A stretch of DNA of 64,000 nt, taken from positions 30,523 through 94,522 of the forward strand of contig JBBAPO010000001.1 in the NCBI GenBank assembly GCA_040400795.1, given 5' to 3'. The translations under genes were made by a program, and so were the position numbers. The stretch's first letter is position 1. Each line of letters opens with the position of its first letter. The notes under the pieces are model-generated. The model saw only the letters and a list, made by a program, of their open reading frames with translations. It was not told the DNA's origin and ran no database searches. Of the stretch, positions 1 through 64,000 are shown in pieces. The DNA is from Rhodoferax sp. (GTDB taxonomy: Bacteria > Pseudomonadota > Gammaproteobacteria > Burkholderiales > Burkholderiaceae_C).

Positions 1-372
1 CTATCGGATGGTGGTTGCCTGCCCTTGGAGGCACAGAAAATTGAGTTGTTGTTTGTGACCCTGGACAAAAGCGAAGGTTTTGCTGAGCACGTGCAGTTCA
101 AAGACTACGCCGTCAGCCCGACGCTGTTCCATTGGCAAACCCAGAACAGGGCAGGGCCCGACAACGCTACCGGTCGCCGCTACCTGGAGAGTGCGAGCAA
201 TGGCTGGCGGTTTCAGCTCTTTGTCCGAGAGGACCGCGATACGCCCTACGTGGCGGTCGGGCCCGTGAAGCTGCTGTCCCATGAAGGAGATAGGCCCATC
301 TCGATCACCTGGCAAATTCAAGCGCCCTTGTCGGCTGAGCTTTTCCGGCGCTTTAGCGTGCTGCGCGGGTGA
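1..372 (+). CDS. C-terminal end (truncated by window edge) of a DUF3427-domain protein, the C-terminal module of PLD-nuclease/DEAD-box-helicase-like proteins
   Basis: Frame 1 is open from base 1 to the stop at 370-372. The translation LLFVTLDKSE..FKDYAVSPTLFHWQTQN..GRRY..FQLFVRE..VGPVKLLSHEGDRPISITWQI matches the DUF3427 pattern as I remember it. Confidence 0.7.
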   Translation, partial: LSDGGCLPLEAQKIELLFVTLDKSEGFAEHVQFKDYAVSPTLFHWQTQNRAGPDNATGRRYLESASNGWRFQLFVREDRDTPYVAVGPVKLLSHEGDRPISITWQIQAPLSAELFRRFSVLRG

Positions 373-540
373 CTTGACTCTGATAGCAGCGCTATCTGCT
401 CGCTGAGTTCGGTGCTCGCTTGTGTCTATCACGTCTGCGTCGAAGCTTCACTGCCCAGCAGGTGGCCGACCTTCGCTTAACGGAGAAGGCGGGGGGCGAT
501 CGCAACTTGCAAAAAGTCGGCGGAGAGCGAAGCGAGCGCC

Positions 541-972
541 TCAGAGCAGGACTAGATTTTGCTGCCGGAAACCCACGACGGCGGTCGTGAGGATCCCGCC
601 ATTGGTTGTCACCAACCTAGACCCGTTGCTCACCGCAAGGGCTAGAAGGTAGACGTCAGTAATATGGTCTGATGTAAGCATCACCGCTTGGTTGAAGACC
701 GAGGGGTTGATCAAGCTCACGCTGTCTGGCCAGAACTGATGCTCGGGTTGGGCAGACATCGCGGCGAGCAATGCCAGCGTTGCCTGAGGCGGTTGCTTGT
801 TTGGGTAGCCTTTGTTGCCGATGATGCGAGCCGTGCCGTTTTGAGTTAGGGGGCACGAGGCCCATCCGTGGACGGGCGCGTTCTGCGTGAACCACGCCCC
901 CACTTTGACGTGGTTCACGTGGTTCTTATCGATCAGGGCAATCAGTGCGCAAACGTCCAACAAAGCTCGCAT
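541..972 (-). CDS. vapC: PIN-domain ribonuclease toxin, VapC family
   Basis: 143 aa. The N-terminal LLDVCALIAL carries the first PIN acidic residue. Further on are ITDVYLLALA and a C-terminal LVTTNG. It lies 3 nt downstream of a small antitoxin ORF. Confidence 0.85.
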   Translation of the reverse strand: MRALLDVCALIALIDKNHVNHVKVGAWFTQNAPVHGWASCPLTQNGTARIIGNKGYPNKQPPQATLALLAAMSAQPEHQFWPDSVSLINPSVFNQAVMLTSDHITDVYLLALAVSNGSRLVTTNGGILTTAVVGFRQQNLVLL

Positions 973-975
973 GGG

Positions 976-1248
976 TCAAAGACCCTCGTTGTTCTGCAGC
1001 TCGCGTACGAGCTCGTCGGTGACGAGAGGCGTCTCCGGATTCCGAGCGAACGGAATCACGCCGAGCGCGAGCAGCTTTCGGTCGAGTTCGGACTGATCAG
1101 CCACGCCCACCGCCTTGTGGACTGCGCCTTGCTGAATTCCTTGCCGCGCGAACTCGCTCACCACAGAGCCCAGGCTTGAGCTGTTGGTTTTGCTGATGCT
1201 TCGCGCCAATGCCAAGATGTCATCGTCGATGTCGATAGTGGTTCTCAT
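976..1248 (-). CDS. vapB: Type II antitoxin, VapB-like (MRTTIDIDDDL-type)
   Basis: 90 aa starting MRTTIDIDDDILALAR, the typical VapB/DUF2191-type N-terminus. It sits immediately upstream of vapC on the same strand. Confidence 0.75.
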   Translation of the reverse strand: MRTTIDIDDDILALARSISKTNSSSLGSVVSEFARQGIQQGAVHKAVGVADQSELDRKLLALGVIPFARNPETPLVTDELVRELQNNEGL

Positions 1249-1459
1249 AGAGCCTCTTGATGGGTGATGTTTGATGTTTGATGTTATCAGTTTGGTGTTG
1301 TCGACCGCTCCAAGACGACAATCAGCGTGTCTTGGGACATTACCTACTAAAGCCTTCCGCGAATTGGCTTACTTCCGCCCATACGTGCTGTCGTGGTCAG
1401 GTGCGACGGTCGGTTGTTCAAGTCAAGGCGAACAGGGGCTTCGCTGGAACCCATCCGTT

Positions 1460-1648
1460 TTACTTGCCCTGGGCGGCAGCAGCTAGAAGGGCATCAGTCT
1501 GAACGTCAGATGCAGGGTGTTGCTTTGACCATTCCAGAGCCCGTGCCAAGTCGGACGCCGCTTGTGTTTCGTGCAGCCAGCGCTCGTTATCAGGGATAAC
1601 GGTGGCGGTGCGAATCAGCCAAACACCTGTTTCTTTTTCTTCGACCAA
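1460..1648 (-). CDS. Small hypothetical ORF (TTG start), possibly a gene remnant
   Basis: 62-aa ORF inside an otherwise non-coding 630-bp gap. I recognised no motif or obvious RBS. Confidence 0.15.
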   Translation of the reverse strand: MVEEKETGVWLIRTATVIPDNERWLHETQAASDLARALEWSKQHPASDVQTDALLAAAAQGK

Positions 1649-1828
1649 AACTTGATGTTGAGCTGGGACGCGACCGTGCTGCTGTACTTGGTGTTTGCGG
1701 CCGGGCTGATTTTGAGGACTTCAATTCAAATATGCTTTGTCGCTTGGGTGCTGCAGACGCGGCGTCTCGCCTACCCAAATAGTTCGCAATAATCTTGGCA
1801 AAAAATTAACTATAAGTTATAAAATTAG

Positions 1829-1851
1829 TCTTTAAATCAATTATTTAAAGA
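1829..1851. promoter_or_regulatory. Perfect 9-bp inverted repeat TCTTTAAAT-N5-ATTTAAAGA in the AT-rich region upstream of fic (candidate operator)
   Basis: Read directly from the sequence. It lies 27 bp upstream of the fic ATG, inside an 85-bp stretch that is almost pure A/T. Confidence 0.3.
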
Positions 1852-1877
1852 TAAATTTAACTTGGCAAAATAGTTCT

Positions 1878-3092
1878 ATGTTTACCCAAACACACCAATT
1901 TGAGCCGCTGCTGCCTGCAGATGCTCACTTAGAGCCGCTGCTGGGCAAAGCCCATGAGTTGACCCGCGCGGCTACGCTCTTGGCTGGCACACGCGTTCCG
2001 CCCGAGTTGCGCGCCTTGCTGCGAAGCATGAACTCTTACTACACCAACCGCATCGAGGGGCAGCACACAAGACCCCACGAGATCGATCAGGCACTTAGAA
2101 AAGACTTCTCAAAAGACGCCAAGCTGGCCGCCAAGCAGCGACTGGCTGTGGCGCATATCGAGGCTGAAGTTGCCTTGGAGCAGCGTTACGGCGGCTTCGA
2201 TGCTGCCCCCGGTCTGTATTCCGCAGACGCAGTGCAAGTGATGCACCGGGAGCTTTTTGGCAGACTGCCCGCCCACGACTTGATGACCGACGAAGGCGAG
2301 CAGGTTGTGCCGGGCCAGTTCCGCCAGCGTGAGGTCAAAGTGGGCCAACACGTGGCGCCGGCATTTGACAGCGTGCCCACATTCCTGCACCGCTGGGCCA
2401 GTTTGTATGGCCGTGTGCGGCGGGGTGAGGCTGCATTGGTGGCATTGGCCTGCGCGCACCAGCGGCTGGGTTGGGTTCACCCGTTTATCGATGGCAATGG
2501 TCGAGTCATGCGTCTTCACACCCATACGCTTTTGAGTGCGCTGGGCTACACGGGCGGGTTGTGGTCGCCCCTGCGGGGGTTCGCCCGCAGCACAGAGCGC
2601 TATTACGCACTGCTGGCAGATGCCGACAGCCTCCGCCGGGGTGATCTGGATGGGCGGGGTAACCTCAGCCAGCCGGCCTTGATAGCCTGGGCGGACTATG
2701 TGCTGGAGGTGTGCCGGGACCAAGTGAGCTTTATGGGCAGCATGCTGGACTTCAAAACCCTACTGCCCCGTTTGGAGGCGTGCCTGGTCTTTGAGTCCAC
2801 GGTTGAAAAGTCGGGTGTGCGACAGGAGTCACTTCGTGGATTGCACTATTTGTTCCTGAGCGGGCAAGACATGTCGCGCGGAGACTTCAAGTCAATGCTG
2901 GGCGTCAGCGACCGGGCGGCCACCGATGCGCTTGGTGCGCTGGTCAAGCGAGGACTGCTCAAATCTGATACGCCGCAGGGCAAAGTGCGCTTTGGCTTGC
3001 CGCAACATGCACTTCGCTTTTTGTTTCCAAGCTTGTGGCCAGAGGCTGAAGCGGACGCAGCGAGCACCATGCACAGGCGGTCGACATGTTGA
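1878..3092 (+). CDS. Fic family protein (AMPylase-type), class II with an N-terminal inhibitory helix
   Basis: Has the Fic motif HPFIDGNGRVMRLH. An upstream inhibitory-helix motif TNRIEG fits (S/T)xxxE(G/N). The C-terminal part looks like a winged helix. Confidence 0.9.
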   Translation: MFTQTHQFEPLLPADAHLEPLLGKAHELTRAATLLAGTRVPPELRALLRSMNSYYTNRIEGQHTRPHEIDQALRKDFSKDAKLAAKQRLAVAHIEAEVALEQRYGGFDAAPGLYSADAVQVMHRELFGRLPAHDLMTDEGEQVVPGQFRQREVKVGQHVAPAFDSVPTFLHRWASLYGRVRRGEAALVALACAHQRLGWVHPFIDGNGRVMRLHTHTLLSALGYTGGLWSPLRGFARSTERYYALLADADSLRRGDLDGRGNLSQPALIAWADYVLEVCRDQVSFMGSMLDFKTLLPRLEACLVFESTVEKSGVRQESLRGLHYLFLSGQDMSRGDFKSMLGVSDRAATDALGALVKRGLLKSDTPQGKVRFGLPQHALRFLFPSLWPEAEADAASTMHRRSTC

Positions 3093-4117
3093 ATGCGGGC
3101 GTAGCCGCAGCCCTGGGGGCCGCGCTGCTGTTTGGCGCCGGCACGCCGCTGGCCAAGCTGCTCTTGGGCAGCGTGGGGCCATGGATGCTGGCGGGTTTGT
3201 TTTACCTGGGTTCGGGCTTGGGCCTGACCCTGTACCGCCTAGCCACCCGGGCAGCGCCGGTCAAGTTGGCCCGGGGCGAGGCCGTTTGGTTGGGGGGGGC
3301 GACGCTGTCTGGCGGCGTGGTCGGGCCGCTGCTGCTGATGACGGGCTTGCTCGGTATGCCGGCATCGGGGGCGTCTTTGTTACTCAATGCCGAGGGGGTT
3401 TTTACGGCGGTGCTGGCGTGGGTGGCTTTTCGGGAAAATGTTGATCGGCGGATTGCGCTGGGTATGGGCTTGATTGCCGCCGGGGCGGTGGTGCTCAGTT
3501 GGCCAGAATCGGTGAGCTGGGCCGGCCTGTGGCCCGCTCTGGCCGTATTGGGCGCCTGCTTCGCTTGGGGGCTGGACAACAACCTGACCCGCAAGGTGGC
3601 GCTCAACGACGCCACCTGGATCGCGTCGGTCAAGGGCCTGGTGGCGGGCAGCGTCAACTTGGTGCTGGCCTTGGTGGTCGGGGATAAGTTGCCAGGCGGC
3701 GTAACCGTGGCGGTGGCCATGGCGGTGGGTTTTCTCGCCTATGGCGTGAGCCTGGCGCTGTTCGTGGTGGGCCTGCGGCATTTGGGTGCGGCTCGCACTG
3801 GCGCTTATTTTTCAGTGGCTCCGTTTTTTGGTGCGGCCCTGGCCTTGGTGGGCGGCGAGCCGGTGTCCCTGACCTTACTGGTTGCTGGCGTGCTGATGGC
3901 AGCGGGGGTGTGGCTGCATCTGACTGAACAACATGCGCATGTCCACGCCCATGAAGCGATGCTGCATGACCACGAGCATGAGCACGATGAGCACCACCAG
4001 CACACCCATGCTGACGGCCAGTTCACAGCGGGCAAGCATGCGCACCCGCATCGGCACGAGCCACTTAGCCACGCCCATGCCCACTACCCGGACGCTCACC
4101 ACAGGCACCGGCATTGA
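3086..4117 (+). CDS. DMT/EamA-family transporter with a His-rich C-terminal tail
   Basis: About 10 hydrophobic segments and EamA-like repeats. In the last 66 residues I count about 24 His (HAHVHAHE..HDHEHEHDEHHQHTH..HAHPHRHE..HAHAHY..HHRHRH). The start overlaps the fic stop (ATGTTGA). Confidence 0.85.
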   Translation: MLNAGVAAALGAALLFGAGTPLAKLLLGSVGPWMLAGLFYLGSGLGLTLYRLATRAAPVKLARGEAVWLGGATLSGGVVGPLLLMTGLLGMPASGASLLLNAEGVFTAVLAWVAFRENVDRRIALGMGLIAAGAVVLSWPESVSWAGLWPALAVLGACFAWGLDNNLTRKVALNDATWIASVKGLVAGSVNLVLALVVGDKLPGGVTVAVAMAVGFLAYGVSLALFVVGLRHLGAARTGAYFSVAPFFGAALALVGGEPVSLTLLVAGVLMAAGVWLHLTEQHAHVHAHEAMLHDHEHEHDEHHQHTHADGQFTAGKHAHPHRHEPLSHAHAHYPDAHHRHRH

Positions 4118-4176
4118 AGGGCCGGTGTCATGGATGGGTCGGTTTATCTGTCAATTATTTCGAGTATCATGGAAAT

Positions 4177-4500
4177 ATGGAATCAATCGCTGTTGTTAAA
4201 GCCCTGGCCGCGCTCGCCCAGTCATCACGGCTGGAGGTGTTTCGTTCACTGGTGGTGGCTGGTCAGGCCGGTTTGACCCCGGGCGCCTTGTCTGAAAGCC
4301 TGGGCGTGGCGCCCAACACGCTGTCATTTCATTTGAAAGAACTGGTGAATGCCGACCTCATCAGCCAGGAGCGGGTTGGGCGCAACCTGGTTTACCGTGC
4401 CCAGTTTGACCGCATGAACGCGGTGCTGGCCTACCTCACCCAAAACTGCTGCCAGGGCCAACCCTGCCTGCCGGCGCTTGCCAACGCATGCGACTGTTAA
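4177..4500 (+). CDS. arsR: ArsR/SmtB-family repressor with a C-terminal Cys cluster
   Basis: wHTH segment LSESLGVAPNTLSFHLKEL. It lacks the ELCVCD motif but has CCQGQPC near the C-terminus. I preferred the ATG at 4177 over the track start at 4114. Confidence 0.85.
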   Translation: MESIAVVKALAALAQSSRLEVFRSLVVAGQAGLTPGALSESLGVAPNTLSFHLKELVNADLISQERVGRNLVYRAQFDRMNAVLAYLTQNCCQGQPCLPALANACDC

Positions 4501-4523
4501 CCACCGACCTGGAGCTACCAACC

Positions 4524-5030
4524 ATGACTACCCCACTTAAACCCCTCAACGTACTTTTTCTGTGTACGCACAATTCCACCAGAAGCATCCTGGCCGAAGC
4601 ACTTTTGAACGCCATGAGCGGTGGCCGCTTCCGCGCTTATTCGGCCGGCAGCAGCCCGCGGGAGAACCAAAAGCCGAATCCGCTGGGTTTGAAGGCGCTG
4701 GAAACCGCTGGCATCGCCACCGAGGGCTTGAACAGCAAAAGTTGGGATGTGTTCGCGGGGCCGGATGCGCCCCACATGGACTTGATCATCACGGTGTGTG
4801 ACAACGCAGCCGGTGAAGTCTGCCCGCTTTGGCCCGGGCACCCGGCTACTGCGCATTGGGGTTACCCGGATCCGTCTGAGGGCGATGGTTCTGAAGACGA
4901 CAAGCGTGAGGCAACCCGCAAAACCCTGCACGCCATCAAGCGACGACTGGAGTTGTTGTGCAGTTTGCCCGATGCTAAGCTGCAACAGGCGGTCTTGCAG
5001 ACCAGCGCCCGGCAGTTGGCCCTCGCCTGA
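4524..5030 (+). CDS. arsC: Arsenate reductase, LMW-PTP (thioredoxin-coupled) type
   Basis: P-loop LCTHNSTRS (CX5R), plus the Cys pair in VCDNAAGEVCP. Internal ATG at 4524. Confidence 0.9.
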   Translation: MTTPLKPLNVLFLCTHNSTRSILAEALLNAMSGGRFRAYSAGSSPRENQKPNPLGLKALETAGIATEGLNSKSWDVFAGPDAPHMDLIITVCDNAAGEVCPLWPGHPATAHWGYPDPSEGDGSEDDKREATRKTLHAIKRRLELLCSLPDAKLQQAVLQTSARQLALA

Positions 5031-5040
5031 GGATTGATCC

Positions 5041-6126
5041 ATGCAAGCTGAACCTGGCGTCAATGCCAAGCCGGCCGCAGGGGTTGCCATGAGCGTTTTT
5101 GAACGCTACCTGACGGTGTGGGTGTTCCTCTGCATTGCCGTGGGCATCGTTCTGGGCCAGTTCTTTGCACCCGTGTTCCAGGCCATTGGCCAGATGGAGT
5201 TTGCCAAGGTCAACCTGCCAGTGGGCTTGCTAATTTGGGTGATGGTGATCCCCATGCTGGTCAAGGTCGATTTCGGCGCCCTTGGTGAAGTGCGCAAGCA
5301 CGTCAAGGGCATTGGGGTGACGCTGTTTGTCAACTGGCTGGTCAAGCCTTTTTCTATGGCCCTGCTGGGCTGGTTGTTCATTCGCCATTGGTTTGCGCCC
5401 CTGCTGCCGCCGGATCAGATCGACAGCTACATTGCTGGGTTGATCTTGCTGGCCGCGGCACCGTGCACCGCCATGGTGTTTGTCTGGAGCCGCCTCACCG
5501 GGGGAGACCCTCTGTTCACGCTGTCGCAAGTGGCTTTGAATGACAGCATCATGGTGATTGCCTTTGCACCGCTGGTGGGCTTGCTGCTGGGCATCTCGGC
5601 CATCATCGTGCCTTGGGACACCCTGCTCACGTCCGTGGTGCTGTACATCGTGATCCCCGTGATCTTGGCGCAAATTTTGCGCAGGTCGCTCTTGGCCAGG
5701 GGCGCAGCTTTTTTTGAGGCGACCATGGCCAAAATTGGTCCCTGGTCCATAGCCGCGCTGTTGCTCACATTGGTGCTGTTGTTTGCGTTCCAGGGTGAAG
5801 CCATTCTGAAGCAGCCGCTGGTCATTGCCTTGCTGGCGGTGCCTATCCTGATTCAGGTGTTTTTCAACTCGGCCCTGGCCTATTGGCTCAACCGCGCGGT
5901 GGGCGAGAAGCATTCGGTGGCCTGCCCGTCGGCTTTGATTGGCGCGTCCAACTTCTTCGAGCTGGCGGTAGCGGCTGCCATCAGCCTGTTTGGTTTTAAT
6001 TCTGGCGCGGCCCTGGCGACGGTGGTGGGTGTGCTGATTGAGGTGCCGGTGATGCTGCTGGTGGTGTACATCGTCAACAACTCCAAAGGCTGGTACGAGC
6101 GCGGCGCCTCAGTGCCAGGCGCTTGA
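5041..6126 (+). CDS. acr3: Arsenite efflux permease, ACR3 family
   Basis: Contains MSVFERYLTVWVFLCI and a polytopic membrane profile. GAGGA lies 8 nt upstream of the 5041 ATG. Confidence 0.9.
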   Translation: MQAEPGVNAKPAAGVAMSVFERYLTVWVFLCIAVGIVLGQFFAPVFQAIGQMEFAKVNLPVGLLIWVMVIPMLVKVDFGALGEVRKHVKGIGVTLFVNWLVKPFSMALLGWLFIRHWFAPLLPPDQIDSYIAGLILLAAAPCTAMVFVWSRLTGGDPLFTLSQVALNDSIMVIAFAPLVGLLLGISAIIVPWDTLLTSVVLYIVIPVILAQILRRSLLARGAAFFEATMAKIGPWSIAALLLTLVLLFAFQGEAILKQPLVIALLAVPILIQVFFNSALAYWLNRAVGEKHSVACPSALIGASNFFELAVAAAISLFGFNSGAALATVVGVLIEVPVMLLVVYIVNNSKGWYERGASVPGA

Positions 6127-6132
6127 ACTGCG

Positions 6133-6846
6133 ATGACCTTGCCCTCAGAAGCCATTGATGCGGCCAGTTTCAGGCTGCCAAGCCAGAGCCAGTTGTCGGC
6201 CACGGCCCCGTCAACCCACCCGCCCAGAATTTTGATGCTGTACGGCTCGCTGCGCGAGCGCTCTTACAGCAAGCTGTTGACGCTGGAGTCGGCGCGCCTG
6301 CTGGAGGCCATGGGGGCTGAGGTGAAGGTCTTTGACCCGCAAGATTTGCCGCAGCCCGATGCCGCACCCGAGACGCACCCTAAAGTGCGTGCATTGCGTG
6401 ACTTGGCCACCTGGTCAGAAGGCATGGTGTGGTGCTCGCCCGAGCGCCATGGCGCCATGACCGGCATCATGAAAAGCCAGATTGACTGGATCCCCTTGTC
6501 GATAGGCGCCGTGCGGCCGACCCAGGGCAAGACCCTGGCGGTGATGGAGGTCAGCGGTGGTTCGCAGTCCTTCAATGCCGTCAACCAGATGCGCATTCTG
6601 GGGCGCTGGATGCGCATGATCACCATCCCCAACCAAAGCTCGGTGGCCAAGGCCTTTCTCGAGTTTGACGAGGCCGGGCGCATGAAGCCGTCCGCCTACT
6701 ACGACCGGGTGGTCGATGTGATGGAGGAACTGGTGAAGTTCACGCTGCTGACGCGTGATGTGGCGCCCTACCTGGTTGACCGTTACAGCGAGCGCAAAGA
6801 AAGTGCCGAAGCCCTGTCCAAACGCGTGAACCAAAAAAGTCTCTGA
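6133..6846 (+). CDS. arsH: ArsH, NADPH-dependent FMN reductase
   Basis: [17 protein letters not shown] and WCSPERHG are typical ArsH motifs. It is the last gene of the ars cluster. Confidence 0.9.
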
Positions 6847-6912
6847 GGGCTCTGCACCAAGGCCCGCTTGCAGCCGCAGTAAGATCGGGCGCTTCATCCT
6901 GAGGAGCCCCTT

Positions 6913-7701
6913 TTGAGACACATCATCGACCTGGACCGTTACCCCCTGGACCGTGAGGGCAGCCAAGCCTGGCACGACATGGTGGCGGCTGCACAGGCTG
7001 CGTTGCAGCAGGGTGGCATGTTCAGCCTTGAGGGGTTTTTGCGACCCGGTGTGGCGGCCAAGGCGGCGGCTGAAATTGCGCCAGTGATGGCCAGCGATTC
7101 TTACCTGCACCAGCGTCGCCACAACATCTATTTCAAGCCCGAAATCCCCGGCCTCGCGGCCGACCACCCGGCGCTGCGCCAGGTGCAGACGACCAACCAC
7201 ACGGTGTGCGCCGACCAAATGCCCGGCAGCCTGGTAATGGCCGTGTACGAATACCCCCCGCTGGCGCAGTTCTTGGCGGCCACCATGGGTCGGCCGGCTT
7301 TGTATGTGATGCCGGACCCGCTGGCCTGTGCCAACGTCATCGCCTACCGTGCCGGGGAAGCGCTGAATTGGCATTTCGACCGGTCCGAGTTCACCACCAC
7401 ACTGCTGCTGCAAGCGCCCGAGGAGGGTGGTGACTTTGAGTACCGAACCAACCTGCGCACTGACACAGACCCCAACTATGAAGGTGTCGCCAAACTGCTG
7501 GAAGGCCGCGACCCCGAGGCTCGCTTGCTGCATCTGCAAGCAGGTACCTTGAATGTGTTCCGTGGCAAAAATACCGCCCACCGGGTAACACCGGTGCAAG
7601 GCGCCGTAGACCGGATGATTGCCGTGCTGTGCTACTACGAGACGCCGGGCGTGATGTTCAGCCCGGAGGAGCGCTTGGGGTTTTACGGTCGCGCTGGCTG
7701 A
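6913..7701 (+). CDS. 2OG-Fe(II)-oxygenase-like protein (HxD type)
   Basis: TTG start. NWHFDRSEF supplies a possible HxD iron-binding facial triad, followed by a distal NTAHRVTP. This family call is tentative. Confidence 0.6.
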   Translation: MRHIIDLDRYPLDREGSQAWHDMVAAAQAALQQGGMFSLEGFLRPGVAAKAAAEIAPVMASDSYLHQRRHNIYFKPEIPGLAADHPALRQVQTTNHTVCADQMPGSLVMAVYEYPPLAQFLAATMGRPALYVMPDPLACANVIAYRAGEALNWHFDRSEFTTTLLLQAPEEGGDFEYRTNLRTDTDPNYEGVAKLLEGRDPEARLLHLQAGTLNVFRGKNTAHRVTPVQGAVDRMIAVLCYYETPGVMFSPEERLGFYGRAG

Positions 7702-8557
7702 GTGGGTTAAAGCCGGTCACCATCATGGTGGCCAGTAACACCAGCGCGCCGCCGGCGTAAGAGGCGAGGGTGAACACCTCGCCCAAAAACAGATGCCCCC
7801 AGACCACGCCAAAAATGGTCACCATGAAGGTGGAGCTGTGGGCCGCCACTGCGCTGACATGTTGCACGATGCGCATGTATTGCCAATAGGCCAAGCCAGA
7901 GGTAATGATGCCCATCAGCGCCACTGCTGAAAGGGCAGACCATGAAAATTGGGCCTGGGGTAGTTTCCAAAGGGCACCGGGCAGCAGCAGCAAAAAACCG
8001 AAGGCGTGGATGCCGGCCGTGATGCTCAAGGGCGGCATGCGTTGGATAGCCCTTTTGAGCAGGGGCATACTGAATCCGGTGAAAAAGCAGGCGCCCACCG
8101 CCAGGGCCGTACCGGCCAAGACCTCGGGCGAGGGGTCAATGGGCCCCAGTCTGACCACCAGTGCCACACCGGTAAAGGCGAGCAGGCAGCCCACCAGCTT
8201 GGTCCAGGTCAGCGTGTCTTCTTTCATCCAGGCAGAGGCAAAGGCCCCAAACAGCACAGACGTGACGGCCACCACAGCGCTGTACCCCGATGGCAAATAA
8301 AGCGATGACCAGGCACTCAGAAAATGCGGCAATGCAATGGCTGCGGCGCCAAGCAGCAACAGTTCTCGCCAGTGTTGCCACGGCCAGTCCAGCTTCTGGT
8401 GCCGCATGATCATGGCCAGCGTGATGGCGCCCAGCCCGATACGCGCGGCTGCGGCAACGCTGGGCCCCAGCACTGGGGTGGCTATCCGGGTCAGTAAAAA
8501 GCCGGTGCCCCACAGCGCCGACAAGGCGACCAGCTGGAAGAAGTACCGACTCTTCAC
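7658..8557 (-). CDS. DMT/EamA-family transporter
   Basis: 299 aa with 10 hydrophobic segments and two EamA-like halves. Its 3' end overlaps the convergent gene by 44 bp. Confidence 0.8.
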   Translation of the reverse strand: MKSRYFFQLVALSALWGTGFLLTRIATPVLGPSVAAAARIGLGAITLAMIMRHQKLDWPWQHWRELLLLGAAAIALPHFLSAWSSLYLPSGYSAVVAVTSVLFGAFASAWMKEDTLTWTKLVGCLLAFTGVALVVRLGPIDPSPEVLAGTALAVGACFFTGFSMPLLKRAIQRMPPLSITAGIHAFGFLLLLPGALWKLPQAQFSWSALSAVALMGIITSGLAYWQYMRIVQHVSAVAAHSSTFMVTIFGVVWGHLFLGEVFTLASYAGGALVLLATMMVTGFNPLSQRDRKTPSAPPG

Positions 8558-8568
8558 GGGGCGGGTTT

Positions 8569-9459
8569 TTAGAGCGCGTTAGGCTCCGGCGGGGACGCGG
8601 CGGCTAGCTCCGCGGTGGCTTGGCGCACGGCGGCTTTGTCGCCTGCGCCGGCAAACTTGCTGTACTTGCCTAGCAGGGCGACCAGTTGACCGTAGATGCG
8701 CGGTGTGCCGGCGAGACATTCTTTTTGCTCCAAAAAGTCTGCCTCGCCGGTGAAATTGCCAACCAAACCACCGGCCTCGGTCACCAACAGCGAACCGGCC
8801 GCGACATCCCAGGGCTGCAGCCCGGTCTCAAAAAAGCCATCGGTAAAGCCGGCGGCTACGTAGGCCAGATCCAGTGCCGCAGCACCGGGGCGTCGCAGCC
8901 CGGCGGTGCGCTGCATCACGTCGCCCATCATGCGCAGGTAGGTGTTGAAGTCATCGCCCTGACGAAACGGAAAGCCGGTGGAGATCAGGCATTCCTGCAA
9001 GCGCACACGCTTTGACACGCGAAGCCGTCGGTCGTTCAAAAAAGCGCCGCGGCCTCGCGTGGCGGTGAACAGATCGTTGCGGGTGGGGTCGTAAATCACC
9101 GCTTGTTCCACTTTGCCTTTGACCGCCAACGCGATGCTGACGCAGTAGACCGGCAGGCCGTGGATGAAATTGGTGGTGCCGTCCAGCGGATCGATGATCC
9201 ACACATAGTCTGAATCCTGAGCGCCATGGGTCCGGCCAGATTCTTCCGCCCAGATGCCATGCCCGGGGTAGGCCGCCAACAGGGTTTCGATGATGGCAAC
9301 CTCGGCGGCCTGATCGACTTCGGTAACAAAGTCATTCACCTGCTTTTGCGAGACACGGACCGACTCCACATCAAGTGCCGCTCGGTTGATGATCGCGCCG
9401 GCCGCGCGGGCTGCCTTGACGGCCACATTGATCATGGGATGCAGATTGGGGGATGACAT
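8569..9459 (-). CDS. suhB: Inositol monophosphatase family protein
   Basis: Has the motifs [12 protein letters not shown] and AAGS. I preferred the ATG at 9459 ([18 protein letters not shown]). Confidence 0.9.
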
Positions 9460-9597
9460 GACTTCTGAATTGTGTGGGCCACTGGCAGGTTCTGCAGTGG
9501 CCGCTGGGGTAAGAACAGGGCAGGGCAACCCGGCGATGCGGGCAGCGACAATGGCTTGATTTTAACCGGCGCTAGGCCTGTGCTTGCCGCTGCAGCC

Positions 9598-10368
9598 ATG
9601 CAGACACGTTTCATTCTGATCAACACCAGCCACGCAGGCAACGTGGGCGCCGCCGCGCGCGCCATGAAAACCATGGGCTTTGACGATTTGGTGCTGGTTG
9701 CGCCGCGCTGGCCCAACGTCTTGCGGCGCGAAGAAACCATTCAGCGGGCCAGCGGTGCGCTGGATGTGCTCAGTAGCGCACGCATCGTCGCCACCCTGGA
9801 TGAGGCGCTGGATGGCATGACCCACCTGTGCGCCACCGCCATGACACCACGCGATTTCGGGCCGCCGACGGTTGCGCCTCGCGAGCATTTCGAGTCGCTA
9901 TTAAAAAAGGAGCTAGAACCCCAATCAGGACAAGGGCTAGAGCCCGAAATCGCTCAAAATTCTGGCGTGGCTTTTCTGTTTGGCTCGGAGCGCTTTGGCA
10001 TGCTCAATGAGCATGTGTACCGATGCCACGCCTGCCTGAGCATCCCAAGCAACCCGCAGTTTGGCTCGCTCAACCTGGGTGCAGCCTTGCAGGTGATTGC
10101 CTATGAGTGGCGCTTGGCGCTGGGTGCTTACCCGGTTCAGTCGGCCACGCCGGCGCCTGCTTTGGCTGATGCCAGCCAGGTGGCAGGCATGCTGGCGCAC
10201 TGGGAGCAGGCACTCACCGCGATCGGCTTTCTTGACCCGCAAGCGCCGCGCAAGCTGATGCCCAGGCTGAACCAACTGTTCAACCGGGCCACGCTGACTC
10301 AGGAAGAAATCCACATCCTGCGCGGGATTGCCAAGCTGATGACCAAGGGTTCCGGCCCTGACCGCTAA
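9598..10368 (+). CDS. trmJ: SpoU/TrmH-class tRNA (cytidine/uridine-2'-O)-methyltransferase TrmJ
   Basis: Begins MQTRFILINTSHAGNVGAAARAMKTMGF and contains LFGSERFGM..SLNLG. Internal ATG at 9598. Confidence 0.85.
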   Translation: MQTRFILINTSHAGNVGAAARAMKTMGFDDLVLVAPRWPNVLRREETIQRASGALDVLSSARIVATLDEALDGMTHLCATAMTPRDFGPPTVAPREHFESLLKKELEPQSGQGLEPEIAQNSGVAFLFGSERFGMLNEHVYRCHACLSIPSNPQFGSLNLGAALQVIAYEWRLALGAYPVQSATPAPALADASQVAGMLAHWEQALTAIGFLDPQAPRKLMPRLNQLFNRATLTQEEIHILRGIAKLMTKGSGPDR

Positions 10369-10378
10369 ACTGCACCTC

Positions 10379-11149
10379 ATGTTGTCTCGTCTTCGTTCCG
10401 ATATTCAGTGCATTCTTGACCGTGACCCAGCGGCGCGCAGCACCTGGGAGGTCATCACCTGCTACCCCGGCCTGCACGCGCTGATCTTGCACCGGCGGGC
10501 CCATTGGTGCTGGCAGCATGGCCTCAAGTGGCTGGGGCGGTTTATTTCGCACATTGCCCGTTTTCTGACCGGGATTGAAATCCACCCTGGGGCGCGTATC
10601 GGCGAGCGGGTGTTTTTTGACCATGCCATGGGCGTGGTGGTAGGTGAGACGGCTGAAATTGGTGACGGCTGCACCATCTACCAGGGCGTGACACTGGGTG
10701 GTACGGCCCTGTACAAGGGTGCCAAGCGCCACCCTACGTTGGGGCGCAATGTGGTGGTCGGCGCGGGTGCCCAGGTGTTGGGCGGCTTCACGGTGGGCGA
10801 TGGTGCCAAGGTCGGCTCGAATGCGGTGGTGACCAAGCCGGTGCCAGCCGGCGCTACGGCAGTGGGCAACCCGGCCCGCATCATTCAGGCGGATCTGGAT
10901 GTCAAACGCGAGGAGGTGGCGTCCAAAATGGGGTTTTCAGCCTATGGCGTGACCCAAAACGATGACCCGCTGAGCCAGGCCCTGAGAGGTCTGATTGACA
11001 ACGCGTCCGGCCAGGATCACCAAATTGCGCTGCTGTGGCAGGCGATTGAAACTTTGCAAAAGAGCCAAGCCGCCAATTGCGTGCCGGCAGACGCCGCGCG
11101 CCAAGAGCATTTCGAGGCCGACCGGCTTAACGAATTGGTGGGTCGGTAG
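10379..11149 (+). CDS. cysE: Serine O-acetyltransferase
   Basis: Contains ILDRDPAA and hexapeptide repeats (GIEIHPGARIG, VVVGETAEIG). Confidence 0.9.
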   Translation: MLSRLRSDIQCILDRDPAARSTWEVITCYPGLHALILHRRAHWCWQHGLKWLGRFISHIARFLTGIEIHPGARIGERVFFDHAMGVVVGETAEIGDGCTIYQGVTLGGTALYKGAKRHPTLGRNVVVGAGAQVLGGFTVGDGAKVGSNAVVTKPVPAGATAVGNPARIIQADLDVKREEVASKMGFSAYGVTQNDDPLSQALRGLIDNASGQDHQIALLWQAIETLQKSQAANCVPADAARQEHFEADRLNELVGR

Positions 11150-11162
11150 GCGCCTGCGCCGT

Positions 11163-11798
11163 TCAGGCCGCAGCCGCCGTGCGCTGGGCTGACTTCGGCC
11201 GAAAAGCCTTGCAAACCGTGTCCACCGTTTCCAGGTAGGGGCCGCCAATCAAGTCCACACAGTAGGGTACGGCGGCAAAGATGCCCGGCAGCACACTGGC
11301 GCCCTCGGCGTCACGCAGGCCTTCCAGGGTCTCGCGAATCGACTTTGGCTGCCCCGGCAGGTTGATGATCAATGTTTGCCCTCGAATGACCGCCACTTGG
11401 CGTGACAGGATGGCTGTCGGCACAAATTTCAGGCTGATCTGGCGCATTTGCTCGCCAAACCCGGGCATGTCCTTGTCCGCCACGGCCAAGGTGGCCTCGG
11501 GTGTCACGTCACGCTTGGCGGGGCCAGTGCCGCCAGTGGTGAGCACCAAGGCGCAGCCGGCGTTGACCAGTTCAATCAGCGTGGCGCTGATCAGGGCTTG
11601 CTCGTCGGGGATCAGCCGGGCCTCAAAGTCAATCGGGTTCTTCAGGGCACGCGTCAGCCAGTCTTGCAGCGCGGGCAGGCCCTGGTCGACATAGACGCCG
11701 CTGGACGCGCGGTCGCTGACCGACACGATGCCGATGCGCACAGGGTCATGGGCCGCAGGGGTGCTGGTGCCGGTGCTGGTGTCAGAGGCGGTCATCAT
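11163..11798 (-). CDS. mog: Molybdopterin adenylyltransferase
   Basis: MoaB/MogA fold motifs LVLTTGGTGPAKRDVTPEA and INLPGQPKS. Confidence 0.85.
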   Translation of the reverse strand: MMTASDTSTGTSTPAAHDPVRIGIVSVSDRASSGVYVDQGLPALQDWLTRALKNPIDFEARLIPDEQALISATLIELVNAGCALVLTTGGTGPAKRDVTPEATLAVADKDMPGFGEQMRQISLKFVPTAILSRQVAVIRGQTLIINLPGQPKSIRETLEGLRDAEGASVLPGIFAAVPYCVDLIGGPYLETVDTVCKAFRPKSAQRTAAAA

Positions 11799-12454
11799 GG
11801 TCTTTGGTCTGCATCGTAGGTCACGGCTGTGTCGGCCTCAGGCTCGGGCACACGCTCAAGCTGATCTCGCACGATTTGAAAAATGTCGCGGTACGCGCGC
11901 CCGTGGCGCACAGCTGCACCTGGCTTTTCTGGTTGTGCATCCTTGCGGGCCTGCCGAATCAGGGCACGCAGTTGCTGCGCGTCGGTTTCGGTATGGGCGG
12001 TCAGCCAGGTGCCAAGGGCATCGTCGTCGAGCAGCAGGCGGTCACGCCAGAGTTCGGCCTGGTGCAGGCGCAGCTTGTCTTGCGCCGAGCCGCCCAACTG
12101 ATCGTTCAGCGCGGTCCGCACCTCGTCAAGCACCGAGGGGTCCACCAGCCGCATCAGTTTGCCTATGAACTGCATCTGTCGGCGCTTGCCTTCAAAATTG
12201 GTGATGCGCTTGGCCTCCACCACAGCATCCTTGAGCTTTTCCGACACAGCCAGCCGCGCCATGAGCTCAGGGCGAAGGGTCAGCAGGTCCTCGCCCAGTT
12301 TTTGCAGTTCGGTGCTCTCGCGCTTGAGCTCAGTGCGGCTTTGCTCGTTGGTGCCCTTGAGCTCGGCCTTGAGCTCGAGATCGCGCTCGCTGCCTTCAGC
12401 GATGAACTCGCCCCGAACGAAATAGCCTTTTTTCAGTTTGCGTGACATAGCCAA
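11795..12454 (-). CDS. yjgA: Ribosome-associated protein YjgA/DarP (DUF615)
   Basis: Contains SRTELKRESTELQKLGEDLL and KRRQMQFIGKLMR. Its stop overlaps the mog start (ATGA). Confidence 0.8.
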   Translation of the reverse strand: MAMSRKLKKGYFVRGEFIAEGSERDLELKAELKGTNEQSRTELKRESTELQKLGEDLLTLRPELMARLAVSEKLKDAVVEAKRITNFEGKRRQMQFIGKLMRLVDPSVLDEVRTALNDQLGGSAQDKLRLHQAELWRDRLLLDDDALGTWLTAHTETDAQQLRALIRQARKDAQPEKPGAAVRHGRAYRDIFQIVRDQLERVPEPEADTAVTYDADQRP

Positions 12455-12471
12455 GTATCATAGCCTCCGAT

Positions 12472-13866
12472 ATGAAGAACCCTAACCCCACGAAAGCCGC
12501 GCCCAGCGCCGGCAGCGGCTTCAGCTACAGCCGCCCATTCTTTGAAAATTTGGTCGACAGCGCGCTGGCGCATGCCAAAAAAATAGGCGCCACTGACGCG
12601 GCGGCTGAAGCCTCGGAGGGCAGTGGCCTGAGCGTCTCTGTGCGCAAGGGCGAGCTCGAAAACGTCGAGCGCAACCGCGACAAGTCCCTTGGTGTCACGG
12701 TCTACATCGGCAAGCGCCGGGGTAATGCCAGCACCTCTGACTTTTCTGCGGCCGCCATAGAGCAGACGGTTCAAGCGGCGTTTGACATCGCCCGGTTTAC
12801 CGCAAAAGACCCCTTCGCCGCGCTGCCAGATGCCCGTGACATCGCCCCGACCTCGCGCCAGCGCACCGACCTGGACCTGTTTTGCCCTTGGGCCATCACG
12901 GCTGAAGAAGCGGCGGCTTTGGCACTGCGCGGCGAGAGTGCGGCCCTTCGGGTTGACCGGCGGATCACCAACAGCGAAGGCGCGGGTGTGTCGGCCCAGC
13001 AGTCGCATTTTTTCAGCGCCCACACCCGGGGCTTCCGGGGTGGCTACGCCAGCTCGCGCCACTCGATGTCGGTGTCACCGATTGCCGGCAAGGGCAATGA
13101 CATGCAGCGCGATGCCTGGTACACCTCCATGCGCTATCCGGAGGACCTGGCCGAGCCCGAGGCGGTGGGCCGCTACGCCGCCGAGCGGGCCTTGAGCCGG
13201 CTCAAGTCGCGCAAGATCGCTACCACCGAATGCCCGGTGCTGTTTGAGTCGCCGCTTGCGGCTGGGCTGCTGGGTGCTTTTGTGCAGGCCATCAGTGGTG
13301 GTGCGCTGTACCGCAAAAGCTCGTTCCTGCTCGATTCACTGGGCAAGCGGGTTCTGCCGGCGCACATTGATATTTTTGAAGATCCGTTTGTCAAGCGCGG
13401 CAAGGGTAGTTCACCGTTTGACGATGAAGGCGTGCGTGTCAAGCCGCGTCAGGTGGTGGAAGCAGGGCGGGTGCAGGGCTACTTTTTGAGCAGCTACTCA
13501 GCTCGCAAGCTGGGCATGAAGACCACCGGCAACGCCGGCGGCTCGCACAATTTGACGCTGCACTCGCGCAAGACCCGTCCTGGTGACAGCCTGGATGCCA
13601 TGTTGGAGAAGCTGGGTACCGGTTTATTTGTTACCGAATTGATGGGCAGCGGCGTCAACTACGTGACGGGCGACTATTCCCGGGGAGCCAGCGGCTTCTG
13701 GGTAGAGCGCGGCCGAATTGCCTACCCAGTGCATGAAATCACCATCGCCGGCAACATGAGAACCATGCTCAAGGGCATCGTGGCCGTCGGCGCCGATACC
13801 TACAACTACGGCGCCAAAGAGGTGGGCTCGGTGCTGATCAACCGGATGAAGGTGGCGGGGAGCTGA
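12472..13866 (+). CDS. pmbA: Metalloprotease PmbA/TldE
   Basis: 464 aa. The C-terminal GDYSRGASGFWVERG and HEITIAGN are typical of the PmbA/TldD family. Confidence 0.9.
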   Translation: MKNPNPTKAAPSAGSGFSYSRPFFENLVDSALAHAKKIGATDAAAEASEGSGLSVSVRKGELENVERNRDKSLGVTVYIGKRRGNASTSDFSAAAIEQTVQAAFDIARFTAKDPFAALPDARDIAPTSRQRTDLDLFCPWAITAEEAAALALRGESAALRVDRRITNSEGAGVSAQQSHFFSAHTRGFRGGYASSRHSMSVSPIAGKGNDMQRDAWYTSMRYPEDLAEPEAVGRYAAERALSRLKSRKIATTECPVLFESPLAAGLLGAFVQAISGGALYRKSSFLLDSLGKRVLPAHIDIFEDPFVKRGKGSSPFDDEGVRVKPRQVVEAGRVQGYFLSSYSARKLGMKTTGNAGGSHNLTLHSRKTRPGDSLDAMLEKLGTGLFVTELMGSGVNYVTGDYSRGASGFWVERGRIAYPVHEITIAGNMRTMLKGIVAVGADTYNYGAKEVGSVLINRMKVAGS

Positions 13867-13897
13867 GGCTTCAGTAAGGTGAGCAGAGTCAGCTGCT

Positions 13898-14344
13898 TTA
13901 CCCCGCCAGCGCCGCCTTGACGGCGGCAGATACCTGGCCCATGTCGGCCTTGCCGGCCAGCCGAGTTTTGACCGCACCCATGACTTTGCCCATGTCGCCC
14001 GGACCCTTGGCGCCGAGTTCGGTCACGATGGCCTGAACGGCGGCGGTCACCTCTTCTGCGCTGAGGCGTTGAGGCAGGTAGGCCTGAAGCACGGTGATCT
14101 CGGCGGATTCCTTGTCAGCCAGGTCTTGTCGTTGGGCCAGCAGGTAGGCGGCCACCGAGTCTTTGCGCTGTTTGATTAACTTATCCACGATCGCCACCAT
14201 GGCAACGTCGTCCAACACCATGCGCTCGTCGATTTCTTTTTGCTTGGCAGCAGCTAGCAGCAACCGGATGGTGCCCAGGCGCTCGCTGTCGCGGGCGCGC
14301 ATGGCGGTCTTCATGTCTTCGGTGATTTGGTCTTTGAGTGACAT
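13898..14344 (-). CDS. GatB/YqeY domain protein
   Basis: Begins MSLKDQITEDMKTAMRARD, with LLAAAKQKEIDE further on. Internal ATG at 14344. Confidence 0.85.
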   Translation of the reverse strand: MSLKDQITEDMKTAMRARDSERLGTIRLLLAAAKQKEIDERMVLDDVAMVAIVDKLIKQRKDSVAAYLLAQRQDLADKESAEITVLQAYLPQRLSAEEVTAAVQAIVTELGAKGPGDMGKVMGAVKTRLAGKADMGQVSAAVKAALAG

Positions 14345-14396
14345 TGCAGTGCTCCTGGCAAGTGGGGATAGAGAGGGTAGCAAAACGGGGCGACAT

Positions 14397-14431
14397 AAAA
14401 AAAGCTCGCCTGAGCGTCCCCGGCGAGCTTT
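14397..14431 (-). terminator. Rho-independent terminator after rpsU
   Basis: On the minus strand: stem GCTCGCC, 11-nt loop, stem GGCGAGC, then a run of 7 T. Confidence 0.6.
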
Positions 14432-14468
14432 GATGTGGCCTGGCAGGCCACTGACCGGGGTGACCCGA

Positions 14469-14681
14469 TCAATACATCTTTTTGGGCAACTGCATGGCGC
14501 GGATGCGCTTGTAATTACGCTTGACGGCAGCAGCTTTCTTGCGCTTACGCTCGGCAGTCGGCTTTTCGTAGAACTCGCGTGCGCGCAAGTCAGTCAAAAG
14601 ACCCAGTTTCTCAATGGTGCGCTTGAAACGGCGCAGGGCTACATCAAACGGCTCGTTCTCTTTTACACGGATGGTTGTCAT
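14469..14681 (-). CDS. rpsU: 30S ribosomal protein S21
   Basis: Begins [21 protein letters not shown], with [10 protein letters not shown] further on. Confidence 0.97.
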
Positions 14682-14855
14682 TACGTCATGTTGTCCAAAA
14701 GGTGCAGTGTTCAGCCAATGGAAGATCGGGCCATGTGACGGATGTTCTGCGATGTTCCCCGCTTAAAAATTGATCAGGCAGCGGGGGTTTGCCAGCAAAG
14801 CCGTGGATTATAGCCTTACAAGTTTCGGGTTTCAATCGAGTTTCGATACCCAGAT

Positions 14856-16112
14856 TCAGGCGCTGACAGTAGCCGGCCGCAGGCGCGCCGCCATTGCCTG
14901 GGCGCAGGCATAGCCGCTGGCCCAGGCCCACTGGAAGTTGTAGCCCCCCAGCCAACCGGTGACGTCGACGACCTCGCCAATGAAATACAAACCCGGCTGG
15001 CGAGACTCCATGGTTTGGCTGGACAGGGCCCGGGTATCCAGGCCCCCGGCCGTGACCTCGGCCTTTCGGTAGCCTTCGGTGCCAGTGGGCGTCAGCGCCC
15101 AATTGGCCAGCCGGTCAGCCAGTGCGGTCAGGGCTTTGTCAGAGGCCTCGTTGATGGGGCGCAGCCAGTTATGGCCCAGGGCTGAGCCCTGCGCCACCCA
15201 GGCGTCGGCCAGCCGGGCGGGCACCAGCGCGCCCAACTCGTTGGCAATCAGCCGGCGCGACGTGGCTTTGGCCCGCGCCAACCAGTCTGTCGTGTCGTGC
15301 TGCGGCGCCAGGTTAAGTCGGATTGGCGTGCCAGGCGCCCAATAGCTCGATATTTGCAGCACACCCGGGCCGCTCAAGCCTCGGTGGGTGAACAGCAGGT
15401 CTTCGGCAAAGCTCATGTGCCCCTTTTTGCTGCCGGTCTCAAGGCGCACCGGGAGCGCCAGGCCGGCCAGTTCGGCATACGGTGCCCAGGCGGCGGCGTC
15501 AAAGGTCAGCGGCACCAGCGCGGGTCGCGGCTCGATCACCGGCAGCTCAAACTGACGGGCAATGCGGTAGCCCAGGTCACTGGCACCAATTTTTGGGATG
15601 GACAGGCCGCCCGTGGCCACCACCACCGCCCCGGCCTGCACCTGACCCAGATCGCTACTGATTTCATAGCTGCCTAGGCTACTGCCATAGGGGCTGGTAA
15701 CCGAAAAGGCAATGGACTGCATGCGGCAGGGCTGCCAGCGCGTCACGCCGCCCGCATCGCACTCCGCCAACAGCAGGCGGATGATGTCTTCGGCCGAGTG
15801 GTCGCAAAACAGCTGGCCCCGATGCTTTTCATGCCAGGCCACGCCGTGTTTTTGCAGCAGGGCGATGAAGTCCTGAGGCGTGTAACGCGCCAGAGCCGAG
15901 CGGCAAAAATTGGGGTTCTCGCCCAGAAAGTTGCTGGCGTTGGTGTCGCGGTTGGTGAAGTTGCAGCGTCCGCCGCCCGAGATACGGATTTTTTCGGCCA
16001 CCTTCTCACTGTGGTCGATGATCAGCACCTTCAAGCCCAGCTGTCCGGCCACGCCGGCGCAAAACAACCCGGCCGCGCCGGCACCGATGATCACCACGTC
16101 AAAACTCTGCAT
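14856..16112 (-). CDS. NAD(P)/FAD-dependent oxidoreductase, HI0933/BaiN family
   Basis: FAD-binding VVIIGAGAAGLFCA, followed by ISGGGRCNFTN. Confidence 0.85.
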   Translation of the reverse strand: MQSFDVVIIGAGAAGLFCAGVAGQLGLKVLIIDHSEKVAEKIRISGGGRCNFTNRDTNASNFLGENPNFCRSALARYTPQDFIALLQKHGVAWHEKHRGQLFCDHSAEDIIRLLLAECDAGGVTRWQPCRMQSIAFSVTSPYGSSLGSYEISSDLGQVQAGAVVVATGGLSIPKIGASDLGYRIARQFELPVIEPRPALVPLTFDAAAWAPYAELAGLALPVRLETGSKKGHMSFAEDLLFTHRGLSGPGVLQISSYWAPGTPIRLNLAPQHDTTDWLARAKATSRRLIANELGALVPARLADAWVAQGSALGHNWLRPINEASDKALTALADRLANWALTPTGTEGYRKAEVTAGGLDTRALSSQTMESRQPGLYFIGEVVDVTGWLGGYNFQWAWASGYACAQAMAARLRPATVSA

Positions 16113-16181
16113 GGCGGCAGTGTAGTGCGGCGCTTTTGTTGAATGCGAAAATTGCCGGCATCGACCCTACTGGAGCGCTGA

Positions 16182-17396
16182 ATGCTGCTGACCAACCCGC
16201 ACCTTGTGCGTTGTGCTTACCCCGCGCCTCTGCAGCAATTGCTGAACATCGATACAGCCCAGGAGAGCCGGCGCTGGCTCAGCGGTTGGCGCTCTCAGTT
16301 CAGCGGCCCTTCGCCGCTATGGGCTTTGCCGGGTCTAGCCCGAGAACTCGGGGTATCGCATATCAGCCTAAAGGACGAGTCGAGCCGCTCGCCCCTGGGC
16401 AGTTTCAAGGTGCTGGGCGCCCCGGTGGCGCTGTTGCGCTTGATCCTGCGTCACTGGCCCGACGCTGGTTTTTTGCCGGCCGATTTGCTGGCGGGCCGAC
16501 ATGCGGTTCAACTCAAAGACTGGGTGGTGATCAGCGCCACTGACGGCAACCACGGCCGGGCGTTGGCGGCGGCAGCGCAAAGTGTGGGCTGCCGATGCGT
16601 CATCGTGCTGCATGCTCAGGTCAGCCCCGAGCGCGAGACGCCTATCGCCGCCCTGGGCGCTGAGATCGTGCGCATCGCCGGCAATTACGACGCGTCGGTG
16701 CATGAGGCTGCTCGGCTGGCGGCAGTGAACGGCTGGCAAGTGGTGTCTGACACCTCCTACCCCGGCTACGACGATGTGCCGCGCGACGTGATGCAGGGCT
16801 ACGCTGTGATTGCCGACGAGCTTTGGCCAGCCGACCAGGCCCCGGCCCCGGACTACAGCCATGTGATCCTTCAAGGTGGCGTGGGCGGCTTTGCGGCCGG
16901 TGTGCTGAGCTATTTCTGGGAGCGGCTGGGGGCGCAGCGGCCGGTGTTTGTGGTGGTGGAGCCGCAGCAAGCCGACTGCCTGTACCAGAGCGCGCAGCAA
17001 GGTCAAGCCGCCGCCACAGCCGGTACGGTGGATTCGGTGATGGCCGGGCTGGCTTGCGGTGAGGCCTCGCCGCTGGCCTGGCGCTTCCTGCAGCCGGGCG
17101 TTGACTTCTTCATGACCGTCTCGGACCAGGCGGCGGTGCAGGCCATGGGGGTGCTGGCGCGCGGTGACGCGGGCGATGTCCCGGTGCTCAGTGGCGAATC
17201 AGGGGCCGCCGGGCTGGCCGGTTTGCAGGCGCTGGCGGCCTCTCCGGCCTGGCGCGATCAGGTCGGTTTGGATGAGTCATCCCGCGTTTTGCTGGTCAAT
17301 ACCGAAGGGGCGACTGCCCCGGCCCTGTACAAAGATCTGGCTGGCCGCTCTGCTGAGCAAGTGCTGCAGGCGCAGGCGGACTGGCTGACCCGCTGA
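16182..17396 (+). CDS. dpaL: PLP-dependent diaminopropionate ammonia-lyase-like enzyme
   Basis: LKDESSRSPLGSFKVLG contains the PLP lysine. ATDGNHG is also present. Confidence 0.75.
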   Translation: MLLTNPHLVRCAYPAPLQQLLNIDTAQESRRWLSGWRSQFSGPSPLWALPGLARELGVSHISLKDESSRSPLGSFKVLGAPVALLRLILRHWPDAGFLPADLLAGRHAVQLKDWVVISATDGNHGRALAAAAQSVGCRCVIVLHAQVSPERETPIAALGAEIVRIAGNYDASVHEAARLAAVNGWQVVSDTSYPGYDDVPRDVMQGYAVIADELWPADQAPAPDYSHVILQGGVGGFAAGVLSYFWERLGAQRPVFVVVEPQQADCLYQSAQQGQAAATAGTVDSVMAGLACGEASPLAWRFLQPGVDFFMTVSDQAAVQAMGVLARGDAGDVPVLSGESGAAGLAGLQALAASPAWRDQVGLDESSRVLLVNTEGATAPALYKDLAGRSAEQVLQAQADWLTR

Positions 17397-17399
17397 GGC

Positions 17400-18185
17400 T
17401 CAGGCGGCGCGAGTCCTCGCGCTAGCGACAGCCAGCAAACCCTTCAGCACGTCGCCCACCACGATCACACTGGGGCTGCCCAACTGTTCCGCCGCCAGGG
17501 TGTGGTGCAACTCCGCCAGTGTGCACACCGCGTGGCGTTGCTCAGGCAGGCTGGCGTGTTGGATGATGGCCACCGGCGTCTGGCCGGGTAGGCCTTGCAG
17601 CAGCGCCTCCTGAATCCGTGCCGCACCGCTGACCCCCATGTAAATCACCAGGGTCAGGCGGGCTTGGCGGGCCGTGGCCGCCAGCGCCGGCCAGTCGGTG
17701 CCAGCATCGCCGGGTTTGGCGTGGCCTGTCACGAACACCACGCCGTGGGCGTGTTCGCGGTGCGTCAGCGGCACGCCCAATGCTGTGACGGCCGCCAGTC
17801 CGGCGGTGATGCCGTTGACCACGCCCACAGTGATGCCGGCAGCCTGCAGATGGGCCATTTCTTCACCGCCACGGCCAAAAATGAAGGGGTCGCCACCCTT
17901 GAGCCGCACCACCCGCTCGCCGTCCTGCACCGCGCTGACCATCAACTTTTCAATAAAAGCCTGAGGTGTTGACTGGCAGCCGCCGCGCTTGCCCACGTAC
18001 ACCACACGGGCGCTGGGGGCAGCAAAAGCCACGATGGCGTCGCTGACCAGGTCATCAACCAGCAGCAGGGTGGCGGCCTGGATCGCCTTGAGCGCCTTGA
18101 GCGTCAATAATTCCGGGTCGCCTGGGCCGGCGCCCACCAGAGTGCAGCTGCCCAGCGAGCGGGGAGGGTTGGCGGTGGTACTCAT
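17400..18185 (-). CDS. cobA: Uroporphyrinogen-III C-methyltransferase
   Basis: Contains LVGAGPGDPELLTLKA and RLKGGDPFIFGRGGEE. Confidence 0.85.
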   Translation of the reverse strand: MSTTANPPRSLGSCTLVGAGPGDPELLTLKALKAIQAATLLLVDDLVSDAIVAFAAPSARVVYVGKRGGCQSTPQAFIEKLMVSAVQDGERVVRLKGGDPFIFGRGGEEMAHLQAAGITVGVVNGITAGLAAVTALGVPLTHREHAHGVVFVTGHAKPGDAGTDWPALAATARQARLTLVIYMGVSGAARIQEALLQGLPGQTPVAIIQHASLPEQRHAVCTLAELHHTLAAEQLGSPSVIVVGDVLKGLLAVASARTRAA

Positions 18186-19102
18186 GGCGCCATGGAAGAA
18201 GATGGGCCCCGGGCCAGCCGCACCAGGTGGCTGACCTGAAGGGCGATGGATTCTGGCACCGGCCGCTGGCCGTTCAGCACCGATTCGATCCAGCGCCCGG
18301 TGCTGGCTGCGTCGGGAGCGGGTAGGTCTGGCAACTGGGCCAGGGGGCCGGCCTGTGCCTCTTGAACCCGCTGAGCCTGGCCGTTGGCAAAGGCATCCAT
18401 GGCGGGTGTGCGTCGCGGGTCGGCCACTGGCTCGCCTTCAGTGCCGCGCAGCAGCAGGGCGCTGGCCTGCACCAACTGCAGGGTGGCGGCCATTGATTTG
18501 GCGTATTCCGGGTGGGTGTAGCTGCCCACCACCAGTGCGGTATGGCTGCAGGGGTTCATCAGCTTGACCAGGCTGTGCGCCGGGTTACGCAAGCCCACCA
18601 CCCGACGAACATCTAGCAGACGCGCCAACCCGGGGCACAGCAGGCCGGTCGGAAAGTAGCGGACGCTGCCAATCGCTATCGGTTCTATAGCTAACTCTGC
18701 CCTGATACCAAGGGTTTCAAGCACATTTTGTGTGGAAGTCCGGCTGTTTTCGGTGGCCATGCCGTGCACTAGCACAGCCAGTCCTTCGCGCGCCAGCAGC
18801 AGGGCCAGCAAGGGCGTGAGCACCGGCAACTTGCGCGCCCCGTTGTAGCTGGGCAGCACCACGGTGGGCTGGTCGGCGTTGGGCACCAGCTGCATGCGCT
18901 GCCGCGTGGCGTCCAGAAAGCCGGCCATCTCTTGCGGTGTCTCACCCTTGATGCGCATGGCAAGGCAGAACGCACCCACCTCCAGGTCGGTCACCGCACC
19001 GTCCAGAACCTGGCCCATCAGGTCAGCCGCTTGCTCGCGATTCAGCGGGCGTGCGCCCTCCTTGCCGCGGCCGATTTCCTTGATGTAGTTGGCGATGCCC
19101 AT
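18182..19102 (-). CDS. ybiB: YbiB-like DNA-binding protein (anthranilate phosphoribosyltransferase fold)
   Basis: Has the N-terminal IKEIGRGKEGARPL and TrpD-like architecture. Its stop overlaps the cobA start. Confidence 0.7.
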   Translation of the reverse strand: MGIANYIKEIGRGKEGARPLNREQAADLMGQVLDGAVTDLEVGAFCLAMRIKGETPQEMAGFLDATRQRMQLVPNADQPTVVLPSYNGARKLPVLTPLLALLLAREGLAVLVHGMATENSRTSTQNVLETLGIRAELAIEPIAIGSVRYFPTGLLCPGLARLLDVRRVVGLRNPAHSLVKLMNPCSHTALVVGSYTHPEYAKSMAATLQLVQASALLLRGTEGEPVADPRRTPAMDAFANGQAQRVQEAQAGPLAQLPDLPAPDAASTGRWIESVLNGQRPVPESIALQVSHLVRLARGPSSSMAP

Positions 19103-19179
19103 AAACGGATTGTCCCTCTGGCTTGATGACTTGGCGCTATGAGCTTATGTCGGAGGCCAATCCCCTAAACTTGCCCGCT

Positions 19180-20244
19180 ATGTTGAACAACGCTCTGGTG
19201 CTTGGGATTGAGTCCTCCTGCGACGAAACCGGGGTGGCACTGGTGCAGTTGCAAAGCACAGACACGCCGGTCTTACTGTCACAGGCCTTGCACAGCCAGA
19301 TTGAGATGCACCAGGCCTATGGCGGCGTGGTGCCTGAGCTGGCCAGTCGCGACCATATTCGCCGGGTGTTGCCGCTGGGCGCCCAGGTGTTGGCGCAGGC
19401 CGGGCGCACGCTGGCCGAGGTCGATGTGGTCGCGTTCACCCGAGGCCCGGGCCTGGCTGGGGCCTTGCTGGTGGGTGCTGGCGTGGCATGCGCGCTGGGG
19501 GCAGCCCTGGGCAAGCCGGTGCTAGGCGTGCACCACCTGGAGGGGCATTTGTTGTCGCCGTTTTTGAGCGCCGATCCGCCCACTTTCCCGTTTGTGGCCC
19601 TGCTGGTGTCGGGTGGTCATACCCAGCTGATGCGGGTGGAAGGGGTGGGGCGCTACACGCTGCTGGGCGAAACCATTGACGATGCCGCTGGTGAGGCCTT
19701 TGACAAATCGGCCAAGTTGCTGGGGCTAGGTTACCCCGGTGGTCCGGCCTTGTCGCGCCTGGCCGAGGGCGGTAACCCTGCGACTTTTAAACTGCCGCGC
19801 CCACTGTTGAATCAGCCCAACCTGGATTTCTCGTTCGCTGGCCTCAAGACCGCCGTGATGGTGCAGGCCAAGCGTCTGGCCGCTGAACATGCTGGCACGG
19901 TGGCCGAACTGCCGCTGCAAGTGCGGGCTGATTTGGCAGCCTCGACCGAGGCCGCGATTGTGGAGGTGCTGGTGAAAAAGTCGCTGGCTGCCTTGGCTCA
20001 AACCGGGCTGGGCCGGTTGGTGGTGGCTGGTGGCGTGGGCGCCAACCGCCACTTGCGCCAGCAACTCAACCAGGCCTGCCAGCGCCGGGGCGTGCGGGTG
20101 CACTACCCGGAGCCGCACCTGTGCACCGACAACGGCGCCATGATTGCCATGGCTGCGGCGATGCGGCTGCAGTCTGGCGTGCAGGCGGCCAGCTGGGCCT
20201 ACGCTTTTGACGTTAAGCCGCGCTGGCCGCTCGATGCCCTGTGA
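19180..20244 (+). CDS. tsaD: tRNA N6-adenosine threonylcarbamoyltransferase
   Basis: Contains [15 protein letters not shown] and HHLEGHL. The start is uncertain (19123, 19147 or 19180). Confidence 0.9.
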
Positions 20245-20259
20245 GCAAGGTGCTGGGCC

Positions 20260-20637
20260 TTAGTTGACCGCCAGCTCGGTGACGCGGCTTACCGGCACCT
20301 GCTTGGTCAGCTTGAGCGTGAGCACGCCGTTCTCCAGCCTGGCTTCGCTGCTGGCCACATCGATGTCTTGCGGCAATTCATAGGCTGCCTTGTAGGCGCG
20401 GGGCGCACCTTCCTTGCTGTTCAGGCGGACGATGTTGCCCTCAATCCCGATGCTCAGTTGGTCTTTCGAAATACCGGGCATATCGAAAGTCAATGTGTAC
20501 GACGTGTCGTCCTGGCTAGTGACAGCGCTCTGCTGGCGGCCGGCGACTTGGGCCTGATTCAAAAAACGTTCGAGCGAGAGGCCGGCTGGCGAATAGATTT
20601 GACGACGCAGGGCGGCGGGTGATGTGGCGAAAAACAT
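20260..20637 (-). CDS. Hsp20/alpha-crystallin small heat-shock protein
   Basis: Has an alpha-crystallin core (YTLTFDMPGISKDQLSIGIEGNIVRL..ARLENGVLTLKL). Internal ATG at 20637. Confidence 0.85.
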   Translation of the reverse strand: MFFATSPAALRRQIYSPAGLSLERFLNQAQVAGRQQSAVTSQDDTSYTLTFDMPGISKDQLSIGIEGNIVRLNSKEGAPRAYKAAYELPQDIDVASSEARLENGVLTLKLTKQVPVSRVTELAVN

Positions 20638-20732
20638 GAGTAGGCTCCTAGTACACTGAGCGCGGTTCGACATGAACCATCGCATGCACTGAACGTGCGA
20701 ATGAAGCGACCGTTTTCAAGAGAAATTTCCAC

Positions 20733-22016
20733 ATGTTTATTGTTTGCGGCAGGGTCTTGAAATGGCTGCTGCTGGCGCTAGTTGGCCCGACCCTGGTGTT
20801 GGCGCAAACCCCTGCGGCGCCGCCACCGATCAAGCTGGCCTTGATTGAAACCCTGAGTGGGCCGTTCGCCAACACCGGCGAGGCGGTGTTTCGCAATCTT
20901 TTGTGGGCCGTGGAGAGGGTCAATGTGCGCGGCGGCGTCAGGCTTCGAGATGGCAGTGGCGCGCGACTGCTCAGCCTGCAACGGCACGACAACAAGGGTC
21001 AGAACGAAGAGGCTCTGTCGGTTCTCAAGGCCGCTATTGACGACGGCGCCGCTTATGTCTTGCAAGGCAACTCATCAGCGACGGCAGCAGCACTGCTGGA
21101 TGCCATCAACAAACACAACGAGCGCGAACCGGCGCGCCGTGTGCTCTTCCTCAACTACTCGGCTGTTGACCCGGTGCTGACCAATGAAAAGTGCAGTTTT
21201 TGGCACTTTCGGTTTGATGCCCACGCCGACATGCGTATGGCCGCTCTGATAGCGGTGCTCAAGGACGACCAGTCCCTGCGAAGCGTTTATATCCTCGGCC
21301 AGGACTACAGCTTTGGTCAGGCCGTGGCGCGCGATGCCCGGCGCCAATTGGGTCTGCTGAGGCCCGACGTTCAGATCGTGGGTGATGAGCTTCACCCCAT
21401 GGGTCGGGTCAAGGATTCTTCGCCCTACATCGCCAAAATCAAGGCCAGCGGTGCCCAGGCGGTCATCACCGGCAATTTCGGTAATGACCTGACGCTGCTG
21501 GTCAAGGCAGCACGGGAGCTGGGCTTCGAAGGCCGTTTCTACACGTTCTACGGCAACGCGCTGGGCGCGCCAGCAGACATCGGCGAGGCAGGTATCGGCC
21601 GCGTGATGGCCGTGGCCGACTGGTTGCCCAATGTGCCTGGCCCACAGAGTGAAGCGTTTTACCAGGCGTTTCGGCAGCGCTTCCCGCAGCCCGCTGATGA
21701 CTACGTGCACCTGCGCATGCAATTGATGGTGGAGGCGCTGGTCCAGGCCATCGAGCAGGCCGGTACGCTGCAGCCCGTGACGGTGGCCAAGCAACTCGAA
21801 CAGGCTCGTGTCAACTTGGCCGGGCAGACTGGCACCATGCGGGCGGCCGACCATCAATTTCAACAGCCTTTGGTGGTGGGTGTGATGGAGCGCCAAGGCA
21901 ATGCTGGCGTGAAATTTGACGTCGAAGGCTCCGGTTTTGGATTCCGCGTTGTCAAGACGCTCACTGCCGCACAAGCTGAACTGCCAATGCGTTGCACTAT
22001 GCAGCGTCCGGGCTGA
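20733..22016 (+). CDS. Periplasmic branched-chain amino-acid-type ABC substrate-binding protein (orphan, no adjacent permease)
   Basis: Has a signal peptide and LivK-like motifs (IKLALIETLSGPFA, ILGQDYSFGQ). Confidence 0.85.
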   Translation: MFIVCGRVLKWLLLALVGPTLVLAQTPAAPPPIKLALIETLSGPFANTGEAVFRNLLWAVERVNVRGGVRLRDGSGARLLSLQRHDNKGQNEEALSVLKAAIDDGAAYVLQGNSSATAAALLDAINKHNEREPARRVLFLNYSAVDPVLTNEKCSFWHFRFDAHADMRMAALIAVLKDDQSLRSVYILGQDYSFGQAVARDARRQLGLLRPDVQIVGDELHPMGRVKDSSPYIAKIKASGAQAVITGNFGNDLTLLVKAARELGFEGRFYTFYGNALGAPADIGEAGIGRVMAVADWLPNVPGPQSEAFYQAFRQRFPQPADDYVHLRMQLMVEALVQAIEQAGTLQPVTVAKQLEQARVNLAGQTGTMRAADHQFQQPLVVGVMERQGNAGVKFDVEGSGFGFRVVKTLTAAQAELPMRCTMQRPG

Positions 22017-22039
22017 CCCGTTATTTTCAGGAGCGATTC

Positions 22040-23200
22040 ATGCGCAAAGTTATTCTTAATCTTGCTGAAAGCCGTATCCGCGAGGTCGCCAACGCGGGTA
22101 TGGGGCGCAGCGATGTGCTGGCGTTCTGGTTTGGTGAAAGCGATGAGGTCACGCCTGAGGTCATTCGCCAGGCGGCGATTGCCTCCCTTCAAAAGGGCGA
22201 GACTTTTTATTCTCAGAACCTGGGGCTGCCCGAGTTGCGGCACGCGGTGGCTGAGTACATGAGCGCGCGCCATGGCCCGATCTGGCTCGACCGATTGGCC
22301 ATCACCAGCGGCGGGGTCAACGCCTTGATGCTGGCCATACAACAGCTGGTCGATGCCGGTGATGAGGTGGTGGCGGTAACGCCAGTCTGGCCCAATTTGA
22401 CGGCCCAGCCCGCCATCATGGGTGCGCAACTGCGCTGTGTGCCCCTGACGCCCCAGGATGGGCAATGGCAGCTCGATATGAGCGCCTTGCTGTCAGCGGT
22501 GACTCCTCAAACCAAGCTGCTCATCGTCAATGCACCCAACAACCCCACCGGCTGGACCCTGACGCGTGAAGAGCAGCAGCAAATCCTGGACCATTGCCGC
22601 CAGACCGGGACCTGGATTCTGGCTGACGAAGTCTACGAGCGGCTTTATTTTGAGCCCAGCGCCAATGGCTGTGCCCCCAGTTTTTTGGACGTTGCTGCGC
22701 CCGACGACCGGCTGGTGGTGGTGCACAGCTTCTCCAAGAGCTTTTTGATGACGGGCTGGCGTCTAGGCTGGTTGGTGATGCCCCCGGACATGACGCCTCA
22801 GATCAGCAAGCTGATCGAGTTCAACACCTCCTGCGCCAGCGTCTTCACCCAACGTGCCGGCATCGCCGCGCTGCAGCACACCGATGCCATCACACCTTCG
22901 GTGGTGGCGCACTTGAAGCTTTGCCGCGACACCCTCATCCCCTTGCTGCAGGCAGTGCCTGGGGTTCAGGTGGCGCCTGCGCGGGGCGGTATGTATGCAT
23001 TTTTCAAGTTGGCGGGGCATCCGGACTCGCTGCAGACGGCGAAGCGGCTGGTCCTTGAGGCGGGGCTCGGCCTGGCCCCGGGCGAGGCGTTCGCGTCCGA
23101 GGCGCAGGGCTGGTTGCGCTGGTGCTTTGCCTCGCGCGACCTGCAGCGCTTGGTACAGGGCGTTGAACGCCTGCAGCGCTGGCTCGCCGCGCAGCCCTGA
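22040..23200 (+). CDS. Class I/II PLP-dependent aminotransferase
   Basis: NPTGW and [16 protein letters not shown] (PLP lysine) are present. AGGAG lies upstream of the ATG at 22040. Confidence 0.85.
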
Positions 23201-23331
23201 GGCGTGGGTGCATCTGGGTCAGGCTGGACGGGTTGCTTCAGCTATACTACAAAGGCTTTGCACACTGCATAAGCACACGTCCGGGGCAGTTCCAGCGCCG
23301 CACGCAAGTTCAATTTACACAGGAAAATGAC

Positions 23332-23598
23332 ATGATCGCATCCAGCATCAAAGCCGCTGTCGTCAAAGACAACGCACGCCAAGCCGGCGACACAGGCAGC
23401 CCTGAAGTTCAGGTCGCCTTGTTGACCGCCCGCATTAACGAGCTCACCCCCCACTTCAAGACCCACGCCAAAGACCACCATGGTCGCCGTGGTCTGCTGC
23501 GCATGGTGAGCCGCCGTCGTAAGCTGCTGGACTACCTCAAGTCCAAGGACGCTGACCGCTACACCGCGCTGATCTCCAAGTTGGGTCTGCGCAAGTAA
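23332..23598 (+). CDS. rpsO: 30S ribosomal protein S15
   Basis: Contains [38 protein letters not shown]. Confidence 0.97.
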
Positions 23599-23618
23599 AC
23601 GACCCATCGGATGATGAA

Positions 23619-23652
23619 CGCCTGAGTTAGCTCTGCTGCTCAGGCGTTTTTT
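23619..23652 (+). terminator. Rho-independent terminator/attenuator after rpsO
   Basis: Stem CGCCTGAG, 12-nt loop, stem CTCAGGCG, followed by 6 T. Confidence 0.7.
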
Positions 23653-23812
23653 ACTTCGGAGAAGGCGAAATCAGAGCGAAGCTGTGTCATTCCATCGAAA
23701 TTTGAGCCCATCGGCCCGGTTTTCTCTGGAATGGCATCGTGTTCTGTCAGGCTGTATCCGGGCTCGGGCGAGGTGGCCTGCACCTCCCGCATTGTGATCA
23801 GGAGATATCAAT

Positions 23813-25930
23813 ATGAGCATGTTCAATAAAGTGACCAAGACATTCCAGTGGGGCCAGAACACGGTCATCATGGAAACCGGTGAAATCGCCCGCCAATCTG
23901 GTGGTGCTGTGATGGTGAATATCGAAGGCACAGTGGTGCTGGCGACCGTGGTGGCGTCCAAGAACGCCAAGCCTGGTCAGGATTTCTTCCCCCTGACGGT
24001 GGATTACCTGGAAAAAACCTATGCTGCTGGCAAGATTCCCGGAAGCTTTTTCAAGCGCGAAGGTCGGCCCAGCGAGTTTGAAACCCTCACCAGCCGTCTG
24101 ATCGACCGCCCGATTCGCCCGCTGTTCCCCGAAGGCTTCTTCAATGAAGTTCAGGTCGTGGTGCATACCCTGTCGCTGAACCCTGAAGTCGATGCAGACA
24201 TCGCCGCCCTGATCGCCACCAGCGCTGCCCTCTCCATCAGCGGTATTCCATTCACCGGCCCGATTGGCGCCGCTCGCGTTGGCTACATCAACGGCGAGTA
24301 TGTGCTCAACCCGGGCCAGACGGCACGCAAGGGCTCCATCATGGACCTGGTGGTTGCCGGTACCGAAGCCGCCGTGCTGATGGTGGAGTCTGAAGCCCAG
24401 CAACTCAGCGAAGAGATCATGCTCGGCGCCGTGGTGTTTGGCCATGAGCAGGGCAACATTGCCATCAACGCCATCCACGATTTGGTTCGCGATGCCGGCA
24501 AGCCACTCTGGGACTGGGCTGCACCCGCCAAGGACGAGCCTTTGATTGCCCGCGTGAATGCGCTGGCAGAAGAGCGCTTGCGCGCGGCTTATCAAATTCG
24601 CAACAAGCAGTCCCGTACCCACGCCTGCCGTGAAGCCTATGCTGCGGTCATGGCTGACTTGAAGGCCGACGGCGTGGCCTTTGACGGCGTCAAGGTCGAG
24701 GGCATGCTGTTTGACATCGAAGCCCGCATTGTTCGCAGCCAAATTCTGGCCGGCGAGCCGCGCATTGACGGTCGTGACACTCGCACCGTGCGTCCGATTG
24801 AAATTCGCAACGGCGTCCTGCCGCGCACCCATGGCTCAGCCCTGTTTACCCGTGGCGAGACCCAGGCACTGGTGGTGACCACGCTGGGCACCGAGCGCGA
24901 TGCCCAACGCATCGATGCCCTGGCTGGCGAGTATGAAGACCGCTTTATGCTGCACTACAACATGCCTCCGTTTGCCACTGGCGAAACCGGTCGTGTGGGT
25001 ACGCCCAAGCGCCGCGAAATCGGCCACGGCCGTCTGGCCAAGCGCGCCCTTGTGGCCTGCCTGCCAAACAAGGAAGACTTCCCTTACACCATGCGCGTCG
25101 TCAGCGAAATCACCGAGTCCAATGGTTCCTCGTCGATGGCTTCGGTCTGCGGCGGCTGCCTGTCCTTGATGGACGCTGGTGTTCCCATGAAAGCGCACGT
25201 GGCGGGTATCGCCATGGGCCTGATCAAGGATGGCAACCGTTTTGCGGTGCTGACTGACATTCTGGGTGATGAAGATCACCTCGGCGACATGGACTTCAAG
25301 GTCGCAGGCACCACCAACGGCATCACAGCCTTGCAAATGGACATCAAGATCCAGGGCATTACCCGTGAGATCATGCAAGTTGCTCTGGCTCAGGCCAAGG
25401 AAGCCCGCATGCACATCCTGGGCAAGATGCAAGAAGCCATGAGCGAGGCCAAGACCGAAGTGTCCAACTTCGCGCCACGACTGTTCACCATGAAGATCAA
25501 CCCGGACAAGATCCGTGACGTGATCGGTAAAGGCGGTTCGGTGATTCGTGCCCTGACTGAAGAGACCGGCACCCAGATCAACATCGAGGAAGACGGCACC
25601 ATCACCATCGCCTCAGCCGATCCGGCCAAGGCCGAAGAAGCCAAGCGCCGCATCGAGCAGATCACAGCTGAGGTTGAAATCGGCAAGATCTACGAGGGCC
25701 CGGTCACCAAGATTCTTGATTTCGGCGCACTGATCAACTTGTTACCCGGCAAAGACGGTTTGCTGCACATCAGCCAGATCGCCCACGAGCGGGTCGAAAA
25801 AGTCACTGATTACCTGTCCGAGGGCCAGATTGTCAAAGTCAAGGTCATGGAGACTGACGAAAAAGGTCGCATCAAGTTGTCCATGAAGGTGCTGCTGGAT
25901 CGTCCGACACAACACGGCGACCACGCTTGA
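23813..25930 (+). CDS. pnp: Polyribonucleotide nucleotidyltransferase
   Basis: 705 aa with two RNase PH domains, a KH domain ([11 protein letters not shown]) and an S1 domain ([13 protein letters not shown]). Confidence 0.97.
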
Positions 25931-25996
25931 GCAACATCTGCCTTGATATGAAAATGATAGCGCCTGGTCCAAGCGGGACAAGGGCTATCAGCTGAT

Positions 25997-26998
25997 ATGA
26001 CCATGAAAGTTGTTGAGATTTCGGCCTTTGGCGCGCCCTCGGTGCTGCAATTGGCTGAGCGGCCGATGCCGGTTGCGGGTGCCGGAGAGGTCTTGATCCG
26101 GGTCGCAGCCAGCGGCGTCAACCGGCCTGACGTCTTGCAGCGGGCCGGCCTGTACCCGGTGCCGCCAGGGGCGTCCGATATTCCCGGCCTAGAGCTCGCC
26201 GGCGTTATTGTTCAGGGCGACGCCCAGGCGATGGCTCAGGCCGGACTGGCGATCGGTGATCGAGTCTGTGCCCTTGTGGCGGGTGGTGGCTACGCCGAGT
26301 ACTGTGTCGCGCCTGTGCAGCAGTGCCTGCCGGTGCCCACGGGGTTGAGCGACATCGAGGCCGCGTCATTGCCCGAAACTTTTTTCACCGTCTGGAGCAA
26401 TGTGTTTGACCGCGCTCGTCTGCAGCCAGGCGAACGCATCCTGATTCAGGGTGGCTCCAGCGGCATTGGCGTGACAGCCATCCAAATAGCCAAAGCCTTT
26501 GGTGCCCATGTGCTGGTCACAGCCGGTAGCGACGCCAAATGTCAGGCCTGCCTGGCTTTGGGTGCCGACCACGCCATCAATTACCGCAGTCATGATTTTC
26601 AGCAGGAAACCATGCGTCTGACCAACGGCGCTGGCGTCGACGTTGTTTTGGATATGGTGGCTGGCACCTATGTCGCCAAAGAAATCGAATGCCTGAGTGA
26701 AGATGGCCGATTGGTCATAATCGCCGTCCAGGGTGGCGTCAAGTGTGAATTCAACGCTGGGTTGGTGTTGCGTCGGCGGCTGACTGTGACCGGCTCGACC
26801 TTGCGGCCAAGGCCGGTGGCCTTCAAGGCGGCCATAGCCATGGCGCTTCGTGACAAGATTTGGCCTTTGATCGAACAGGGCCGTATCAAGCCTGTGATTC
26901 ACAGCACTTTCGCTGCTGCCGACGCCGCACATGCACATGAACTGATGGAATCCAATCAGCACATTGGAAAGATCGTGCTGACCTGGGGTGCCGCATGA
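25997..26998 (+). CDS. qor: NAD(P)H:quinone oxidoreductase (MDR/zeta-crystallin family)
   Basis: Contains VAASGVNRPD and LIQGGSSGIGVTAIQIAK. Confidence 0.85.
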   Translation: MTMKVVEISAFGAPSVLQLAERPMPVAGAGEVLIRVAASGVNRPDVLQRAGLYPVPPGASDIPGLELAGVIVQGDAQAMAQAGLAIGDRVCALVAGGGYAEYCVAPVQQCLPVPTGLSDIEAASLPETFFTVWSNVFDRARLQPGERILIQGGSSGIGVTAIQIAKAFGAHVLVTAGSDAKCQACLALGADHAINYRSHDFQQETMRLTNGAGVDVVLDMVAGTYVAKEIECLSEDGRLVIIAVQGGVKCEFNAGLVLRRRLTVTGSTLRPRPVAFKAAIAMALRDKIWPLIEQGRIKPVIHSTFAAADAAHAHELMESNQHIGKIVLTWGAA

Positions 26999-27741
26999 AG
27001 AAAACGCTGATTGCTGGCAACTGGAAGATGAATGGCAGTTTGAGTGCGAACGAGGCCTTGATCCACGCGTTGCGCGTGGGGCTGCCAGCGACGGTGGCCT
27101 GCCAAGTTGCGCTGTGCGTCCCCTCCGTTTATCTCGCCCAAGTTCAGAGCCTGCTGGCGGGTAGTGGATTCGACCTCGGAGCGCAGGACCTGTCGGCCTA
27201 CGAGGGCGGTGCCTATACAGGGGAAGTATCGGCTGCCATGCTGCGCGACAGTGGTGTGCGCTATTGTCTGGTGGGTCATTCCGAACGGCGCCAGTACCAT
27301 GGCGAAACCGATGCGATGGTGGCTGTGAAGGCACAGCGGGCTCTGGCTTGCGGCATCACGCCCATCGTGTGCGTGGGCGAGACCTTGGCTGAGCGCGAGG
27401 CGGGCGCCACGGAAGCGGTTGTCAAGCGTCAACTGGCTGCAGTGATCCATGTTAATGGGCACTGCATCAGTGAAATCGTGGTGGCTTATGAGCCTGTCTG
27501 GGCTATAGGCACGGGCAAGACCGCCAGTGCCGCGCAGGCCCAGGAAGTGCATGCCCTGTTACGCGCCCAACTGAAGGCGGCCTCCTCACAGGCTGACCGG
27601 GTGGCCATTTTGTATGGCGGCAGCATGAACGCCGTCAACGCGGCTGAGTTGCTGGCGCAGCCCGATGTCGATGGCGGCCTTGTTGGCGGGGCCTCGCTCA
27701 AGGCACCAGATTTTTTGTCAATCATCGCTGCAGCGCGCTAA
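26995..27741 (+). CDS. tpiA: Triosephosphate isomerase
   Basis: Contains AGNWKMNG, GHSERR, AYEPVWAIGTG and GGASL. Confidence 0.95.
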   Translation: MKKTLIAGNWKMNGSLSANEALIHALRVGLPATVACQVALCVPSVYLAQVQSLLAGSGFDLGAQDLSAYEGGAYTGEVSAAMLRDSGVRYCLVGHSERRQYHGETDAMVAVKAQRALACGITPIVCVGETLAEREAGATEAVVKRQLAAVIHVNGHCISEIVVAYEPVWAIGTGKTASAAQAQEVHALLRAQLKAASSQADRVAILYGGSMNAVNAAELLAQPDVDGGLVGGASLKAPDFLSIIAAAR

Positions 27742-27777
27742 CGCCATCCTGCTAAGCTATCCTTTCCGGAGTAATTC

Positions 27778-28131
27778 ATGAGTATCTTGTTGACGATTCT
27801 TCTCGCTGTTCAAATGTTGTCGGCAGTGGCCATGATAGGCCTTATCCTGATGCAACATGGCAAGGGTGCCGATATGGGTGCTGCCTTTGGCAGCGGTGGT
27901 TCAGGTAGTCTGTTTGGGGCTACTGGTAGCGCCAATTTTCTGTCGCGCAGCACGGCAGTCCTGGCAACTATTTTCTTTGTCTGCACCTTGTTGTTGGCCT
28001 ATTTCGGAATGGCCCGGCCAGCCGCACCTGCAGGCAGTGTGCTGCAAGGGGTTAGCGTTTCAGCACCTGCTGCCGCGGCGTCCGCACAGGTGGTGCCAGC
28101 CTCGGGCGCTGCCCAGATTCCATCAAAGTAA
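27778..28131 (+). CDS. secG: Preprotein translocase subunit SecG
   Basis: Contains LILMQHGKGADMGAAFGSGGSGSLFG. Confidence 0.9.
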   Translation: MSILLTILLAVQMLSAVAMIGLILMQHGKGADMGAAFGSGGSGSLFGATGSANFLSRSTAVLATIFFVCTLLLAYFGMARPAAPAGSVLQGVSVSAPAAAASAQVVPASGAAQIPSK

Positions 28132-28249
28132 TGCCCTTGAAATACCCTCTAGACGTTAAAGAAACAAGTCGTTTTCAGGGTAAACTCTAGTTGTGTTCGG
28201 AGAGCAATTCGCCATACAGCGCCTCATGCCATCCGGACTCTTGAAAGCC

Positions 28250-28334
28250 GCCGTCGTGGTGAAATTGGTAGACACGCTATCTTGAGGGGGTAGTGGCGAA
28301 AGCTGTGCGAGTTCGAGTCTCGCCGACGGCACCA
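28250..28334 (+). tRNA. tRNA-Leu (anticodon GAG), CCA encoded
   Basis: Acceptor stem GCCGTCG/CGACGGC. Anticodon stem CTATC/GGTAG with loop TTGAGGG. It has a long variable arm, GTTCGAGTC in the T arm, and a 3' ACCA. Confidence 0.9.
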
Positions 28335-28392
28335 GATAAGAGGTTTGCAGCGTTTACCTGCAGCGGACCAATAACTTGATCAGCATCACCAG

Positions 28393-28752
28393 ATGAATCT
28401 TGAACAGTACTTGCCAGTCATCTTGTTCGTTCTGGTTGGTATCGGTGTTGGCATCGTCCCCCAGGTTTTGGGTTACGTGCTTGGACCGAATCGGCCTGAT
28501 CCAGCCAAAAATTCCCCCTATGAATGCGGCTTTGAAGCATTTGAAGACGCACGCATGAAATTCGATGTCCGCTACTACCTGGTGGCCATCCTGTTCATCT
28601 TGTTCGATCTCGAAATCGCCTTCTTGTTTCCGTGGGCGGTGTCGCTCAAGGACATTGGTAGCCTTGGCTTCTGGGCGGTCATGGTTTTTCTGAGCATTCT
28701 GGTCGTGGGATTTGTCTATGAGTGGAAAAAAGGCGCTCTTGACTGGGAATAA
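28393..28752 (+). CDS. nuoA: NADH-quinone oxidoreductase subunit A
   Basis: Contains SPYECGFE and [11 protein letters not shown]. Confidence 0.95.
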
Positions 28753-28766
28753 GCGGGGAAGATGCA

Positions 28767-29246
28767 ATGATCGAAGGCGTACTGAAGGAAGGCTTTGTCA
28801 CCACCAGCTATGACTCGGTGATGAACTGGGCCAAGACCGGTTCGGTTTGGCCGATGACCTTCGGGTTGGCCTGCTGTGCTGTCGAGATGATGCATGCGGC
28901 AGCAGCGCGTTATGACATCAGCCGCTTTGGCGCTGAGGTGTTCCGTGCGAGCCCGCGGCAGTCTGACCTCATGATTGTTGCCGGTACGCTGTGCAACAAA
29001 ATGGCCCCAGCCCTGCGCAAGGTTTACGACCAAATGTCAGAGCCTCGCTGGGTCATCAGCATGGGTTCCTGTGCCAACGGTGGTGGTTACTACCACTACA
29101 GCTACTCGGTGGTGCGGGGTTGCGACCGCATTGTGCCGGTCGACGTCTATGTGCCGGGTTGCCCGCCGACCGCTGAGGCTTTGCTCTACGGCATCATGCA
29201 ACTGCAGCAAAAAATCCGCCGCACCCAAACCATTGCCCGAGTCTGA
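28767..29246 (+). CDS. nuoB: NADH-quinone oxidoreductase subunit B
   Basis: Contains [10 protein letters not shown] and GCPP, the N2 cluster ligands. Confidence 0.95.
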
Positions 29247-29255
29247 GGGATTGCG

Positions 29256-29864
29256 ATGACTGTTTATGCTGTGAATCCTGAGGCGCTACAAGCCGTTGTG
29301 GCGGCCGCGTTGGGTGACAAGGTGCTACACATCGGCGTCGCCCGTGGCGAGTTGAGTGTGCACGTTGATGCGGCTGTATTGCGCCAGGTGGCCCTGACAC
29401 TGCGTGATGCGCCGGGTTGCCAGTTCGAGCAGCTGATTGACCTCTGTGGCGTCGACTATTCGGATTACAAGGGCGTCGGCCTTGACGGCCCGCGCTTTGG
29501 TGTGGTGCTGCATTTGTTGTCGGTCAGCTTGAACCAGCGCCTGCGCGTTCGGGTATCAGCACCCGATGACGACCTGCCGATACTGCCTTCGGTCACTGCG
29601 GTCTGGAGCTCGGCCAACTGGTTCGAGCGCGAGGCGTTTGACCTGTTCGGCATTGTGTTCGAGGGGCATGATGACCTGCGGCGCATTTTGACCGACTATG
29701 GATTTATCGGGCACCCGTTCCGCAAGGATTTTCCCCTGAGTGGCCATGTCGAAATGCGCTACGACGCAGAGAGCCGGCGTGTGGTCTATCAGCCCGTCAC
29801 CATTGAGCCACGTGAAATTACACCGCGCATCATCCGGGAAGACAACTACGGAGGCCTGCACTAG
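29256..29864 (+). CDS. nuoC: NADH-quinone oxidoreductase subunit C
   Basis: Contains [14 protein letters not shown]. Confidence 0.95.
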
Positions 29865-29876
29865 GCGGTATACGTC

Positions 29877-31130
29877 ATGGCTGACATTAAAAACTACACC
29901 CTGAATTTTGGGCCTCAGCACCCGGCAGCGCACGGCGTTTTGCGCCTGGTGCTTGAGCTTGATGGCGAGGTTATCCAACGCGCCGACCCGCATATTGGCC
30001 TGTTGCACCGCGCCACTGAAAAGCTTGCCGAAAGCAAGACATTTATCCAGTCGCTGCCCTACATGGACCGGCTCGATTACGTCTCGATGATGTGCAACGA
30101 GCACGCCTATTGCTTGGCCATTGAAAAGCTGATGGGTATTGACGTGCCCTTGCGTGCGCAGTACATCCGCGTCATGTTTGCCGAGATCACGCGCCTGCTC
30201 AATCACCTGATGTGGCTGGGCTCCCATGGCAACGATTGCGGGAGCTCAACCATTCTGATCTACGCCTTTCGTGAGCGTGAAGACCTGTTTGACATGTACG
30301 AGGCTGTCAGTGGCGCGCGCATGCATGCCGCCTATTTCCGCCCGGGCGGCGTCTACCGCGACCTGCCCGACAGCATGCCGCAGTACAAGGCAAACAAGAT
30401 TCGGAATGCCCGTGGCATCGCCCAACTGAACAGCAACCGGCAGGGCTCCTTGCTCGACTTTATTGACGACTTCACCCAGCGCTTCCCGACCTATCTCGGC
30501 GAGTACCACACGCTGCTGACAGAGAACCGGATCTGGAAACAGCGCACGGTCGGTATCGGTGTTGTCACACCGGAGCGCGCGCTCAATTTGGGCTTCACAG
30601 GGCCTATGCTGCGTGGCTCAGGCATCGCCTGGGACCTGCGCAAAAAGCAGCCCTATGACGTCTATGACCGTATGGAGTTTGACATTCCCGTAGGTGCCAC
30701 AGGCGACTGCTATGACCGCTATCTGGTGCGCATGGAGGAAATGAAGCAATCCAATCGCATCATCAAGCAGTGTGTCGATTGGCTGCGCCTCAACCCTGGA
30801 CCGGTGATCACCGACAACCACAAAGTGGCGGCACCTGATCGCGAATCCATGAAGTCCAACATGGAAGAACTGATCCACCACTTCAAACTCTTTACCGAAG
30901 GCTTTCATGTGCCCGAAGGCGAAGCCTACGCCGCGGTCGAGCACCCCAAGGGCGAGTTTGGTATTTACCTGATCAGCGACGGTGCGAACAAGCCCTACCG
31001 CCTGAAGATCCGACCGCCAGGCTATGTGCATCTGGCTGCACTCAACGAGATGGCCGGTGGACACATGATCGCCGATGCCGTTGCCGTCATCGGCACCATG
31101 GATATCGTGTTTGGAGAAATCGACCGATGA
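29877..31130 (+). CDS. nuoD: NADH-quinone oxidoreductase subunit D
   Basis: Contains [15 protein letters not shown] and HIGLLHR. Confidence 0.95.
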
Positions 31131-31627
31131 GCACATCAGTTGTTTCAGAGGCAGGCCTGGCGCGGTTTGCGCGCGAAGTCGCCAAGTACCCCCCTGAGCA
31201 AAAGCAGTCGGCGGTAATGGCCTGCTTGGCCATCGTCCAGCAGGAAGCCGGCTTTGTCAGCGCAGAGAGCGAAAAGGTGGTGGCTGACTACCTTGGCATG
31301 GCGCCCATTGCGGTGCGTGAGGTCACCACTTTTTACAACATGTACAACCAGCGCCCGGTGGGCAAGTACAAGCTCAATGTCTGCACCAATTTGCCCTGCC
31401 AGTTGCGTGATGGCGGTCGCGCCTTGAAGCATCTCGAGCATAAGCTTGGCGTGCACATGGGCGAGACCACACCGGACGGCATGTTCACTTTGCAGCAGTC
31501 GGAATGTCTGGGTGCTTGTGCGGACTCGCCGGTGCTGCTGGTCAATGACCGCACCATGTGCAGCTTCATGACCGACGATAAGTTAGACCAACTGGTAGAT
31601 GGCCTGCGGGAAGCGGAGAAATCATGA
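31127..31627 (+). CDS. nuoE: NADH-quinone oxidoreductase subunit E
   Basis: Has 2Fe-2S Cys ligands (VCTNLPC..ECLGAC). Confidence 0.95.
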
Positions 31628-32979
31628 TGAACGCTGACCAAATTTTGAGCCAGTTCCAAGCCAATGGCGTGCAAACTTGCTTTCATGACCGGCATATCAA
31701 CCCGCAGATCTACGCGGGTTTGAATGGCAGCAACTGGCGGCTCGCCGACTATGAGGCGCGCGGCGGCTATGCGGCGCTGCGCAAGATCCTCGCTCGTGAT
31801 GGCGGCGAAGGCCTAACCCAAGACCAAGTCATTGCGACGGTCAAGGAATCGGCCCTGCGTGGCCGTGGCGGCGCAGGGTTCCCGAGCGGGCTCAAGTGGA
31901 GCTTCATGCCACGGCAGTTTCCGGGCCAAAAATACCTGGTCTGCAACTCGGACGAGGGTGAGCCCGGGACCTGCAAAGACCGCGACATCCTGCAGTTCAA
32001 CCCGCATATCGTGATCGAAGGCATGATCATCGCAGCCTATGCCATGGGCATCACGGTAGGCTACAACTACATTCACGGCGAGATCTTCAAAAGCTACGAG
32101 CGTTTTGAAGAGGCACTGGACGAGGCGCGTGCTGCCGGTTTGCTGGGTGACAAGATCTTGGGGAGTGGCTTCAGTTTTCAACTCCATGCAGCGCACGGCT
32201 TTGGCGCCTACATTTGCGGCGAGGAGACCGCCCTGCTTGAATCACTGGAAGGCAAAAAAGGGCAGCCGCGCTTCAAGCCCCCGTTCCCTGCCAGTTTCGG
32301 GCTGTACGGTAAACCGACCACCATCAACAACACGGAAACCTTTGCCGCAGTGCCTTGGATCATCCGCAATGGTGGCGCAGCCTACCTGGCCTGTGGCAAG
32401 CCTAACAATGGTGGCACCAAGATATATTCAGTCAGCGGCGACGTGGAGCTGCCTGGCAACTACGAGGTGCCCATGGGTACGCCGTTTGCCAAACTGCTGG
32501 AAATCGCCGGTGGTGTGCGCAGTGGTCGTCAGTTAAAGGCGGTGATTCCAGGCGGCTCCTCCTCGCCCATCCTGCCCGGGACCATCATGATGGACCTGAC
32601 CATGGACTACGACGCCATTGCCAAAGCCGGCTCAATGCTGGGATCAGGCGCGGTCATTGTGCTGGACGACTCCCGCTGCATGGTCAAGAGCCTGCAGCGT
32701 CTGAGCTATTTCTACATGCACGAGTCGTGTGGGCAGTGCACCCCCTGCCGCGAAGGCACGGGCTGGCTGTCGCGCATGGTTGACCGGATCGAAACCGGAC
32801 ATGGTCGACCCTCTGACATGGATTTGCTGAACTCAGTGGCTGACAACATTCAGGGGCGCACCATCTGCGCCCTGGGTGATGCTGCAGCGATGCCCGTGCG
32901 CGCCATGATCAAGCACTACCGTCACGAATTTGAATACCACGTAGAGCACAAGACCTGTATGGTCCCAGCCTACGTCTGA
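31624..32979 (+). CDS. nuoF: NADH-quinone oxidoreductase subunit F
   Basis: Contains [20 protein letters not shown] and [12 protein letters not shown]. Confidence 0.95.
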
Positions 32980-32991
32980 GCGAGTGCTGCC

Positions 32992-35130
32992 ATGATTGAA
33001 ATTGAACTCGACGGCAAGAAGGTGGACATTGTTGAAGGCAGCATGATCATGCATGCGGCCGAGAAGGCTGGCACCTACATACCCCATTTTTGTTACCACA
33101 AGAAGCTCAGCATCGCCGCCAACTGCCGCATGTGCCTGGTCGATGTGGAGAAAATGCCCAAGCCCATGCCGGCTTGCGCCACGCCAGTCACGCAAGGCAT
33201 GATCGTACGGACCAAGAGCGACAAAGCGATCAAGGCGCAAAAGTCAGTGATGGAGTTTTTGCTGATCAACCACCCGCTGGATTGCCCGATCTGCGACCAA
33301 GGTGGCGAGTGCCAGTTGCAAGACCTGGCAGTCGGCTACGGCGGGTCGTCATCGCGCTATGAAGAAGACAAGCGGGTCGTGGCAGTCAAGGATGTCGGAC
33401 CGTTGATTTCCATGCAGGAAATGAGCCGCTGCATCCACTGCACCCGCTGCGTGCGCTTTGGCCAGGAAGTGGCCGGCGTGATGGAGTTGGGCATGTCGCA
33501 CCGCGGCGAGCATGCCGAGATTGAAACCTTTGTCGGCCAGTCGGTGGATTCAGAGTTGTCGGGCAACATGATTGATATTTGTCCGGTCGGTGCCTTGACC
33601 AGCAAGCCCTTCCGTTACAGTGCCCGCACCTGGGAGCTGTCGCGCCGCAAGTCAGTCAGCCCGCATGACTCCACCGGAGCCAATCTGGTGGTGCAGGTCA
33701 AAAATAACCGGGTGATGCGCGTGGTGCCTCTCGAAAATGAGGCCGTCAACGAATGCTGGATAGCAGACCGTGACCGCTTCTCTTATGAGGCGCTGAACAG
33801 CGATGAGCGCTTGACCAGCCCCATGGTCAAGCAGGGGGGCGTTTGGCAGGCAGTGGACTGGCAGACGGCTCTGGAGTATGTGGCTAACGGGCTGACGCAA
33901 ATCAAAGCCGAGCACGGCGCGAGCAGCCTGGGGGCCTTGTTGAGCCCACACAGCACGCTTGAAGAACTGATGCTGGCCGGTGCGCTGATGCGCGGGCTGG
34001 GCAGTCACAACATTGACCATCGCCTTCGTCATGCCGAGTTTGTCCCGGCCGACGGCGTGCGCCATCTCGGCCTGCCGATCGCAGCCCTGTCTGACTTGCA
34101 GCGCGTTCTGGTGGTGGGTTCTAACTTGCGCAAAGACCACCCCCTGTTTGCACAACGCATCCGGCAAGCCGTACGCAAGGGCGCCGCGGTCAGCGTGTTG
34201 ACTGATCAAGTGCAGGACTGGGCCATACCTGTCACCCATTCGTTGGTGCAACCGGCCAGCCATTGGGCTCAGGCATTGGCCGATGTTGCCGCTGCCTTGG
34301 CCGCCGAGAAGGGCGTCAACCCGCCCATGGGGTCTGGCCAAATCACTGAGACGGCCCGCGCCATAGCCTTGTCACTGTTGGGTGGTGAGCGCAAGGCAGT
34401 GCTGTTGGGCAATGCGGCCGCCCATCACGCCAAGGCATCCAGCCTGTTGGCGCTGGCCAACTGGATTGCCGACCACAGCGGCGCCACGGTGGGTTATCTC
34501 ACCGAGGCGGCCAACACCGTGGGGGCGCAGTTTGCCTGTGCCTTGCCTGGCCACGAAGGACTCAACGCCGGCCAGATGCTTGCCGGCGGTCTGAAAGGTG
34601 TGCTGCTGCTGAACACCGAGCCTGAATTCGACTCTAGCGCTGGCGCAGCGTCGGCTGCATCCTTGGGACAAGCGCGCATGGTGGTCACATTGAGCCCGTT
34701 CAAGGCCAATATGGCTTTCAGTGACGTGTTGCTGCCGATTGCGCCATTCACCGAAACATCGGGCACCTTTGTCAATGCCGAGGGGCGGGTGCAGGGCTTC
34801 CATGCGGTGGTCAAGCCAATGGGCGAAACCCGGCCAGCCTGGAAGGTCTTGCGCGTGTTGGCCAATTTGTTGGGTCTGCCAGACTTTGATTTTGACTCTT
34901 CGCAAGCAGTGTTGAGGCTGGCCCCTGCGCTGAGTCAGCCAGGTGTGACGCATATCCCTGGTGACTTGATGAGCAATTCCACCAAAGCTGCGATGGACGC
35001 TACGCCTGTCTCGCACGTGCCGGTCGTGGCCGGCATTTATGCCTTGGACGGCCTTGTGCGCCGGGCCACCAGCCTGCAAATGACCGCCGATGCCCGGGGT
35101 CACACCGCGGCTAAGGAGGTCGCAGCATGA
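32992..35130 (+). CDS. nuoG: NADH-quinone oxidoreductase subunit G
   Basis: Has the N-terminal 2Fe-2S and 4Fe-4S motifs ([36 protein letters not shown]). Confidence 0.95.
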
Positions 35131-36209
35131 TCGATGCCTTGTTCAATTTTGGTCAGGGTTTGCTCTCGGCGCCCTGGTGGGCGTTGGCCGGCTGGCCCGT
35201 TGTCTGGACCCTCATGAAAATCGTGGCGGTGGTCCTGCCGCTGATGGGCGCCGTGGCTTACCTCACTCTGTGGGAGCGCAAGTTTCTGGGCTGGATGCAG
35301 GTGCGCGTTGGCCCGAATCGGGTTGGGCCGCTGGGCCTGCTGCAGCCAATCGCTGACGCACTCAAGCTGCTTGCCAAGGAAATCCTGGTACCCACCGCAG
35401 CCAGCAAGGGTTTGTTCTTCATCGGGCCGATTCTGACCATCATGCCGGCCCTGGCTGCCTGGGTTGTGATTCCATTTGGGCCAGACGTGGCCTTGGCCAA
35501 CATCAACGCCGGCCTGTTGTTTGTAATGGCCATTACGTCAATGGAAGTTTATGGCGTCGTCATCGCGGGCTGGGCCTCCAACTCCAAGTACTCTTTCCTT
35601 GGCGCCTTACGCGCCTCAGCGCAGATGGTGAGCTATGAAATCGCCATGGGGTTTTGCTTGGTGGTGGTGCTGATGGTGTCAGCCAGCATGAACCTGACCG
35701 ATATTGTTACCGGCCAGGGTAAAGGCTATTTTGCCCAAATGGGCCTGAATTTCCTGTCCTGGAACTGGCTGCCCTTGCTGCCCATTTTTGTGGTGTACGT
35801 GATCTCGGGTCTGGCTGAGACCAATCGCCACCCCTTCGACGTGGTGGAGGGCGAGGCTGAGATCGTGGCAGGACACATGGTGGAGTACTCTGGTATGTCC
35901 TACGCCATGTTCTACCTGGCTGAGTACGCCAACATGTGGCTGGTGTCGATTCTGGCGGCCATCATGTTCCTGGGCGGCTGGATCGCGCCCGTCGACAGTG
36001 CACTGTTCAATTGGATTCCGGGTTGGGTCTGGCTGGGCATCAAGACCTGTGCCGTCGTGAGTTTGTTCATCTGGGTGCGCGCCACGTTTCCGAGGTTCCG
36101 CTACGACCAGATCATGCGGCTGGGTTGGAAAATCTTCATACCAGTCACACTGGTTTGGTTGGTGGTCGTTGGCGCCTGGATGCAGACCTCTTTCAACATC
36201 TGGCAGTAA
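35127..36209 (+). CDS. nuoH: NADH-quinone oxidoreductase subunit H
   Basis: Contains [21 protein letters not shown] and ETNRHPFD. Confidence 0.95.
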
Positions 36210-36221
36210 GAGGATTCACCC

Positions 36222-36743
36222 ATGTCGACCATTGCTCCAGCGCGTCCGGCCTCCGCCTTTTCGCTCAAAGATTTTTTAACCAGCTTTTTACTGCTGGAAC
36301 TCTTCAAGGGCATGGCCCTGACCGGGCGCTACCTGTTCAAGCGCAAGGTCACGGTGCAGTTCCCCGAAGAGAAAACGCCCTTGTCGCCGCGCTTTAGAGG
36401 CCTGCACGCCTTGCGACGCTATGAAAACGGTGAGGAACGCTGCATCGCCTGCAAGCTCTGCGAGGCGGTATGTCCGGCCATGGCGATCACGATTGAGTCC
36501 GAGGTCCGCGCAGATGGCTCACGTCGTACCAGTCGGTACGACATCGACCTGACCAAGTGCATTTTTTGCGGTTTCTGTGAAGAGAGCTGCCCGGTGGATT
36601 CGATTGTTGAAACGCATATTCTGGAGTACCACGGTGAAAAACGGGGAGACCTGTACTTCACAAAGGAGATGCTGCTGGCCGTAGGTGACCGCTACGAAGG
36701 CGAGATTGCGGCAGCCAAGGCGGCCGACGCCAAGTACCGCTGA
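36222..36743 (+). CDS. nuoI: NADH-quinone oxidoreductase subunit I
   Basis: Has two 4Fe-4S motifs, [12 protein letters not shown] and [12 protein letters not shown]. Confidence 0.95.
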
Positions 36744-36769
36744 TCGGCTGCACGAAAGAAAACCAAGTC

Positions 36770-37429
36770 ATGGATGTCAAAACAGCTTTCTTTTATGCGT
36801 TCTCGGCGGTGCTGCTGTTTGCAGCATTCCGTGTGATCACCGCCCGTAACCCAGTGCACGCGGCCCTTTTCCTGGTTTTGTCGTTTTTCCAGGCGGCCAT
36901 GATCTGGATGCTGCTTAAAGCGGAATTTCTGGCCATTACCCTGGTGCTGGTGTATGTCGGTGCGGTCATGGTGCTGTTCTTGTTCGTGGTGATGATGATG
37001 GACATCAATGGTGAGAGCATCCGCCAGGGCTTTTGGAAGCATTTCCCCCTGGCTGCCGTGGTGGGCGTGTTGATAGCGCTTGAAATGGCTGCCGTGCTCA
37101 TGGGCGGTTTTCGCGTCAGCGAGGAGCCCCAGGTGGCGGCAGTGCCGGGCCAAGCGGTGGCGCAGTTGTCCAACACCCGCGAGTTGGGCAAGGTGCTTTA
37201 CACCGAATACGTTTACCCACTTGAAATAGCTGCCGCGATTTTGCTGGTGGCCATGATTGCTGCCATCGCGCTCACACTGCGCCAGCGCAAGGACAGTAAA
37301 TTCGTCAGTCCTTCAGACCAGGTGCGGGTGAAAGCGCGCGATCGACTCACTGTGCTGACCATGCCTGCCACCCAGGCTGCCTTGCCGCACAGCGATGACG
37401 GTGCCCCTACGTCGGAGACTAAATCATGA
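36770..37429 (+). CDS. nuoJ: NADH-quinone oxidoreductase subunit J
   Basis: Membrane subunit in the conserved position. Contains [16 protein letters not shown]. Confidence 0.93.
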
Positions 37430-37734
37430 CCCTGACCCTCGGACACTTTCTGTCGCTTGGCGCGATTCTTTTTGCCCTGTCGGTGATCGGCATCTTCTTG
37501 AATCGTAAAAACCTGATCGTGCTGCTGATGGCGATTGAACTGATGCTGCTGGCGGTCAACACCAACTTTGTGGCCTTTTCCCATTACCTGGGTGACATGC
37601 ACGGTCAGATTTTCGTGTTCTTCATCTTGACGGTGGCGGCGGCAGAGTCTGCCATCGGCCTGGCTATTTTGGTGCTGCTGTTCCGCAACAAGTCCAGCAT
37701 CAATGTGGACGAACTCAACACGCTCAAGGGTTAA
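37426..37734 (+). CDS. nuoK: NADH-quinone oxidoreductase subunit K
   Basis: 102 aa, containing [11 protein letters not shown] and [10 protein letters not shown]. Confidence 0.95.
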
Positions 37735-37739
37735 CAACA

Positions 37740-39794
37740 ATGAGTCAAACCCTGAACGCTTCAACCTTGCTGGCGGTCCCAATGGCGCCGCTGGTGGGCG
37801 CTATCCTGGCTGGCGTCCTTGGAACCCAATTCGGCGGTAACTGGATCGGTCGGCGTATGTCGCATTCGCTGACCATTCTGGGGGTGTTGCTGTCCTTTGT
37901 CTTGTCGGCCATGACGCTGGTCAGTGTGGCATTTGACGGCGCGCGATTCAATGAGACGCTCTACACCTGGATGGTGGTCGGTGGGCTGAAGATGGAAATC
38001 GGCTTCCTGGTCGATGGGCTGACCGCCATGATGATGTGCGTGGTCACCTTTGTATCGCTGATGGTGCATCTGTACACCGTGGGCTACATGGAAGAGGACG
38101 AGGGCTACAACCGCTTCTTTGCCTACATCTCTTTGTTCACCTTTGCCATGCTGATGCTGGTGATGAGCAACAACCTGTTACAGCTGTTCTTTGGGTGGGA
38201 AGCGGTTGGTTTGGTCTCTTACCTCTTGATCGGTTTCTGGTTCAACAAGCCGACGGCCATCTTTGCCAATATGAAGGCCTTCCTGGTTAACCGGGTCGGT
38301 GACTTTGGTTTTATTCTTGGCATTGGTCTGATCGTGGCCTACGCCGGCTCACTGAATTACGCTGAAGTGTTCGCCAAATCAGGCGAGCTGGCCAAGATCG
38401 GCTTTCCGGGTACCGACTCGCTGCTGGTGACGGTGATTTGCATCTGCCTCTTCATTGGTGCCATGGGCAAGTCGGCACAGTTCCCCTTGCATGTTTGGTT
38501 GCCGGACTCCATGGAAGGTCCAACGCCCATCTCAGCCCTGATTCATGCGGCTACCATGGTCACAGCGGGTATCTTCATGGTGGCCCGCATGTCACCGCTG
38601 TTTGAGCTGAGTGACACAGCCTTGAACTTCGTCATGGTGATTGGTGCCATCACAGCCTTGTTCATGGGCTTCCTGGGCATCATCCAGAATGACATCAAGC
38701 GCGTTGTGGCGTATTCAACCTTGTCTCAGCTGGGCTACATGACCGTGGCACTCGGTGCCTCGGCCTACTCAGTGGCTGTGTTCCACCTGATGACGCACGC
38801 CTTCTTCAAGGCGCTGTTGTTTCTGGCGGCCGGCTCGGTGATCATGGGCGTGCACCACAACCAGGACATCCGCTGGATGGGCGGGCTACGCAAGTACATG
38901 CCCATCACTTGGATCACCGCCCTGCTGGGCTCGCTTGCCTTGATTGGCACGCCGCTGTTTTCGGGCTTTTACTCCAAAGACGAGATCATCATGGCGGTTC
39001 ACGCCAGTACTTTGCCAGGCGCCGGGTTCGCTTATTTCGCAGTGCTCGCGGGTGTGTTCATCACAGCCTTTTACTCGTTTCGCATGTATTTCTTGGTGTT
39101 CCATGGCAAGCCACGTTTTGACCAGAATCCCGATGCGCATCAGCATGTCCATGACGCAGCGCACCATGATGACGGACACGCACACCCACACGGGCACCAT
39201 GCCGCAGATTCCCATGCGCCGCACGAGTCGCCCTGGGTCGTCACGTTGCCGCTGGTCCTGTTGGCTATTCCATCTGTGCTGATCGGATTCATCACCATCC
39301 AGCCCATGCTGTTTGGCGATTTCTTCAAGAATGCGATTTTTGTCAACCTTGAGTTGCATAAGGCGATGGTGGTCTTGCGCGAAGAATTTCATGGCCCGCT
39401 GCAACTGGCACTGCATGGCCTTAGTGCTGCGCCATTCTGGCTGGCGCTGGCTGGTGTTGCCAGTGCCTATTACCTGTACATGGTGAATCCAGCTTTGCCG
39501 GCTGCGATCAAAACCCGGTTGCAACCTCTTTACACGCTGCTTGAGAACAAGTACTACATGGACTGGTTCAATGAGAATGTCTTGGCGCGGGGCGCACGCG
39601 CACTGGGCACGGGTTTGTGGAAGGGGGGCGACCAGGCGGTGATTGACGGTGTGCTGGTCAACGGTGCCTGGAAACTCGTCGCCTGGGTCGCTAGCGTGAT
39701 TCGTCGAGTGCAGACGGGTTACCTGTACCACTACGCCCTGGTCATGATTCTTGGTGTTTTTGTGCTCATGACGTACTTCGTCTGGCTCAAGTAG
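37740..39794 (+). CDS. nuoL: NADH-quinone oxidoreductase subunit L (with a His-rich insert)
   Basis: Antiporter-like subunit containing GWEAVGLVSYLLIGFW and KSAQFPLHVWLPD. The His-rich segment is at roughly 39127-39230. Confidence 0.95.
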   Translation: MSQTLNASTLLAVPMAPLVGAILAGVLGTQFGGNWIGRRMSHSLTILGVLLSFVLSAMTLVSVAFDGARFNETLYTWMVVGGLKMEIGFLVDGLTAMMMCVVTFVSLMVHLYTVGYMEEDEGYNRFFAYISLFTFAMLMLVMSNNLLQLFFGWEAVGLVSYLLIGFWFNKPTAIFANMKAFLVNRVGDFGFILGIGLIVAYAGSLNYAEVFAKSGELAKIGFPGTDSLLVTVICICLFIGAMGKSAQFPLHVWLPDSMEGPTPISALIHAATMVTAGIFMVARMSPLFELSDTALNFVMVIGAITALFMGFLGIIQNDIKRVVAYSTLSQLGYMTVALGASAYSVAVFHLMTHAFFKALLFLAAGSVIMGVHHNQDIRWMGGLRKYMPITWITALLGSLALIGTPLFSGFYSKDEIIMAVHASTLPGAGFAYFAVLAGVFITAFYSFRMYFLVFHGKPRFDQNPDAHQHVHDAAHHDDGHAHPHGHHAADSHAPHESPWVVTLPLVLLAIPSVLIGFITIQPMLFGDFFKNAIFVNLELHKAMVVLREEFHGPLQLALHGLSAAPFWLALAGVASAYYLYMVNPALPAAIKTRLQPLYTLLENKYYMDWFNENVLARGARALGTGLWKGGDQAVIDGVLVNGAWKLVAWVASVIRRVQTGYLYHYALVMILGVFVLMTYFVWLK

Positions 39795-39807
39795 GAGAAC
39801 AATAAAA

Positions 39808-41283
39808 ATGGGTTTGCTGAGCCTGGCTATCTGGACGCCTATTGCTTTTGGTGTGGTGCTGCTTGCACTTGGCCGCGACGAGCAGGCACCCATGGTGCGC
39901 TGGGTTGCGCTGGCTGGCGCTCTGGTCAGTTTTCTTGTCACCCTGCCCCTGTATGAGGGCTTCAAACTGGGCACAGCTGCGATGCAGTTTGTGGAGCGGG
40001 CGCCCTGGATTGCCCGATTCAATGTCAACTACCACCTTGGGCTTGATGGGATTTCGCTCTGGTTTGTGTTGCTGACAGCGTTCATCAACCTGGTGGTGGT
40101 GATCGCAGGTTGGGAGGTGATCACCCGGCGTGTCAACCAGTACATGGGCGCCTTCCTGATTCTCAGCGGGTTGATGATTGGCGTCTTTTGTGCCCTGGAT
40201 GGGCTGTTGTTCTACGTCTTTTTTGAAGCAACCCTGATCCCGATGTACCTGATCATCGGCATTTGGGGTGGGCCCAACAAAATTTACGCGGCTTTCAAGT
40301 TCTTTTTGTATACCTTGCTCGGCTCGCTGCTGATGCTGATCGCCCTGATTTACCTCTACACCCACTCCGGTGGCAGTTTTGACCTCGCTGTGTGGCACAA
40401 ACTGCCGTTGGGCGGCAGCGTGCAAACCCTGTTGTTTTTTGCCTTTTTTGCGGCCTTCGCGGTCAAGGTGCCGATGTGGCCGGTACACACCTGGCTGCCG
40501 GACGTTCACGTTGAGGCGCCCACAGGCGGCTCGGCAGTGCTGGCTGCCATCATGCTGAAACTGGGCGCCTATGGCTTCTTGCGCTTTGCGATGCCTATTG
40601 CACCCGACGCGGCACGGGAGTGGGCCTGGTTCATGGTCGCGCTGTCGCTGATCGCGGTGGTCTATGTCGGTTTGGTGGCGATGGTGCAGCAGGACATGAA
40701 AAAGCTGGTGGCTTACTCCTCAGTGGCGCACATGGGCTTTGTCACCTTGGGTTTCTTTATTTTCAACAATTTGGGCGTATCCGGCGCGATCGTTCAAATG
40801 ATTGCCCACGGCTTTGTCTCAGCGGCGATGTTCCTGTCGATTGGCGTGCTGTACGACCGTGTCCATTCACGCGAAATTGCCAGCTACGGCGGTGTGGTCA
40901 ACACCATGCCGCGCTTTACAGCCTTTGCTTTGCTGTTTGCCATGGCCAACTGCGGGCTACCGGGTACCGCTGGCTTCGTGGGCGAATGGATGGTGATCCT
41001 TGGCGCCGTGAAAGCCAATTTCTGGATCGGTGCCTTGGCTGCCAGCGCCCTGATCTTTGGTGCGGCTTACACGCTGTGGATGTTCAAGCGGGTGTACCTG
41101 GGGCCCGTGGCCAACGATGACGTGAAGGGCTTGGTCGACATCAACAGCCGTGAGTTCCTGGTGCTGGCGCTGCTGGCGGTGGCCACGATCTACATGGGCG
41201 TCTACCCAAAACCATTTACCGACGTGATGGACAGCTCAGTGACGGAGTTGCTCAAGCACGTGGCGCAGTCGAAGCTGCGTTGA
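39808..41283 (+). CDS. nuoM: NADH-quinone oxidoreductase subunit M
   Basis: Antiporter-like subunit containing VKVPMWPVHTWLPDVHVEAPT. Confidence 0.95.
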   Translation: MGLLSLAIWTPIAFGVVLLALGRDEQAPMVRWVALAGALVSFLVTLPLYEGFKLGTAAMQFVERAPWIARFNVNYHLGLDGISLWFVLLTAFINLVVVIAGWEVITRRVNQYMGAFLILSGLMIGVFCALDGLLFYVFFEATLIPMYLIIGIWGGPNKIYAAFKFFLYTLLGSLLMLIALIYLYTHSGGSFDLAVWHKLPLGGSVQTLLFFAFFAAFAVKVPMWPVHTWLPDVHVEAPTGGSAVLAAIMLKLGAYGFLRFAMPIAPDAAREWAWFMVALSLIAVVYVGLVAMVQQDMKKLVAYSSVAHMGFVTLGFFIFNNLGVSGAIVQMIAHGFVSAAMFLSIGVLYDRVHSREIASYGGVVNTMPRFTAFALLFAMANCGLPGTAGFVGEWMVILGAVKANFWIGALAASALIFGAAYTLWMFKRVYLGPVANDDVKGLVDINSREFLVLALLAVATIYMGVYPKPFTDVMDSSVTELLKHVAQSKLR

Positions 41284-41321
41284 TCAGCCTGCCTTGGCTT
41301 CAATGACATAAGAGACGGAAC

Positions 41322-42809
41322 ATGATCGACAAACTCAGCTGGATCTCGGTGTTGCCCGAGATCATTCTCTTGGTGATGGCCTGCGTGATCGCGCTGACCG
41401 ATCTCGCTGTCAAGAGCCCTCGCCGGACCGGTACCTACGTCATGTCGCTGGTCACGCTGGCGGTCGTGGCCACCTTGCAGGCGCTGTACGCCAACAGTGC
41501 CAGCACGGTCTATGGCTTTAACAACATGGTGGTCAGTGATCCTTTGGGTAATTTGCTCAAATGCTTTGCCACTGTGGCGGTGATGGTGACCTTGGTCTAT
41601 GGTCGGCCCTATGCCGGCGACCGCGATATGTTGCGCGGCGGTGAGTTGTTCACGCTCAGTCTGTTTGCCCTGTTGGGCATGTTTGTCATGATCTCGGGCA
41701 ATAACTTTTTGGTCTTGTACATGGGGCTGGAACTGCTCACGCTCTCCAGCTACGCCCTGGTGGCGCTGCGCCGCGACAACGCCACCGCGACCGAAGCCGC
41801 CATGAAGTACTTTGTGCTGGGTGCACTGGCCTCTGGTTTCCTGCTCTACGGCTTGTCAATGATGTACGGCGCCACTGGGTCACTCGACGTCAACGCGGTG
41901 TTCCGCGCCATTAATTCGGGTCACGTCAACCACCAGGTGCTGGTGTTTGGCTTGGTGTTTGTCGTCTCGGGACTGGCCTTCAAGCTGGGTGTTGTGCCGT
42001 TTCACATGTGGATTCCAGACGTTTACCAGGGCGCGCCGACTGCCGTGACGCTGATGATCGGTGGCGCGCCCAAGTTGGCAGCTTTCGCGATCATGATCCG
42101 GCTGCTGGTCGAAGGCATGTTGCCGCTGGCGATTGATTGGCAGCAAATGTTGATGGTGCTGTCAGTCGGTTCGCTGCTGATCGGTAACTTGGCGGCGATT
42201 GCGCAAACCAACCTCAAGCGCATGCTGGCTTTTTCGACCATCTCCCAGATGGGTTTTGTGCTGCTGGGCATGATGTCGGGCGTGGTGAATGGCCAGGTCG
42301 ATTCGGCGGCCAACGCTTACAGCTCGTCCATGTTTTACGTCATCACCTATGTGTTGACCACGCTGGCCAGCTTTGGTGTCATCCTGCTGTTGGCGCGGGA
42401 CGGTTTTGAGAGTGAAGAAATCGCTGACTTTGCCGGGCTGAACCAGCGCAGTCCGCTGTATGCGGCAGTCATGGCCGTCTGTTTATTCTCGCTGGCGGGT
42501 ATTCCGCCGATGGTGGGTTTCTATGCCAAGCTGTCGGTGCTGCAGGCGCTGGTGGCTTCGGGTCAGGCTGTGTCAATCGGATTGGCAGTCTTTGCGGTGA
42601 TGATGTCTTTGGTTGGCGCGTTTTACTACTTGCGCGTGGTGAAGGTCATGTACTTTGACGAGCCTATTACGGCTACCACGGTGTCCGCGCCGCTGGACGT
42701 GCGTGTGGTGCTGTCCATCAACGGGGCACTGGTGCTGGTGCTGGGCCTGCTGCCCGGTGGCTTGATGGCGGTGTGCGCACGTGCTGTCGTGCAAATGCTC
42801 GGTAGCTGA
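41322..42809 (+). CDS. nuoN: NADH-quinone oxidoreductase subunit N
   Basis: Antiporter-like subunit containing [21 protein letters not shown]. It is the last gene of the operon. Confidence 0.95.
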
Positions 42810-42860
42810 AGCCTTGCTCGCAAAGCTGTGGCATCCTGACAGGGTCTTGTGGCGGGCAGC

Positions 42861-43472
42861 ATGACTGATCCAGACCAACACCTGACCGAAATCAAGCTCA
42901 GCAGCCAAGAGCTGCTCAAGGGCGGGTTTTTGCATGCCTTCAGCGACTCGGTGCAACTCCCCAATGGCCAGGTGGCCACGCGCGAGTATGTGGTCCATCC
43001 GGGTGCTGTGATGGTGGTGCCCATGCTGCAAGACGAGCTTGGCCACTGGCGTGTCGTGCTGGAGCGGCAGTACCGTTACCCGGTCAAGCGAGTGATGATC
43101 GAGTTTCCGGCGGGCAAGCTGGATCCGGGCGAGACAAGCCTGGCCTGCGCCCAACGTGAATTGATGGAGGAGACGGGCTACCGGGCCACGGAATGGGCGC
43201 GTGCTGGCATGTTGCACCCGGTGATCTCCTACTCAACCGAGTTCATTGACATCTGGTTTGCCCGTGGTGTGACAGCTGGCGAACGGCAGCTCGACGAAGG
43301 CGAGTTTTTGGATGTCTTCACCGCCACCCCAGACGAGCTGCTTCAATGGTGCCTGAGCGGGCAGGTGACCGACGGTAAGACGCTGGCTGGTGCGCTGTGG
43401 CTGCAAAATGTGTTGAGCGGGGCCTGGGCATTGGATTGGCACACTGCCGCAGGCCCAGGGCGCGCTGCATAA
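42861..43472 (+). CDS. NUDIX hydrolase (ADP-ribose pyrophosphatase-like)
   Basis: Has the Nudix box GKLDPGETSLACAQRELMEETGY. An alternative GTG start lies at 42849. Confidence 0.85.
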   Translation: MTDPDQHLTEIKLSSQELLKGGFLHAFSDSVQLPNGQVATREYVVHPGAVMVVPMLQDELGHWRVVLERQYRYPVKRVMIEFPAGKLDPGETSLACAQRELMEETGYRATEWARAGMLHPVISYSTEFIDIWFARGVTAGERQLDEGEFLDVFTATPDELLQWCLSGQVTDGKTLAGALWLQNVLSGAWALDWHTAAGPGRAA

Positions 43473-43479
43473 TCGTGCC

Positions 43480-43929
43480 ATGAAAGTTTTGAATTTGGCC
43501 TGTTCGCAACAACACCTGTTTGAGGGTTGGTTTGCGTCCGAGGATGATTTTGTCGCCCAATTCGGCCGTGGCTTGGTGGAGTGCCCTGTTTGTGGCGACG
43601 CCAGCATCACCAAGAAACTTAGCGCACCGAGACTTAATTTGGGGGCAACCCGTCCAGAGGTCAAGCCGGTTCAGGATGTCGCCCTGACGGACCAGCCTGA
43701 ACAGGCAATGCAAATGGCCTGGATGGCGATGGCCCGACGCATCTTGGCCAACACAGACGACGTGGGCGACAAGTTCGCCGAAGAAGCGCGACGGATCCAT
43801 TACGGCGAGGCCAAGGAACGCGGTATCCGGGGCAAGGCCTCGGCGGCTGAGACTGAGGCCTTGATTGACGAGGGTATTGCCGTGATGCCGCTGCCACTGC
43901 CAGAATCGCTCAAAGGCCAGTTGCAGTAA
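43480..43929 (+). CDS. DUF1178 family protein
   Basis: Begins MKVLNLACSQQHLFEGWF, followed by CPVCGD, which is the characteristic N-terminus of this family. Confidence 0.8.
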   Translation: MKVLNLACSQQHLFEGWFASEDDFVAQFGRGLVECPVCGDASITKKLSAPRLNLGATRPEVKPVQDVALTDQPEQAMQMAWMAMARRILANTDDVGDKFAEEARRIHYGEAKERGIRGKASAAETEALIDEGIAVMPLPLPESLKGQLQ

Positions 43930-43942
43930 AGCCGGCAGCCGT

Positions 43943-44335
43943 TTAAGCCACGAGGTCGACGATACGGCCTGTGGCGTGCCCTTGGGCATTGCGGACTGGA
44001 TCGGTGTCGGGGCGCATCTTGAGCGATGTCCCGCTGGCCATACGTTCACCGAGTGTCGCGTTGTATTGCTCCACAATGAAGTCCTGGAAGGAAGGTGGCA
44101 ATACGGTTCTTGTGCTGCGCACCGGCGGGCGGCTGTACAGGCCTTCTACTTCCTGCAGGCGGGCCGCCAAATTGCGCATGCTGGACTCAAGCTCAGCCCG
44201 ATCGGCCTGTTGCCGTTTTACCCTGGCCTCAACCTGCGCCGCCGCGGCCTCCCGCCGGGCTTGCCGTTCAGGCGCGTCCACCCGCTGCAGGGGCAGCGAG
44301 GGCGTCGCGCTATTGACGGCAGTGACGGCAACCAT
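43943..44335 (-). CDS. Hypothetical protein
   Basis: 130-aa ORF filling the gap between convergent neighbours. It has a coiled-coil-like charged centre and no motif I recognise. Confidence 0.4.
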   Translation of the reverse strand: MVAVTAVNSATPSLPLQRVDAPERQARREAAAAQVEARVKRQQADRAELESSMRNLAARLQEVEGLYSRPPVRSTRTVLPPSFQDFIVEQYNATLGERMASGTSLKMRPDTDPVRNAQGHATGRIVDLVA

Positions 44336-44426
44336 GCATGTAAATCAGTTGGGTGGAGATCGTGGCGTTGGTGGTGACATAAGTCTACGCGGCTTAAGGC
44401 AACAGATCAATGCCTCAGACCAATAC

Positions 44427-46202
44427 TCAGGCGTTGAACTGCAGCGCGGCCAACCCGGCGTAGACACCGCCTTGTGCGACCAGCTCGGCGTGCGTTCCCT
44501 GTTCTACCAGTTGGCCATGGTCCAGCACCACAATGTGGTCTGCCTTTTGCACCGTGGCCAGTCGGTGTGCAATGACCAGCGTGGTGCGGCCGCGCATAGC
44601 TGACTCAAGAGCTGCCTGAACCATGCGTTCGCTCTCAGCGTCTAATGCGCTGGTGGCTTCGTCGAGCAGCAGAAGCGGTGGATTTTTGAGCATGGCGCGG
44701 GCAATCGCAATGCGTTGGCGCTGGCCACCCGACAGGCGAACGCCGCGCTCGCCCAGGAAGGTGTGGTAACCCTCGGGCAGGGCGCGGATGAATTCGTCGG
44801 CAAAGGCGGCGCGGGCGGCGGTCTCCACCTCGGCGTCGCTGGCCTCGGGGCGGCCGTAGCGAATGTTCTCCAGCGCGCTGTTGGAAAAAATCACCGCGTC
44901 CTGAGGCACGATGCCGACGCGCTGGCGCAGGTCGTGCAGGCTCAGCGCGCGGGTGGCCACGCCATCAAGCAGGATGCGGCCCTCTGCAGGGTCATAAAAG
45001 CGCAGTAGCAGTTGGAACACCGTGCTCTTGCCGGCGCCGCTGGGCCCGACGATGGCCACGGTTTGGCCCGGCTTCACTGTCAGTGAGAAGTTGCTCAGCG
45101 CGGCCTGGTTCGGGCGGGATGGGTAGTGAAAGCGGATTGCTTCAAATTCAATAGCGCTACCTTCAAGCTGGACGGGGGCTGGAACCGGTTTTGATGGTGA
45201 AGAGATGGGGGAGTGGCTGCCCAGCAACTCCATCAGCCGCTCGGTCGCGCCCGCCGCGCGCAGCAAGTCGCCATAGGTCTCGCCCAGGATGGCAAAGGCG
45301 CTGGCCAGAATGATCACGTAGACCACGGTCTGCCCCAGATGGCCAGCACTGATGCGCCCGGCCATCACCGCCTGCGTGCCCTGGTACAGGCCCCACAAAA
45401 GCGCGGCCGAGGTGGCGATGATGATGAAGCCCACCAGCACCGAGCGCGCCCGCGTGCGCCGGATCGCGGTCTGGAAAGCGTTGTCGGTGGAGACGTTGAA
45501 GCGCTTGGCCTCCCTGGCTTCGGCGGTGTAGCTTTGCACCACGGGAATGGCGTTCAGCACTTCGGCGGCGATGGCACTGGAGTCGGCCACCCGGTCCTGG
45601 CTGGCGCGCGACAGCTTGCGCACACGCCGGCCAAACCAGAGCGAAGGCAGCACGATCAGCACAAGCACCAGCAGCACCTGCAACATCACCACCGGGTTGG
45701 TCCAGATCAGAATCCCCAAGGCGCCGATGCCCATCACGGCGTTGCGCAGCCCCATGCTCAGCGATGAGCCGACCACGGTCTGTACCAGGGTGGTGTCGGC
45801 GGTCAGGCGCGACAGTACTTCGCCGGTTTGCGTGGTCTCAAAAAATTCCGGGCTTTGCTGCAGCACATGGCCATACACCGCGTTGCGCAGATCGGCCGTG
45901 ACGCGCTCGCCCAGCCAGCTCACCATGTAAAAGCGCGCGGCTGAAAACACGCCCAGTGCCACCGCCACGCCAAACAATGCTGCGAAGTGGTCGCGTAGCC
46001 CCATCACCTGCGCGCCCTTGTCGCTCTGCACCAGGCCGCCGTCAATCAGACTGCGCAGCGCCAGCGGAAAGGCCAGCGTGGCCAGTGCCGCCATCACCAG
46101 AAACACGCCGGCCAGGGCAATCTGCGCGCGGTAGGGACGCAAGAACGGCAGCAATCCAGACAGGGATTTGGGATTTTGTGATTTGGCGCGTTCGTTGCTC
46201 AT
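44427..46202 (-). CDS. Fused ABC exporter (transmembrane domain + ATPase), MsbA-like
   Basis: Six N-terminal TM segments, Walker A GPSGAGKST, signature LSGGQRQRIAIARA, and Walker B LLLLDEATSALD. Internal ATG at 46202. Confidence 0.9.
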   Translation of the reverse strand: MSNERAKSQNPKSLSGLLPFLRPYRAQIALAGVFLVMAALATLAFPLALRSLIDGGLVQSDKGAQVMGLRDHFAALFGVAVALGVFSAARFYMVSWLGERVTADLRNAVYGHVLQQSPEFFETTQTGEVLSRLTADTTLVQTVVGSSLSMGLRNAVMGIGALGILIWTNPVVMLQVLLVLVLIVLPSLWFGRRVRKLSRASQDRVADSSAIAAEVLNAIPVVQSYTAEAREAKRFNVSTDNAFQTAIRRTRARSVLVGFIIIATSAALLWGLYQGTQAVMAGRISAGHLGQTVVYVIILASAFAILGETYGDLLRAAGATERLMELLGSHSPISSPSKPVPAPVQLEGSAIEFEAIRFHYPSRPNQAALSNFSLTVKPGQTVAIVGPSGAGKSTVFQLLLRFYDPAEGRILLDGVATRALSLHDLRQRVGIVPQDAVIFSNSALENIRYGRPEASDAEVETAARAAFADEFIRALPEGYHTFLGERGVRLSGGQRQRIAIARAMLKNPPLLLLDEATSALDAESERMVQAALESAMRGRTTLVIAHRLATVQKADHIVVLDHGQLVEQGTHAELVAQGGVYAGLAALQFNA

Positions 46203-46250
46203 GGTGTTCCAAGTGGGGCCGACAGGCGGCAAGGCAAGCGCGTGGTGCGG

Positions 46251-47357
46251 CTAGAGTTGCAAGCGGCCGGTGTAGCCTGTCATTTCGAGGTAGCCCCGGC
46301 CTACTGTGCGGCCGTTGCTGTCAATCAGCTCGCTCAGGCCTTCCCAGTAGACCGTGCCGGTGGAGGCTCGGCTGTCCAGCTCCTGATTGTCAACGATCGC
46401 CCGAACGGTGTAGATGTCGGCTGGCGTGCGCACCAGCCATTCGACAGGGTAGCGGGCCCCGGTCAGGGGGCTGACCCAGTACCGCACCGGCCGGAAAACC
46501 ACCTCGCCCGGGCTGAACACATGGGGCAGTTTGTCCAACCCCATGGCGGGGTGGCGAAAGGATCCGCCGTCCCACAGCGCAGCGCCCGCCTTGGTGCGCA
46601 GCTGAAAGGCGGTTAGCGCGCTGCCGTCTGCCAGGTTCATGCCGATCCAGTCCCAGCCGACCGCCTGCGGGTGCAGCAGCTCGTCGCTCCACTCATGGTC
46701 CAGCCAGGCCTTGCCTTGCACGGCCAGCGCCTTGCCACTGACTGCCTTGCCGCCCAGGCGCAGCGTGCCGCTGGTGCGCAGCTGCGGCAGGCTGTAGTAG
46801 TAGCTGGCCTGCTTGGGCTCGGGCCCCTTGCGCGACAGGCCGCGGTCGCCTTGCAACAGCAGCGGCTGGGTCTCGGTCAGCGTCAGCGTGAAATCAAAAC
46901 CAGCCCCGGCCGCCTGCGCCAGGTAAGTGTTGCCATCGCGCCGCAGCGACCAGTCGCGCAGGCGCACATCGGTGTCGGTCTCGCTGGCCTTGGCCACGCC
47001 AAAGCCGGCGCGCGCCAGGCGCTGGTCGTGCCACAGCTTCTTGCCCGCCACATCGGTGACGGCAGCGTGGGCAAACAGCAGTTGTTTGGCGGCAAAGGCG
47101 GAGGTCATGCCCTGGGTGGCCGCCACCCGACTGCGAAAAAATGTGAGCTGAAAACCAAAACTCTGCGCCGGCGTCTCGCCTGTCAGGCTGCCAGTGATGT
47201 ACCACCACTCGGTGCGCATGTCCGGGTGGCTGCCCAGGTCACGCGGAAACTGCAGCCGCTGCGGCGTCAGTGCGCCGGCACCTGTGGGCAAGAGCGGCAG
47301 TGCCAGGGCGGCCGCAAGCAAGCGGCGGCGTGGCAGGCCGGGCATGGGGAGTACCAT
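46251..47357 (-). CDS. AttH/CrtC-like lipocalin-domain protein (secreted)
   Basis: RRRLL signal region, then FPRDLGSHPDMRTEWWYITG, which is typical of AttH-like proteins. The start is uncertain (47345, 47357 or 47381). Confidence 0.7.
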   Translation of the reverse strand: MVLPMPGLPRRRLLAAALALPLLPTGAGALTPQRLQFPRDLGSHPDMRTEWWYITGSLTGETPAQSFGFQLTFFRSRVAATQGMTSAFAAKQLLFAHAAVTDVAGKKLWHDQRLARAGFGVAKASETDTDVRLRDWSLRRDGNTYLAQAAGAGFDFTLTLTETQPLLLQGDRGLSRKGPEPKQASYYYSLPQLRTSGTLRLGGKAVSGKALAVQGKAWLDHEWSDELLHPQAVGWDWIGMNLADGSALTAFQLRTKAGAALWDGGSFRHPAMGLDKLPHVFSPGEVVFRPVRYWVSPLTGARYPVEWLVRTPADIYTVRAIVDNQELDSRASTGTVYWEGLSELIDSNGRTVGRGYLEMTGYTGRLQL

Positions 47358-47469
47358 GGCAGGACGGGTTGACAAAGGCATGCTGATGATTGTGGCCCCA
47401 TCCGGTGCCCGCATGCTAAATTCAGCGCAAAAGGAGGGCTGGCAACGGGCCCATAACAAGACAAACCGC

Positions 47470-49626
47470 ATGACCGCCAACGCATTTCACAACATCGCCC
47501 AAGTCGAAGCCAGCCTGTGGGAGGCTGCCGACCTGCTCCGCGCCAACTCCAACCTGCCCAGCAGCGAGTACTGCATGCCTGTGCTGGGCGTCATCTTTTT
47601 GCGCCATGCCACCAACCGCTACCAAACGGCACTGCAAACCATAGAAGCAGAACAAGCGGCAGGCACCATGCCAAAGCGCCCGCTGGGCAAAGCTGATTTC
47701 ATCAAGCGCCGCGCCCTCATGTTGCCCACAGCAGCGCGGTATGACACGCTGCTGAATCTGCCATCGGGTTCAAACTTGGGCAGCGCGCTGGTGGCCGCCA
47801 TGAACGCGATCGAGGCAGACTTTCCCCCGTTGCAAGGCAGCCTGCCCAAAGACTACGACCGCTTCGACAACAAGCTGCTTGAAGACCTGTTGCGCTGCTT
47901 TGACAGCCAAGCCCTGCGCACTGCCACCGGTGATGTGTTTGGCCGCATTTACGAATACTTCCTGATGAAGTTCGCCATGCAGGGTGCACAAGACAATGGC
48001 GAGTTCTTCACGCCGCCCTCACTGGTGCAAACCTTGGTCAATGTGATTGAACCGACCCATGGGGTGGTGACCGATCTGGCATGCGGGTCGGGCGGCATGT
48101 TTGTGCAAAGCAGCCACTTCATTGAGCAGTCCGGCCAGGACACCATGAAGCGTGTCACCTTCTACGGCCAAGAGAAGACCCGCGCCACCATCCCATTCGC
48201 CAAGATGAACCTGGCCGTGCATGGCTTGGAGGGCGACATTTTGGAGGCCAATACCTTCTACGACGATCCGCATCGCCTGCAAGATGGCCGTCCACTCTGG
48301 GGCAATGTCGACTTCATGATGGCTAACCCGCCGTTCAATGTGGACACCGTGGATGCCGACAAAGTAAAGGGTGACCGGCGCCTGCCCTTTGGTCTGCCCG
48401 GCGTCAACAAAGACAAACACGTCTCCAACGGCAACTACCTGTGGATCTCGTACTTTCACAGCTACCTGTCTCCCACCGGGCGCGCGGGCTTTGTCATGTC
48501 GTCCCAGGCCAGCAGCGCCGGCCATGGCGAGAAAGAAGTGCGGCGCAAACTGGTAGAGACGGGCGATGTAGACGTGATGGTCGCCATCCGCGCCAATTTT
48601 TTCTACACCCGCACCGTTCCCTGCGAGCTGTGGCACTTTGACAAGGCCAAGCCAGTAGCGCGCCAGGACCAGGTGCTGATGCTGGACGCCCGCAACGTGT
48701 ACCGCAAAGTCACCCGCAAGGTTTACGACTTTTCACCCGAGCAGCAAGCCAACCTGGCCGCTGTGGTGTGGCTGTACCGGGGCCAGCAAGAGCGCTTTTT
48801 GGGGCTGGTGCAAGGCTACATCACCCGCCTGGGCATCGCCGCGGCTGCCGTGGAGGGCACGCTGAGGGCATTTGAGTCAGTCCTGACGGCCTGCCGCGAA
48901 CCGGTGGCAGCCTTTTTGCAAAACCTGCGTAACATCGAAGCGCTGCCCCCAGCCCCGCGCCAACCCGCTGAGGATGCGCTTACCGAGTGGGTGGAGGCCA
49001 CCCGCAGCTACGCCAGCGACCGCGCCGCCTTGGTCACCGGCTTAGCCGTGTTTTGCAAGTCGGCGGCCAAGCCAGTGCACACCAACCAAGCCCAACACGC
49101 CGCCCGCCAAGCCTTTGACCCCCTGGCCGAATCGGCCCGGGGTCTGGTCAAACAGATTGACCTGCTCTACAAACTGGCCGCCCGCGCCGCCCAACTGGCG
49201 AATGAACTGGCGCAAGCATTGGGGCAGGATCTGGCAGCACGCGCCGAGGCCACTGAGTTTTATGACCGCCGGGCCGTGGGCAGGGCCATCAAGCAGCTAG
49301 ACGAAGACCGCCAAGCCGCCGTCGAACAGCTCAAAGGCTGCGCCTACCTGCACCGCCAGGTGGCCTGGCTGCAAGACCGCTTTCCCCAGGCTGCCATGGT
49401 GGACGTGCCCGGCCTGTGCAAGGTGGTCACCCGCGCCGACATTGAAGCCGCCGACTGGAGCCTGACCCCCGGCCGCTTTGTGGGCGTGGCCCCGGCCGAG
49501 GTGGACGCGGACTTCGACTTCGAACAAACCCTGCGCGACATCCACCTGGAGTTGGCGGACTTGAACCGCGAGGCTGTGGACTTGGCCGCCAGGATTCAGA
49601 CCAACTTTGAGGCGTTGGGGGTATGA
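47470..49626 (+). CDS. hsdM: Type I restriction-modification system, methyltransferase subunit M (long form, 718 aa)
   Basis: HsdM N-domain (LWEAADLLRANSNLPSSEY, VLGVIFLR), AdoMet site (DLACGSGGMF), catalytic NPPF (MMANPPFN), and C-terminal DWSLTPGRFVG. The track ORF from 47194 is an upstream extension overlapping the divergent gene. Confidence 0.92.
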   Translation: MTANAFHNIAQVEASLWEAADLLRANSNLPSSEYCMPVLGVIFLRHATNRYQTALQTIEAEQAAGTMPKRPLGKADFIKRRALMLPTAARYDTLLNLPSGSNLGSALVAAMNAIEADFPPLQGSLPKDYDRFDNKLLEDLLRCFDSQALRTATGDVFGRIYEYFLMKFAMQGAQDNGEFFTPPSLVQTLVNVIEPTHGVVTDLACGSGGMFVQSSHFIEQSGQDTMKRVTFYGQEKTRATIPFAKMNLAVHGLEGDILEANTFYDDPHRLQDGRPLWGNVDFMMANPPFNVDTVDADKVKGDRRLPFGLPGVNKDKHVSNGNYLWISYFHSYLSPTGRAGFVMSSQASSAGHGEKEVRRKLVETGDVDVMVAIRANFFYTRTVPCELWHFDKAKPVARQDQVLMLDARNVYRKVTRKVYDFSPEQQANLAAVVWLYRGQQERFLGLVQGYITRLGIAAAAVEGTLRAFESVLTACREPVAAFLQNLRNIEALPPAPRQPAEDALTEWVEATRSYASDRAALVTGLAVFCKSAAKPVHTNQAQHAARQAFDPLAESARGLVKQIDLLYKLAARAAQLANELAQALGQDLAARAEATEFYDRRAVGRAIKQLDEDRQAAVEQLKGCAYLHRQVAWLQDRFPQAAMVDVPGLCKVVTRADIEAADWSLTPGRFVGVAPAEVDADFDFEQTLRDIHLELADLNREAVDLAARIQTNFEALGV

Positions 49627-49693
49627 CGAGTGCTGATTGCTATGGTTTTAGTAGCTGCTTGGCTTTATTTCATGAGGGCTGCAGGCTGTTTTT

Positions 49694-50889
49694 ATGATAA
49701 TTGGTCTGCAAAGCATGAACTGGCCACAAGTTAGATTTGAGGACGTTGCATTGCCAGTAAAGGGTTCGATTGTCTCTGGCCCATTCGGATCAAACATCGG
49801 AAGTCGGTTTTTTGTTGATGATGGTGTCCCGGTAATTCGTGGAAACAATCTGACTTTTGGACATAGACGCTTTGTTGACGATGGCTTTGTGTTCCTGACT
49901 GATGAAAAGGCGGAGGAATTCAAGAATTGCCAAGCCATCGAGGGCGATTTGGTTTTTACGCGGCTGGAACCATCGGTCAGGTTGGGATTATTCCTGCTGG
50001 GACCCGCTTTGATCGGTACATCATTTCAAATAAGCAGCTTCGTGTCAGGAGCGACAAAAGCAAAGTCAATCCGCTATTCCTCTTCCTTTGGTTTACCACG
50101 CCAGGAATGAGACAGCACATCATCAACAAGAACAGCGGGAGCACGATCCCACTGATCAATTTGGGAATTTTGCGTGGCTTACCAGTGCCATTGCCGCCGC
50201 TTGAGATACAAAACAGGATCGTCGACTACCTCTCAACCTACGACGACCTCATCGAAAACAACCGCCGCCGCATGGCCCTGCTCGAAGAGTCCGCCCGGCT
50301 GCTCTACCGCGAATGGTTCGTCCGGCTGCGCTTCCCCGGCTATGAACACACCCCTGTTGTGGATGGCGTGCCAAAGGGGTGGACGCAGGCACCGCTGGAG
50401 TCTGCTTTGGTTTTACAACGTGGCTTCGATCTACCAACGCAAGACCGGCAAGAAGGCGGCGTCCCGATCTACGGCTCGACCGGCATCCTGGGTTACCACG
50501 ACAAAGCCAAAGCGGTAGCACCTGGGGTGGTGACTGGCCGAAGCGGCACTTTGGGCGAAGTGCAATACGTTGCAGAGGATTACTGGCCGCTCAATACCGC
50601 GCTTTGGGTCAAGGAGTTCAAGCGAGTGACACCATTATTTGCACTACACCTGCTGAGAGAGATGGACTTGAAGCAATTCAACGGCGGGTCATCCGTACCT
50701 ACGCTTGATCGCAAGTCCGTACACCGGGTTGAAATCCTGATTCCGCCCGCGCCAATACTTCGGTCATTTGATGAATTTGCGTCGACGGTCTTTCTGCAGA
50801 TGGAGAGCTTGCGCACGCAAAACCAAAAACTCCGTACCGCCCGCGACCTGTTGCTGCCGCGTTTAATGACTGGGAAAATCCAAGTATGA
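49694..50889 (+). pseudogene. hsdS: Type I R-M specificity subunit S, interrupted by a 1-nt frameshift near 49963
   Basis: ORF 49694-50110 reads ..EGDLVFTR and then runs into nonsense. ORF 49927-50889 reads AGTIGQVGIIP..YIISNKQL.. in the -1 frame. Joined at 49963 they give a normal two-TRD HsdS with the central conserved repeat IVDYLSTYDDLIENNRRRMALLEE and the distal repeat LRTQNQKLRTARDLLLPRLMTG. Confidence 0.85.
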
Positions 50890-52649
50890 AAATTAAGTCT
50901 TTTGAATTTACCTATATCAAGGCTTTCAAGTCCCTCAAATTCGACTTGGAAAGAACCTCGGTCCTTGTTGGTCAGAATGATCATGGAAAGTCGTCAATTC
51001 TCAAAGCCATTGACATTGTTCTGAATCAGCTAGATGAAGATGCGCTCAATCGTGGGGCCTTACACCCAGATTTAGCCGAGCGACTACTGCCACTTTTCCC
51101 GGTCAATTCCAAAGCCCGTCGGATCACAATCAAATATTCTTCAAAAGGAGTTGACAAGGTCTTGCACATCACGGTTCGTACAGACCTGACTTTTACGGTT
51201 CTCGAAACCATTGAACGAAGTGCAAAAACGACCCCAGCGGCAATTGCCGTTTTGAAACAACTTCGTGAGCACAACAGATTTGTCTTGATCCCTGCGATGC
51301 GTGACGCAACTTCGCCAGCCTTTCAGGATTTGTTTTCCCGGATGCTCCGAGTTCATGGTCTCGCAAAGATCATCCCGGAAAAAGCCGGCGGTACACCAAA
51401 GGAATACCGTAAGCTGAAGGAAATTAGGGACAGTATCTCAACCACAATCAAACCATTCATAAACGCCGCGCTGTTGCCGAAAATTGAGGAGCAGTTCGGA
51501 TACAAGACGCAACATAAACTGGCTCTGAAGTTTGATGTTGACGTGCAGGATATTGGTGAATGGATACTTGATAACCTGAGTTTGGGATTTGAAATGCCAG
51601 GCGATAGTGATGCGACATTGGCACTTTCTGAAGCGGGTTCCGGTGTTCAAAGTGGCGTGCTTTTGGCCCTTCATCGGGTTGAACAGCAAGCCGCAGAAAA
51701 CCCTGGTATTCAATTCATTCTGGCAGTTGAAGAGCCAGAAGCATTTCTACATCCACAAAAGCAAAAGGAACTTTATCAAGGCATACGTGCTGCTGCGTCA
51801 GCGAATTTACGGGTGATCGTCACCACCCACAGTCCCTACATCATTGCAGAGACTCCTTTTACCCGGCTGGGCCTTGTAAAAAAAGACGGGCAGCACTCAG
51901 CACTGCATGTGGCGGAGGTGAATAGCCAGGGTGAGCAGGAAACATTTGACGCTTACAGTGATGAGGTAAATTCATCCCTATTCTTCGCTGACAAAGTCAT
52001 ACTTGTAGAGGGTGAATCAGACTCAAGAGTGGTCAAACTACTGCTTGAAAAGAAGTTCGGTGCGCACGCTCACCGAATATCGGTGTTGTCTGCGTCTGGC
52101 AATAAAAATTCCTCACCTTTTTTGCGAATGATTCGAGCTTGGAGCTCTGCAAAAATTCCTCACTTGGTCGTGACTGATTTTGACTCGTTGACAAAGCCTT
52201 CAAATCGTGCTGTTTTGAAGGGTGCCAAAGACGCCGGTTACACACCAATTGGCGAGGCTGGTTTTCTGTCAAAAGTAGATGCGGCCCTTGATAAGGGTGA
52301 GCCAGAATATGCCGGGGCCGCAATCGATGCTACAGCCTTTTTCAGCACGGCCGGCCTAAACGTTTTTGTGTTCTCATCTGATTTGGAGTATTCCCTTCTA
52401 ACCACAGTAAACAAGGCAGCTGTTTCAACAGTCCTAACCAGCTTGTCTACCACGGGAAATGACTTTTCTAACGGATACAGCCTCGATGACTTGCGTCGTC
52501 AAATTGGCAGCAAAGGATTGCCGATAAGACCGAATGACGATGCCACCTTCAAGAAGCCGTTTGTTCATCGAAAAATTGCAGACACCATCGCACTGGGAGA
52601 CCCGCACCCAGACATTGCTCGATTGATTGCCGCGATTGATGCGCTGTAA
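50886..52649 (+). CDS. OLD-family nuclease: N-terminal ABC-type ATPase fused to a C-terminal Toprim domain (587 aa)
   Basis: Walker A GQNDHGKSS (aa 29-37), signature-like LSEAGSGVQS, Walker B FILAVEEPEAFLHP, and H-loop VTTHSP. Toprim motifs VILVEGESD and LVVTDFDS follow. The ATG overlaps the hsdS stop (ATGA). Confidence 0.85.
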   Translation: MKIKSFEFTYIKAFKSLKFDLERTSVLVGQNDHGKSSILKAIDIVLNQLDEDALNRGALHPDLAERLLPLFPVNSKARRITIKYSSKGVDKVLHITVRTDLTFTVLETIERSAKTTPAAIAVLKQLREHNRFVLIPAMRDATSPAFQDLFSRMLRVHGLAKIIPEKAGGTPKEYRKLKEIRDSISTTIKPFINAALLPKIEEQFGYKTQHKLALKFDVDVQDIGEWILDNLSLGFEMPGDSDATLALSEAGSGVQSGVLLALHRVEQQAAENPGIQFILAVEEPEAFLHPQKQKELYQGIRAAASANLRVIVTTHSPYIIAETPFTRLGLVKKDGQHSALHVAEVNSQGEQETFDAYSDEVNSSLFFADKVILVEGESDSRVVKLLLEKKFGAHAHRISVLSASGNKNSSPFLRMIRAWSSAKIPHLVVTDFDSLTKPSNRAVLKGAKDAGYTPIGEAGFLSKVDAALDKGEPEYAGAAIDATAFFSTAGLNVFVFSSDLEYSLLTTVNKAAVSTVLTSLSTTGNDFSNGYSLDDLRRQIGSKGLPIRPNDDATFKKPFVHRKIADTIALGDPHPDIARLIAAIDAL

Positions 52650-54302
52650 TTGTCAATAGGCCTCTTTATGTCCCTCGAAGGCCACCACACCGACCTCAAG
52701 TCTCTGCGCACCGTCACCGGCAAGTCGGCGGACTGGGAGGCGTTGGCCAAAGATTGCGTGTGCTTTGCCAATGGCGGGGGTGGCCGCTTGTTGATTGGCA
52801 TCGAAGATGGACAAACCTTGCCGCCTGCCGGCCAAGTGGTGCCGTCAGAGCTGCTTGACCGGTTGCGCAAGCGCATGGGCGAGTTGACGGTGAATGTGCA
52901 GGCATTGCCCAGCGTGCAGCTGGCGGCCAATGGCGGTGAGTTCATCGAGCTTGTGATTGACCGAGCCCCCAGCGTGGCATCTACCAAAGATGGCCGCTAT
53001 TTCCTGCGCGTGGGTGACACCTGCCAGCCGGTGCTGGGCGACGACGTACTGCGCCTCGCCAATGAGCGGCCGGGCAGGCCGTGGGAGGCGATGGACAGCG
53101 GCGTGTCGCGTGGCGCTGCTGCCGCCGACAAGCTGGCCGCTTTTGTTAAAGGTATTGCGGCATCGGGCCGGGTCAAAGAGTCTGTCAAGGAAAAAGGTGC
53201 GGATGCGCTGCTGACCCATTACGGGTTGGCCCAAGGCGCAACGCTGACCCGCCTGGGTGCGCTGCTGCTGGGCACTGCCGCCGACCGCCGCGCCTTGGGC
53301 ACTGCGCCGCTGGTGCAGGCCATCAAGTACGACGAGCAGGGTCAGAAAATCAACAAATGGGTGTGGGACGACTGCGAGCTATCCCCCGTGGAGCTGGTAG
53401 ATGCCGTGTGGCGCGAGGTACCCGATTTTCGCGAGAGCTACGAGGTGGCCGAAGGCCTCTACCGCCGTAGCGTGCCCGCCTACGACGAAAAGGTGGTGCG
53501 CGAGTTGCTGGTCAACGCGCTGGTGCACCGGCCTTACACGCAACAGGGCGACATTTACCTCAATCTGCACCCCGAGCGGCTGGAGGTGGTCAACCCCGGC
53601 CGCTTGCCGCTGGGGGTAACCCCGCGCAACATGCTGCATGCCAGCCGCCGGCGCAACGAAGGGCTAGCGCGGGTGTTTCACGACCTGGGCCTGATGGAGC
53701 GTGAGGGCAGCGGTTTTGACTTGATCTATGACCGGCTGCTGTCCCAAGGCCGCCCGGCACCCGTGCCCGAAGAGGGCGTGGATTGGGTCAAGGTGACGAT
53801 TCAACGGCGCATTGCCAAGCCTGACGTGATGCGGCTGCTTGCCGAGGCCGATGCCCGCTATCAGCTCACCCAGCGCGAGCGCATTACCTTGGGTGTGTTG
53901 GCACAGGCCGAGGGCATGACTGCCCGCGAACTGAGCGCCGTGCTGGAGGCGGAAGGCGGAGATGATTTGTCGGTATGGTTCGGGCGCTTGGTTTCTGCCG
54001 GCCTGGTCCATACCACGGGCAAGACTTCGGGCATGCGCTACTTTGTGGCACCGGATTGGTTACGTGGTGCGCAGCTCGACCGCAAAACCACGCTAACCCG
54101 CATCACACCGCACCGCCTGCATGCCTTGATTTTGGAAGACCTGGCGCGGTACCCCGAATCGTCCAGTGCTGACATTAACCGGCGCATTGGGGTGGAGATA
54201 TCGGCAAAAACGGTCAAGCGGGCTTTGGATCATTTGTTGGGCACCAATGAGGTGGTTTATTCAGGCGAGCGGCGCTGGCGGCGTTACCGATTGGGTGCGT
54301 AA
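52650..54302 (+). CDS. AlbA_2 (Schlafen-like) + HATPase_c_4 ('RecG-like C-terminal') + C-terminal wHTH protein
   Basis: N-terminal E..H.DLK...LAKDCVCFANGGGGRLLIGIED (AlbA_2 pattern). Central VRELLVNALVHRPY..NPG (HATPase_c_4 pattern). The C-terminus is helix-turn-helix-like. The TTG at 52650 abuts the upstream TAA; an alternative ATG lies at 52668. Confidence 0.8.
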   Translation: MSIGLFMSLEGHHTDLKSLRTVTGKSADWEALAKDCVCFANGGGGRLLIGIEDGQTLPPAGQVVPSELLDRLRKRMGELTVNVQALPSVQLAANGGEFIELVIDRAPSVASTKDGRYFLRVGDTCQPVLGDDVLRLANERPGRPWEAMDSGVSRGAAAADKLAAFVKGIAASGRVKESVKEKGADALLTHYGLAQGATLTRLGALLLGTAADRRALGTAPLVQAIKYDEQGQKINKWVWDDCELSPVELVDAVWREVPDFRESYEVAEGLYRRSVPAYDEKVVRELLVNALVHRPYTQQGDIYLNLHPERLEVVNPGRLPLGVTPRNMLHASRRRNEGLARVFHDLGLMEREGSGFDLIYDRLLSQGRPAPVPEEGVDWVKVTIQRRIAKPDVMRLLAEADARYQLTQRERITLGVLAQAEGMTARELSAVLEAEGGDDLSVWFGRLVSAGLVHTTGKTSGMRYFVAPDWLRGAQLDRKTTLTRITPHRLHALILEDLARYPESSSADINRRIGVEISAKTVKRALDHLLGTNEVVYSGERRWRRYRLGA

Positions 54303-54393
54303 TGTCTAAAGGACAAAAGGGAGGGGTGTTTCATGAAAAATAATGGCTTTAAGCCCCGCATGCGTTCCAAGTGGTTGATTTGTAATGGTTTTT

Positions 54394-54424
54394 ATAAAGG
54401 ACAGTCGTTGACGCTGTCCTTTAT
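54394..54424 (+). promoter_or_regulatory. Perfect 11-bp-stem hairpin (ATAAAGGACAG-N9-CTGTCCTTTAT) in the AT-rich spacer before hsdR
   Basis: Read directly from the sequence. It is followed by only a short T-tract, so its function (attenuator, operator or processing site) is unknown. Confidence 0.3.
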
Positions 54425-54451
54425 GACCGATGGCTCTGTCCGATAGAACCC

Positions 54452-57400
54452 ATGGCCTACACCGACATCAACAGCGAAGACCGATTGGTGCAGGCCACCT
54501 TTGCCGAGCATCTGGCGCATTCGCTGGGCTGGGACAGCGTGTATGCCTGGAACCAGGAAACCTTTGGCCCCAATGGCACGCTGGGCCGCGCCAGCGAGCG
54601 TGACGCGGTGCTGGTGCGCGACTTGCGCAGCGCATTGGTCCGGCTCAACCCGCAGCTGCCCGCCCCCGCCATTGAAGAGGCCATCACCAAGTTGACGCAC
54701 CACGAGTTTTCTCGTTCGCTGTTGCAGCACAACCAGGCGTTTCATGCGCTGATCCGCGACGGTGTGCCGGTGAGCTACCGCAACGCACAGGGGCAGCTCA
54801 GCCACGCACAGGCGGCGGTGATCGACTTTCGCAACCCGGTCAATAACCGGTTTCTGGTGGTGCGCGAGCTCAAGCTCACCGGCCTGCGCACGCCCAACTA
54901 CAACCGCCGGGCCGATCTGGTGTGTTTTGTGAACGGCTTGCCGCTGGTCTTTGTTGAGCTCAAAGCGGTTTACAAAAACATCCGTGCTGGCTTTGACGGC
55001 AACCTGCGCGACTACATGGACGAGAACGTGGTGGCCCATGCCTTTCACCACAACGCGTTTTTGGTTGTCAGCAACGGGCACAACGCCCGCTTTGGCTCCA
55101 TCACCAGCAGCTGGGCGCATTTTGGTGAGTGGAAGCGCCTGCACGAGCAGGATGTGGGCAACGTGGCCGCAGAGGTGTTGCTCAACGGCATGCTGGCCAA
55201 AGACCGCTTGCTTGACCTGGTAGAAAACTTCATTTTGTTTGACGCCAGCAAGGCCGGTGCCGTGCGCAAGGTGGTGGCCCGTAACCACCAGATGCTGGGT
55301 GTGAACCAGGCCGTGGCCGCCGTGGTGAGGCAGGAAGCACTGAAGCGTGAGTTCCCGACCGACAAACGCCTGACCCACCGCACCATTGCGCTGCCCTCTG
55401 CGGACAGAGATTACGCGGCCAATGATGCCTTGGTGGTTTACCCGATGGCTGCTCAGCCTGTGCCCGAGTACCTGCAAATCATCGAACGTGCGCACCCTGA
55501 TCTGGGCCGCTTGGGGGTGGTGTGGCACACGCAGGGCAGCGGCAAGTCGTATTCGATGGCCTTCTTTGCCGAGAAGGTGCGCCGCACGGTGCCGGGCAAT
55601 TTCACCTTTGTGCTGATGACGGACCGGGACGACCTGGACAGCCAGATTTACAAGACCTTTGTAGGCTGCGGGGTGGCCGATGGCACAACCCCGCGCGCAA
55701 GCTCAGGGCGCGAATTGCAGCGCCTGCTGTCTGAAAATCACCGTTTTGTGTTCAGCCTGATTCACAAGTTCAACCAGGAGGTATCGCCCGATGCGCCGTA
55801 CAGCAAGCGCGACGACATTATTGTGGTGTCTGATGAGGCTCACCGCACCCAATCGGGCAAGCTGGCGCGCAACATGCGCATGGCGCTGCCCAATGCGGCC
55901 TTTATTGGCTTTACCGGCACGCCGCTGTTCAAGCACGACCAGCTGACCAAGCGCATCTTTGGCGACTACGTGTCGCGCTACGACTTCAAGCGCAGCGAAG
56001 AAGATGGCGCCACCGTGAAGCTGGTGTACGAAAACCGGGGCGAGAAGTTGGGCCTGGCCAAGTTGGACCTGAACGATCGCATCGCGGCCGCTGTGGACGC
56101 TGCCGACCTGGACCCGGACCAAACGGCTTTGCTGGAAAAGCTGCTGGGCAAGGATTACGAGGTGATCACGGCTGACGAGCGCTTGGACCGCGTGGCCAGT
56201 GACTTTGTGGACCATTGCAGCACCCGCTGGGAAGCAGGCAAAGCCATGATGGTGTGCATCGACAAAATCACCTGTGCCCGCATGCTCAAGCTGATTGGCC
56301 CCAAGTGGAAGGCCAAGGCCGCCGCCGTGCGCACAGACGCTCAGGCCAAACTGGCTGCTATTGCCGCCGCCGATGATGACGAAACCCGTCAGATACTGCA
56401 TGCGCAGCGCGACCGGCTGGTGGCCAAAGCCGATTGGATGGATGACACCATCATTGAGCTGATCATCAGCGAAGCCCAAAACGAAGTGGCTGACTTCAAA
56501 AAGTGGCAGTTCGACATCATCTCCCACCGTTCGGTGATGAAGCTGGGATTTGAAACGAAAGACGGCCAGCGCGTCGATGTAGAAACCTCGTTCAAAAACC
56601 CCAAGCACCCGTTCCGCATCGCCATCGTGTGCGCCATGTGGCTCACCGGCTTTGATGTCGAATGCCTCGCCACGCTGTACATCGACAAGCCGATGCGGGC
56701 GCATACGCTGATGCAGGCCATTGCCCGTGCCAACCGGGTGTACCCGGGCAAGGATTTTGGGCTGATCGTGGACTACAACGGCATGCTCAAGAGCCTGCGC
56801 GAAGCCCTGGCCCAGTACGCGCTGGGTGACGATGGTGGTGACGCTGAGATCGTGGCTCCGATTGAAGAGCGGGTTGCTGCACTGGCCGATGCCATCACTG
56901 TGACGGAAGCACACCTGCGCGGCCTGGGCTTTGAGGCCAATGCACTGTCAGGTACCAAGGGGTTCACCCGCATTCAGTTGCTGGCCGACGCGGTAGAAGC
57001 GGTTTACACCAGTGAGGAAGCCAAGCGCCGCTATGAAATCTTGTGCCGTGTGGTGTTCGGCCGGTTCAAAGCATTGTTGGTAGAGCCCTCCGCATTGATC
57101 TATGCCGAGCGCCACGACAACCTGGAGGCCATCTACAAGAAGCTGGGCGAGCGACGCGACACGGCCGATGTGAGCGAGCTGCTCAAGCTGCTGCACCGCA
57201 TCGTCAACACGGCCATTGCCTCCCATGGCCCCGGTGGCGACCAGGCCAGCGGGCTGACGGTGGACCTGTCGCAGATCAACATGGAAAAGTTGCGCGATGA
57301 ATTTGCCAAAAAAATCAAACGCAAGGCGACGGTGATTGAGGACATCCGGCAAATTGTGGAAGACAAGCTGGCGCAGATGCTGGGGCGCAACCCACTGCGG

Positions 57401-57547
57401 ATGAACTACGAAAAGCGCTACCAGGAGATCATTGCCGCTTACAACCAGGACAAAGACCGAGCCACCGTGGAGGACACGTTTGCCAAACTCATCGAACTGG
57501 CGAATGCCTTGAGCGCAGAGGAGCGTCGGGCTTTGGATGAGGACTGA
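54452..57547 (+). CDS. hsdR: Type I restriction enzyme subunit R (main ORF; C-terminal domain lost to a frameshift)
   Basis: N-terminal nuclease region (ADLVCFVNGLPLVFVELK), helicase motif I (HTQGSGKS), DEAH box (VVSDEAHRTQ), and motif VI (QAIARANR). Confidence 0.92.
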   Translation: MAYTDINSEDRLVQATFAEHLAHSLGWDSVYAWNQETFGPNGTLGRASERDAVLVRDLRSALVRLNPQLPAPAIEEAITKLTHHEFSRSLLQHNQAFHALIRDGVPVSYRNAQGQLSHAQAAVIDFRNPVNNRFLVVRELKLTGLRTPNYNRRADLVCFVNGLPLVFVELKAVYKNIRAGFDGNLRDYMDENVVAHAFHHNAFLVVSNGHNARFGSITSSWAHFGEWKRLHEQDVGNVAAEVLLNGMLAKDRLLDLVENFILFDASKAGAVRKVVARNHQMLGVNQAVAAVVRQEALKREFPTDKRLTHRTIALPSADRDYAANDALVVYPMAAQPVPEYLQIIERAHPDLGRLGVVWHTQGSGKSYSMAFFAEKVRRTVPGNFTFVLMTDRDDLDSQIYKTFVGCGVADGTTPRASSGRELQRLLSENHRFVFSLIHKFNQEVSPDAPYSKRDDIIVVSDEAHRTQSGKLARNMRMALPNAAFIGFTGTPLFKHDQLTKRIFGDYVSRYDFKRSEEDGATVKLVYENRGEKLGLAKLDLNDRIAAAVDAADLDPDQTALLEKLLGKDYEVITADERLDRVASDFVDHCSTRWEAGKAMMVCIDKITCARMLKLIGPKWKAKAAAVRTDAQAKLAAIAAADDDETRQILHAQRDRLVAKADWMDDTIIELIISEAQNEVADFKKWQFDIISHRSVMKLGFETKDGQRVDVETSFKNPKHPFRIAIVCAMWLTGFDVECLATLYIDKPMRAHTLMQAIARANRVYPGKDFGLIVDYNGMLKSLREALAQYALGDDGGDAEIVAPIEERVAALADAITVTEAHLRGLGFEANALSGTKGFTRIQLLADAVEAVYTSEEAKRRYEILCRVVFGRFKALLVEPSALIYAERHDNLEAIYKKLGERRDTADVSELLKLLHRIVNTAIASHGPGGDQASGLTVDLSQINMEKLRDEFAKKIKRKATVIEDIRQIVEDKLAQMLGRNPLRMNYEKRYQEIIAAYNQDKDRATVEDTFAKLIELANALSAEERRALDED

Positions 57548-57846
57548 GCGAAGAGCAGCTGGCCTTGTTTGACCTGGTGCAGCGTGATGATTTGACCCGC
57601 GCTGACCGTGAACGCATCAAGCAGGCCAGCCGCGAGCTGTTGGCCGGTGTGCTGGCGCTGATCGCGCCGCTGGACCGCTGGACAGAAAAGGAACAGACCC
57701 AGGCCGAGGTGGAGACCTTCATCCTGGACCAGGTGTACCAAACCCTGCCGGAGCCGCCCTACACCCCGGACGACAAGGCTCGCGTGGCGCAGGAGGTGTA
57801 TCGGCATATCTGGCAGCAGAGCCTGCGGGCGCAGGGGGCAGGCTAG
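57541..57846 (+). pseudogene. hsdR: Displaced C-terminal (DUF3387-like) segment of hsdR in the -1 frame
   Basis: The frame opening at 57541 reads GLSEEQLALFDLVQRDDLTRADRERIKQASRELL..WTEKEQTQAEVETFI. This is the usual HsdR C-terminus and continues directly from ..EERRALDE of the main ORF. Confidence 0.75.
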
Positions 57847-57895
57847 ACCGTGTTGTGCGGGATACTCCAGCCTCTTAAAACTGCAAGCTCGCGCC

Positions 57896-58999
57896 ATGTC
57901 CCCCACCCAATCCCTTTTCTCCCCCTTCAGCTGCAAAACCCTGCAGCTCCCCAACCGCATCGTGATGGCGCCGATGACGCGCTCGTTCTCGCCCGGTGGT
58001 GTGCCGACCGACGATGTGACCGCGTATTACCGCCGCCGTGCCGTGAGTGCGGTGGGCCTGATCGTGTCCGAGGGGACGGTGGTGGAGCGCCCGGCGGCGT
58101 CCAATGACCCCGATGTACCGCGCTTCTGGGGCGACGATGCATTGGCCGCTTGGCAAAAGGTTATTGAAGGCGTGCACGCCGTGGGCGGCCTGATGGCGCC
58201 GCAGCTATGGCATGTGGGCGCGGTGCGCAACCGGCGCACCAGTTGGCAGCCGCCCGGCCCATGGGATTCCCCGTCGGGCCTGTCGTCGCCTGGCAAAAAG
58301 ATTGCCGAGCCCATAAGCGATGCCGACATTGCCGACACCATTGCCGCCTTCGCGCGCGCGGCTGGTGCTGCCAAACGGCTGGGCTTTGACGCTATCGAGC
58401 TGCATGGCGCCCATGGCTACCTGATCGACCAGTTTTTCTGGGAAGGCACCAACCTGCGCCAGGACGGCTACGGCGGCGCCAGCCTGGTGCAGCGTGGCCG
58501 GTTTGCGGCCGACATCCTGACGGCGGTGCGCGCCGAGGTGGGGCCGGACTACCCGGTGATCATCCGGCTGTCGCAGTGGAAGCAGCAGGACTACGCGGTG
58601 CAGATGGCCCGCACGCCGCAGGAGATGGAGGACTGGCTGCGGCCACTGGCCGACGCTGGCGCCGACATCTTCCATTGTTCGCAGCGCCGCTTTTGGGAAC
58701 CCGAGTACGCGGGCTCGGACCTTAACTTTGCCGGCTGGGCCAAAAAGCTCACCGGCAAACCCACCATCACGGTCGGCTCAGTGGGCCTGTCGGGCGAGTT
58801 CATTGCCTCCTTTGGCGGCGAGGGCTCGCAACCGGCCGCGCTGGATGAATTGCTGCGTCGGCTGGACCGTGGCGACTTTGATCTGGTGGCGGTGGGTCGG
58901 GCCTTGATCAGCGACCCAGACTGGGTGCTGAAGGTGCGCGACGGCCGCGCCAGTGAGCTGTCGGATTATTCGCCCGCTGCCTTGGCCAAGCTGGTCTGA
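57896..58999 (+). CDS. NADH:flavin oxidoreductase, Old Yellow Enzyme family
   Basis: Contains NRIVMAPMTR, QLWHVG and IELHGAHGYLIDQF. Confidence 0.9.
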   Translation: MSPTQSLFSPFSCKTLQLPNRIVMAPMTRSFSPGGVPTDDVTAYYRRRAVSAVGLIVSEGTVVERPAASNDPDVPRFWGDDALAAWQKVIEGVHAVGGLMAPQLWHVGAVRNRRTSWQPPGPWDSPSGLSSPGKKIAEPISDADIADTIAAFARAAGAAKRLGFDAIELHGAHGYLIDQFFWEGTNLRQDGYGGASLVQRGRFAADILTAVRAEVGPDYPVIIRLSQWKQQDYAVQMARTPQEMEDWLRPLADAGADIFHCSQRRFWEPEYAGSDLNFAGWAKKLTGKPTITVGSVGLSGEFIASFGGEGSQPAALDELLRRLDRGDFDLVAVGRALISDPDWVLKVRDGRASELSDYSPAALAKLV

Positions 59000-59084
59000 T
59001 CGATCGATACGATCCGGCGGTGGATTAATCGTATGATTCAGCGTACTATCAAGCGCATTATTGACCCATCGCCAGGAGTTTGCA

Positions 59085-59339
59085 ATGTCACACATCAGCG
59101 CCAATGACCTAAAGACCAAGGGTATCGCTGCCATTGAGTTGGCCCTGAGCACCGCGCCCGAGGCGATTGTGTCGGTGCGCGGCAAAGACAGGTATGTGGT
59201 GATGGATATGGCGCAGTACCACTACCTGCGCGAATGTGAGCTGGACGCCGCGCTGGCCCAGACTCGTGCCGACCTGGCCGCCGGACGCAGGGTGCAAGAG
59301 TCGCCCGAGGCCCACCTGGCGCGGCTGGACGCGATGTAA
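59085..59339 (+). CDS. Type II antitoxin (Phd/YefM-like)
   Basis: Small acidic protein with AGGAG 7 nt upstream of the ATG. It lies directly upstream of a RelE-like ORF. Confidence 0.7.
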   Translation: MSHISANDLKTKGIAAIELALSTAPEAIVSVRGKDRYVVMDMAQYHYLRECELDAALAQTRADLAAGRRVQESPEAHLARLDAM

Positions 59340-59356
59340 CGCCTCCACCAGTTGCC

Positions 59357-59629
59357 ATGTTTGCGCTGGTTTTCACCGAACAATACAACCGTCGGGCGGC
59401 CCGTTTTCTGAAACGTCACCCTGATCTTCGCCAGCAGTACCTCAAAACCTTGCAAGTCCTGGAAGCCAATCCGGCCCACCCGTCGCTGCGCCTGCACCCC
59501 TTGCGCGGCAAGTTGGACGGTCTGCATTCGGTGTCCATCAACCTGTCGTACCGCATCACGCTGGAGTTGTTGATTCAGGATGGGCAGATCATTCCGGTGA
59601 ATGTTGGCGATCATGACGCGGTGTACTGA
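59357..59629 (+). CDS. RelE/ParE-superfamily toxin
   Basis: 90 aa. HPSLRLHPLRGKLDGLHSVSINLSYRI..VGDHDAVY is typical of RelE/YafQ-like toxins. Confidence 0.8.
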   Translation: MFALVFTEQYNRRAARFLKRHPDLRQQYLKTLQVLEANPAHPSLRLHPLRGKLDGLHSVSINLSYRITLELLIQDGQIIPVNVGDHDAVY

Positions 59630-59640
59630 CAGGCCGCGCC

Positions 59641-60396
59641 TCAGTCATCGCCGCCTTTGTTTTTGTCGCTCGCTTTGCGTTCGCTGCCACCTTCGCCCCC
59701 CTTGCCCTGAATGTCGTGTTCGTTGCTGCTGCGGTGGCAGCTCACGCAATGGGTTAAGTCGCGGATGCCTTCCTCCACGTGCTCGCGGCGGATGTTAGCC
59801 ACCGTGTGTTCATGGCAGCCATAGCAGGTGTAGGTGCGGTAGTCGTTGCGGACATGGCAGGTGGCGCAGGGCGCGTTGTGGTCTTTGTCCAGCACAAAGT
59901 GCTTGGCGTGGTCAAAAGTAGCCGGTGTCCACTGGGTGCTGGTGTGGCACTGCGAACAATTGCCGCTGATCTGCCTATGCAGCGGGTCAGTGGGCGCGGT
60001 GTGGCAGCTTTGGCACTGGCTGGCGGTGTCTTTTTTCAATAGGCTGTGGTCAAAGCTGCCTTGCAGGTGGTAGCGGCGCACACCGGCGTGGTCGCTGTGG
60101 CAGCCGATGCAATTTTGGCTGGACAGCGCCTGGTGAAAGGGTGTGCGGCTCAGCGGCTTGGCAATCGGGGCGCCCAGGGTGGTCAGCTTGCCGATGTCGG
60201 CTGGCTTGTGGCAGCTGACGCACTTGGCTGCGCTGGCGCCGGTGAAAGCGCTGTGGCAGGCGAAGCAGTCGGTGTTGATGGCTTGGTGGCCTGGAATCAG
60301 CTTGCCCGGCGCCACCAGCAGATGCGGCCATGCAAAAGTGAGTGCCACCAGCAGCAGCAGGTTGATCGCCAGGATGATTTTTAGCGTGCGACTCAT
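59641..60396 (-). CDS. Octaheme c-type cytochrome (cytochrome c3/NapC-like) with an N-terminal membrane anchor or signal
   Basis: About 250 aa with eight CxxCH motifs (CFACH, CVSCH, CIGCH, CQSCH, CSQCH, CATCH, CYGCH, CVSCH). The N-terminus is hydrophobic. The ATG at 60396 overlaps the upstream stop (ATGA). Confidence 0.85.
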   Translation of the reverse strand: MSRTLKIILAINLLLLVALTFAWPHLLVAPGKLIPGHQAINTDCFACHSAFTGASAAKCVSCHKPADIGKLTTLGAPIAKPLSRTPFHQALSSQNCIGCHSDHAGVRRYHLQGSFDHSLLKKDTASQCQSCHTAPTDPLHRQISGNCSQCHTSTQWTPATFDHAKHFVLDKDHNAPCATCHVRNDYRTYTCYGCHEHTVANIRREHVEEGIRDLTHCVSCHRSSNEHDIQGKGGEGGSERKASDKNKGGDD

Positions 60397-60980
60397 GCCC
60401 AGCCCCAAAACAAAAAGATGCTGACGATGTGCCCCAGCGCCAGCACGGCAAAGGCGATGAAGATGGGTATATGCAATTTGCGCCACTGCGCCATGGCACC
60501 CAGCGCCATCGCATCCCAGAAAACCGCCTGCTCAACCTCGGGCCGCGACAGGCCACGCAGCTCAAAGCGCTCGCGCTCGCCCTGCACATGGCGGCGCGCG
60601 GTCTTGAGCAAAATTTTCCCGACCAGGCCGCTGACCACGTTGATGCTCATGGCCACGGTGGCTAGCCAGGGCAGGATGCTGTTGAAGTGGATGCCGGCAT
60701 GGATCAGCACCAGCAAAGAGCCCAGCCAGGCCGCGAACTCATGCGCCTTCAGCAGGGTTTTGGGGTCGCCGGCCGCAACCCAATGCCGCTTGCGCAGCGA
60801 GTAGTACAGGGAACCGATGATCAGCAGCGTGCCGGGTATGCCCAGGTAGCGCCCCACCCACACCAGGTTGAGGCGGTGCAGCAGGTAGTCGCCGGCGAAG
60901 GTAGCGGCTGCCAGCAGACTCAGCAGCAGCGTGAAGGGCAGCACATGGTCGCGCCACAGGGAGGGGTTAGAGCTTGTCAT
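60393..60980 (-). CDS. Polytopic membrane protein with conserved-looking His residues (possible b-heme carrier, DUF4405-like)
   Basis: 195 aa with 4-5 hydrophobic helices. His residues lie in or near the helices (LIHAGIHF, KLHIPIF, LGHIV). It is coupled to both neighbouring genes. Confidence 0.6.
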   Translation of the reverse strand: MTSSNPSLWRDHVLPFTLLLSLLAAATFAGDYLLHRLNLVWVGRYLGIPGTLLIIGSLYYSLRKRHWVAAGDPKTLLKAHEFAAWLGSLLVLIHAGIHFNSILPWLATVAMSINVVSGLVGKILLKTARRHVQGERERFELRGLSRPEVEQAVFWDAMALGAMAQWRKLHIPIFIAFAVLALGHIVSIFLFWGWA

Positions 60981-62306
60981 TCAGGCGTCCAAGGTGAGCG
61001 CTGTGCCGGGCGTGCTCATGCACATCAGGCAGCTGCCCGGCTCGGGTGTGTGGTCGGGCGCACGCGCATACCGCACCTGCCCGGCGCGGATGGTGGTTTG
61101 GCAACTGCCACAGCTGCCGCTGCGGCAGCCGCTGGCCACCTCGATGCCATTCGCTTCGGCAAAATCCAGCAGGCTGCCCATGCCCGGCCGCCATTCACAG
61201 ACCTTGCCTGACGTGGCAAAGGTGACCGACACCGGCCCAGTGGCCGGGCTGCCCGTCGCTGGGCTGGTTGGGGTCAAGCCGGCTTTTTTGCGGGGGATCG
61301 AGGCCGGGCCAAAGGCCTCAAAGTGGATGCGTTCGTCTGGCACACCCCAGCCTTCCAGTGCCGGCACCAGGCTGACCAGCAGGGCGGTGGGGCCGCACAG
61401 GTAGAAGTGGTAGGGCTTGAGCGGCAGCACGCTGCGCAGCAATCGCAGGTCGATGCGGCCGTGGTGGTGGTGCTTCAGGGTCGCCCGCTCGCGTGGTTCG
61501 CGTGGTTCAGCTGTGGGCGGTGGCCCGCTGAAGCACAGGTGCAGGTGGAAGTTGGGGTGCTTGGCCGCCAGGGCCTGCTGCTGCGGCAGCATCACCCCTT
61601 CGGCGGCCTCGCGCACACCGTAAAACAACCAGACCTCGCGCTCGGGCTGCTCTTGCATCGCCGAGTTGACCATGCTCAGCATCGGTGTGATGCCAATGCC
61701 GCCGGCGATCAGCACCACCGGCGCCTGGCCGCGGTCAAGGTAGAAACGGCCAGCGGGTGCACGCACTTGCAGCAGGCTACCCACGCTCACCTGGTCATGA
61801 AAAAAATGCGACACAGCACCAGTGGCTGCCGCCAAGCTGCTCGCGGCTTGGACTGGTGCCGGTGCGCGTTTGATCGTGACCCGGTAGGCGTCAGCGTTTG
61901 GTGCGTTCGACAGCGAATAGCAACGCACCACGGCGGCCGTGCTGCCCTGTGCGGCGGGTAGGTCCAGCCGAAAGGTCAGAAACTGGCCGGGCAAGAAGGG
62001 TGGCAGCGGCACCCCATCGTCTGGCACCAGCTCGAACGAGCACACTTGGCCGGCCGCATCTTCCAGGGTTTTGGACCGTACCCGGAACGGGCGATAACCG
62101 GCCCAGGCGGGCAAGTCCGCATCGGCTGGCGCCGCATCAGCGGGGGCGGCTCCGGCGGGAGACGGCAGTTCAACCCCGCCTTTGATGGCCGCCGTGCGCA
62201 AGGCGGTGTAGGCCTGCCAATGCCGCGCAAACGCCAGTGCCATCAGGGCCGTCACCTGCAGCAGCAGGGCTCCCAAAATCCACTGCAGTAGCGTGATCGA
62301 CGTCAT
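60981..62306 (-). CDS. Membrane-anchored FNR-like FAD/NAD(P)H oxidoreductase with a C-terminal plant-type 2Fe-2S ferredoxin domain
   Basis: N-terminal TM helix, FAD motif RCYSLS, NAD motif LIAGGIGITPMLSM, and C-terminal CRSGSCGSCQ..C. Its stop abuts the start of the next gene. Confidence 0.85.
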   Translation of the reverse strand: MTSITLLQWILGALLLQVTALMALAFARHWQAYTALRTAAIKGGVELPSPAGAAPADAAPADADLPAWAGYRPFRVRSKTLEDAAGQVCSFELVPDDGVPLPPFLPGQFLTFRLDLPAAQGSTAAVVRCYSLSNAPNADAYRVTIKRAPAPVQAASSLAAATGAVSHFFHDQVSVGSLLQVRAPAGRFYLDRGQAPVVLIAGGIGITPMLSMVNSAMQEQPEREVWLFYGVREAAEGVMLPQQQALAAKHPNFHLHLCFSGPPPTAEPREPRERATLKHHHHGRIDLRLLRSVLPLKPYHFYLCGPTALLVSLVPALEGWGVPDERIHFEAFGPASIPRKKAGLTPTSPATGSPATGPVSVTFATSGKVCEWRPGMGSLLDFAEANGIEVASGCRSGSCGSCQTTIRAGQVRYARAPDHTPEPGSCLMCMSTPGTALTLDA

Positions 62307-62521
62307 CTCGGCCTGAGCCTAAGGCCTGCAGGCGCATTGACCCTTGACGGGCATCAAGGAAGCTTATGTGTATTCAATCATTGCCATTCAGCAGTTCGGT
62401 GTCGACCTCGGGGCACAACGCCGGAAAATAAAACCTCAAGGCATGGCTCGGTACGTGTACACGCAGCGGGCAACAAAATTTTTTCAACAACTTATAGAAT
62501 TTCAGCAGCTTCACATCAACA

Positions 62522-63091
62522 ATGGATATACGAATGGTTGACCTAAGCAAAACCCCAGACGACCTACCCACTCCACAGGATGACGGGGCAGCCAGACACC
62601 TTGTGGGAATGACGCTTCCTAGGCTGTCCCTCTTAGCTACAAACGGTAAGCAGATTGACCTTGGCTCGTTCAAGGATTTTCTGGTTATCTACTGTTATCC
62701 GATGACGGGACAGCCCAATGTCGCTCTGCCTGACGGATGGGACCAGATCCCTGGAGCTAGGGGTTGTACCCCACAGAGCTGTTCGTTCAGAGATCACTAC
62801 CAGGAGCTGAAAGCTTTGAAGGCTGAAGTCGTTGGCTTGAGCGTCCAGACCACCGACTATCAAAAAGAAATGGCTGAACGACTCCATTTGCCGTTTCCTG
62901 TTGTTAGTGATGTTGCTTACAAATTTCAAAAAGCGCTGAACCTCCCAACCTTCGAGGCCGCGGGCATGACTTTATTGAAAAGACTAACCATCATCGCCAA
63001 GGATGGGAAAATTGTCACCGTTCACTATCCGATATTCCCCAGCGACAGTGATCCACCTTGGGTGATTGATTACTTGAAAAATAGTCAGTAA
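62522..63091 (+). CDS. Peroxiredoxin/redoxin-family protein (AhpC/TSA-like)
   Basis: GCTPQSCSF forms the active-site region on a thioredoxin fold. The gene lies in a low-G+C patch. Confidence 0.8.
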   Translation: MDIRMVDLSKTPDDLPTPQDDGAARHLVGMTLPRLSLLATNGKQIDLGSFKDFLVIYCYPMTGQPNVALPDGWDQIPGARGCTPQSCSFRDHYQELKALKAEVVGLSVQTTDYQKEMAERLHLPFPVVSDVAYKFQKALNLPTFEAAGMTLLKRLTIIAKDGKIVTVHYPIFPSDSDPPWVIDYLKNSQ

Positions 63092-63156
63092 TTTTTCGAT
63101 AGAGGTGACCCTGGTCGTCAGGAGCCCCAAATCCCTTGTCCCTGTAAGGAGCCACC

Positions 63157-63267
63157 TTGTCGCAATCGATTGGGCTTGTGTCTATTTTGGTCAAGGACTA
63201 TGACGAGGCCATCGGTGCCCAGATATTGCTGGCGAAGGCTTCAAATGACCAGCCTTACTTGCAATGA
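63157..63267 (+). pseudogene. Possible remnant of a VOC/glyoxalase-family gene
   Basis: 36-codon ORF reading SIGLVSILVKDYDEAIG..ILLAKA. This resembles the N-terminal beta-alpha unit joined to a later segment of VOC proteins, and is far too short to be functional. Confidence 0.25.
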
Positions 63268-63315
63268 CAATTCAAACTCGCAAAATTGACCTCATGTAGT
63301 CACAAGGGGATCGCC

Positions 63316-63561
63316 ATGGAAACAGTGCAAATTCGCGAAGCCAAGGCCAGTTTTCCTGCGCTGGTGGCTGCCGCTGAGAAAGGTCGCCCAACACTTGTGA
63401 GCCGCCATGGTCAGCCCTGTGCATTGATCGTGCCGGTGGCCGACGGCGCACGCCTCTACCCGCCGGAGATGCCCAACCTGGCCAACTATCTTTTGGCCTT
63501 GCCTGAGCCGCTAGCGACCCAGCGCGACGCGACGCCACTGCGAGGCGTTGACTTTGGCTAA
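63316..63561 (+). CDS. Phd/YefM-type antitoxin
   Basis: METVQIREAKASFPALVAAAEKGRPTLVSRHGQPCALIVP is a classic N-terminus. AAGGGGA lies upstream of the ATG at 63316. Confidence 0.8.
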   Translation: METVQIREAKASFPALVAAAEKGRPTLVSRHGQPCALIVPVADGARLYPPEMPNLANYLLALPEPLATQRDATPLRGVDFG

Positions 63562-63700
63562 CGGCTATTTGCTCGACACCAGCGTGGTGTCTGTCCTCGC
63601 ACCTGGCCGAGAAGTCTTTGTGCCCACATGCCAGCGGTATTGCGGCCATCTGGGTCGCCTTGTCGGACCTGGCTGTACCGATCCTGCCAGGCTGCCATAA
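63554..63700 (+). pseudogene. vapC: Truncated PIN-domain (VapC) toxin
   Basis: The TTG overlaps the antitoxin stop by 8 nt. It reads ANGYLLDTSVVSVLAPGR, a PIN N-terminus with the first Asp. It then diverges and stops after 48 codons, so the remaining catalytic acidic residues are absent. Confidence 0.45.
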
Positions 63701-63902
63701 AGCGGGGCAATTCGGTGGACATGGGCGCCTCATGTCTGCCAACGGCCACCTGCTGTTGATGCCAGGCACCGGCTGTCATCACGGAGCCATCGGCAAGTTT
63801 GCGGTCGGCCGAGGCAACACGGCAAAAAGTTGCCCATGCACTCAGAGCAGGGCTTCGGGGCTGTACAGCTACCAAACCCGCCTGAAATTCCCGAATGCAC
63901 CC

Positions 63903-63975
63903 AAGACCGCCACCAAAATCCCAACATCGCCACCCAAAATGCCTGGCGGTCTTCGGAAAATCGTGGCGGTCTTCG
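63903..63975. repeat. Cluster of three copies of an 11-12 bp motif (AAGACCGCCAC once; its complement TGGCGGTCTTCG twice, 20 bp apart)
   Basis: Copies at 63903-63913 (forward), 63944-63955 and 63964-63975 (reverse orientation). Read directly from the sequence. Confidence 0.5.
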
Positions 63976-64000
63976 TTTTGTCCCCTTTTTTCATCATAGG

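Follow-up and report, generated by a model that had tools for sequence, protein, structure and literature searches.

We propose that the region between positions 47470 and 57846 of the window (the whole stretch of DNA analysed, 64,000 nucleotides) is probably a Type I R-M operon on the chromosome of a Burkholderiales bacterium, whose cargo slot between hsdS and hsdR holds two unrelated, independently distributed single-gene elements. The first of them, an OLD-family nuclease gene, probably belongs to a very conserved, horizontally spread Class 1 OLD lineage with its ancestral site directly after hsdS. The second encodes a protein with AlbA_2 and HATPase_c_4 domains and is quite probably a long-term resident accessory gene of the R-M lineage of the window, of the COG2865 type.

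Gene order and interrupted frames

All genes of the operon lie on the plus strand. It begins with hsdM (47470-49626), which encodes an intact methyltransferase subunit of 718 aa (Pfam HsdM_N and N6_Mtase; PADLOC MTase_I, 2.8e-237), 83% identical over residues 1-718 to HsdM of Acidovorax sp. JHL-3. It is followed by the specificity subunit gene hsdS (49694-50889), the OLD gene coding for an ABC ATPase-Toprim fusion of 587 aa (50886-52649), the gene of the AlbA_2 (Schlafen-like) and HATPase_c_4 protein of 544 aa (52668-54302), an intergenic region of 149 nt (54303-54451) and the restriction subunit gene hsdR (54452-57846; Pfam HSDR_N, SWI2_SNF2, T1R_D3-like and T1RH-like_C). According to Pfam and PADLOC, the set of hsdM, hsdS and hsdR is complete in one locus. 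The interval between hsdS and hsdR is the slot taken by prrC at the EcoprrI locus. A sequence-only reading of this DNA had placed defence-type cargo in the PrrC slot of a Type I R-M operon, and this description, together with the gene order and domains it gave, is borne out. Three features were overlooked, however: frameshifts in the host genes, the actual start of the AlbA_2 gene and the low GC content of the OLD gene. The latter is 47% (GC3 46%), in comparison to 60-63% for hsdM, AlbA_2 and hsdR. With 47% against about 60% GC, the OLD gene is compositionally foreign to the locus.

When compared with intact homologues, both hsdS and hsdR have broken frames. In hsdS, a 1-nt deletion near 49957-49962 results in two ORFs, 49694-50110 and 49927-50889, and only the second one matches Methylase_S (Pfam). 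Three-frame translation puts ...EGDLVFT and AAGTIGQVGIIP into different frames; this stretch lies in a single frame at L004 and L007 (L numbers denote surveyed loci), and intact homologues contain ...FTQRGTLGQVG... within one frame. The true start of hsdS is likely the ATG at 49715 (MNWPQV...). In hsdR, a 1-nt deletion at 57541 leaves ORFs 54452-57547 and 57565-57846. Alignment with L057, at 96% identity, has a single gap at the break (GATGAGGGGCTGAGC versus GATGA-GGACTGAGC, one extra G). HsdR of L057 counts 1131 aa, and intact HsdR proteins of relatives 1131-1148 aa.

The interruptions raise the alternative of a decaying R-M island, in which real frameshifts have abolished restriction and probably methylation too, and the intact cargo genes are no more than what is left. 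The two 1-nt deletions, which are independent and each lie in a run of G, would fit such decay, and so would the normal length of ORFs across about 50 kb around the operon, among them the nuo operon and pnp, and the unbroken hsdR of L057. On the other hand, the hsdR differences from L057 fall mostly on third codon positions (74 of 101), which means that any inactivation happened recently, unless sequencing errors account for the deletions. Both frameshifts could be assembly errors instead of mutations. We consider decay of the island possible, but less probable than not. If the frameshifts are real, restriction is off and OLD, AlbA_2 and hsdM are still intact.

Independent distribution of the OLD and AlbA_2 genes

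The ATPase domain of the OLD protein matches AAA_15 (5.5e-31) and AAA_21 (8.4e-19), and its Toprim (residues 366-433) matches PF20469, OLD-like_TOPRIM (2.7e-13), and aligns to the Toprim of 6p74. The ATPase has Walker A, signature, Walker B and H-loop motifs, and GQNDHGK35S, SEAGSGVQS, VEEPE and THSP are unchanged across 20 homologues; residues K35, E282/E283, H315, E375/E377 and D431/D433 are likewise unchanged in homologues, and the Walker A lysine had been correctly assigned as K35. The best PDB match is the Thermus Class 1 OLD 6p74 (5e-15), with GajA at about 1e-5. The best PADLOC profiles are GajA (7e-37), Old and AriA, the last one restricted to residues 151-320 within the ATPase region. 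The protein combines an ABC ATPase with an OLD-type Toprim carrying Glu and DxD in a context free of Class 2-4 partners, as is characteristic of Class 1 OLDs, and judged by sequence it is nearer to Class 1 OLD than to GajA.

We surveyed 42 loci of the OLD clade, many of them on short metagenomic contigs, and 21 embedded loci were used in the neighbour counts. The clade spans about 60-91% identity and many phyla are represented. The OLD gene lies inside Type I R-M operons at 25 of the 42 loci; at the other 17, as far as the flank extends, it has no R-M gene next to it, and the majority of these 17 copies are intact and of full length. In 18 of the 21 embedded loci, from at least three Type I families, the OLD start overlaps the hsdS stop by 4 nt (ATGA or GTGA). 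The overlap of the ATG at 50886 with the hsdS TGA in the window had been pointed out before, and the tight coupling it implies thus extends to relatives. Because of this overlap, OLD would share a transcript with the methyltransferase genes, and its translation would probably be coupled to theirs. Three solitary copies (L002, L006, L009) are preceded by a 3´ remnant of hsdS of roughly 20 codons, and an hsdS 3´ remnant is also found upstream of OLD in the degraded R-M locus L035. In the OLD tree, embedded and solitary copies are interspersed and sub-clades follow the host R-M family. Conservation is higher for OLD than for its R-M partners; in L007, for instance, it is 68% as opposed to 33-34%.

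The AlbA_2 gene follows OLD in 4 of the 21 embedded loci, which share a single R-M lineage and fall on two adjacent branches of the OLD tree. Two of the four have a degraded AlbA_2 gene beside an intact OLD (frameshifted in L004, internally deleted in L034). The OLD gene has hsdR directly downstream or unrelated cargo in 17 of the 21 loci. In ten, hsdR follows within 100 nt; the other downstream cargo includes PIN with RhuM/Fic, TPR with DUF3800, RhuM, Nmad3 with Nmad2, and HTH with an AbiEii-like gene. AlbA_2 without OLD is present at L025-32, L057/58, L060-66 and L070-73. Among them, L025-28 belong to the same R-M lineage as the window and have the order hsdM-hsdS-AlbA_2-hsdR with OLD absent; in L029-32, again of this lineage, a GmrSD_N/HEC-05-like gene occupies the slot. 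L057 and L058 are 96-97% identical to positions 52668-58815 of the window and keep AlbA_2-hsdR, and upstream of AlbA_2 they carry the hsdS 3´ end and an unrelated 91-aa ORF in place of OLD. L033 and L034 preserve the OLD-AlbA_2 junction as a block, in L033 with 77% nt identity across it, from which it follows that both genes have stayed together over some period. In the loci surveyed, their co-occurrence does not exceed what the shared host operon explains. The sequence-only reading had regarded both genes as one candidate module, to be given up if they did not keep company in other genomes, and the neighbour survey that it proposed shows that they do not travel together. The double dissociation in the surveyed loci, within the R-M lineage and beyond, argues against a two-gene OLD and AlbA_2/HATPase system.

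We suggest that OLD would have arrived at the window locus as a low-GC cassette, with the left breakpoint at the conserved hsdS 3´ end and the right one at the AlbA_2 start codon. The position of this codon differs from the one first proposed. A TTG at 52650 does abut the TAA at 52647-52649, but it is probably not the true start (of a 550-aa protein), because the listed homologues (80-100% identity) have 543-582 aa, mostly 544-556, and DNA homology with an OLD-less relative starts exactly at the ATG at 52668, which gives 544 aa. No close homologue reaches upstream of the equivalent of this ATG. The protein matches SLFN_AlbA_2 (3.8e-10) and HATPase_c_4 (4.3e-17) and is homologous over its full length to PDB 3lmm (1.9e-21). 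Both domains were thus recognized correctly, while the C-terminal wHTH assigned along with them is missing at the Pfam threshold and has its only trace in a faint HTH_27 match on relatives. In the contexts we sampled, which are not an exhaustive count, most members of the AlbA_2 family either neighbour Type I R-M, BREX or another methyltransferase or stand alone; R-M systems of other types have relatives of the gene as well. Among these sampled contexts, no OLD was seen beside family members outside the R-M lineage of the window.

By analogy with other Class 1 OLDs, the OLD protein alone might act as an ATP-controlled DNA nicking enzyme or exonuclease and provide a second layer of defence. The AlbA_2 protein presumably has a role of its own connected with the R-M genes, in which it would bind nucleic acids as a sensor, regulator or effector.

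Possible regulatory and guard functions

The region between AlbA_2 and hsdR contains a 37-codon ORF (54333-54446) with a strong Shine-Dalgarno sequence, and a 37-aa gene is called in relatives. It also contains a perfect inverted repeat, ATAAAGGACAG-N9-CTGTCCTTTAT, at 54394-54424 (also written AAAGGACAG-N9-CTGTCCTTT), with further half-sites at 54308 and 54436. The arms are unchanged in L025, L026, L029 and L057 and have one mismatch in L034, and the spacer is variable. Three of the four AAAGGACA sites of the 64-kb window fall in this region. The AlbA_2 protein might then be a transcriptional controller that acts through the palindrome on the adjacent hsd gene, here hsdR, and has no relation to OLD. 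Conserved arms around a variable spacer, the extra half-sites and the concentration of sites point in this direction, as does the position of the AlbA_2 gene, which immediately precedes hsdR or hsdM at a distance of 125-215 nt in the window, L025-32, L060 and L064; the faint HTH_27 match could be counted here as well. Nevertheless, AlbA_2 homologues occur without nearby R-M in L061, L062 and L063, although that of L063 shares over 90% identity with the L060 subfamily, which is linked to R-M. The repeat arms double as codons for conserved residues of the 37-aa ORF, and the quality of the AlbA_2 structure model is insufficient for defining an HTH. Such a controller role seems to us unlikely.

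Another process one can imagine is that OLD alone guards the R-M system like PrrC. It would be produced at a constant ratio to HsdS/HsdM, kept latent on the methyltransferase complex and released when anti-restriction proteins such as DNA mimics or Stp-like peptides hit this complex. The conserved (A/G)TGA overlap with hsdS, the sub-clades that track R-M families, the conservation of OLD above its R-M partners and the slot shared with prrC would all agree with it. However, the trigger is weakened by the intact solitary copies, three of which retain of hsdS only the short remnant, and by the frameshifted hsdS beside an intact OLD in the window; moreover, Class 1 OLDs studied to date act as single genes (PMC12392090). 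We find this kind of guard quite improbable.

The original proposal, with OLD as effector and the AlbA_2/HATPase/wHTH protein as sensor of a guard that fires when phage anti-restriction proteins inhibit R-M, could refer to the adjacency of the genes on one strand with an 18-nt gap, to the junction conserved in L033 and L034, to an analogous Ppl/TrlF-like ATPase-AlbA_2 pair embedded in BREX and Type I R-M and to triggering of the OLD relatives PARIS and Gabija by Ocr (as cited in bioRxiv 10.1101/2024.01.29.577857), but the double dissociation, the broken AlbA_2 genes of L004 and L034, the differing GC contents and the absence of any match of the AlbA_2 protein to PADLOC candidate-system models make it very improbable.

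Comparison with known systems

Two single-gene elements in one slot remain the reading we prefer, and each of them has its closest counterparts elsewhere. Class 1 OLDs (P2 Old, Thermus scotoductus OLD 6P74, Vc OLD, E. coli YbjD) likewise consist of one chain with an ABC ATPase and a C-terminal Toprim, and likewise lack a helicase, a reverse transcriptase or a split partner; the match of the window OLD to 6P74 is distant and local, with about 25% identity. Vc OLD of Vibrio cholerae has anti-phage activity as a single gene (PMC12392090), and Class 1 OLDs are described in reviews as lone genes, away from other defence genes (PMC10568477). Unlike these, the clade of the window OLD is typically joined in register to hsdS within Type I R-M.

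Gabija and PARIS share the chemistry of OLD-type ABC ATPase and Toprim with the window OLD. Gabija was rejected because a GajB/UvrD-like helicase gene is absent from 47000-58000, where hsdR is the sole helicase, even though the GajA profile matches. PARIS was rejected because the AriA match is partial, the protein is a fusion of ATPase and Toprim, and this Toprim belongs to the OLD-like PF20469, with no Pfam match to DUF4435. Pfam detects no reverse transcriptase gene at the locus and Rfam no RNA in 46500-58500. The initial view that Gabija, retron and split-PARIS contexts all misfit is hence correct.

PrrC of EcoprrI has the same hsdS-hsdR slot and an N-terminal ABC-type ATPase, and its family is mostly embedded in Type I R-M (bioRxiv 10.1101/2024.01.29.577857). 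The window OLD differs in its effector, a Toprim DNA nuclease in place of the anticodon-nuclease domain, and in the many intact copies outside R-M. HEC-04, a fused ABC ATPase-TOPRIM embedded in Hma, has been validated as single-gene defence and depends on both its Walker A motif and the metal site of its Toprim (Payne et al. 2024 preprint). It resembles the window OLD as a fusion embedded in methylase-based defence, but its host is Hma and not Type I R-M; its model is not among the best 25 of 150 PADLOC families that match OLD, in a library including HEC and PDC models. TgvAB (V. cholerae VPI-2) and DarTG2 (EPEC) are independent systems at the proposed hsdS-hsdR recombination hotspot (PMC11411939, PMC12255303). 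They belong to other protein families and are true two-gene systems, whereas the pair in the window dissociates.

The same order as in the window, an ATPase nuclease and then an AlbA_2/HATPase_c_4 protein, is found in the Ppl/TrlF-like pair inside BREX on the V. parahaemolyticus plasmid pLH80-1, from which it follows that AlbA_2-type proteins can partner ATPase nucleases. Its ABC ATPase is, however, Ppl-like (PADLOC Ppl, 3e-42) and without Toprim, its AlbA_2 partner has 410 aa and is about 30% identical to that of the window over the HATPase_c_4 region, and this pair recurs outside R-M, which the OLD/AlbA_2 pair does not. The Ppl/TrlF-like pair is also represented by a cluster of "RNA-binding protein + AAA-like ATPase" that was described between hsdS and hsdR as well as outside R-M (PMC12255303).

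The COG2865-type proteins (PDB 3LMM, uncharacterised) have the same two Pfam domains as the AlbA_2 protein and often lie next to Type I R-M and other methyltransferases; the window subfamily is extended at the C-terminus by about 160 aa. We know of no COG2865-type member with demonstrated function. In the legend to Fig. 8 of PMC7641849, COG2865 is labelled among genes in defence-associated neighbourhoods.

The locus is ordinary in kind, since there is precedent both for defence genes inside R-M operons, among them some in the hsdS-hsdR interval, and for defence by a single OLD or ATPase-TOPRIM gene (PMC12255303, PMC11411939, bioRxiv 10.1101/2024.01.29.577857, PMC12392090). Its modestly interesting part is the lineage of OLD nucleases coupled to hsdS.

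Gene content of the R-M operon

Five genes were recognized by ORFs together with Pfam and PADLOC matches on the plus strand of the window (47470-57846). They are hsdM (47470-49626; HsdM_N and N6_Mtase, PADLOC MTase_I at 2.8e-237), hsdS (49694-50889; Methylase_S), the gene for the 587-aa OLD protein (50886-52649; AAA_15 at 5.5e-31, AAA_21 at 8.4e-19, OLD-like_TOPRIM at 2.7e-13), AlbA_2 (52650/52668-54302; SLFN_AlbA_2 at 3.8e-10, HATPase_c_4 at 4.3e-17) and hsdR (54452-57846; HSDR_N, SWI2_SNF2, T1R_D3-like and T1RH-like_C). The gene order proposed in the sequence-only reading is thereby confirmed, and the ATGA in which the stop of hsdS overlaps the start of OLD is present. The TAA of OLD is also directly abutted by a TTG (52647-52652), but TTG 52650 is an unlikely start of AlbA_2, because the listed homologues of the protein measure 543-582 aa, mostly 544-556, and DNA homology to the metagenomic locus L057 starts exactly at ATG 52668. 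GC content is 47% in OLD (GC3 46%), 53% in hsdS, 63% in AlbA_2 (GC3 75%) and 60-62% in hsdM and hsdR, with 60% for the genome; GC3 of hsdM, AlbA_2 and hsdR is 75-78%. A consensus scan for promoters and terminators across 47000-58200 gave sites no more numerous than in shuffled sequence. From translations alone, two candidate toxin-antitoxin pairs were noticed in the window: one 3' of the R-M operon on the plus strand (59061-59629; 92 aa and 90 aa, second ORF RelE/ParE-like), the other on the minus strand at 541-1248 (90 aa and 143 aa, second ORF PIN-like).

The sequence-only reading missed that hsdS and hsdR each contain a 1-nt frameshift when compared with intact homologues. The hsdS gene is spread over two frames, ...EGDLVFT in one and AAGTIGQVGIIP... 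in another. The homologous loci L004 and L007, which have intact hsdS with a related first target-recognition domain, read the same stretch in a single frame as ...GD(V/L)(L/I)FTQRGTLGQV..., so one base is missing near 49957-49962, the lesion being most simply GGG to GG. The hsdR gene is broken at 57541, where L057 reads GATGAGGGGCTGAGC and the window reads GATGA-GGACTGAGC; L057 matches window 52668-58815 at 96% identity with one gap, and its HsdR is intact (1131 aa). Both deletions sit in short G runs (sites within 49950-49970 and 57535-57550). Phase variation was rejected as their cause because G3-G4 runs are too short. Generally poor assembly was judged unlikely, since the genes around the operon, over some 50 kb (among them a complete nuo operon, pnp and tpiA), have ORFs of normal length, and the remaining genes of the window look intact. 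The two lesions thus cluster in the R-M genes and are either recent inactivating mutations or local errors. As 74 of the 101 hsdR differences between the window and L057 fall at third codon positions, any inactivation would be recent.

Coupling of the OLD clade to hsdS

In PADLOC, OLD is best matched by GajA (7e-37), Old (3.4e-34) and AriA. Among solved structures 6p74, a Class 1 OLD from Thermus scotoductus, matches it best (5e-15), and GajA chains follow at about 1e-5. Twenty homologues share invariant ATPase motifs (Walker A GQNDHGK35S, signature SEAGSGVQS, Walker B VEEPE, H-loop THSP) and invariant Toprim motifs (VEGES, TDFDS). The R-M region holds no reverse transcriptase, no helicase gene besides hsdR and no match to an Rfam RNA family, which bears out the earlier statement that OLD fits no Gabija or retron context. 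Membership in Gabija, retrons and PARIS was rejected in each case on absent partner genes or domains. No NCBIfam family reached its threshold for either OLD or the AlbA_2 protein. Going by the published context definition, the OLD of the window falls into Class 1 (PMC10568477).

The best 120 OLD matches are nearly all 586-591 aa long and 66-91% identical, and their hosts include Rhodocyclales, Gammaproteobacteria, Deltaproteobacteria, Verrucomicrobia, Acidobacteria, Kiritimatiellota and others. A genome scan, a metagenome scan and a contig look-up together supplied 42 non-redundant loci of at least 58% identity, the window counted. Hsd and AlbA_2 proteins from several families served as queries against these loci, and in 25 of the 42 OLD is flanked by R-M genes. 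A 4-nt overlap, (A/G)TGA, joins the hsdS stop to the OLD start in 18 of the 21 loci in which an hsdS gene or remnant lies immediately upstream, or is parted from OLD by other cargo (L008). The hsdS genes that show it come from at least three Type I families, and HsdM identity to the window ranges from 33% to 83%.

Further, the solitary copies L002, L006 and L009 retain a short hsdS 3' remnant in exactly the overlap frame (9940-10003, 1560-1626 and 9940-10003, respectively), which in L002 ends in ...KLKTARDILLPLLMNGEIQV and the stop. In L035, a degraded R-M locus, the 5' end of hsdM is fused to the 3' end of hsdS (remnant 7830-8003), again with the overlap frame kept. All four remnants are traces of an ancestor that was embedded in R-M. 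In a neighbour-joining tree, solitary OLD copies are nested among the embedded ones, and the OLD sub-clades agree with which Type I family the host operon belongs to. Because of the remnants, this nesting and the conserved overlap, the ancestral state of the clade is one fused in register behind hsdS, and the clade has left that position repeatedly. Distant OLD relatives (58%, 47% and 40% identity) are without R-M linkage. When the OLD protein was compared with 72,556 plasmids by tblastn, all matches had at most 25% identity and none belonged to this clade; a blastn query with the OLD gene had no match in any complete E. coli genome.

In L002 (6297-12427) the solitary OLD gene lies directly 3' of glmU-glmS, and an IS200-like Y1 transposase gene comes next. 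The site downstream of glmU-glmS is a position used by Tn7-like elements. IS200/RAYT-like N-termini adjoin OLD in L009 and L011; the ORF in L009 has no Pfam match.

Distribution of OLD and AlbA_2

The proposal that OLD (as effector) and AlbA_2 (as sensor) constitute a two-gene module fails, as the two occur apart in both directions, in the R-M lineage of the window and beyond it. Downstream of OLD, 21 embedded loci offer enough sequence for a count. An AlbA_2 homologue follows OLD in only four of them (the window, L033, L004 and L034), and these represent one R-M lineage, with HsdR 68-86% identical to that of the window. Three of the four group together on a single branch in the OLD tree; that of L004 is a neighbouring one. 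Moreover, AlbA_2 is frameshifted in L004 and has lost about 1.2 kb in L034; the adjacent OLD is intact in both. Ten loci have hsdR at most 100 nt 3' of OLD (L012, L021, L022, L036, L037, L039, L041, L042, L049, L054). The remaining seven harbor unrelated or unresolved cargo: PIN and RhuM/Fic in L001, TPR and DUF3800 in L005, RhuM in L007, Nmad3 and Nmad2 in L008, HTH and an AbiEii-like gene in L035, and a 683-aa protein of unknown type in L044, with L020 ambiguous.

The opposite arrangement also exists. The order hsdM-hsdS-AlbA_2-hsdR without OLD is found in Acidovorax sp. JHL-3 and in three metagenomic contigs of the same R-M lineage, and hsdM-hsdS-GmrSD_N-AlbA_2-hsdR, likewise without OLD, in four contigs whose GmrSD_N gene matches HEC-05/BrxU-like models. 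L057 and L058 present the same chromosomal locus as the window, with homology running on into the downstream flavin oxidoreductase gene. In place of OLD they contain an unrelated 91-aa ORF between the 3' end of hsdS and AlbA_2. The swap has its breakpoints at the conserved final ~60 nt of hsdS (50818-50876) and at the AlbA_2 ATG. The distribution amounts to a double dissociation, in which OLD is a swappable cassette and AlbA_2 a resident of the operon. There is a small probability that the two nevertheless cooperate here, by analogy with one other family in which AlbA_2-type proteins do pair with an ABC-ATPase nuclease.

AlbA_2 homologues of 57-60% identity lie 5' of hsdM on Aeromonas IncU plasmids and alone on rhizobial megaplasmids. 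Members of a subfamily that shares more than 90% identity with the Aeromonas protein stand alone in Paracidovorax avenae and 5' of hsdR in Acidithiobacillus. More distant plasmid members are placed between hsdS and hsdR (Pseudoalteromonas), between hsdM and hsdS (Aliarcobacter), beside other DNA methyltransferases (Pseudosulfitobacter, Hymenobacter) or with no R-M nearby (Legionella, Providencia, Rhodothermus). On the V. parahaemolyticus plasmid pLH80-1 (L067, 1471-5384) a "TrlF family AAA-like ATPase" gene and, 14 nt further, a gene for a 410-aa AlbA_2/HATPase_c_4 protein are inserted between pglX and pglZ of a BREX-1 operon. This ATPase matches PADLOC Ppl (3e-42) and is without Toprim, hence Ppl/TrlF-like, not OLD. 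The pair looks like a real uncharacterised two-gene cassette and probably corresponds to the "RNA-binding protein + AAA-like ATPase" pair (Rheinheimera baltica WP_027672340/41) described outside R-M as well as, in four gammaproteobacteria, between hsdS and hsdR (PMC12255303). Given these contexts, AlbA_2-type proteins are generic neighbours of methyltransferase-based defences. In Acidithiobacillus ferrivorans (L064/L065, 8001-17689) the order is AlbA_2, hsdR, ParDE, hsdS, PtuA, PtuB, with Septu 2 nt after hsdS; this is another ABC-ATPase system right behind hsdS, in a gene order different from that of window-type operons.

The AlbA_2 protein has no match to PADLOC candidate-system models. Its only structural relative is 3LMM, itself uncharacterised, and an AlphaFold2 model from an 18-sequence alignment (pLDDT 54, pTM 0.27) was too poor for a fold search. 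In the alignment E4, D9, K11 and E46/D47 are invariant or nearly so, a pattern that may resemble the acidic triad of Schlafen RNases. AlbA_2/HATPase_c_4 sequences also match the PADLOC pAgo and "Aga_SIR2-PNTD1-PNTD2" models (window 52668-54299; L067 4152-5381, down to 9e-22), so the module appears to be fused to Argonaute-associated defence proteins.

The 149-nt spacer between AlbA_2 and hsdR (54303-54451) contains a conserved 37-codon ORF (54333-54446) with a strong Shine-Dalgarno, just 5' of the hsdR ATG. A perfect inverted repeat, ATAAAGGACAG-N9-CTGTCCTTTAT, overlaps this ORF, and two further half-sites are present in the 149 nt. The arms are nucleotide-invariant in L025, L026, L029 and L057 and have one mismatch in L034; the spacer of the repeat varies. 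The 64-kb window has four AAAGGACA sites in all, and three of these fall here. The repeat may be an operator or an RNA hairpin; as a putative operator for hsdR, it could possibly be bound by AlbA_2.

Possible roles and relation to known systems

In the mechanism we propose, OLD would be co-transcribed and translationally coupled with hsdM and hsdS. It would back up restriction on its own, as a DNA nickase or exonuclease modulated by ATP, and the AlbA_2 protein would act separately from it.

It is possible that OLD instead plays the role of a PrrC-like guard, a latent nuclease released when phage inhibits the R-M enzyme. PrrC is itself a defence gene embedded between hsdS and hsdR. The conserved coupling to hsdS, the co-divergence of OLD with the R-M family and the ability of OLD relatives to sense Ocr speak for such a role; intact solitary copies of OLD speak against it, as does the frameshifted hsdS of the window, which would leave no HsdS for OLD to dock on. 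A fully elaborated version, in which OLD is produced in register with HsdS, sits on the methyltransferase core and is set free when anti-restriction proteins of a phage disable the enzyme, with AlbA_2 as a separate controller of hsdR through the conserved palindrome 5' of it, strikes us as improbable.

Since the two-gene guard of R-M fails, the locus is not to be pursued as a new type of system. The very conserved hsdS-welded OLD lineage, present in several Type I families and many phyla, contradicts a review in which Class 1 OLDs are said to stand alone, apart from other defence genes (PMC10568477). We found no published description of such a lineage and regard it as a modest new observation. 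It offers a natural system in which to ask what triggers Class 1 OLDs, and whether embedded genes are functionally linked to R-M or merely co-inherited with it. Our survey further records the hsdS-hsdR interval as a place where known defence genes are exchanged (OLD, GmrSD/BrxU-like), and AlbA_2/HATPase_c_4 genes as recurrent, uncharacterised neighbours of methyltransferase-based defences.

The locus does not constitute a new system, because both defence genes embedded between hsdS and hsdR and single-gene OLD defence are already documented. Examples of the former are DarTG2 (PMC12255303) and TgvAB (PMC11411939), and a "guilt-by-embedding" survey has been reported (bioRxiv 10.1101/2024.01.29.577857). 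Single-gene defence was demonstrated for the Class 1 OLD of V. cholerae (PMC12392090) and for HEC-04 (bioRxiv 10.1101/2024.01.29.577857). The OLD of the window resembles HEC-04 in being a fused ATPase-TOPRIM protein and in being embedded, the host system of HEC-04 being Hma.

Follow-up and report, generated by a model that had tools for sequence, protein, structure and literature searches.

Class 1 OLD nucleases, the least understood OLD class, are described as single genes located away from other defence genes, and their autonomous role in defence and their trigger are listed as open questions in a review (PMC10568477). Members such as Thermus scotoductus OLD (Ts OLD, 6P74), P2 Old, Vibrio cholerae Vc OLD and E. 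coli YbjD are single chains of ~530-590 aa in which an N-terminal ABC ATPase, interrupted by a helical region, precedes a C-terminal Toprim domain. They have no helicase or RT partner; in Ts OLD a four-helix dimerisation domain is inserted in the ATPase. Vc OLD, a nickase, provides defence on its own (PMC12392090), and Ts OLD and P2 Old provide the nuclease precedent (PMC7049728). In PARIS (AriA/AriB), an AAA_15/21 ABC ATPase is combined with a Toprim nuclease, usually as two genes with a DUF4435 Toprim and located in P4 satellite hotspots; Ocr, an anti-restriction protein, sets off this OLD-family system, which then degrades tRNA (PMC9122126, PMC10802454). In MADS, an AAA15/21 ATPase and a Toprim are paired with a type-I-like methylase and an S subunit. 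The accessory ABC-type ATPase-nuclease PrrC is encoded beside hsdS in the EcoprrI type IC locus, is optional in its hsd family and has T4 Stp as its trigger (PMC12707154, PMC9122126), and its dependence on restriction-modification (R-M) was shown experimentally. An ABC-ATPase-based module, rloA/rloB, lies between hsdS and hsdR in Campylobacter jejuni (PMC2928727).

We analysed a stretch of 64,000 nt from Rhodoferax sp. (GCA_040400795.1, contig JBBAPO010000001.1, positions 30,523 to 94,522), hereafter the window, in which an OLD-family gene lies within a type I R-M operon (Table 1). Our preferred reading, held at a probability of roughly 0.55, is that the gene encodes a Class-1-type OLD nuclease that would be inherited and expressed together with the restriction system and act autonomously as a second anti-phage layer.

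Table 1. Features of the OLD gene and its host operon (positions in the window)
Feature	Position	Strand	Residues (aa)	Basis and remarks
hsdM, type I methyltransferase	47470..49626	+		HsdM_N 2.4e-13, N6_Mtase 3.4e-65 (Pfam)
hsdS, specificity gene	49694..50889	+		Methylase_S 1.9e-21 (Pfam); Specificity_I 1.5e-65 (PADLOC)
OLD cassette	50874..52666	+		1793 bp; last few hsdS codons, OLD gene and 18-nt spacer
OLD-family ATPase-nuclease gene	50886..52649	+	587 in total	Intact ORF
Walker A / P-loop GQNDHGKSS (K35)	50970..50996	+	29-37	Invariant in 46 orthologues; aligns with Ts OLD P-loop
Inserted helical region, probable dimerisation domain	51300..51641	+	139-252	AF2 model, pLDDT <50
Signature-like LSEAGSGVQS	51624..51653	+	247-256	Aligned to Ts OLD
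Walker B FILAVEEPE (E282/E283) and D-loop AFLHPQ (H289)	51714..51758	+	277-285 (Walker B)	Ts OLD E276, H283
H-loop TTHSP (H315)	51822..51836	+	313-317	Motif and conservation
Toprim LVEGESD (E375, metal A; D379, metal B)	52002..52022	+	373-379	Ts OLD alignment
Toprim DxD VTDFDS (D431 and D433, metal A)	52170..52187	+	429-434	Ts OLD alignment; invariant
Putative metal-B motif SSDLE (S498, D499, E501) and K510	52374..52421	+		Pattern, not structural superposition
AlbA_2 (Schlafen-like) and HATPase_c_4 protein	52668..54302	+		SLFN_AlbA_2 3.8e-10, HATPase_c_4 4.3e-17 (Pfam)
hsdR, restriction/translocase subunit	54452..57846	+		HSDR_N, SWI2_SNF2, ResIII, T1R_D3-like, T1RH-like_C; TIGR00348 3.4e-137

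An earlier note, written from the letters of this DNA alone, had proposed a single-chain OLD nuclease, and HMM, sequence-to-PDB and fold comparisons concur in that identification. Pfam searches with the product of 50886..52649 returned AAA_15 (5.5e-31), AAA_21 (8.4e-19) and OLD-like_TOPRIM (2.7e-13), the last spanning aa 366-433 and recovered at 1e-13 when the C-terminal half was searched alone. The closest PDB sequence match was Ts OLD (6p74; 5e-15), with GajA much weaker (8e-6). In the structure comparison that the note had suggested as a check, the best Foldseek matches to the OLD model were Ts OLD, the retron Eco8 effector and GajA, each over its full length. GajA models were the best PADLOC matches (7e-37), and a PADLOC model of AriA matched the ATPase half (1.4e-32). 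More than 120 orthologues of 587-588 aa were 66-91% identical to the OLD protein; no exact copy of it is on record in public assemblies, and the same holds for P0124.

The catalytic positions of Ts OLD and P2 Old were located in the window OLD, and residue conservation was read across 46 orthologues. E375, D379, D431 and D433 align to Ts OLD E377, D381, D431 and D433, and the SSDLE pattern is like P2 Old D541/E543/K550 and Ts OLD S478/E480/R487. Residues for metal A (E375, D431, D433) and metal B (D379, S498/D499, E501) are invariant or nearly so, K510 is present and near-invariant, and the ATPase residues K35, E282/E283, H289 and H315 are invariant. All six motifs quoted in the earlier note were found, a match far beyond chance, and the C-terminal Toprim (Pfam) and the catalytic residues (Ts OLD/P2 Old mapping), on which it had staked its claim, are both there. 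The note went astray on the insertion, which it had drawn at about aa 40-250 and could relate to nothing: aa 1-135 form an ordinary ABC-ATPase lobe, and the insert covers only about aa 139-252. Helices are predicted in the insert at 144-155, 171-187, 196-204 and 220-230 (AF2 model, pLDDT <50), in the same place as the four-helix domain of Ts OLD, and the region is rich in invariant residues among the 46 orthologues, though modelled at this low pLDDT. On the model, it is probably the usual OLD dimerisation insert.

Among the OLD classes, the protein shares with Class 1 the length, the single-chain domain order and the lack of a helicase or RT partner, as well as the same metal A and metal B residues, Walker B Glu and D-loop and H-loop His, with Ts OLD as the best match. 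It differs from the Class 1 members in sequence (17% identity to Ts OLD in the Foldseek alignment; 21% to P2 Old over 34% of the query), the closest characterised proteins to its clade being only 17-21% identical over aligned stretches, and in the spacing between DxD and metal B, which, counted from residue numbers, is 68 aa here versus 47 in Ts OLD and 88 in P2 Old. The signature is degenerate in Ts OLD, whereas the window OLD has a clear LSxxGxGxQ signature-like motif. The overall fold is also that of Gabija GajA (Class 2), with strong Foldseek and PADLOC matches, but no UvrD/GajB adjoins the gene, and the next genes encode the AlbA_2/HATPase_c_4 protein and then HsdR (SF2, SWI2_SNF2/ResIII). 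A Class 3 retron effector was rejected, with no RT among the neighbours and an NCBIfam retron_eff_Eco8 score of 67 bits against a cut-off of 250. PARIS (Class 4) was likewise rejected: no DUF4435 was detected at E ≤ 1 on the C-terminal half, no AriB-type partner lies nearby, and the window OLD is one gene with OLD-like_TOPRIM in an hsd operon rather than a satellite hotspot. For MADS (mad2/3/5), scores fell far below the NCBIfam equivalog cut-offs (MAD3, 45 vs 420 bits; MAD2, 32 vs 720; MAD5, 43 vs 400), and PrrC differs in having another nuclease domain, with no Toprim, and in not being an OLD protein. The neighbours (hsdS, the AlbA_2/HATPase_c_4 gene, hsdR and then housekeeping genes) agree with the earlier statement that no helicase or RT partner is present. 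By the HMM, PDB and fold rankings on which the class assignment rests, the protein is most likely a Class-1-type single-chain OLD nuclease. Most likely it serves defence and is expressed along with the restriction system.

Comparison with an empty site shows OLD to be a discrete 1.8-kb cassette that entered the hsdS-hsdR cargo slot at the 3' end of hsdS. Rhodoferax sp. L060 lacks this cassette in an operon that is otherwise collinear; there, positions 1-582 correspond to window 50292-50873 (83%) and positions 594-2529 to window 52667-54600 (85%) by blastn. Its GC content is 0.47 versus about 0.60 in the flanks, and in 24/24 loci compared OLD lies 2.6 to 20 points under the rest of its own locus, a deficit that points to horizontal spread, as is typical of defence genes. 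Among plasmids and phages, tblastn matched distant OLD relatives only, none above 32% identity and all over partial stretches; carriage of the clade by plasmids or phages is thus not evident.

The interval between hsdS and hsdR is a slot open to cargo in general. Across 63 relatives of the window operon it holds AlbA_2, PDC-M07, GmrSD, HipA and other genes, and this OLD in none (0/63); a core subunit role of OLD in this hsd family was ruled out, as 0/80 of the closest hsd operons carry OLD. In one relative (L059) the slot contains an AAA_21/AAA_15 ATPase with a 169-aa partner, corresponding to PADLOC PDC-M07A/B. Like OLD, this pair and rloA/rloB are ABC-ATPase modules in the hsdS-hsdR slot, but each comprises two genes and lacks a recognisable OLD Toprim, whereas the window OLD is one gene with a Toprim. 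RloB itself may be Toprim-like. The AlbA_2 gene represents older cargo of this slot and directly follows hsdS in 23 of the 63 OLD-less relatives. It was rejected as an obligate OLD partner, since it is common without OLD and comes after OLD in the window, L032 and L004 alone, L008 keeping a remnant.

The hsdS stop TGA (50887-50889) overlaps the OLD ATG (50886-50888) as ATGA, and by direct reading of the sequence an SD-like GGGA lies within the last hsdS codons, before the OLD start. The translational coupling to hsdS that the earlier note had described is real as an overlap, but the overlap belongs to whichever gene is first in the slot, since AlbA_2 shows the same ATGA to hsdS in 16 relatives without OLD.

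Relatives at least 58% identical to the window OLD form a clade of ~36 loci in many bacterial phyla, and ~24 of these (about two in three) have OLD directly after hsdS inside a type I R-M operon, in contrast to the Class 1 description. The order hsdM-hsdS-OLD-(cargo)-hsdR was found in L001, L003-L008, L011, L014, L016, L018, L026, L027, L032, L035, L036, L038, L040-L043, L048 and L053. The hsdS and OLD genes overlap as ATGA in 18 of 22 embedded loci, and OLD is followed in these 22 by hsdR or variable cargo. The host operons represent three or more divergent type I families, among which HsdR identity falls as low as 33% while that of OLD stays at 61-80%; where HsdR partners are <38% identical, OLD averages 70.5%. 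This preference for the position after hsdS across unrelated hsd families exceeds what a random hotspot needs, and could reflect a functional link. The remaining ~11-13 loci are solitary, with housekeeping neighbours; for most of these copies the match is full-length or the ORF intact, and an hsdS tail remnant is kept beside some of them. The likeness to stand-alone OLD proteins drawn in the note is therefore apt for the single chain and for these solitary copies, but not for the clade as a whole, which sits mostly in the hsdS-hsdR slot.

The positional data bear on a tentative alternative in which OLD is a guard of the restriction system, similar to PrrC or PARIS. Made in step with HsdS, the protein would stay latent and tied to the type I enzyme until an anti-restriction protein, either a DNA mimic of the Ocr/ArdA type or a peptide of the Stp type, blocks the R-M complex, or until the mimic is sensed directly, and its Toprim nuclease would then cut DNA or tRNA and abort the infection. 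As in an R-M-embedded guard, the window gene lies in an hsd operon next to hsdS, the very position of prrC in the EcoprrI locus, and the triggering of PARIS by Ocr and the domain combination of MADS are further precedents, although PARIS needs no type I system (PMC9122126) and neither AriB (DUF4435) nor PrrC domains were found in the window OLD. The frequency of the post-hsdS position, of ATGA overlaps and of different host hsd families argues for such a guard, but the coupling is not OLD-specific, the slot is a general cargo hotspot, and most solitary copies appear intact beside housekeeping genes. That the insert is highly conserved yet not modelled as a monomer would fit a protein-protein interface; against this, OLD is intact while hsdS and hsdR are frameshifted, and a nuclease restrained by the R-M enzyme would be expected to be toxic or lost. 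It is similarly doubtful, though conceivable, that the clade is a distinct type I R-M-coupled OLD class, a fourth component that guards or cooperates with the restriction enzyme. If so, OLD might fire on an Ocr/ArdA-type block or act on DNA at a stalled translocating enzyme, and the solitary copies would be derived escapees. A literature search on OLD in relation to hsd operons, including the rloA/rloB precedent, found no description of the association.

The state of the host genes was read from their ORFs. The mechanical hsdM ORF begins at 47194, and PADLOC MTase_I (4.3e-237) aligned to it from residue 99; because relatives align from the Met at 47470 (MTANAF...), this ATG is the likely true start. 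As the earlier note had said, both genes flanking the OLD insertion are frameshifted. A one-base frameshift near 49950, in a T5 run, splits hsdS into ORFs 49694..50110 and 49927..50889, which lie in different frames here and in a single frame in L004 and L014. Another one-base frameshift, at about 57540, separates hsdR into ORF 54452..57547 and an out-of-frame tail (57565..57846) with the last 93 codons; in L008 and L011 the tail keeps the frame, and relatives have one ORF of 1143-1148 aa. Single sequence errors are a possible cause of both frameshifts, while a generally poor assembly is an unlikely one, the rest of the window being an unbroken, tightly packed gene map. The hsdS frameshift should halt ribosomes at 50110 and so weaken the coupling, and OLD may therefore be poorly expressed in this genome. 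When 46.8-58.2 kb was scanned for promoters and terminators, the counts were not above those of shuffles, and the scan was uninformative on operon structure.

With two neighbouring genes and several relatives (L020, L023, L007, L026) frameshifted, OLD could in principle be a decaying or non-defence passenger, either a relic in a dying operon or a protein of DNA repair or maintenance; an archaeal OLD ATPase is reported to have a cell-cycle role (PMC12796447). We consider this improbable: the ORF is full length and has every catalytic residue, and the 66-91% identity over 587 aa in many phyla indicates purifying selection. OLD also shares its slot type with defence and toxin cargo, and its GC deficit suggests horizontal spread.

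The preferred reading, that of an autonomous second layer, is supported by the solitary copies, by the intact OLD beside broken hsdS and hsdR, and by the absence of OLD from the 80 closest hsd operons. OLD would be transcribed together with the hsd genes, with its translation coupled to that of hsdS. The protein may form a homodimer through the helical insert (modelled at pLDDT <50), the ABC heads would gate the Toprim site by binding and hydrolysing ATP, and this site would nick or degrade invading DNA, by analogy to Vc OLD, Ts OLD and P2 Old. Such a layer of anti-phage defence would be mechanistically autonomous from the restriction enzyme.

The cassette and the preference for the hsdS-hsdR slot go beyond the earlier note; the protein itself is of an anti-phage type already known. 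Comparison with the empty site and with the surveyed relatives shows fast turnover of defence cargo in hsd operons, which is relevant to annotation, as defence-system annotation would call the window OLD an orphan 'GajA-like' match. Widespread and highly conserved, the clade contradicts the textbook picture in which Class 1 genes stand isolated. It is found by preference as the first gene in the hsdS-hsdR cargo slot, with its start overlapping the hsdS stop. Intact four-gene operons (L011, L038) provide a test system for whether OLD backs up or guards type I restriction.

The OLD ORF was taken from the ORF listing, and each of the six ABC-ATPase and Toprim motifs that the earlier note had read as intact was located in it (see the table). 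Pfam searches returned AAA_15 (5.5e-31), AAA_21 (8.4e-19) and OLD-like_TOPRIM (2.7e-13), and the top PADLOC models were GajA, Old and AriA. The best match in a sequence search of the PDB was the Class 1 protein Ts OLD (Thermus scotoductus, 6p74; 5e-15), with GajA chains next (~8e-6). An AlphaFold2 model built with 46 orthologues had a mean pLDDT of 76.6, the ATPase core, Toprim domain and C-terminal helices being mostly at pLDDT ≥ 90. Foldseek searches of the PDB with this model again placed Ts OLD first (2.3e-18), followed by the retron Eco8 effector and GajA, in full-length alignments. The single-chain OLD nuclease proposed earlier is thus borne out by sequence and by predicted structure, and the protein is Class 1 by architecture.

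Coordinates of features in the window and of motifs in the OLD protein
Feature	Position	Strand	Observation
OLD ORF	window 50886..52649	+	587 aa
AlbA_2 (Schlafen-like) + HATPase_c_4 gene	window 52668-54302	+	544 aa
CrtC-like gene	window 46251..47480	-	divergent from hsdM
hsdM ORF extension	window 47194-47480		overlaps 5' end of CrtC-like gene
hsdS T5 run	window 49940-49960		single-base indel
hsdR GAGGACTGAGC	window 57535-57550		single-base indel
Two small adjoining ORFs	window 59061-59629		92 and 90 aa
Walker A	OLD aa 29-37		motif present
Signature-like motif	OLD aa 247-256		motif present
Walker B	OLD aa 277-285		motif present
H-loop	OLD aa 313-317		motif present
Toprim E motif	OLD aa 373-379		motif present
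Toprim DxD	OLD aa 429-434		motif present

Active sites were mapped through a HMMER alignment, starting from the residues listed by Schiltz et al. 2020 (PMC7049728). The ATPase residues are K35, E282/E283 (the Walker B glutamate, like Ts OLD E276), D-loop H289 and H-loop H315, and those of nuclease metal A are E375, D431 and D433. A putative metal B site (D379 with S498/D499/E501) and K510, putatively at the expected place of P2 K550 / Ts R487, were assigned by pattern and conservation rather than by residue-level superposition. The mapped ATPase and nuclease residues are invariant or ≥90% conserved in the orthologue alignment, and the C-terminal half is Toprim as the note had supposed; judged by sequence, OLD is intact and lacks none of its catalytic residues. 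Orthologues of the same size (587-588 aa, 66-91% identity) number more than 120 and were found in MAGs of Proteobacteria, Verrucomicrobiota, Acidobacteriota, Gemmatimonadota and other groups.

The long insertion that the note had placed at about aa 40-250 and could relate to nothing is shorter than described, since residues 1-135 form an ordinary ABC lobe and the real insert spans only ~aa 139-252; the role in dimerisation suggested for it would fit, as the four helices predicted there by AlphaFold2 lie exactly at the position of the four-helix dimerisation domain of Ts OLD. The insert holds many invariant residues yet is modelled at pLDDT < 50, as would be expected of an interface ordered only in the oligomer, and OLD would dimerise through it.

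OLD is flanked by hsdM, hsdS, the AlbA_2/HATPase_c_4 gene and hsdR; genes farther out encode a CrtC-like protein, an OYE-type oxidoreductase and an ABC exporter. The absence of a helicase or reverse transcriptase partner holds among these neighbours: Gabija was rejected for want of a UvrD-type helicase, and a retron effector for want of a reverse transcriptase and an NCBIfam Eco8 effector score far under the cut-off. PARIS was rejected because no DUF4435/AriB match was obtained, even at E ≤ 1 with the C-terminal half of OLD alone, and MADS because the MAD3 score was likewise far under its cut-off. The AlbA_2/HATPase_c_4 protein gave weak PADLOC matches to argonaute-associated PNTD models. Just beyond the hsd island, the two small ORFs, with weak Phd/YefM antitoxin and ParE/RelE-type toxin matches, are a possible toxin-antitoxin pair of type II.

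OLD is a discrete cassette in the hsdS-hsdR slot. Window 50292-50873 aligns to positions 1-582 of a Rhodoferax sp. empty site (L060; 83%) and window 52667-54600 to 594-2529 (85%), and therefore 1793 bp (50874-52666) stand in place of 11 bp. OLD has a GC of 0.47 and a GC3 of 0.46 (neighbours ~0.60 and ~0.77), and its GC is lower than that of the rest of the locus in 24/24 loci compared, by 2.6 to 20 points. The hsdS stop TGA overlaps the OLD ATG (CAAGTATGAAAATT), in line with the coupling to hsdS named in the note, and SD-like GGGA/GGGGAG lies within conserved hsdS ...GE(I/L)... codons; OLD would be co-transcribed with the hsd genes and translationally coupled to hsdS. In the empty site hsdS overlaps the AlbA_2 ATG instead (GCGGTATGAGCCTC); in the window this gene starts 18 nt past the OLD stop, and OLD holds its former place.

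Both reported frameshifts are present. The window hsdS is broken into two frames near 49950, its halves sharing one frame in two intact relatives (L004, L014), and the hsdR ORF ends at 57547 with its last 93 codons (LSEEQLALFDL...) continuing in another frame, a tail that is in frame in L008 and L011 (ORFs of 1143-1147 aa). Because the remaining gene map of the window is tidy and unbroken, these are probably real mutations rather than a sign of poor assembly. The indels are single-base, and neither hsdM nor OLD nor AlbA_2 is broken, which suggests a recent inactivation of the restriction system; OLD translation may be reduced in this genome, since the hsdS frameshift should end ribosomes at 50110. 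The mechanical hsdM ORF opens 276 nt ahead of the ATG at 47470, the likely start, and this extension is probably not translated. HsdR identity reaches 97% in a betaproteobacterial MAG and 91% in Rhodoferax; the nearest hsd relatives are Comamonadaceae/Rhodoferax-type Betaproteobacteria, the group in which the window probably originates.

A scan with the window HsdR collected 80 species-level loci (L059-L138; 64-97% identical), 0/80 with a window-type OLD. The interval matching window 50874-54451 was surveyed in the 63 with both junctions visible: hsdR follows hsdS directly in 13, an AlbA_2/HATPase_c_4 gene occupies the slot in 23 (16 with the same ATGA overlap at the hsdS stop) and other cargo in 27. 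The closest relative (L059, 97% identical) carries the PDC-M07 candidate system, an AAA_21/AAA_15 ATPase with a 169-aa partner; further cargo includes GmrSD, a HipA-like kinase, a DEAD helicase with a DprA-like protein and a PIN protein, and OLD-bearing operons hold RhuM/Fic, AbiEii, TIR, Nmad3 and DUF3800 genes between OLD and hsdR. Given these varied contents, the interval is a slot in which defence and toxin cargo turns over fast, and its first gene would be expressed through coupling to hsdS. Short hsdR 5'-end remnants directly after OLD or cargo (L004 6522-6584 and 8400-8738; L036 8447-8620) and a deletion remnant of AlbA_2, 154 aa long (L008 9783-10247, also L009 and L010), suggest that cargo has been replaced repeatedly through recombination at the start of hsdR.

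OLD-relative loci (12 from exact-protein look-ups and a first pattern scan, 17 further from genomes and 27 from metagenomes) were examined by tblastn with the window proteins. The order hsdM-hsdS-OLD-(0-3 kb cargo)-hsdR recurs in ~24 distinct clade loci (identity ≥ 58%, plus L026 at 50%), with the same ATGA overlap in 18/22 embedded loci. Only L006 and L007 among embedded loci have no long upstream ORF ending at the OLD start; in L006 (Sulfotelmatobacter MAG, 7166-9902) hsdS and OLD are separated by three ORFs, of which the two scanned encode an AlbA_2-domain and a TIR-domain protein. Partner HsdRs fall into three tiers of identity to the window HsdR (49-86%, 37-46% and 33-35%) while OLD is 61-80% identical in all; in a comparison of 120 locus pairs, mean OLD identity is 70.5% where HsdR is <38%. 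Because OLD stays similar while its partners diverge, the cassette has moved between unrelated type I families, arriving at the same junction each time.

In some 11-13 loci OLD is solitary and adjoins housekeeping genes (e.g. glmS/glmU, sulfate permease, a beta-lactamase-fold protein); most of these have a full-length match or intact ORF. In L002, L034, L020, L049 and L022 an hsdS-tail remnant (e.g. ...LMNGEIQV*) lies just upstream of OLD, and these copies therefore descend from embedded ones. Among more distant relatives, a 47% one is accompanied by another AAA_15/AAA_21 ATPase among hypothetical genes, a 29% one adjoins a type II R-M pair, and a Leptospira alstonii contig (L025; 22-1794, 10420-11778), on which no hsd genes were detected, carries two copies of a 40-41% relative ~8.6 kb apart.

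We favour OLD as an autonomous second-layer defence (probability roughly 0.55), in which its ATP-gated two-metal Toprim nuclease would nick or degrade phage DNA, as precedents from Vc OLD, Ts OLD and P2 Old suggest. The main rival, in which OLD guards the type I enzyme in the manner of PrrC or PARIS, would account for the positional bias after hsdS and for an insert conserved but unmodelled; we consider it rather unlikely, as an obligate link is opposed by ATGA coupling generic to the slot, by persisting solitary copies, by the optional presence of OLD in the window hsd family and by its intactness beside a broken hsdS and hsdR. The placement of OLD within an hsd operon is like that of prrC in EcoprrI and of rloA/rloB in hsd loci of Campylobacter. 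In the literature (PMC10568477), Class 1 OLD proteins are single genes lying apart from other defence genes, whereas the window clade does sit near such genes. A literature search of limited range found no paper describing an OLD nuclease as hsd-operon cargo. The clade is uncharacterised and its hsd context is conserved and noteworthy; it would merit separate standing only if OLD proves to be functionally linked to the restriction enzyme.
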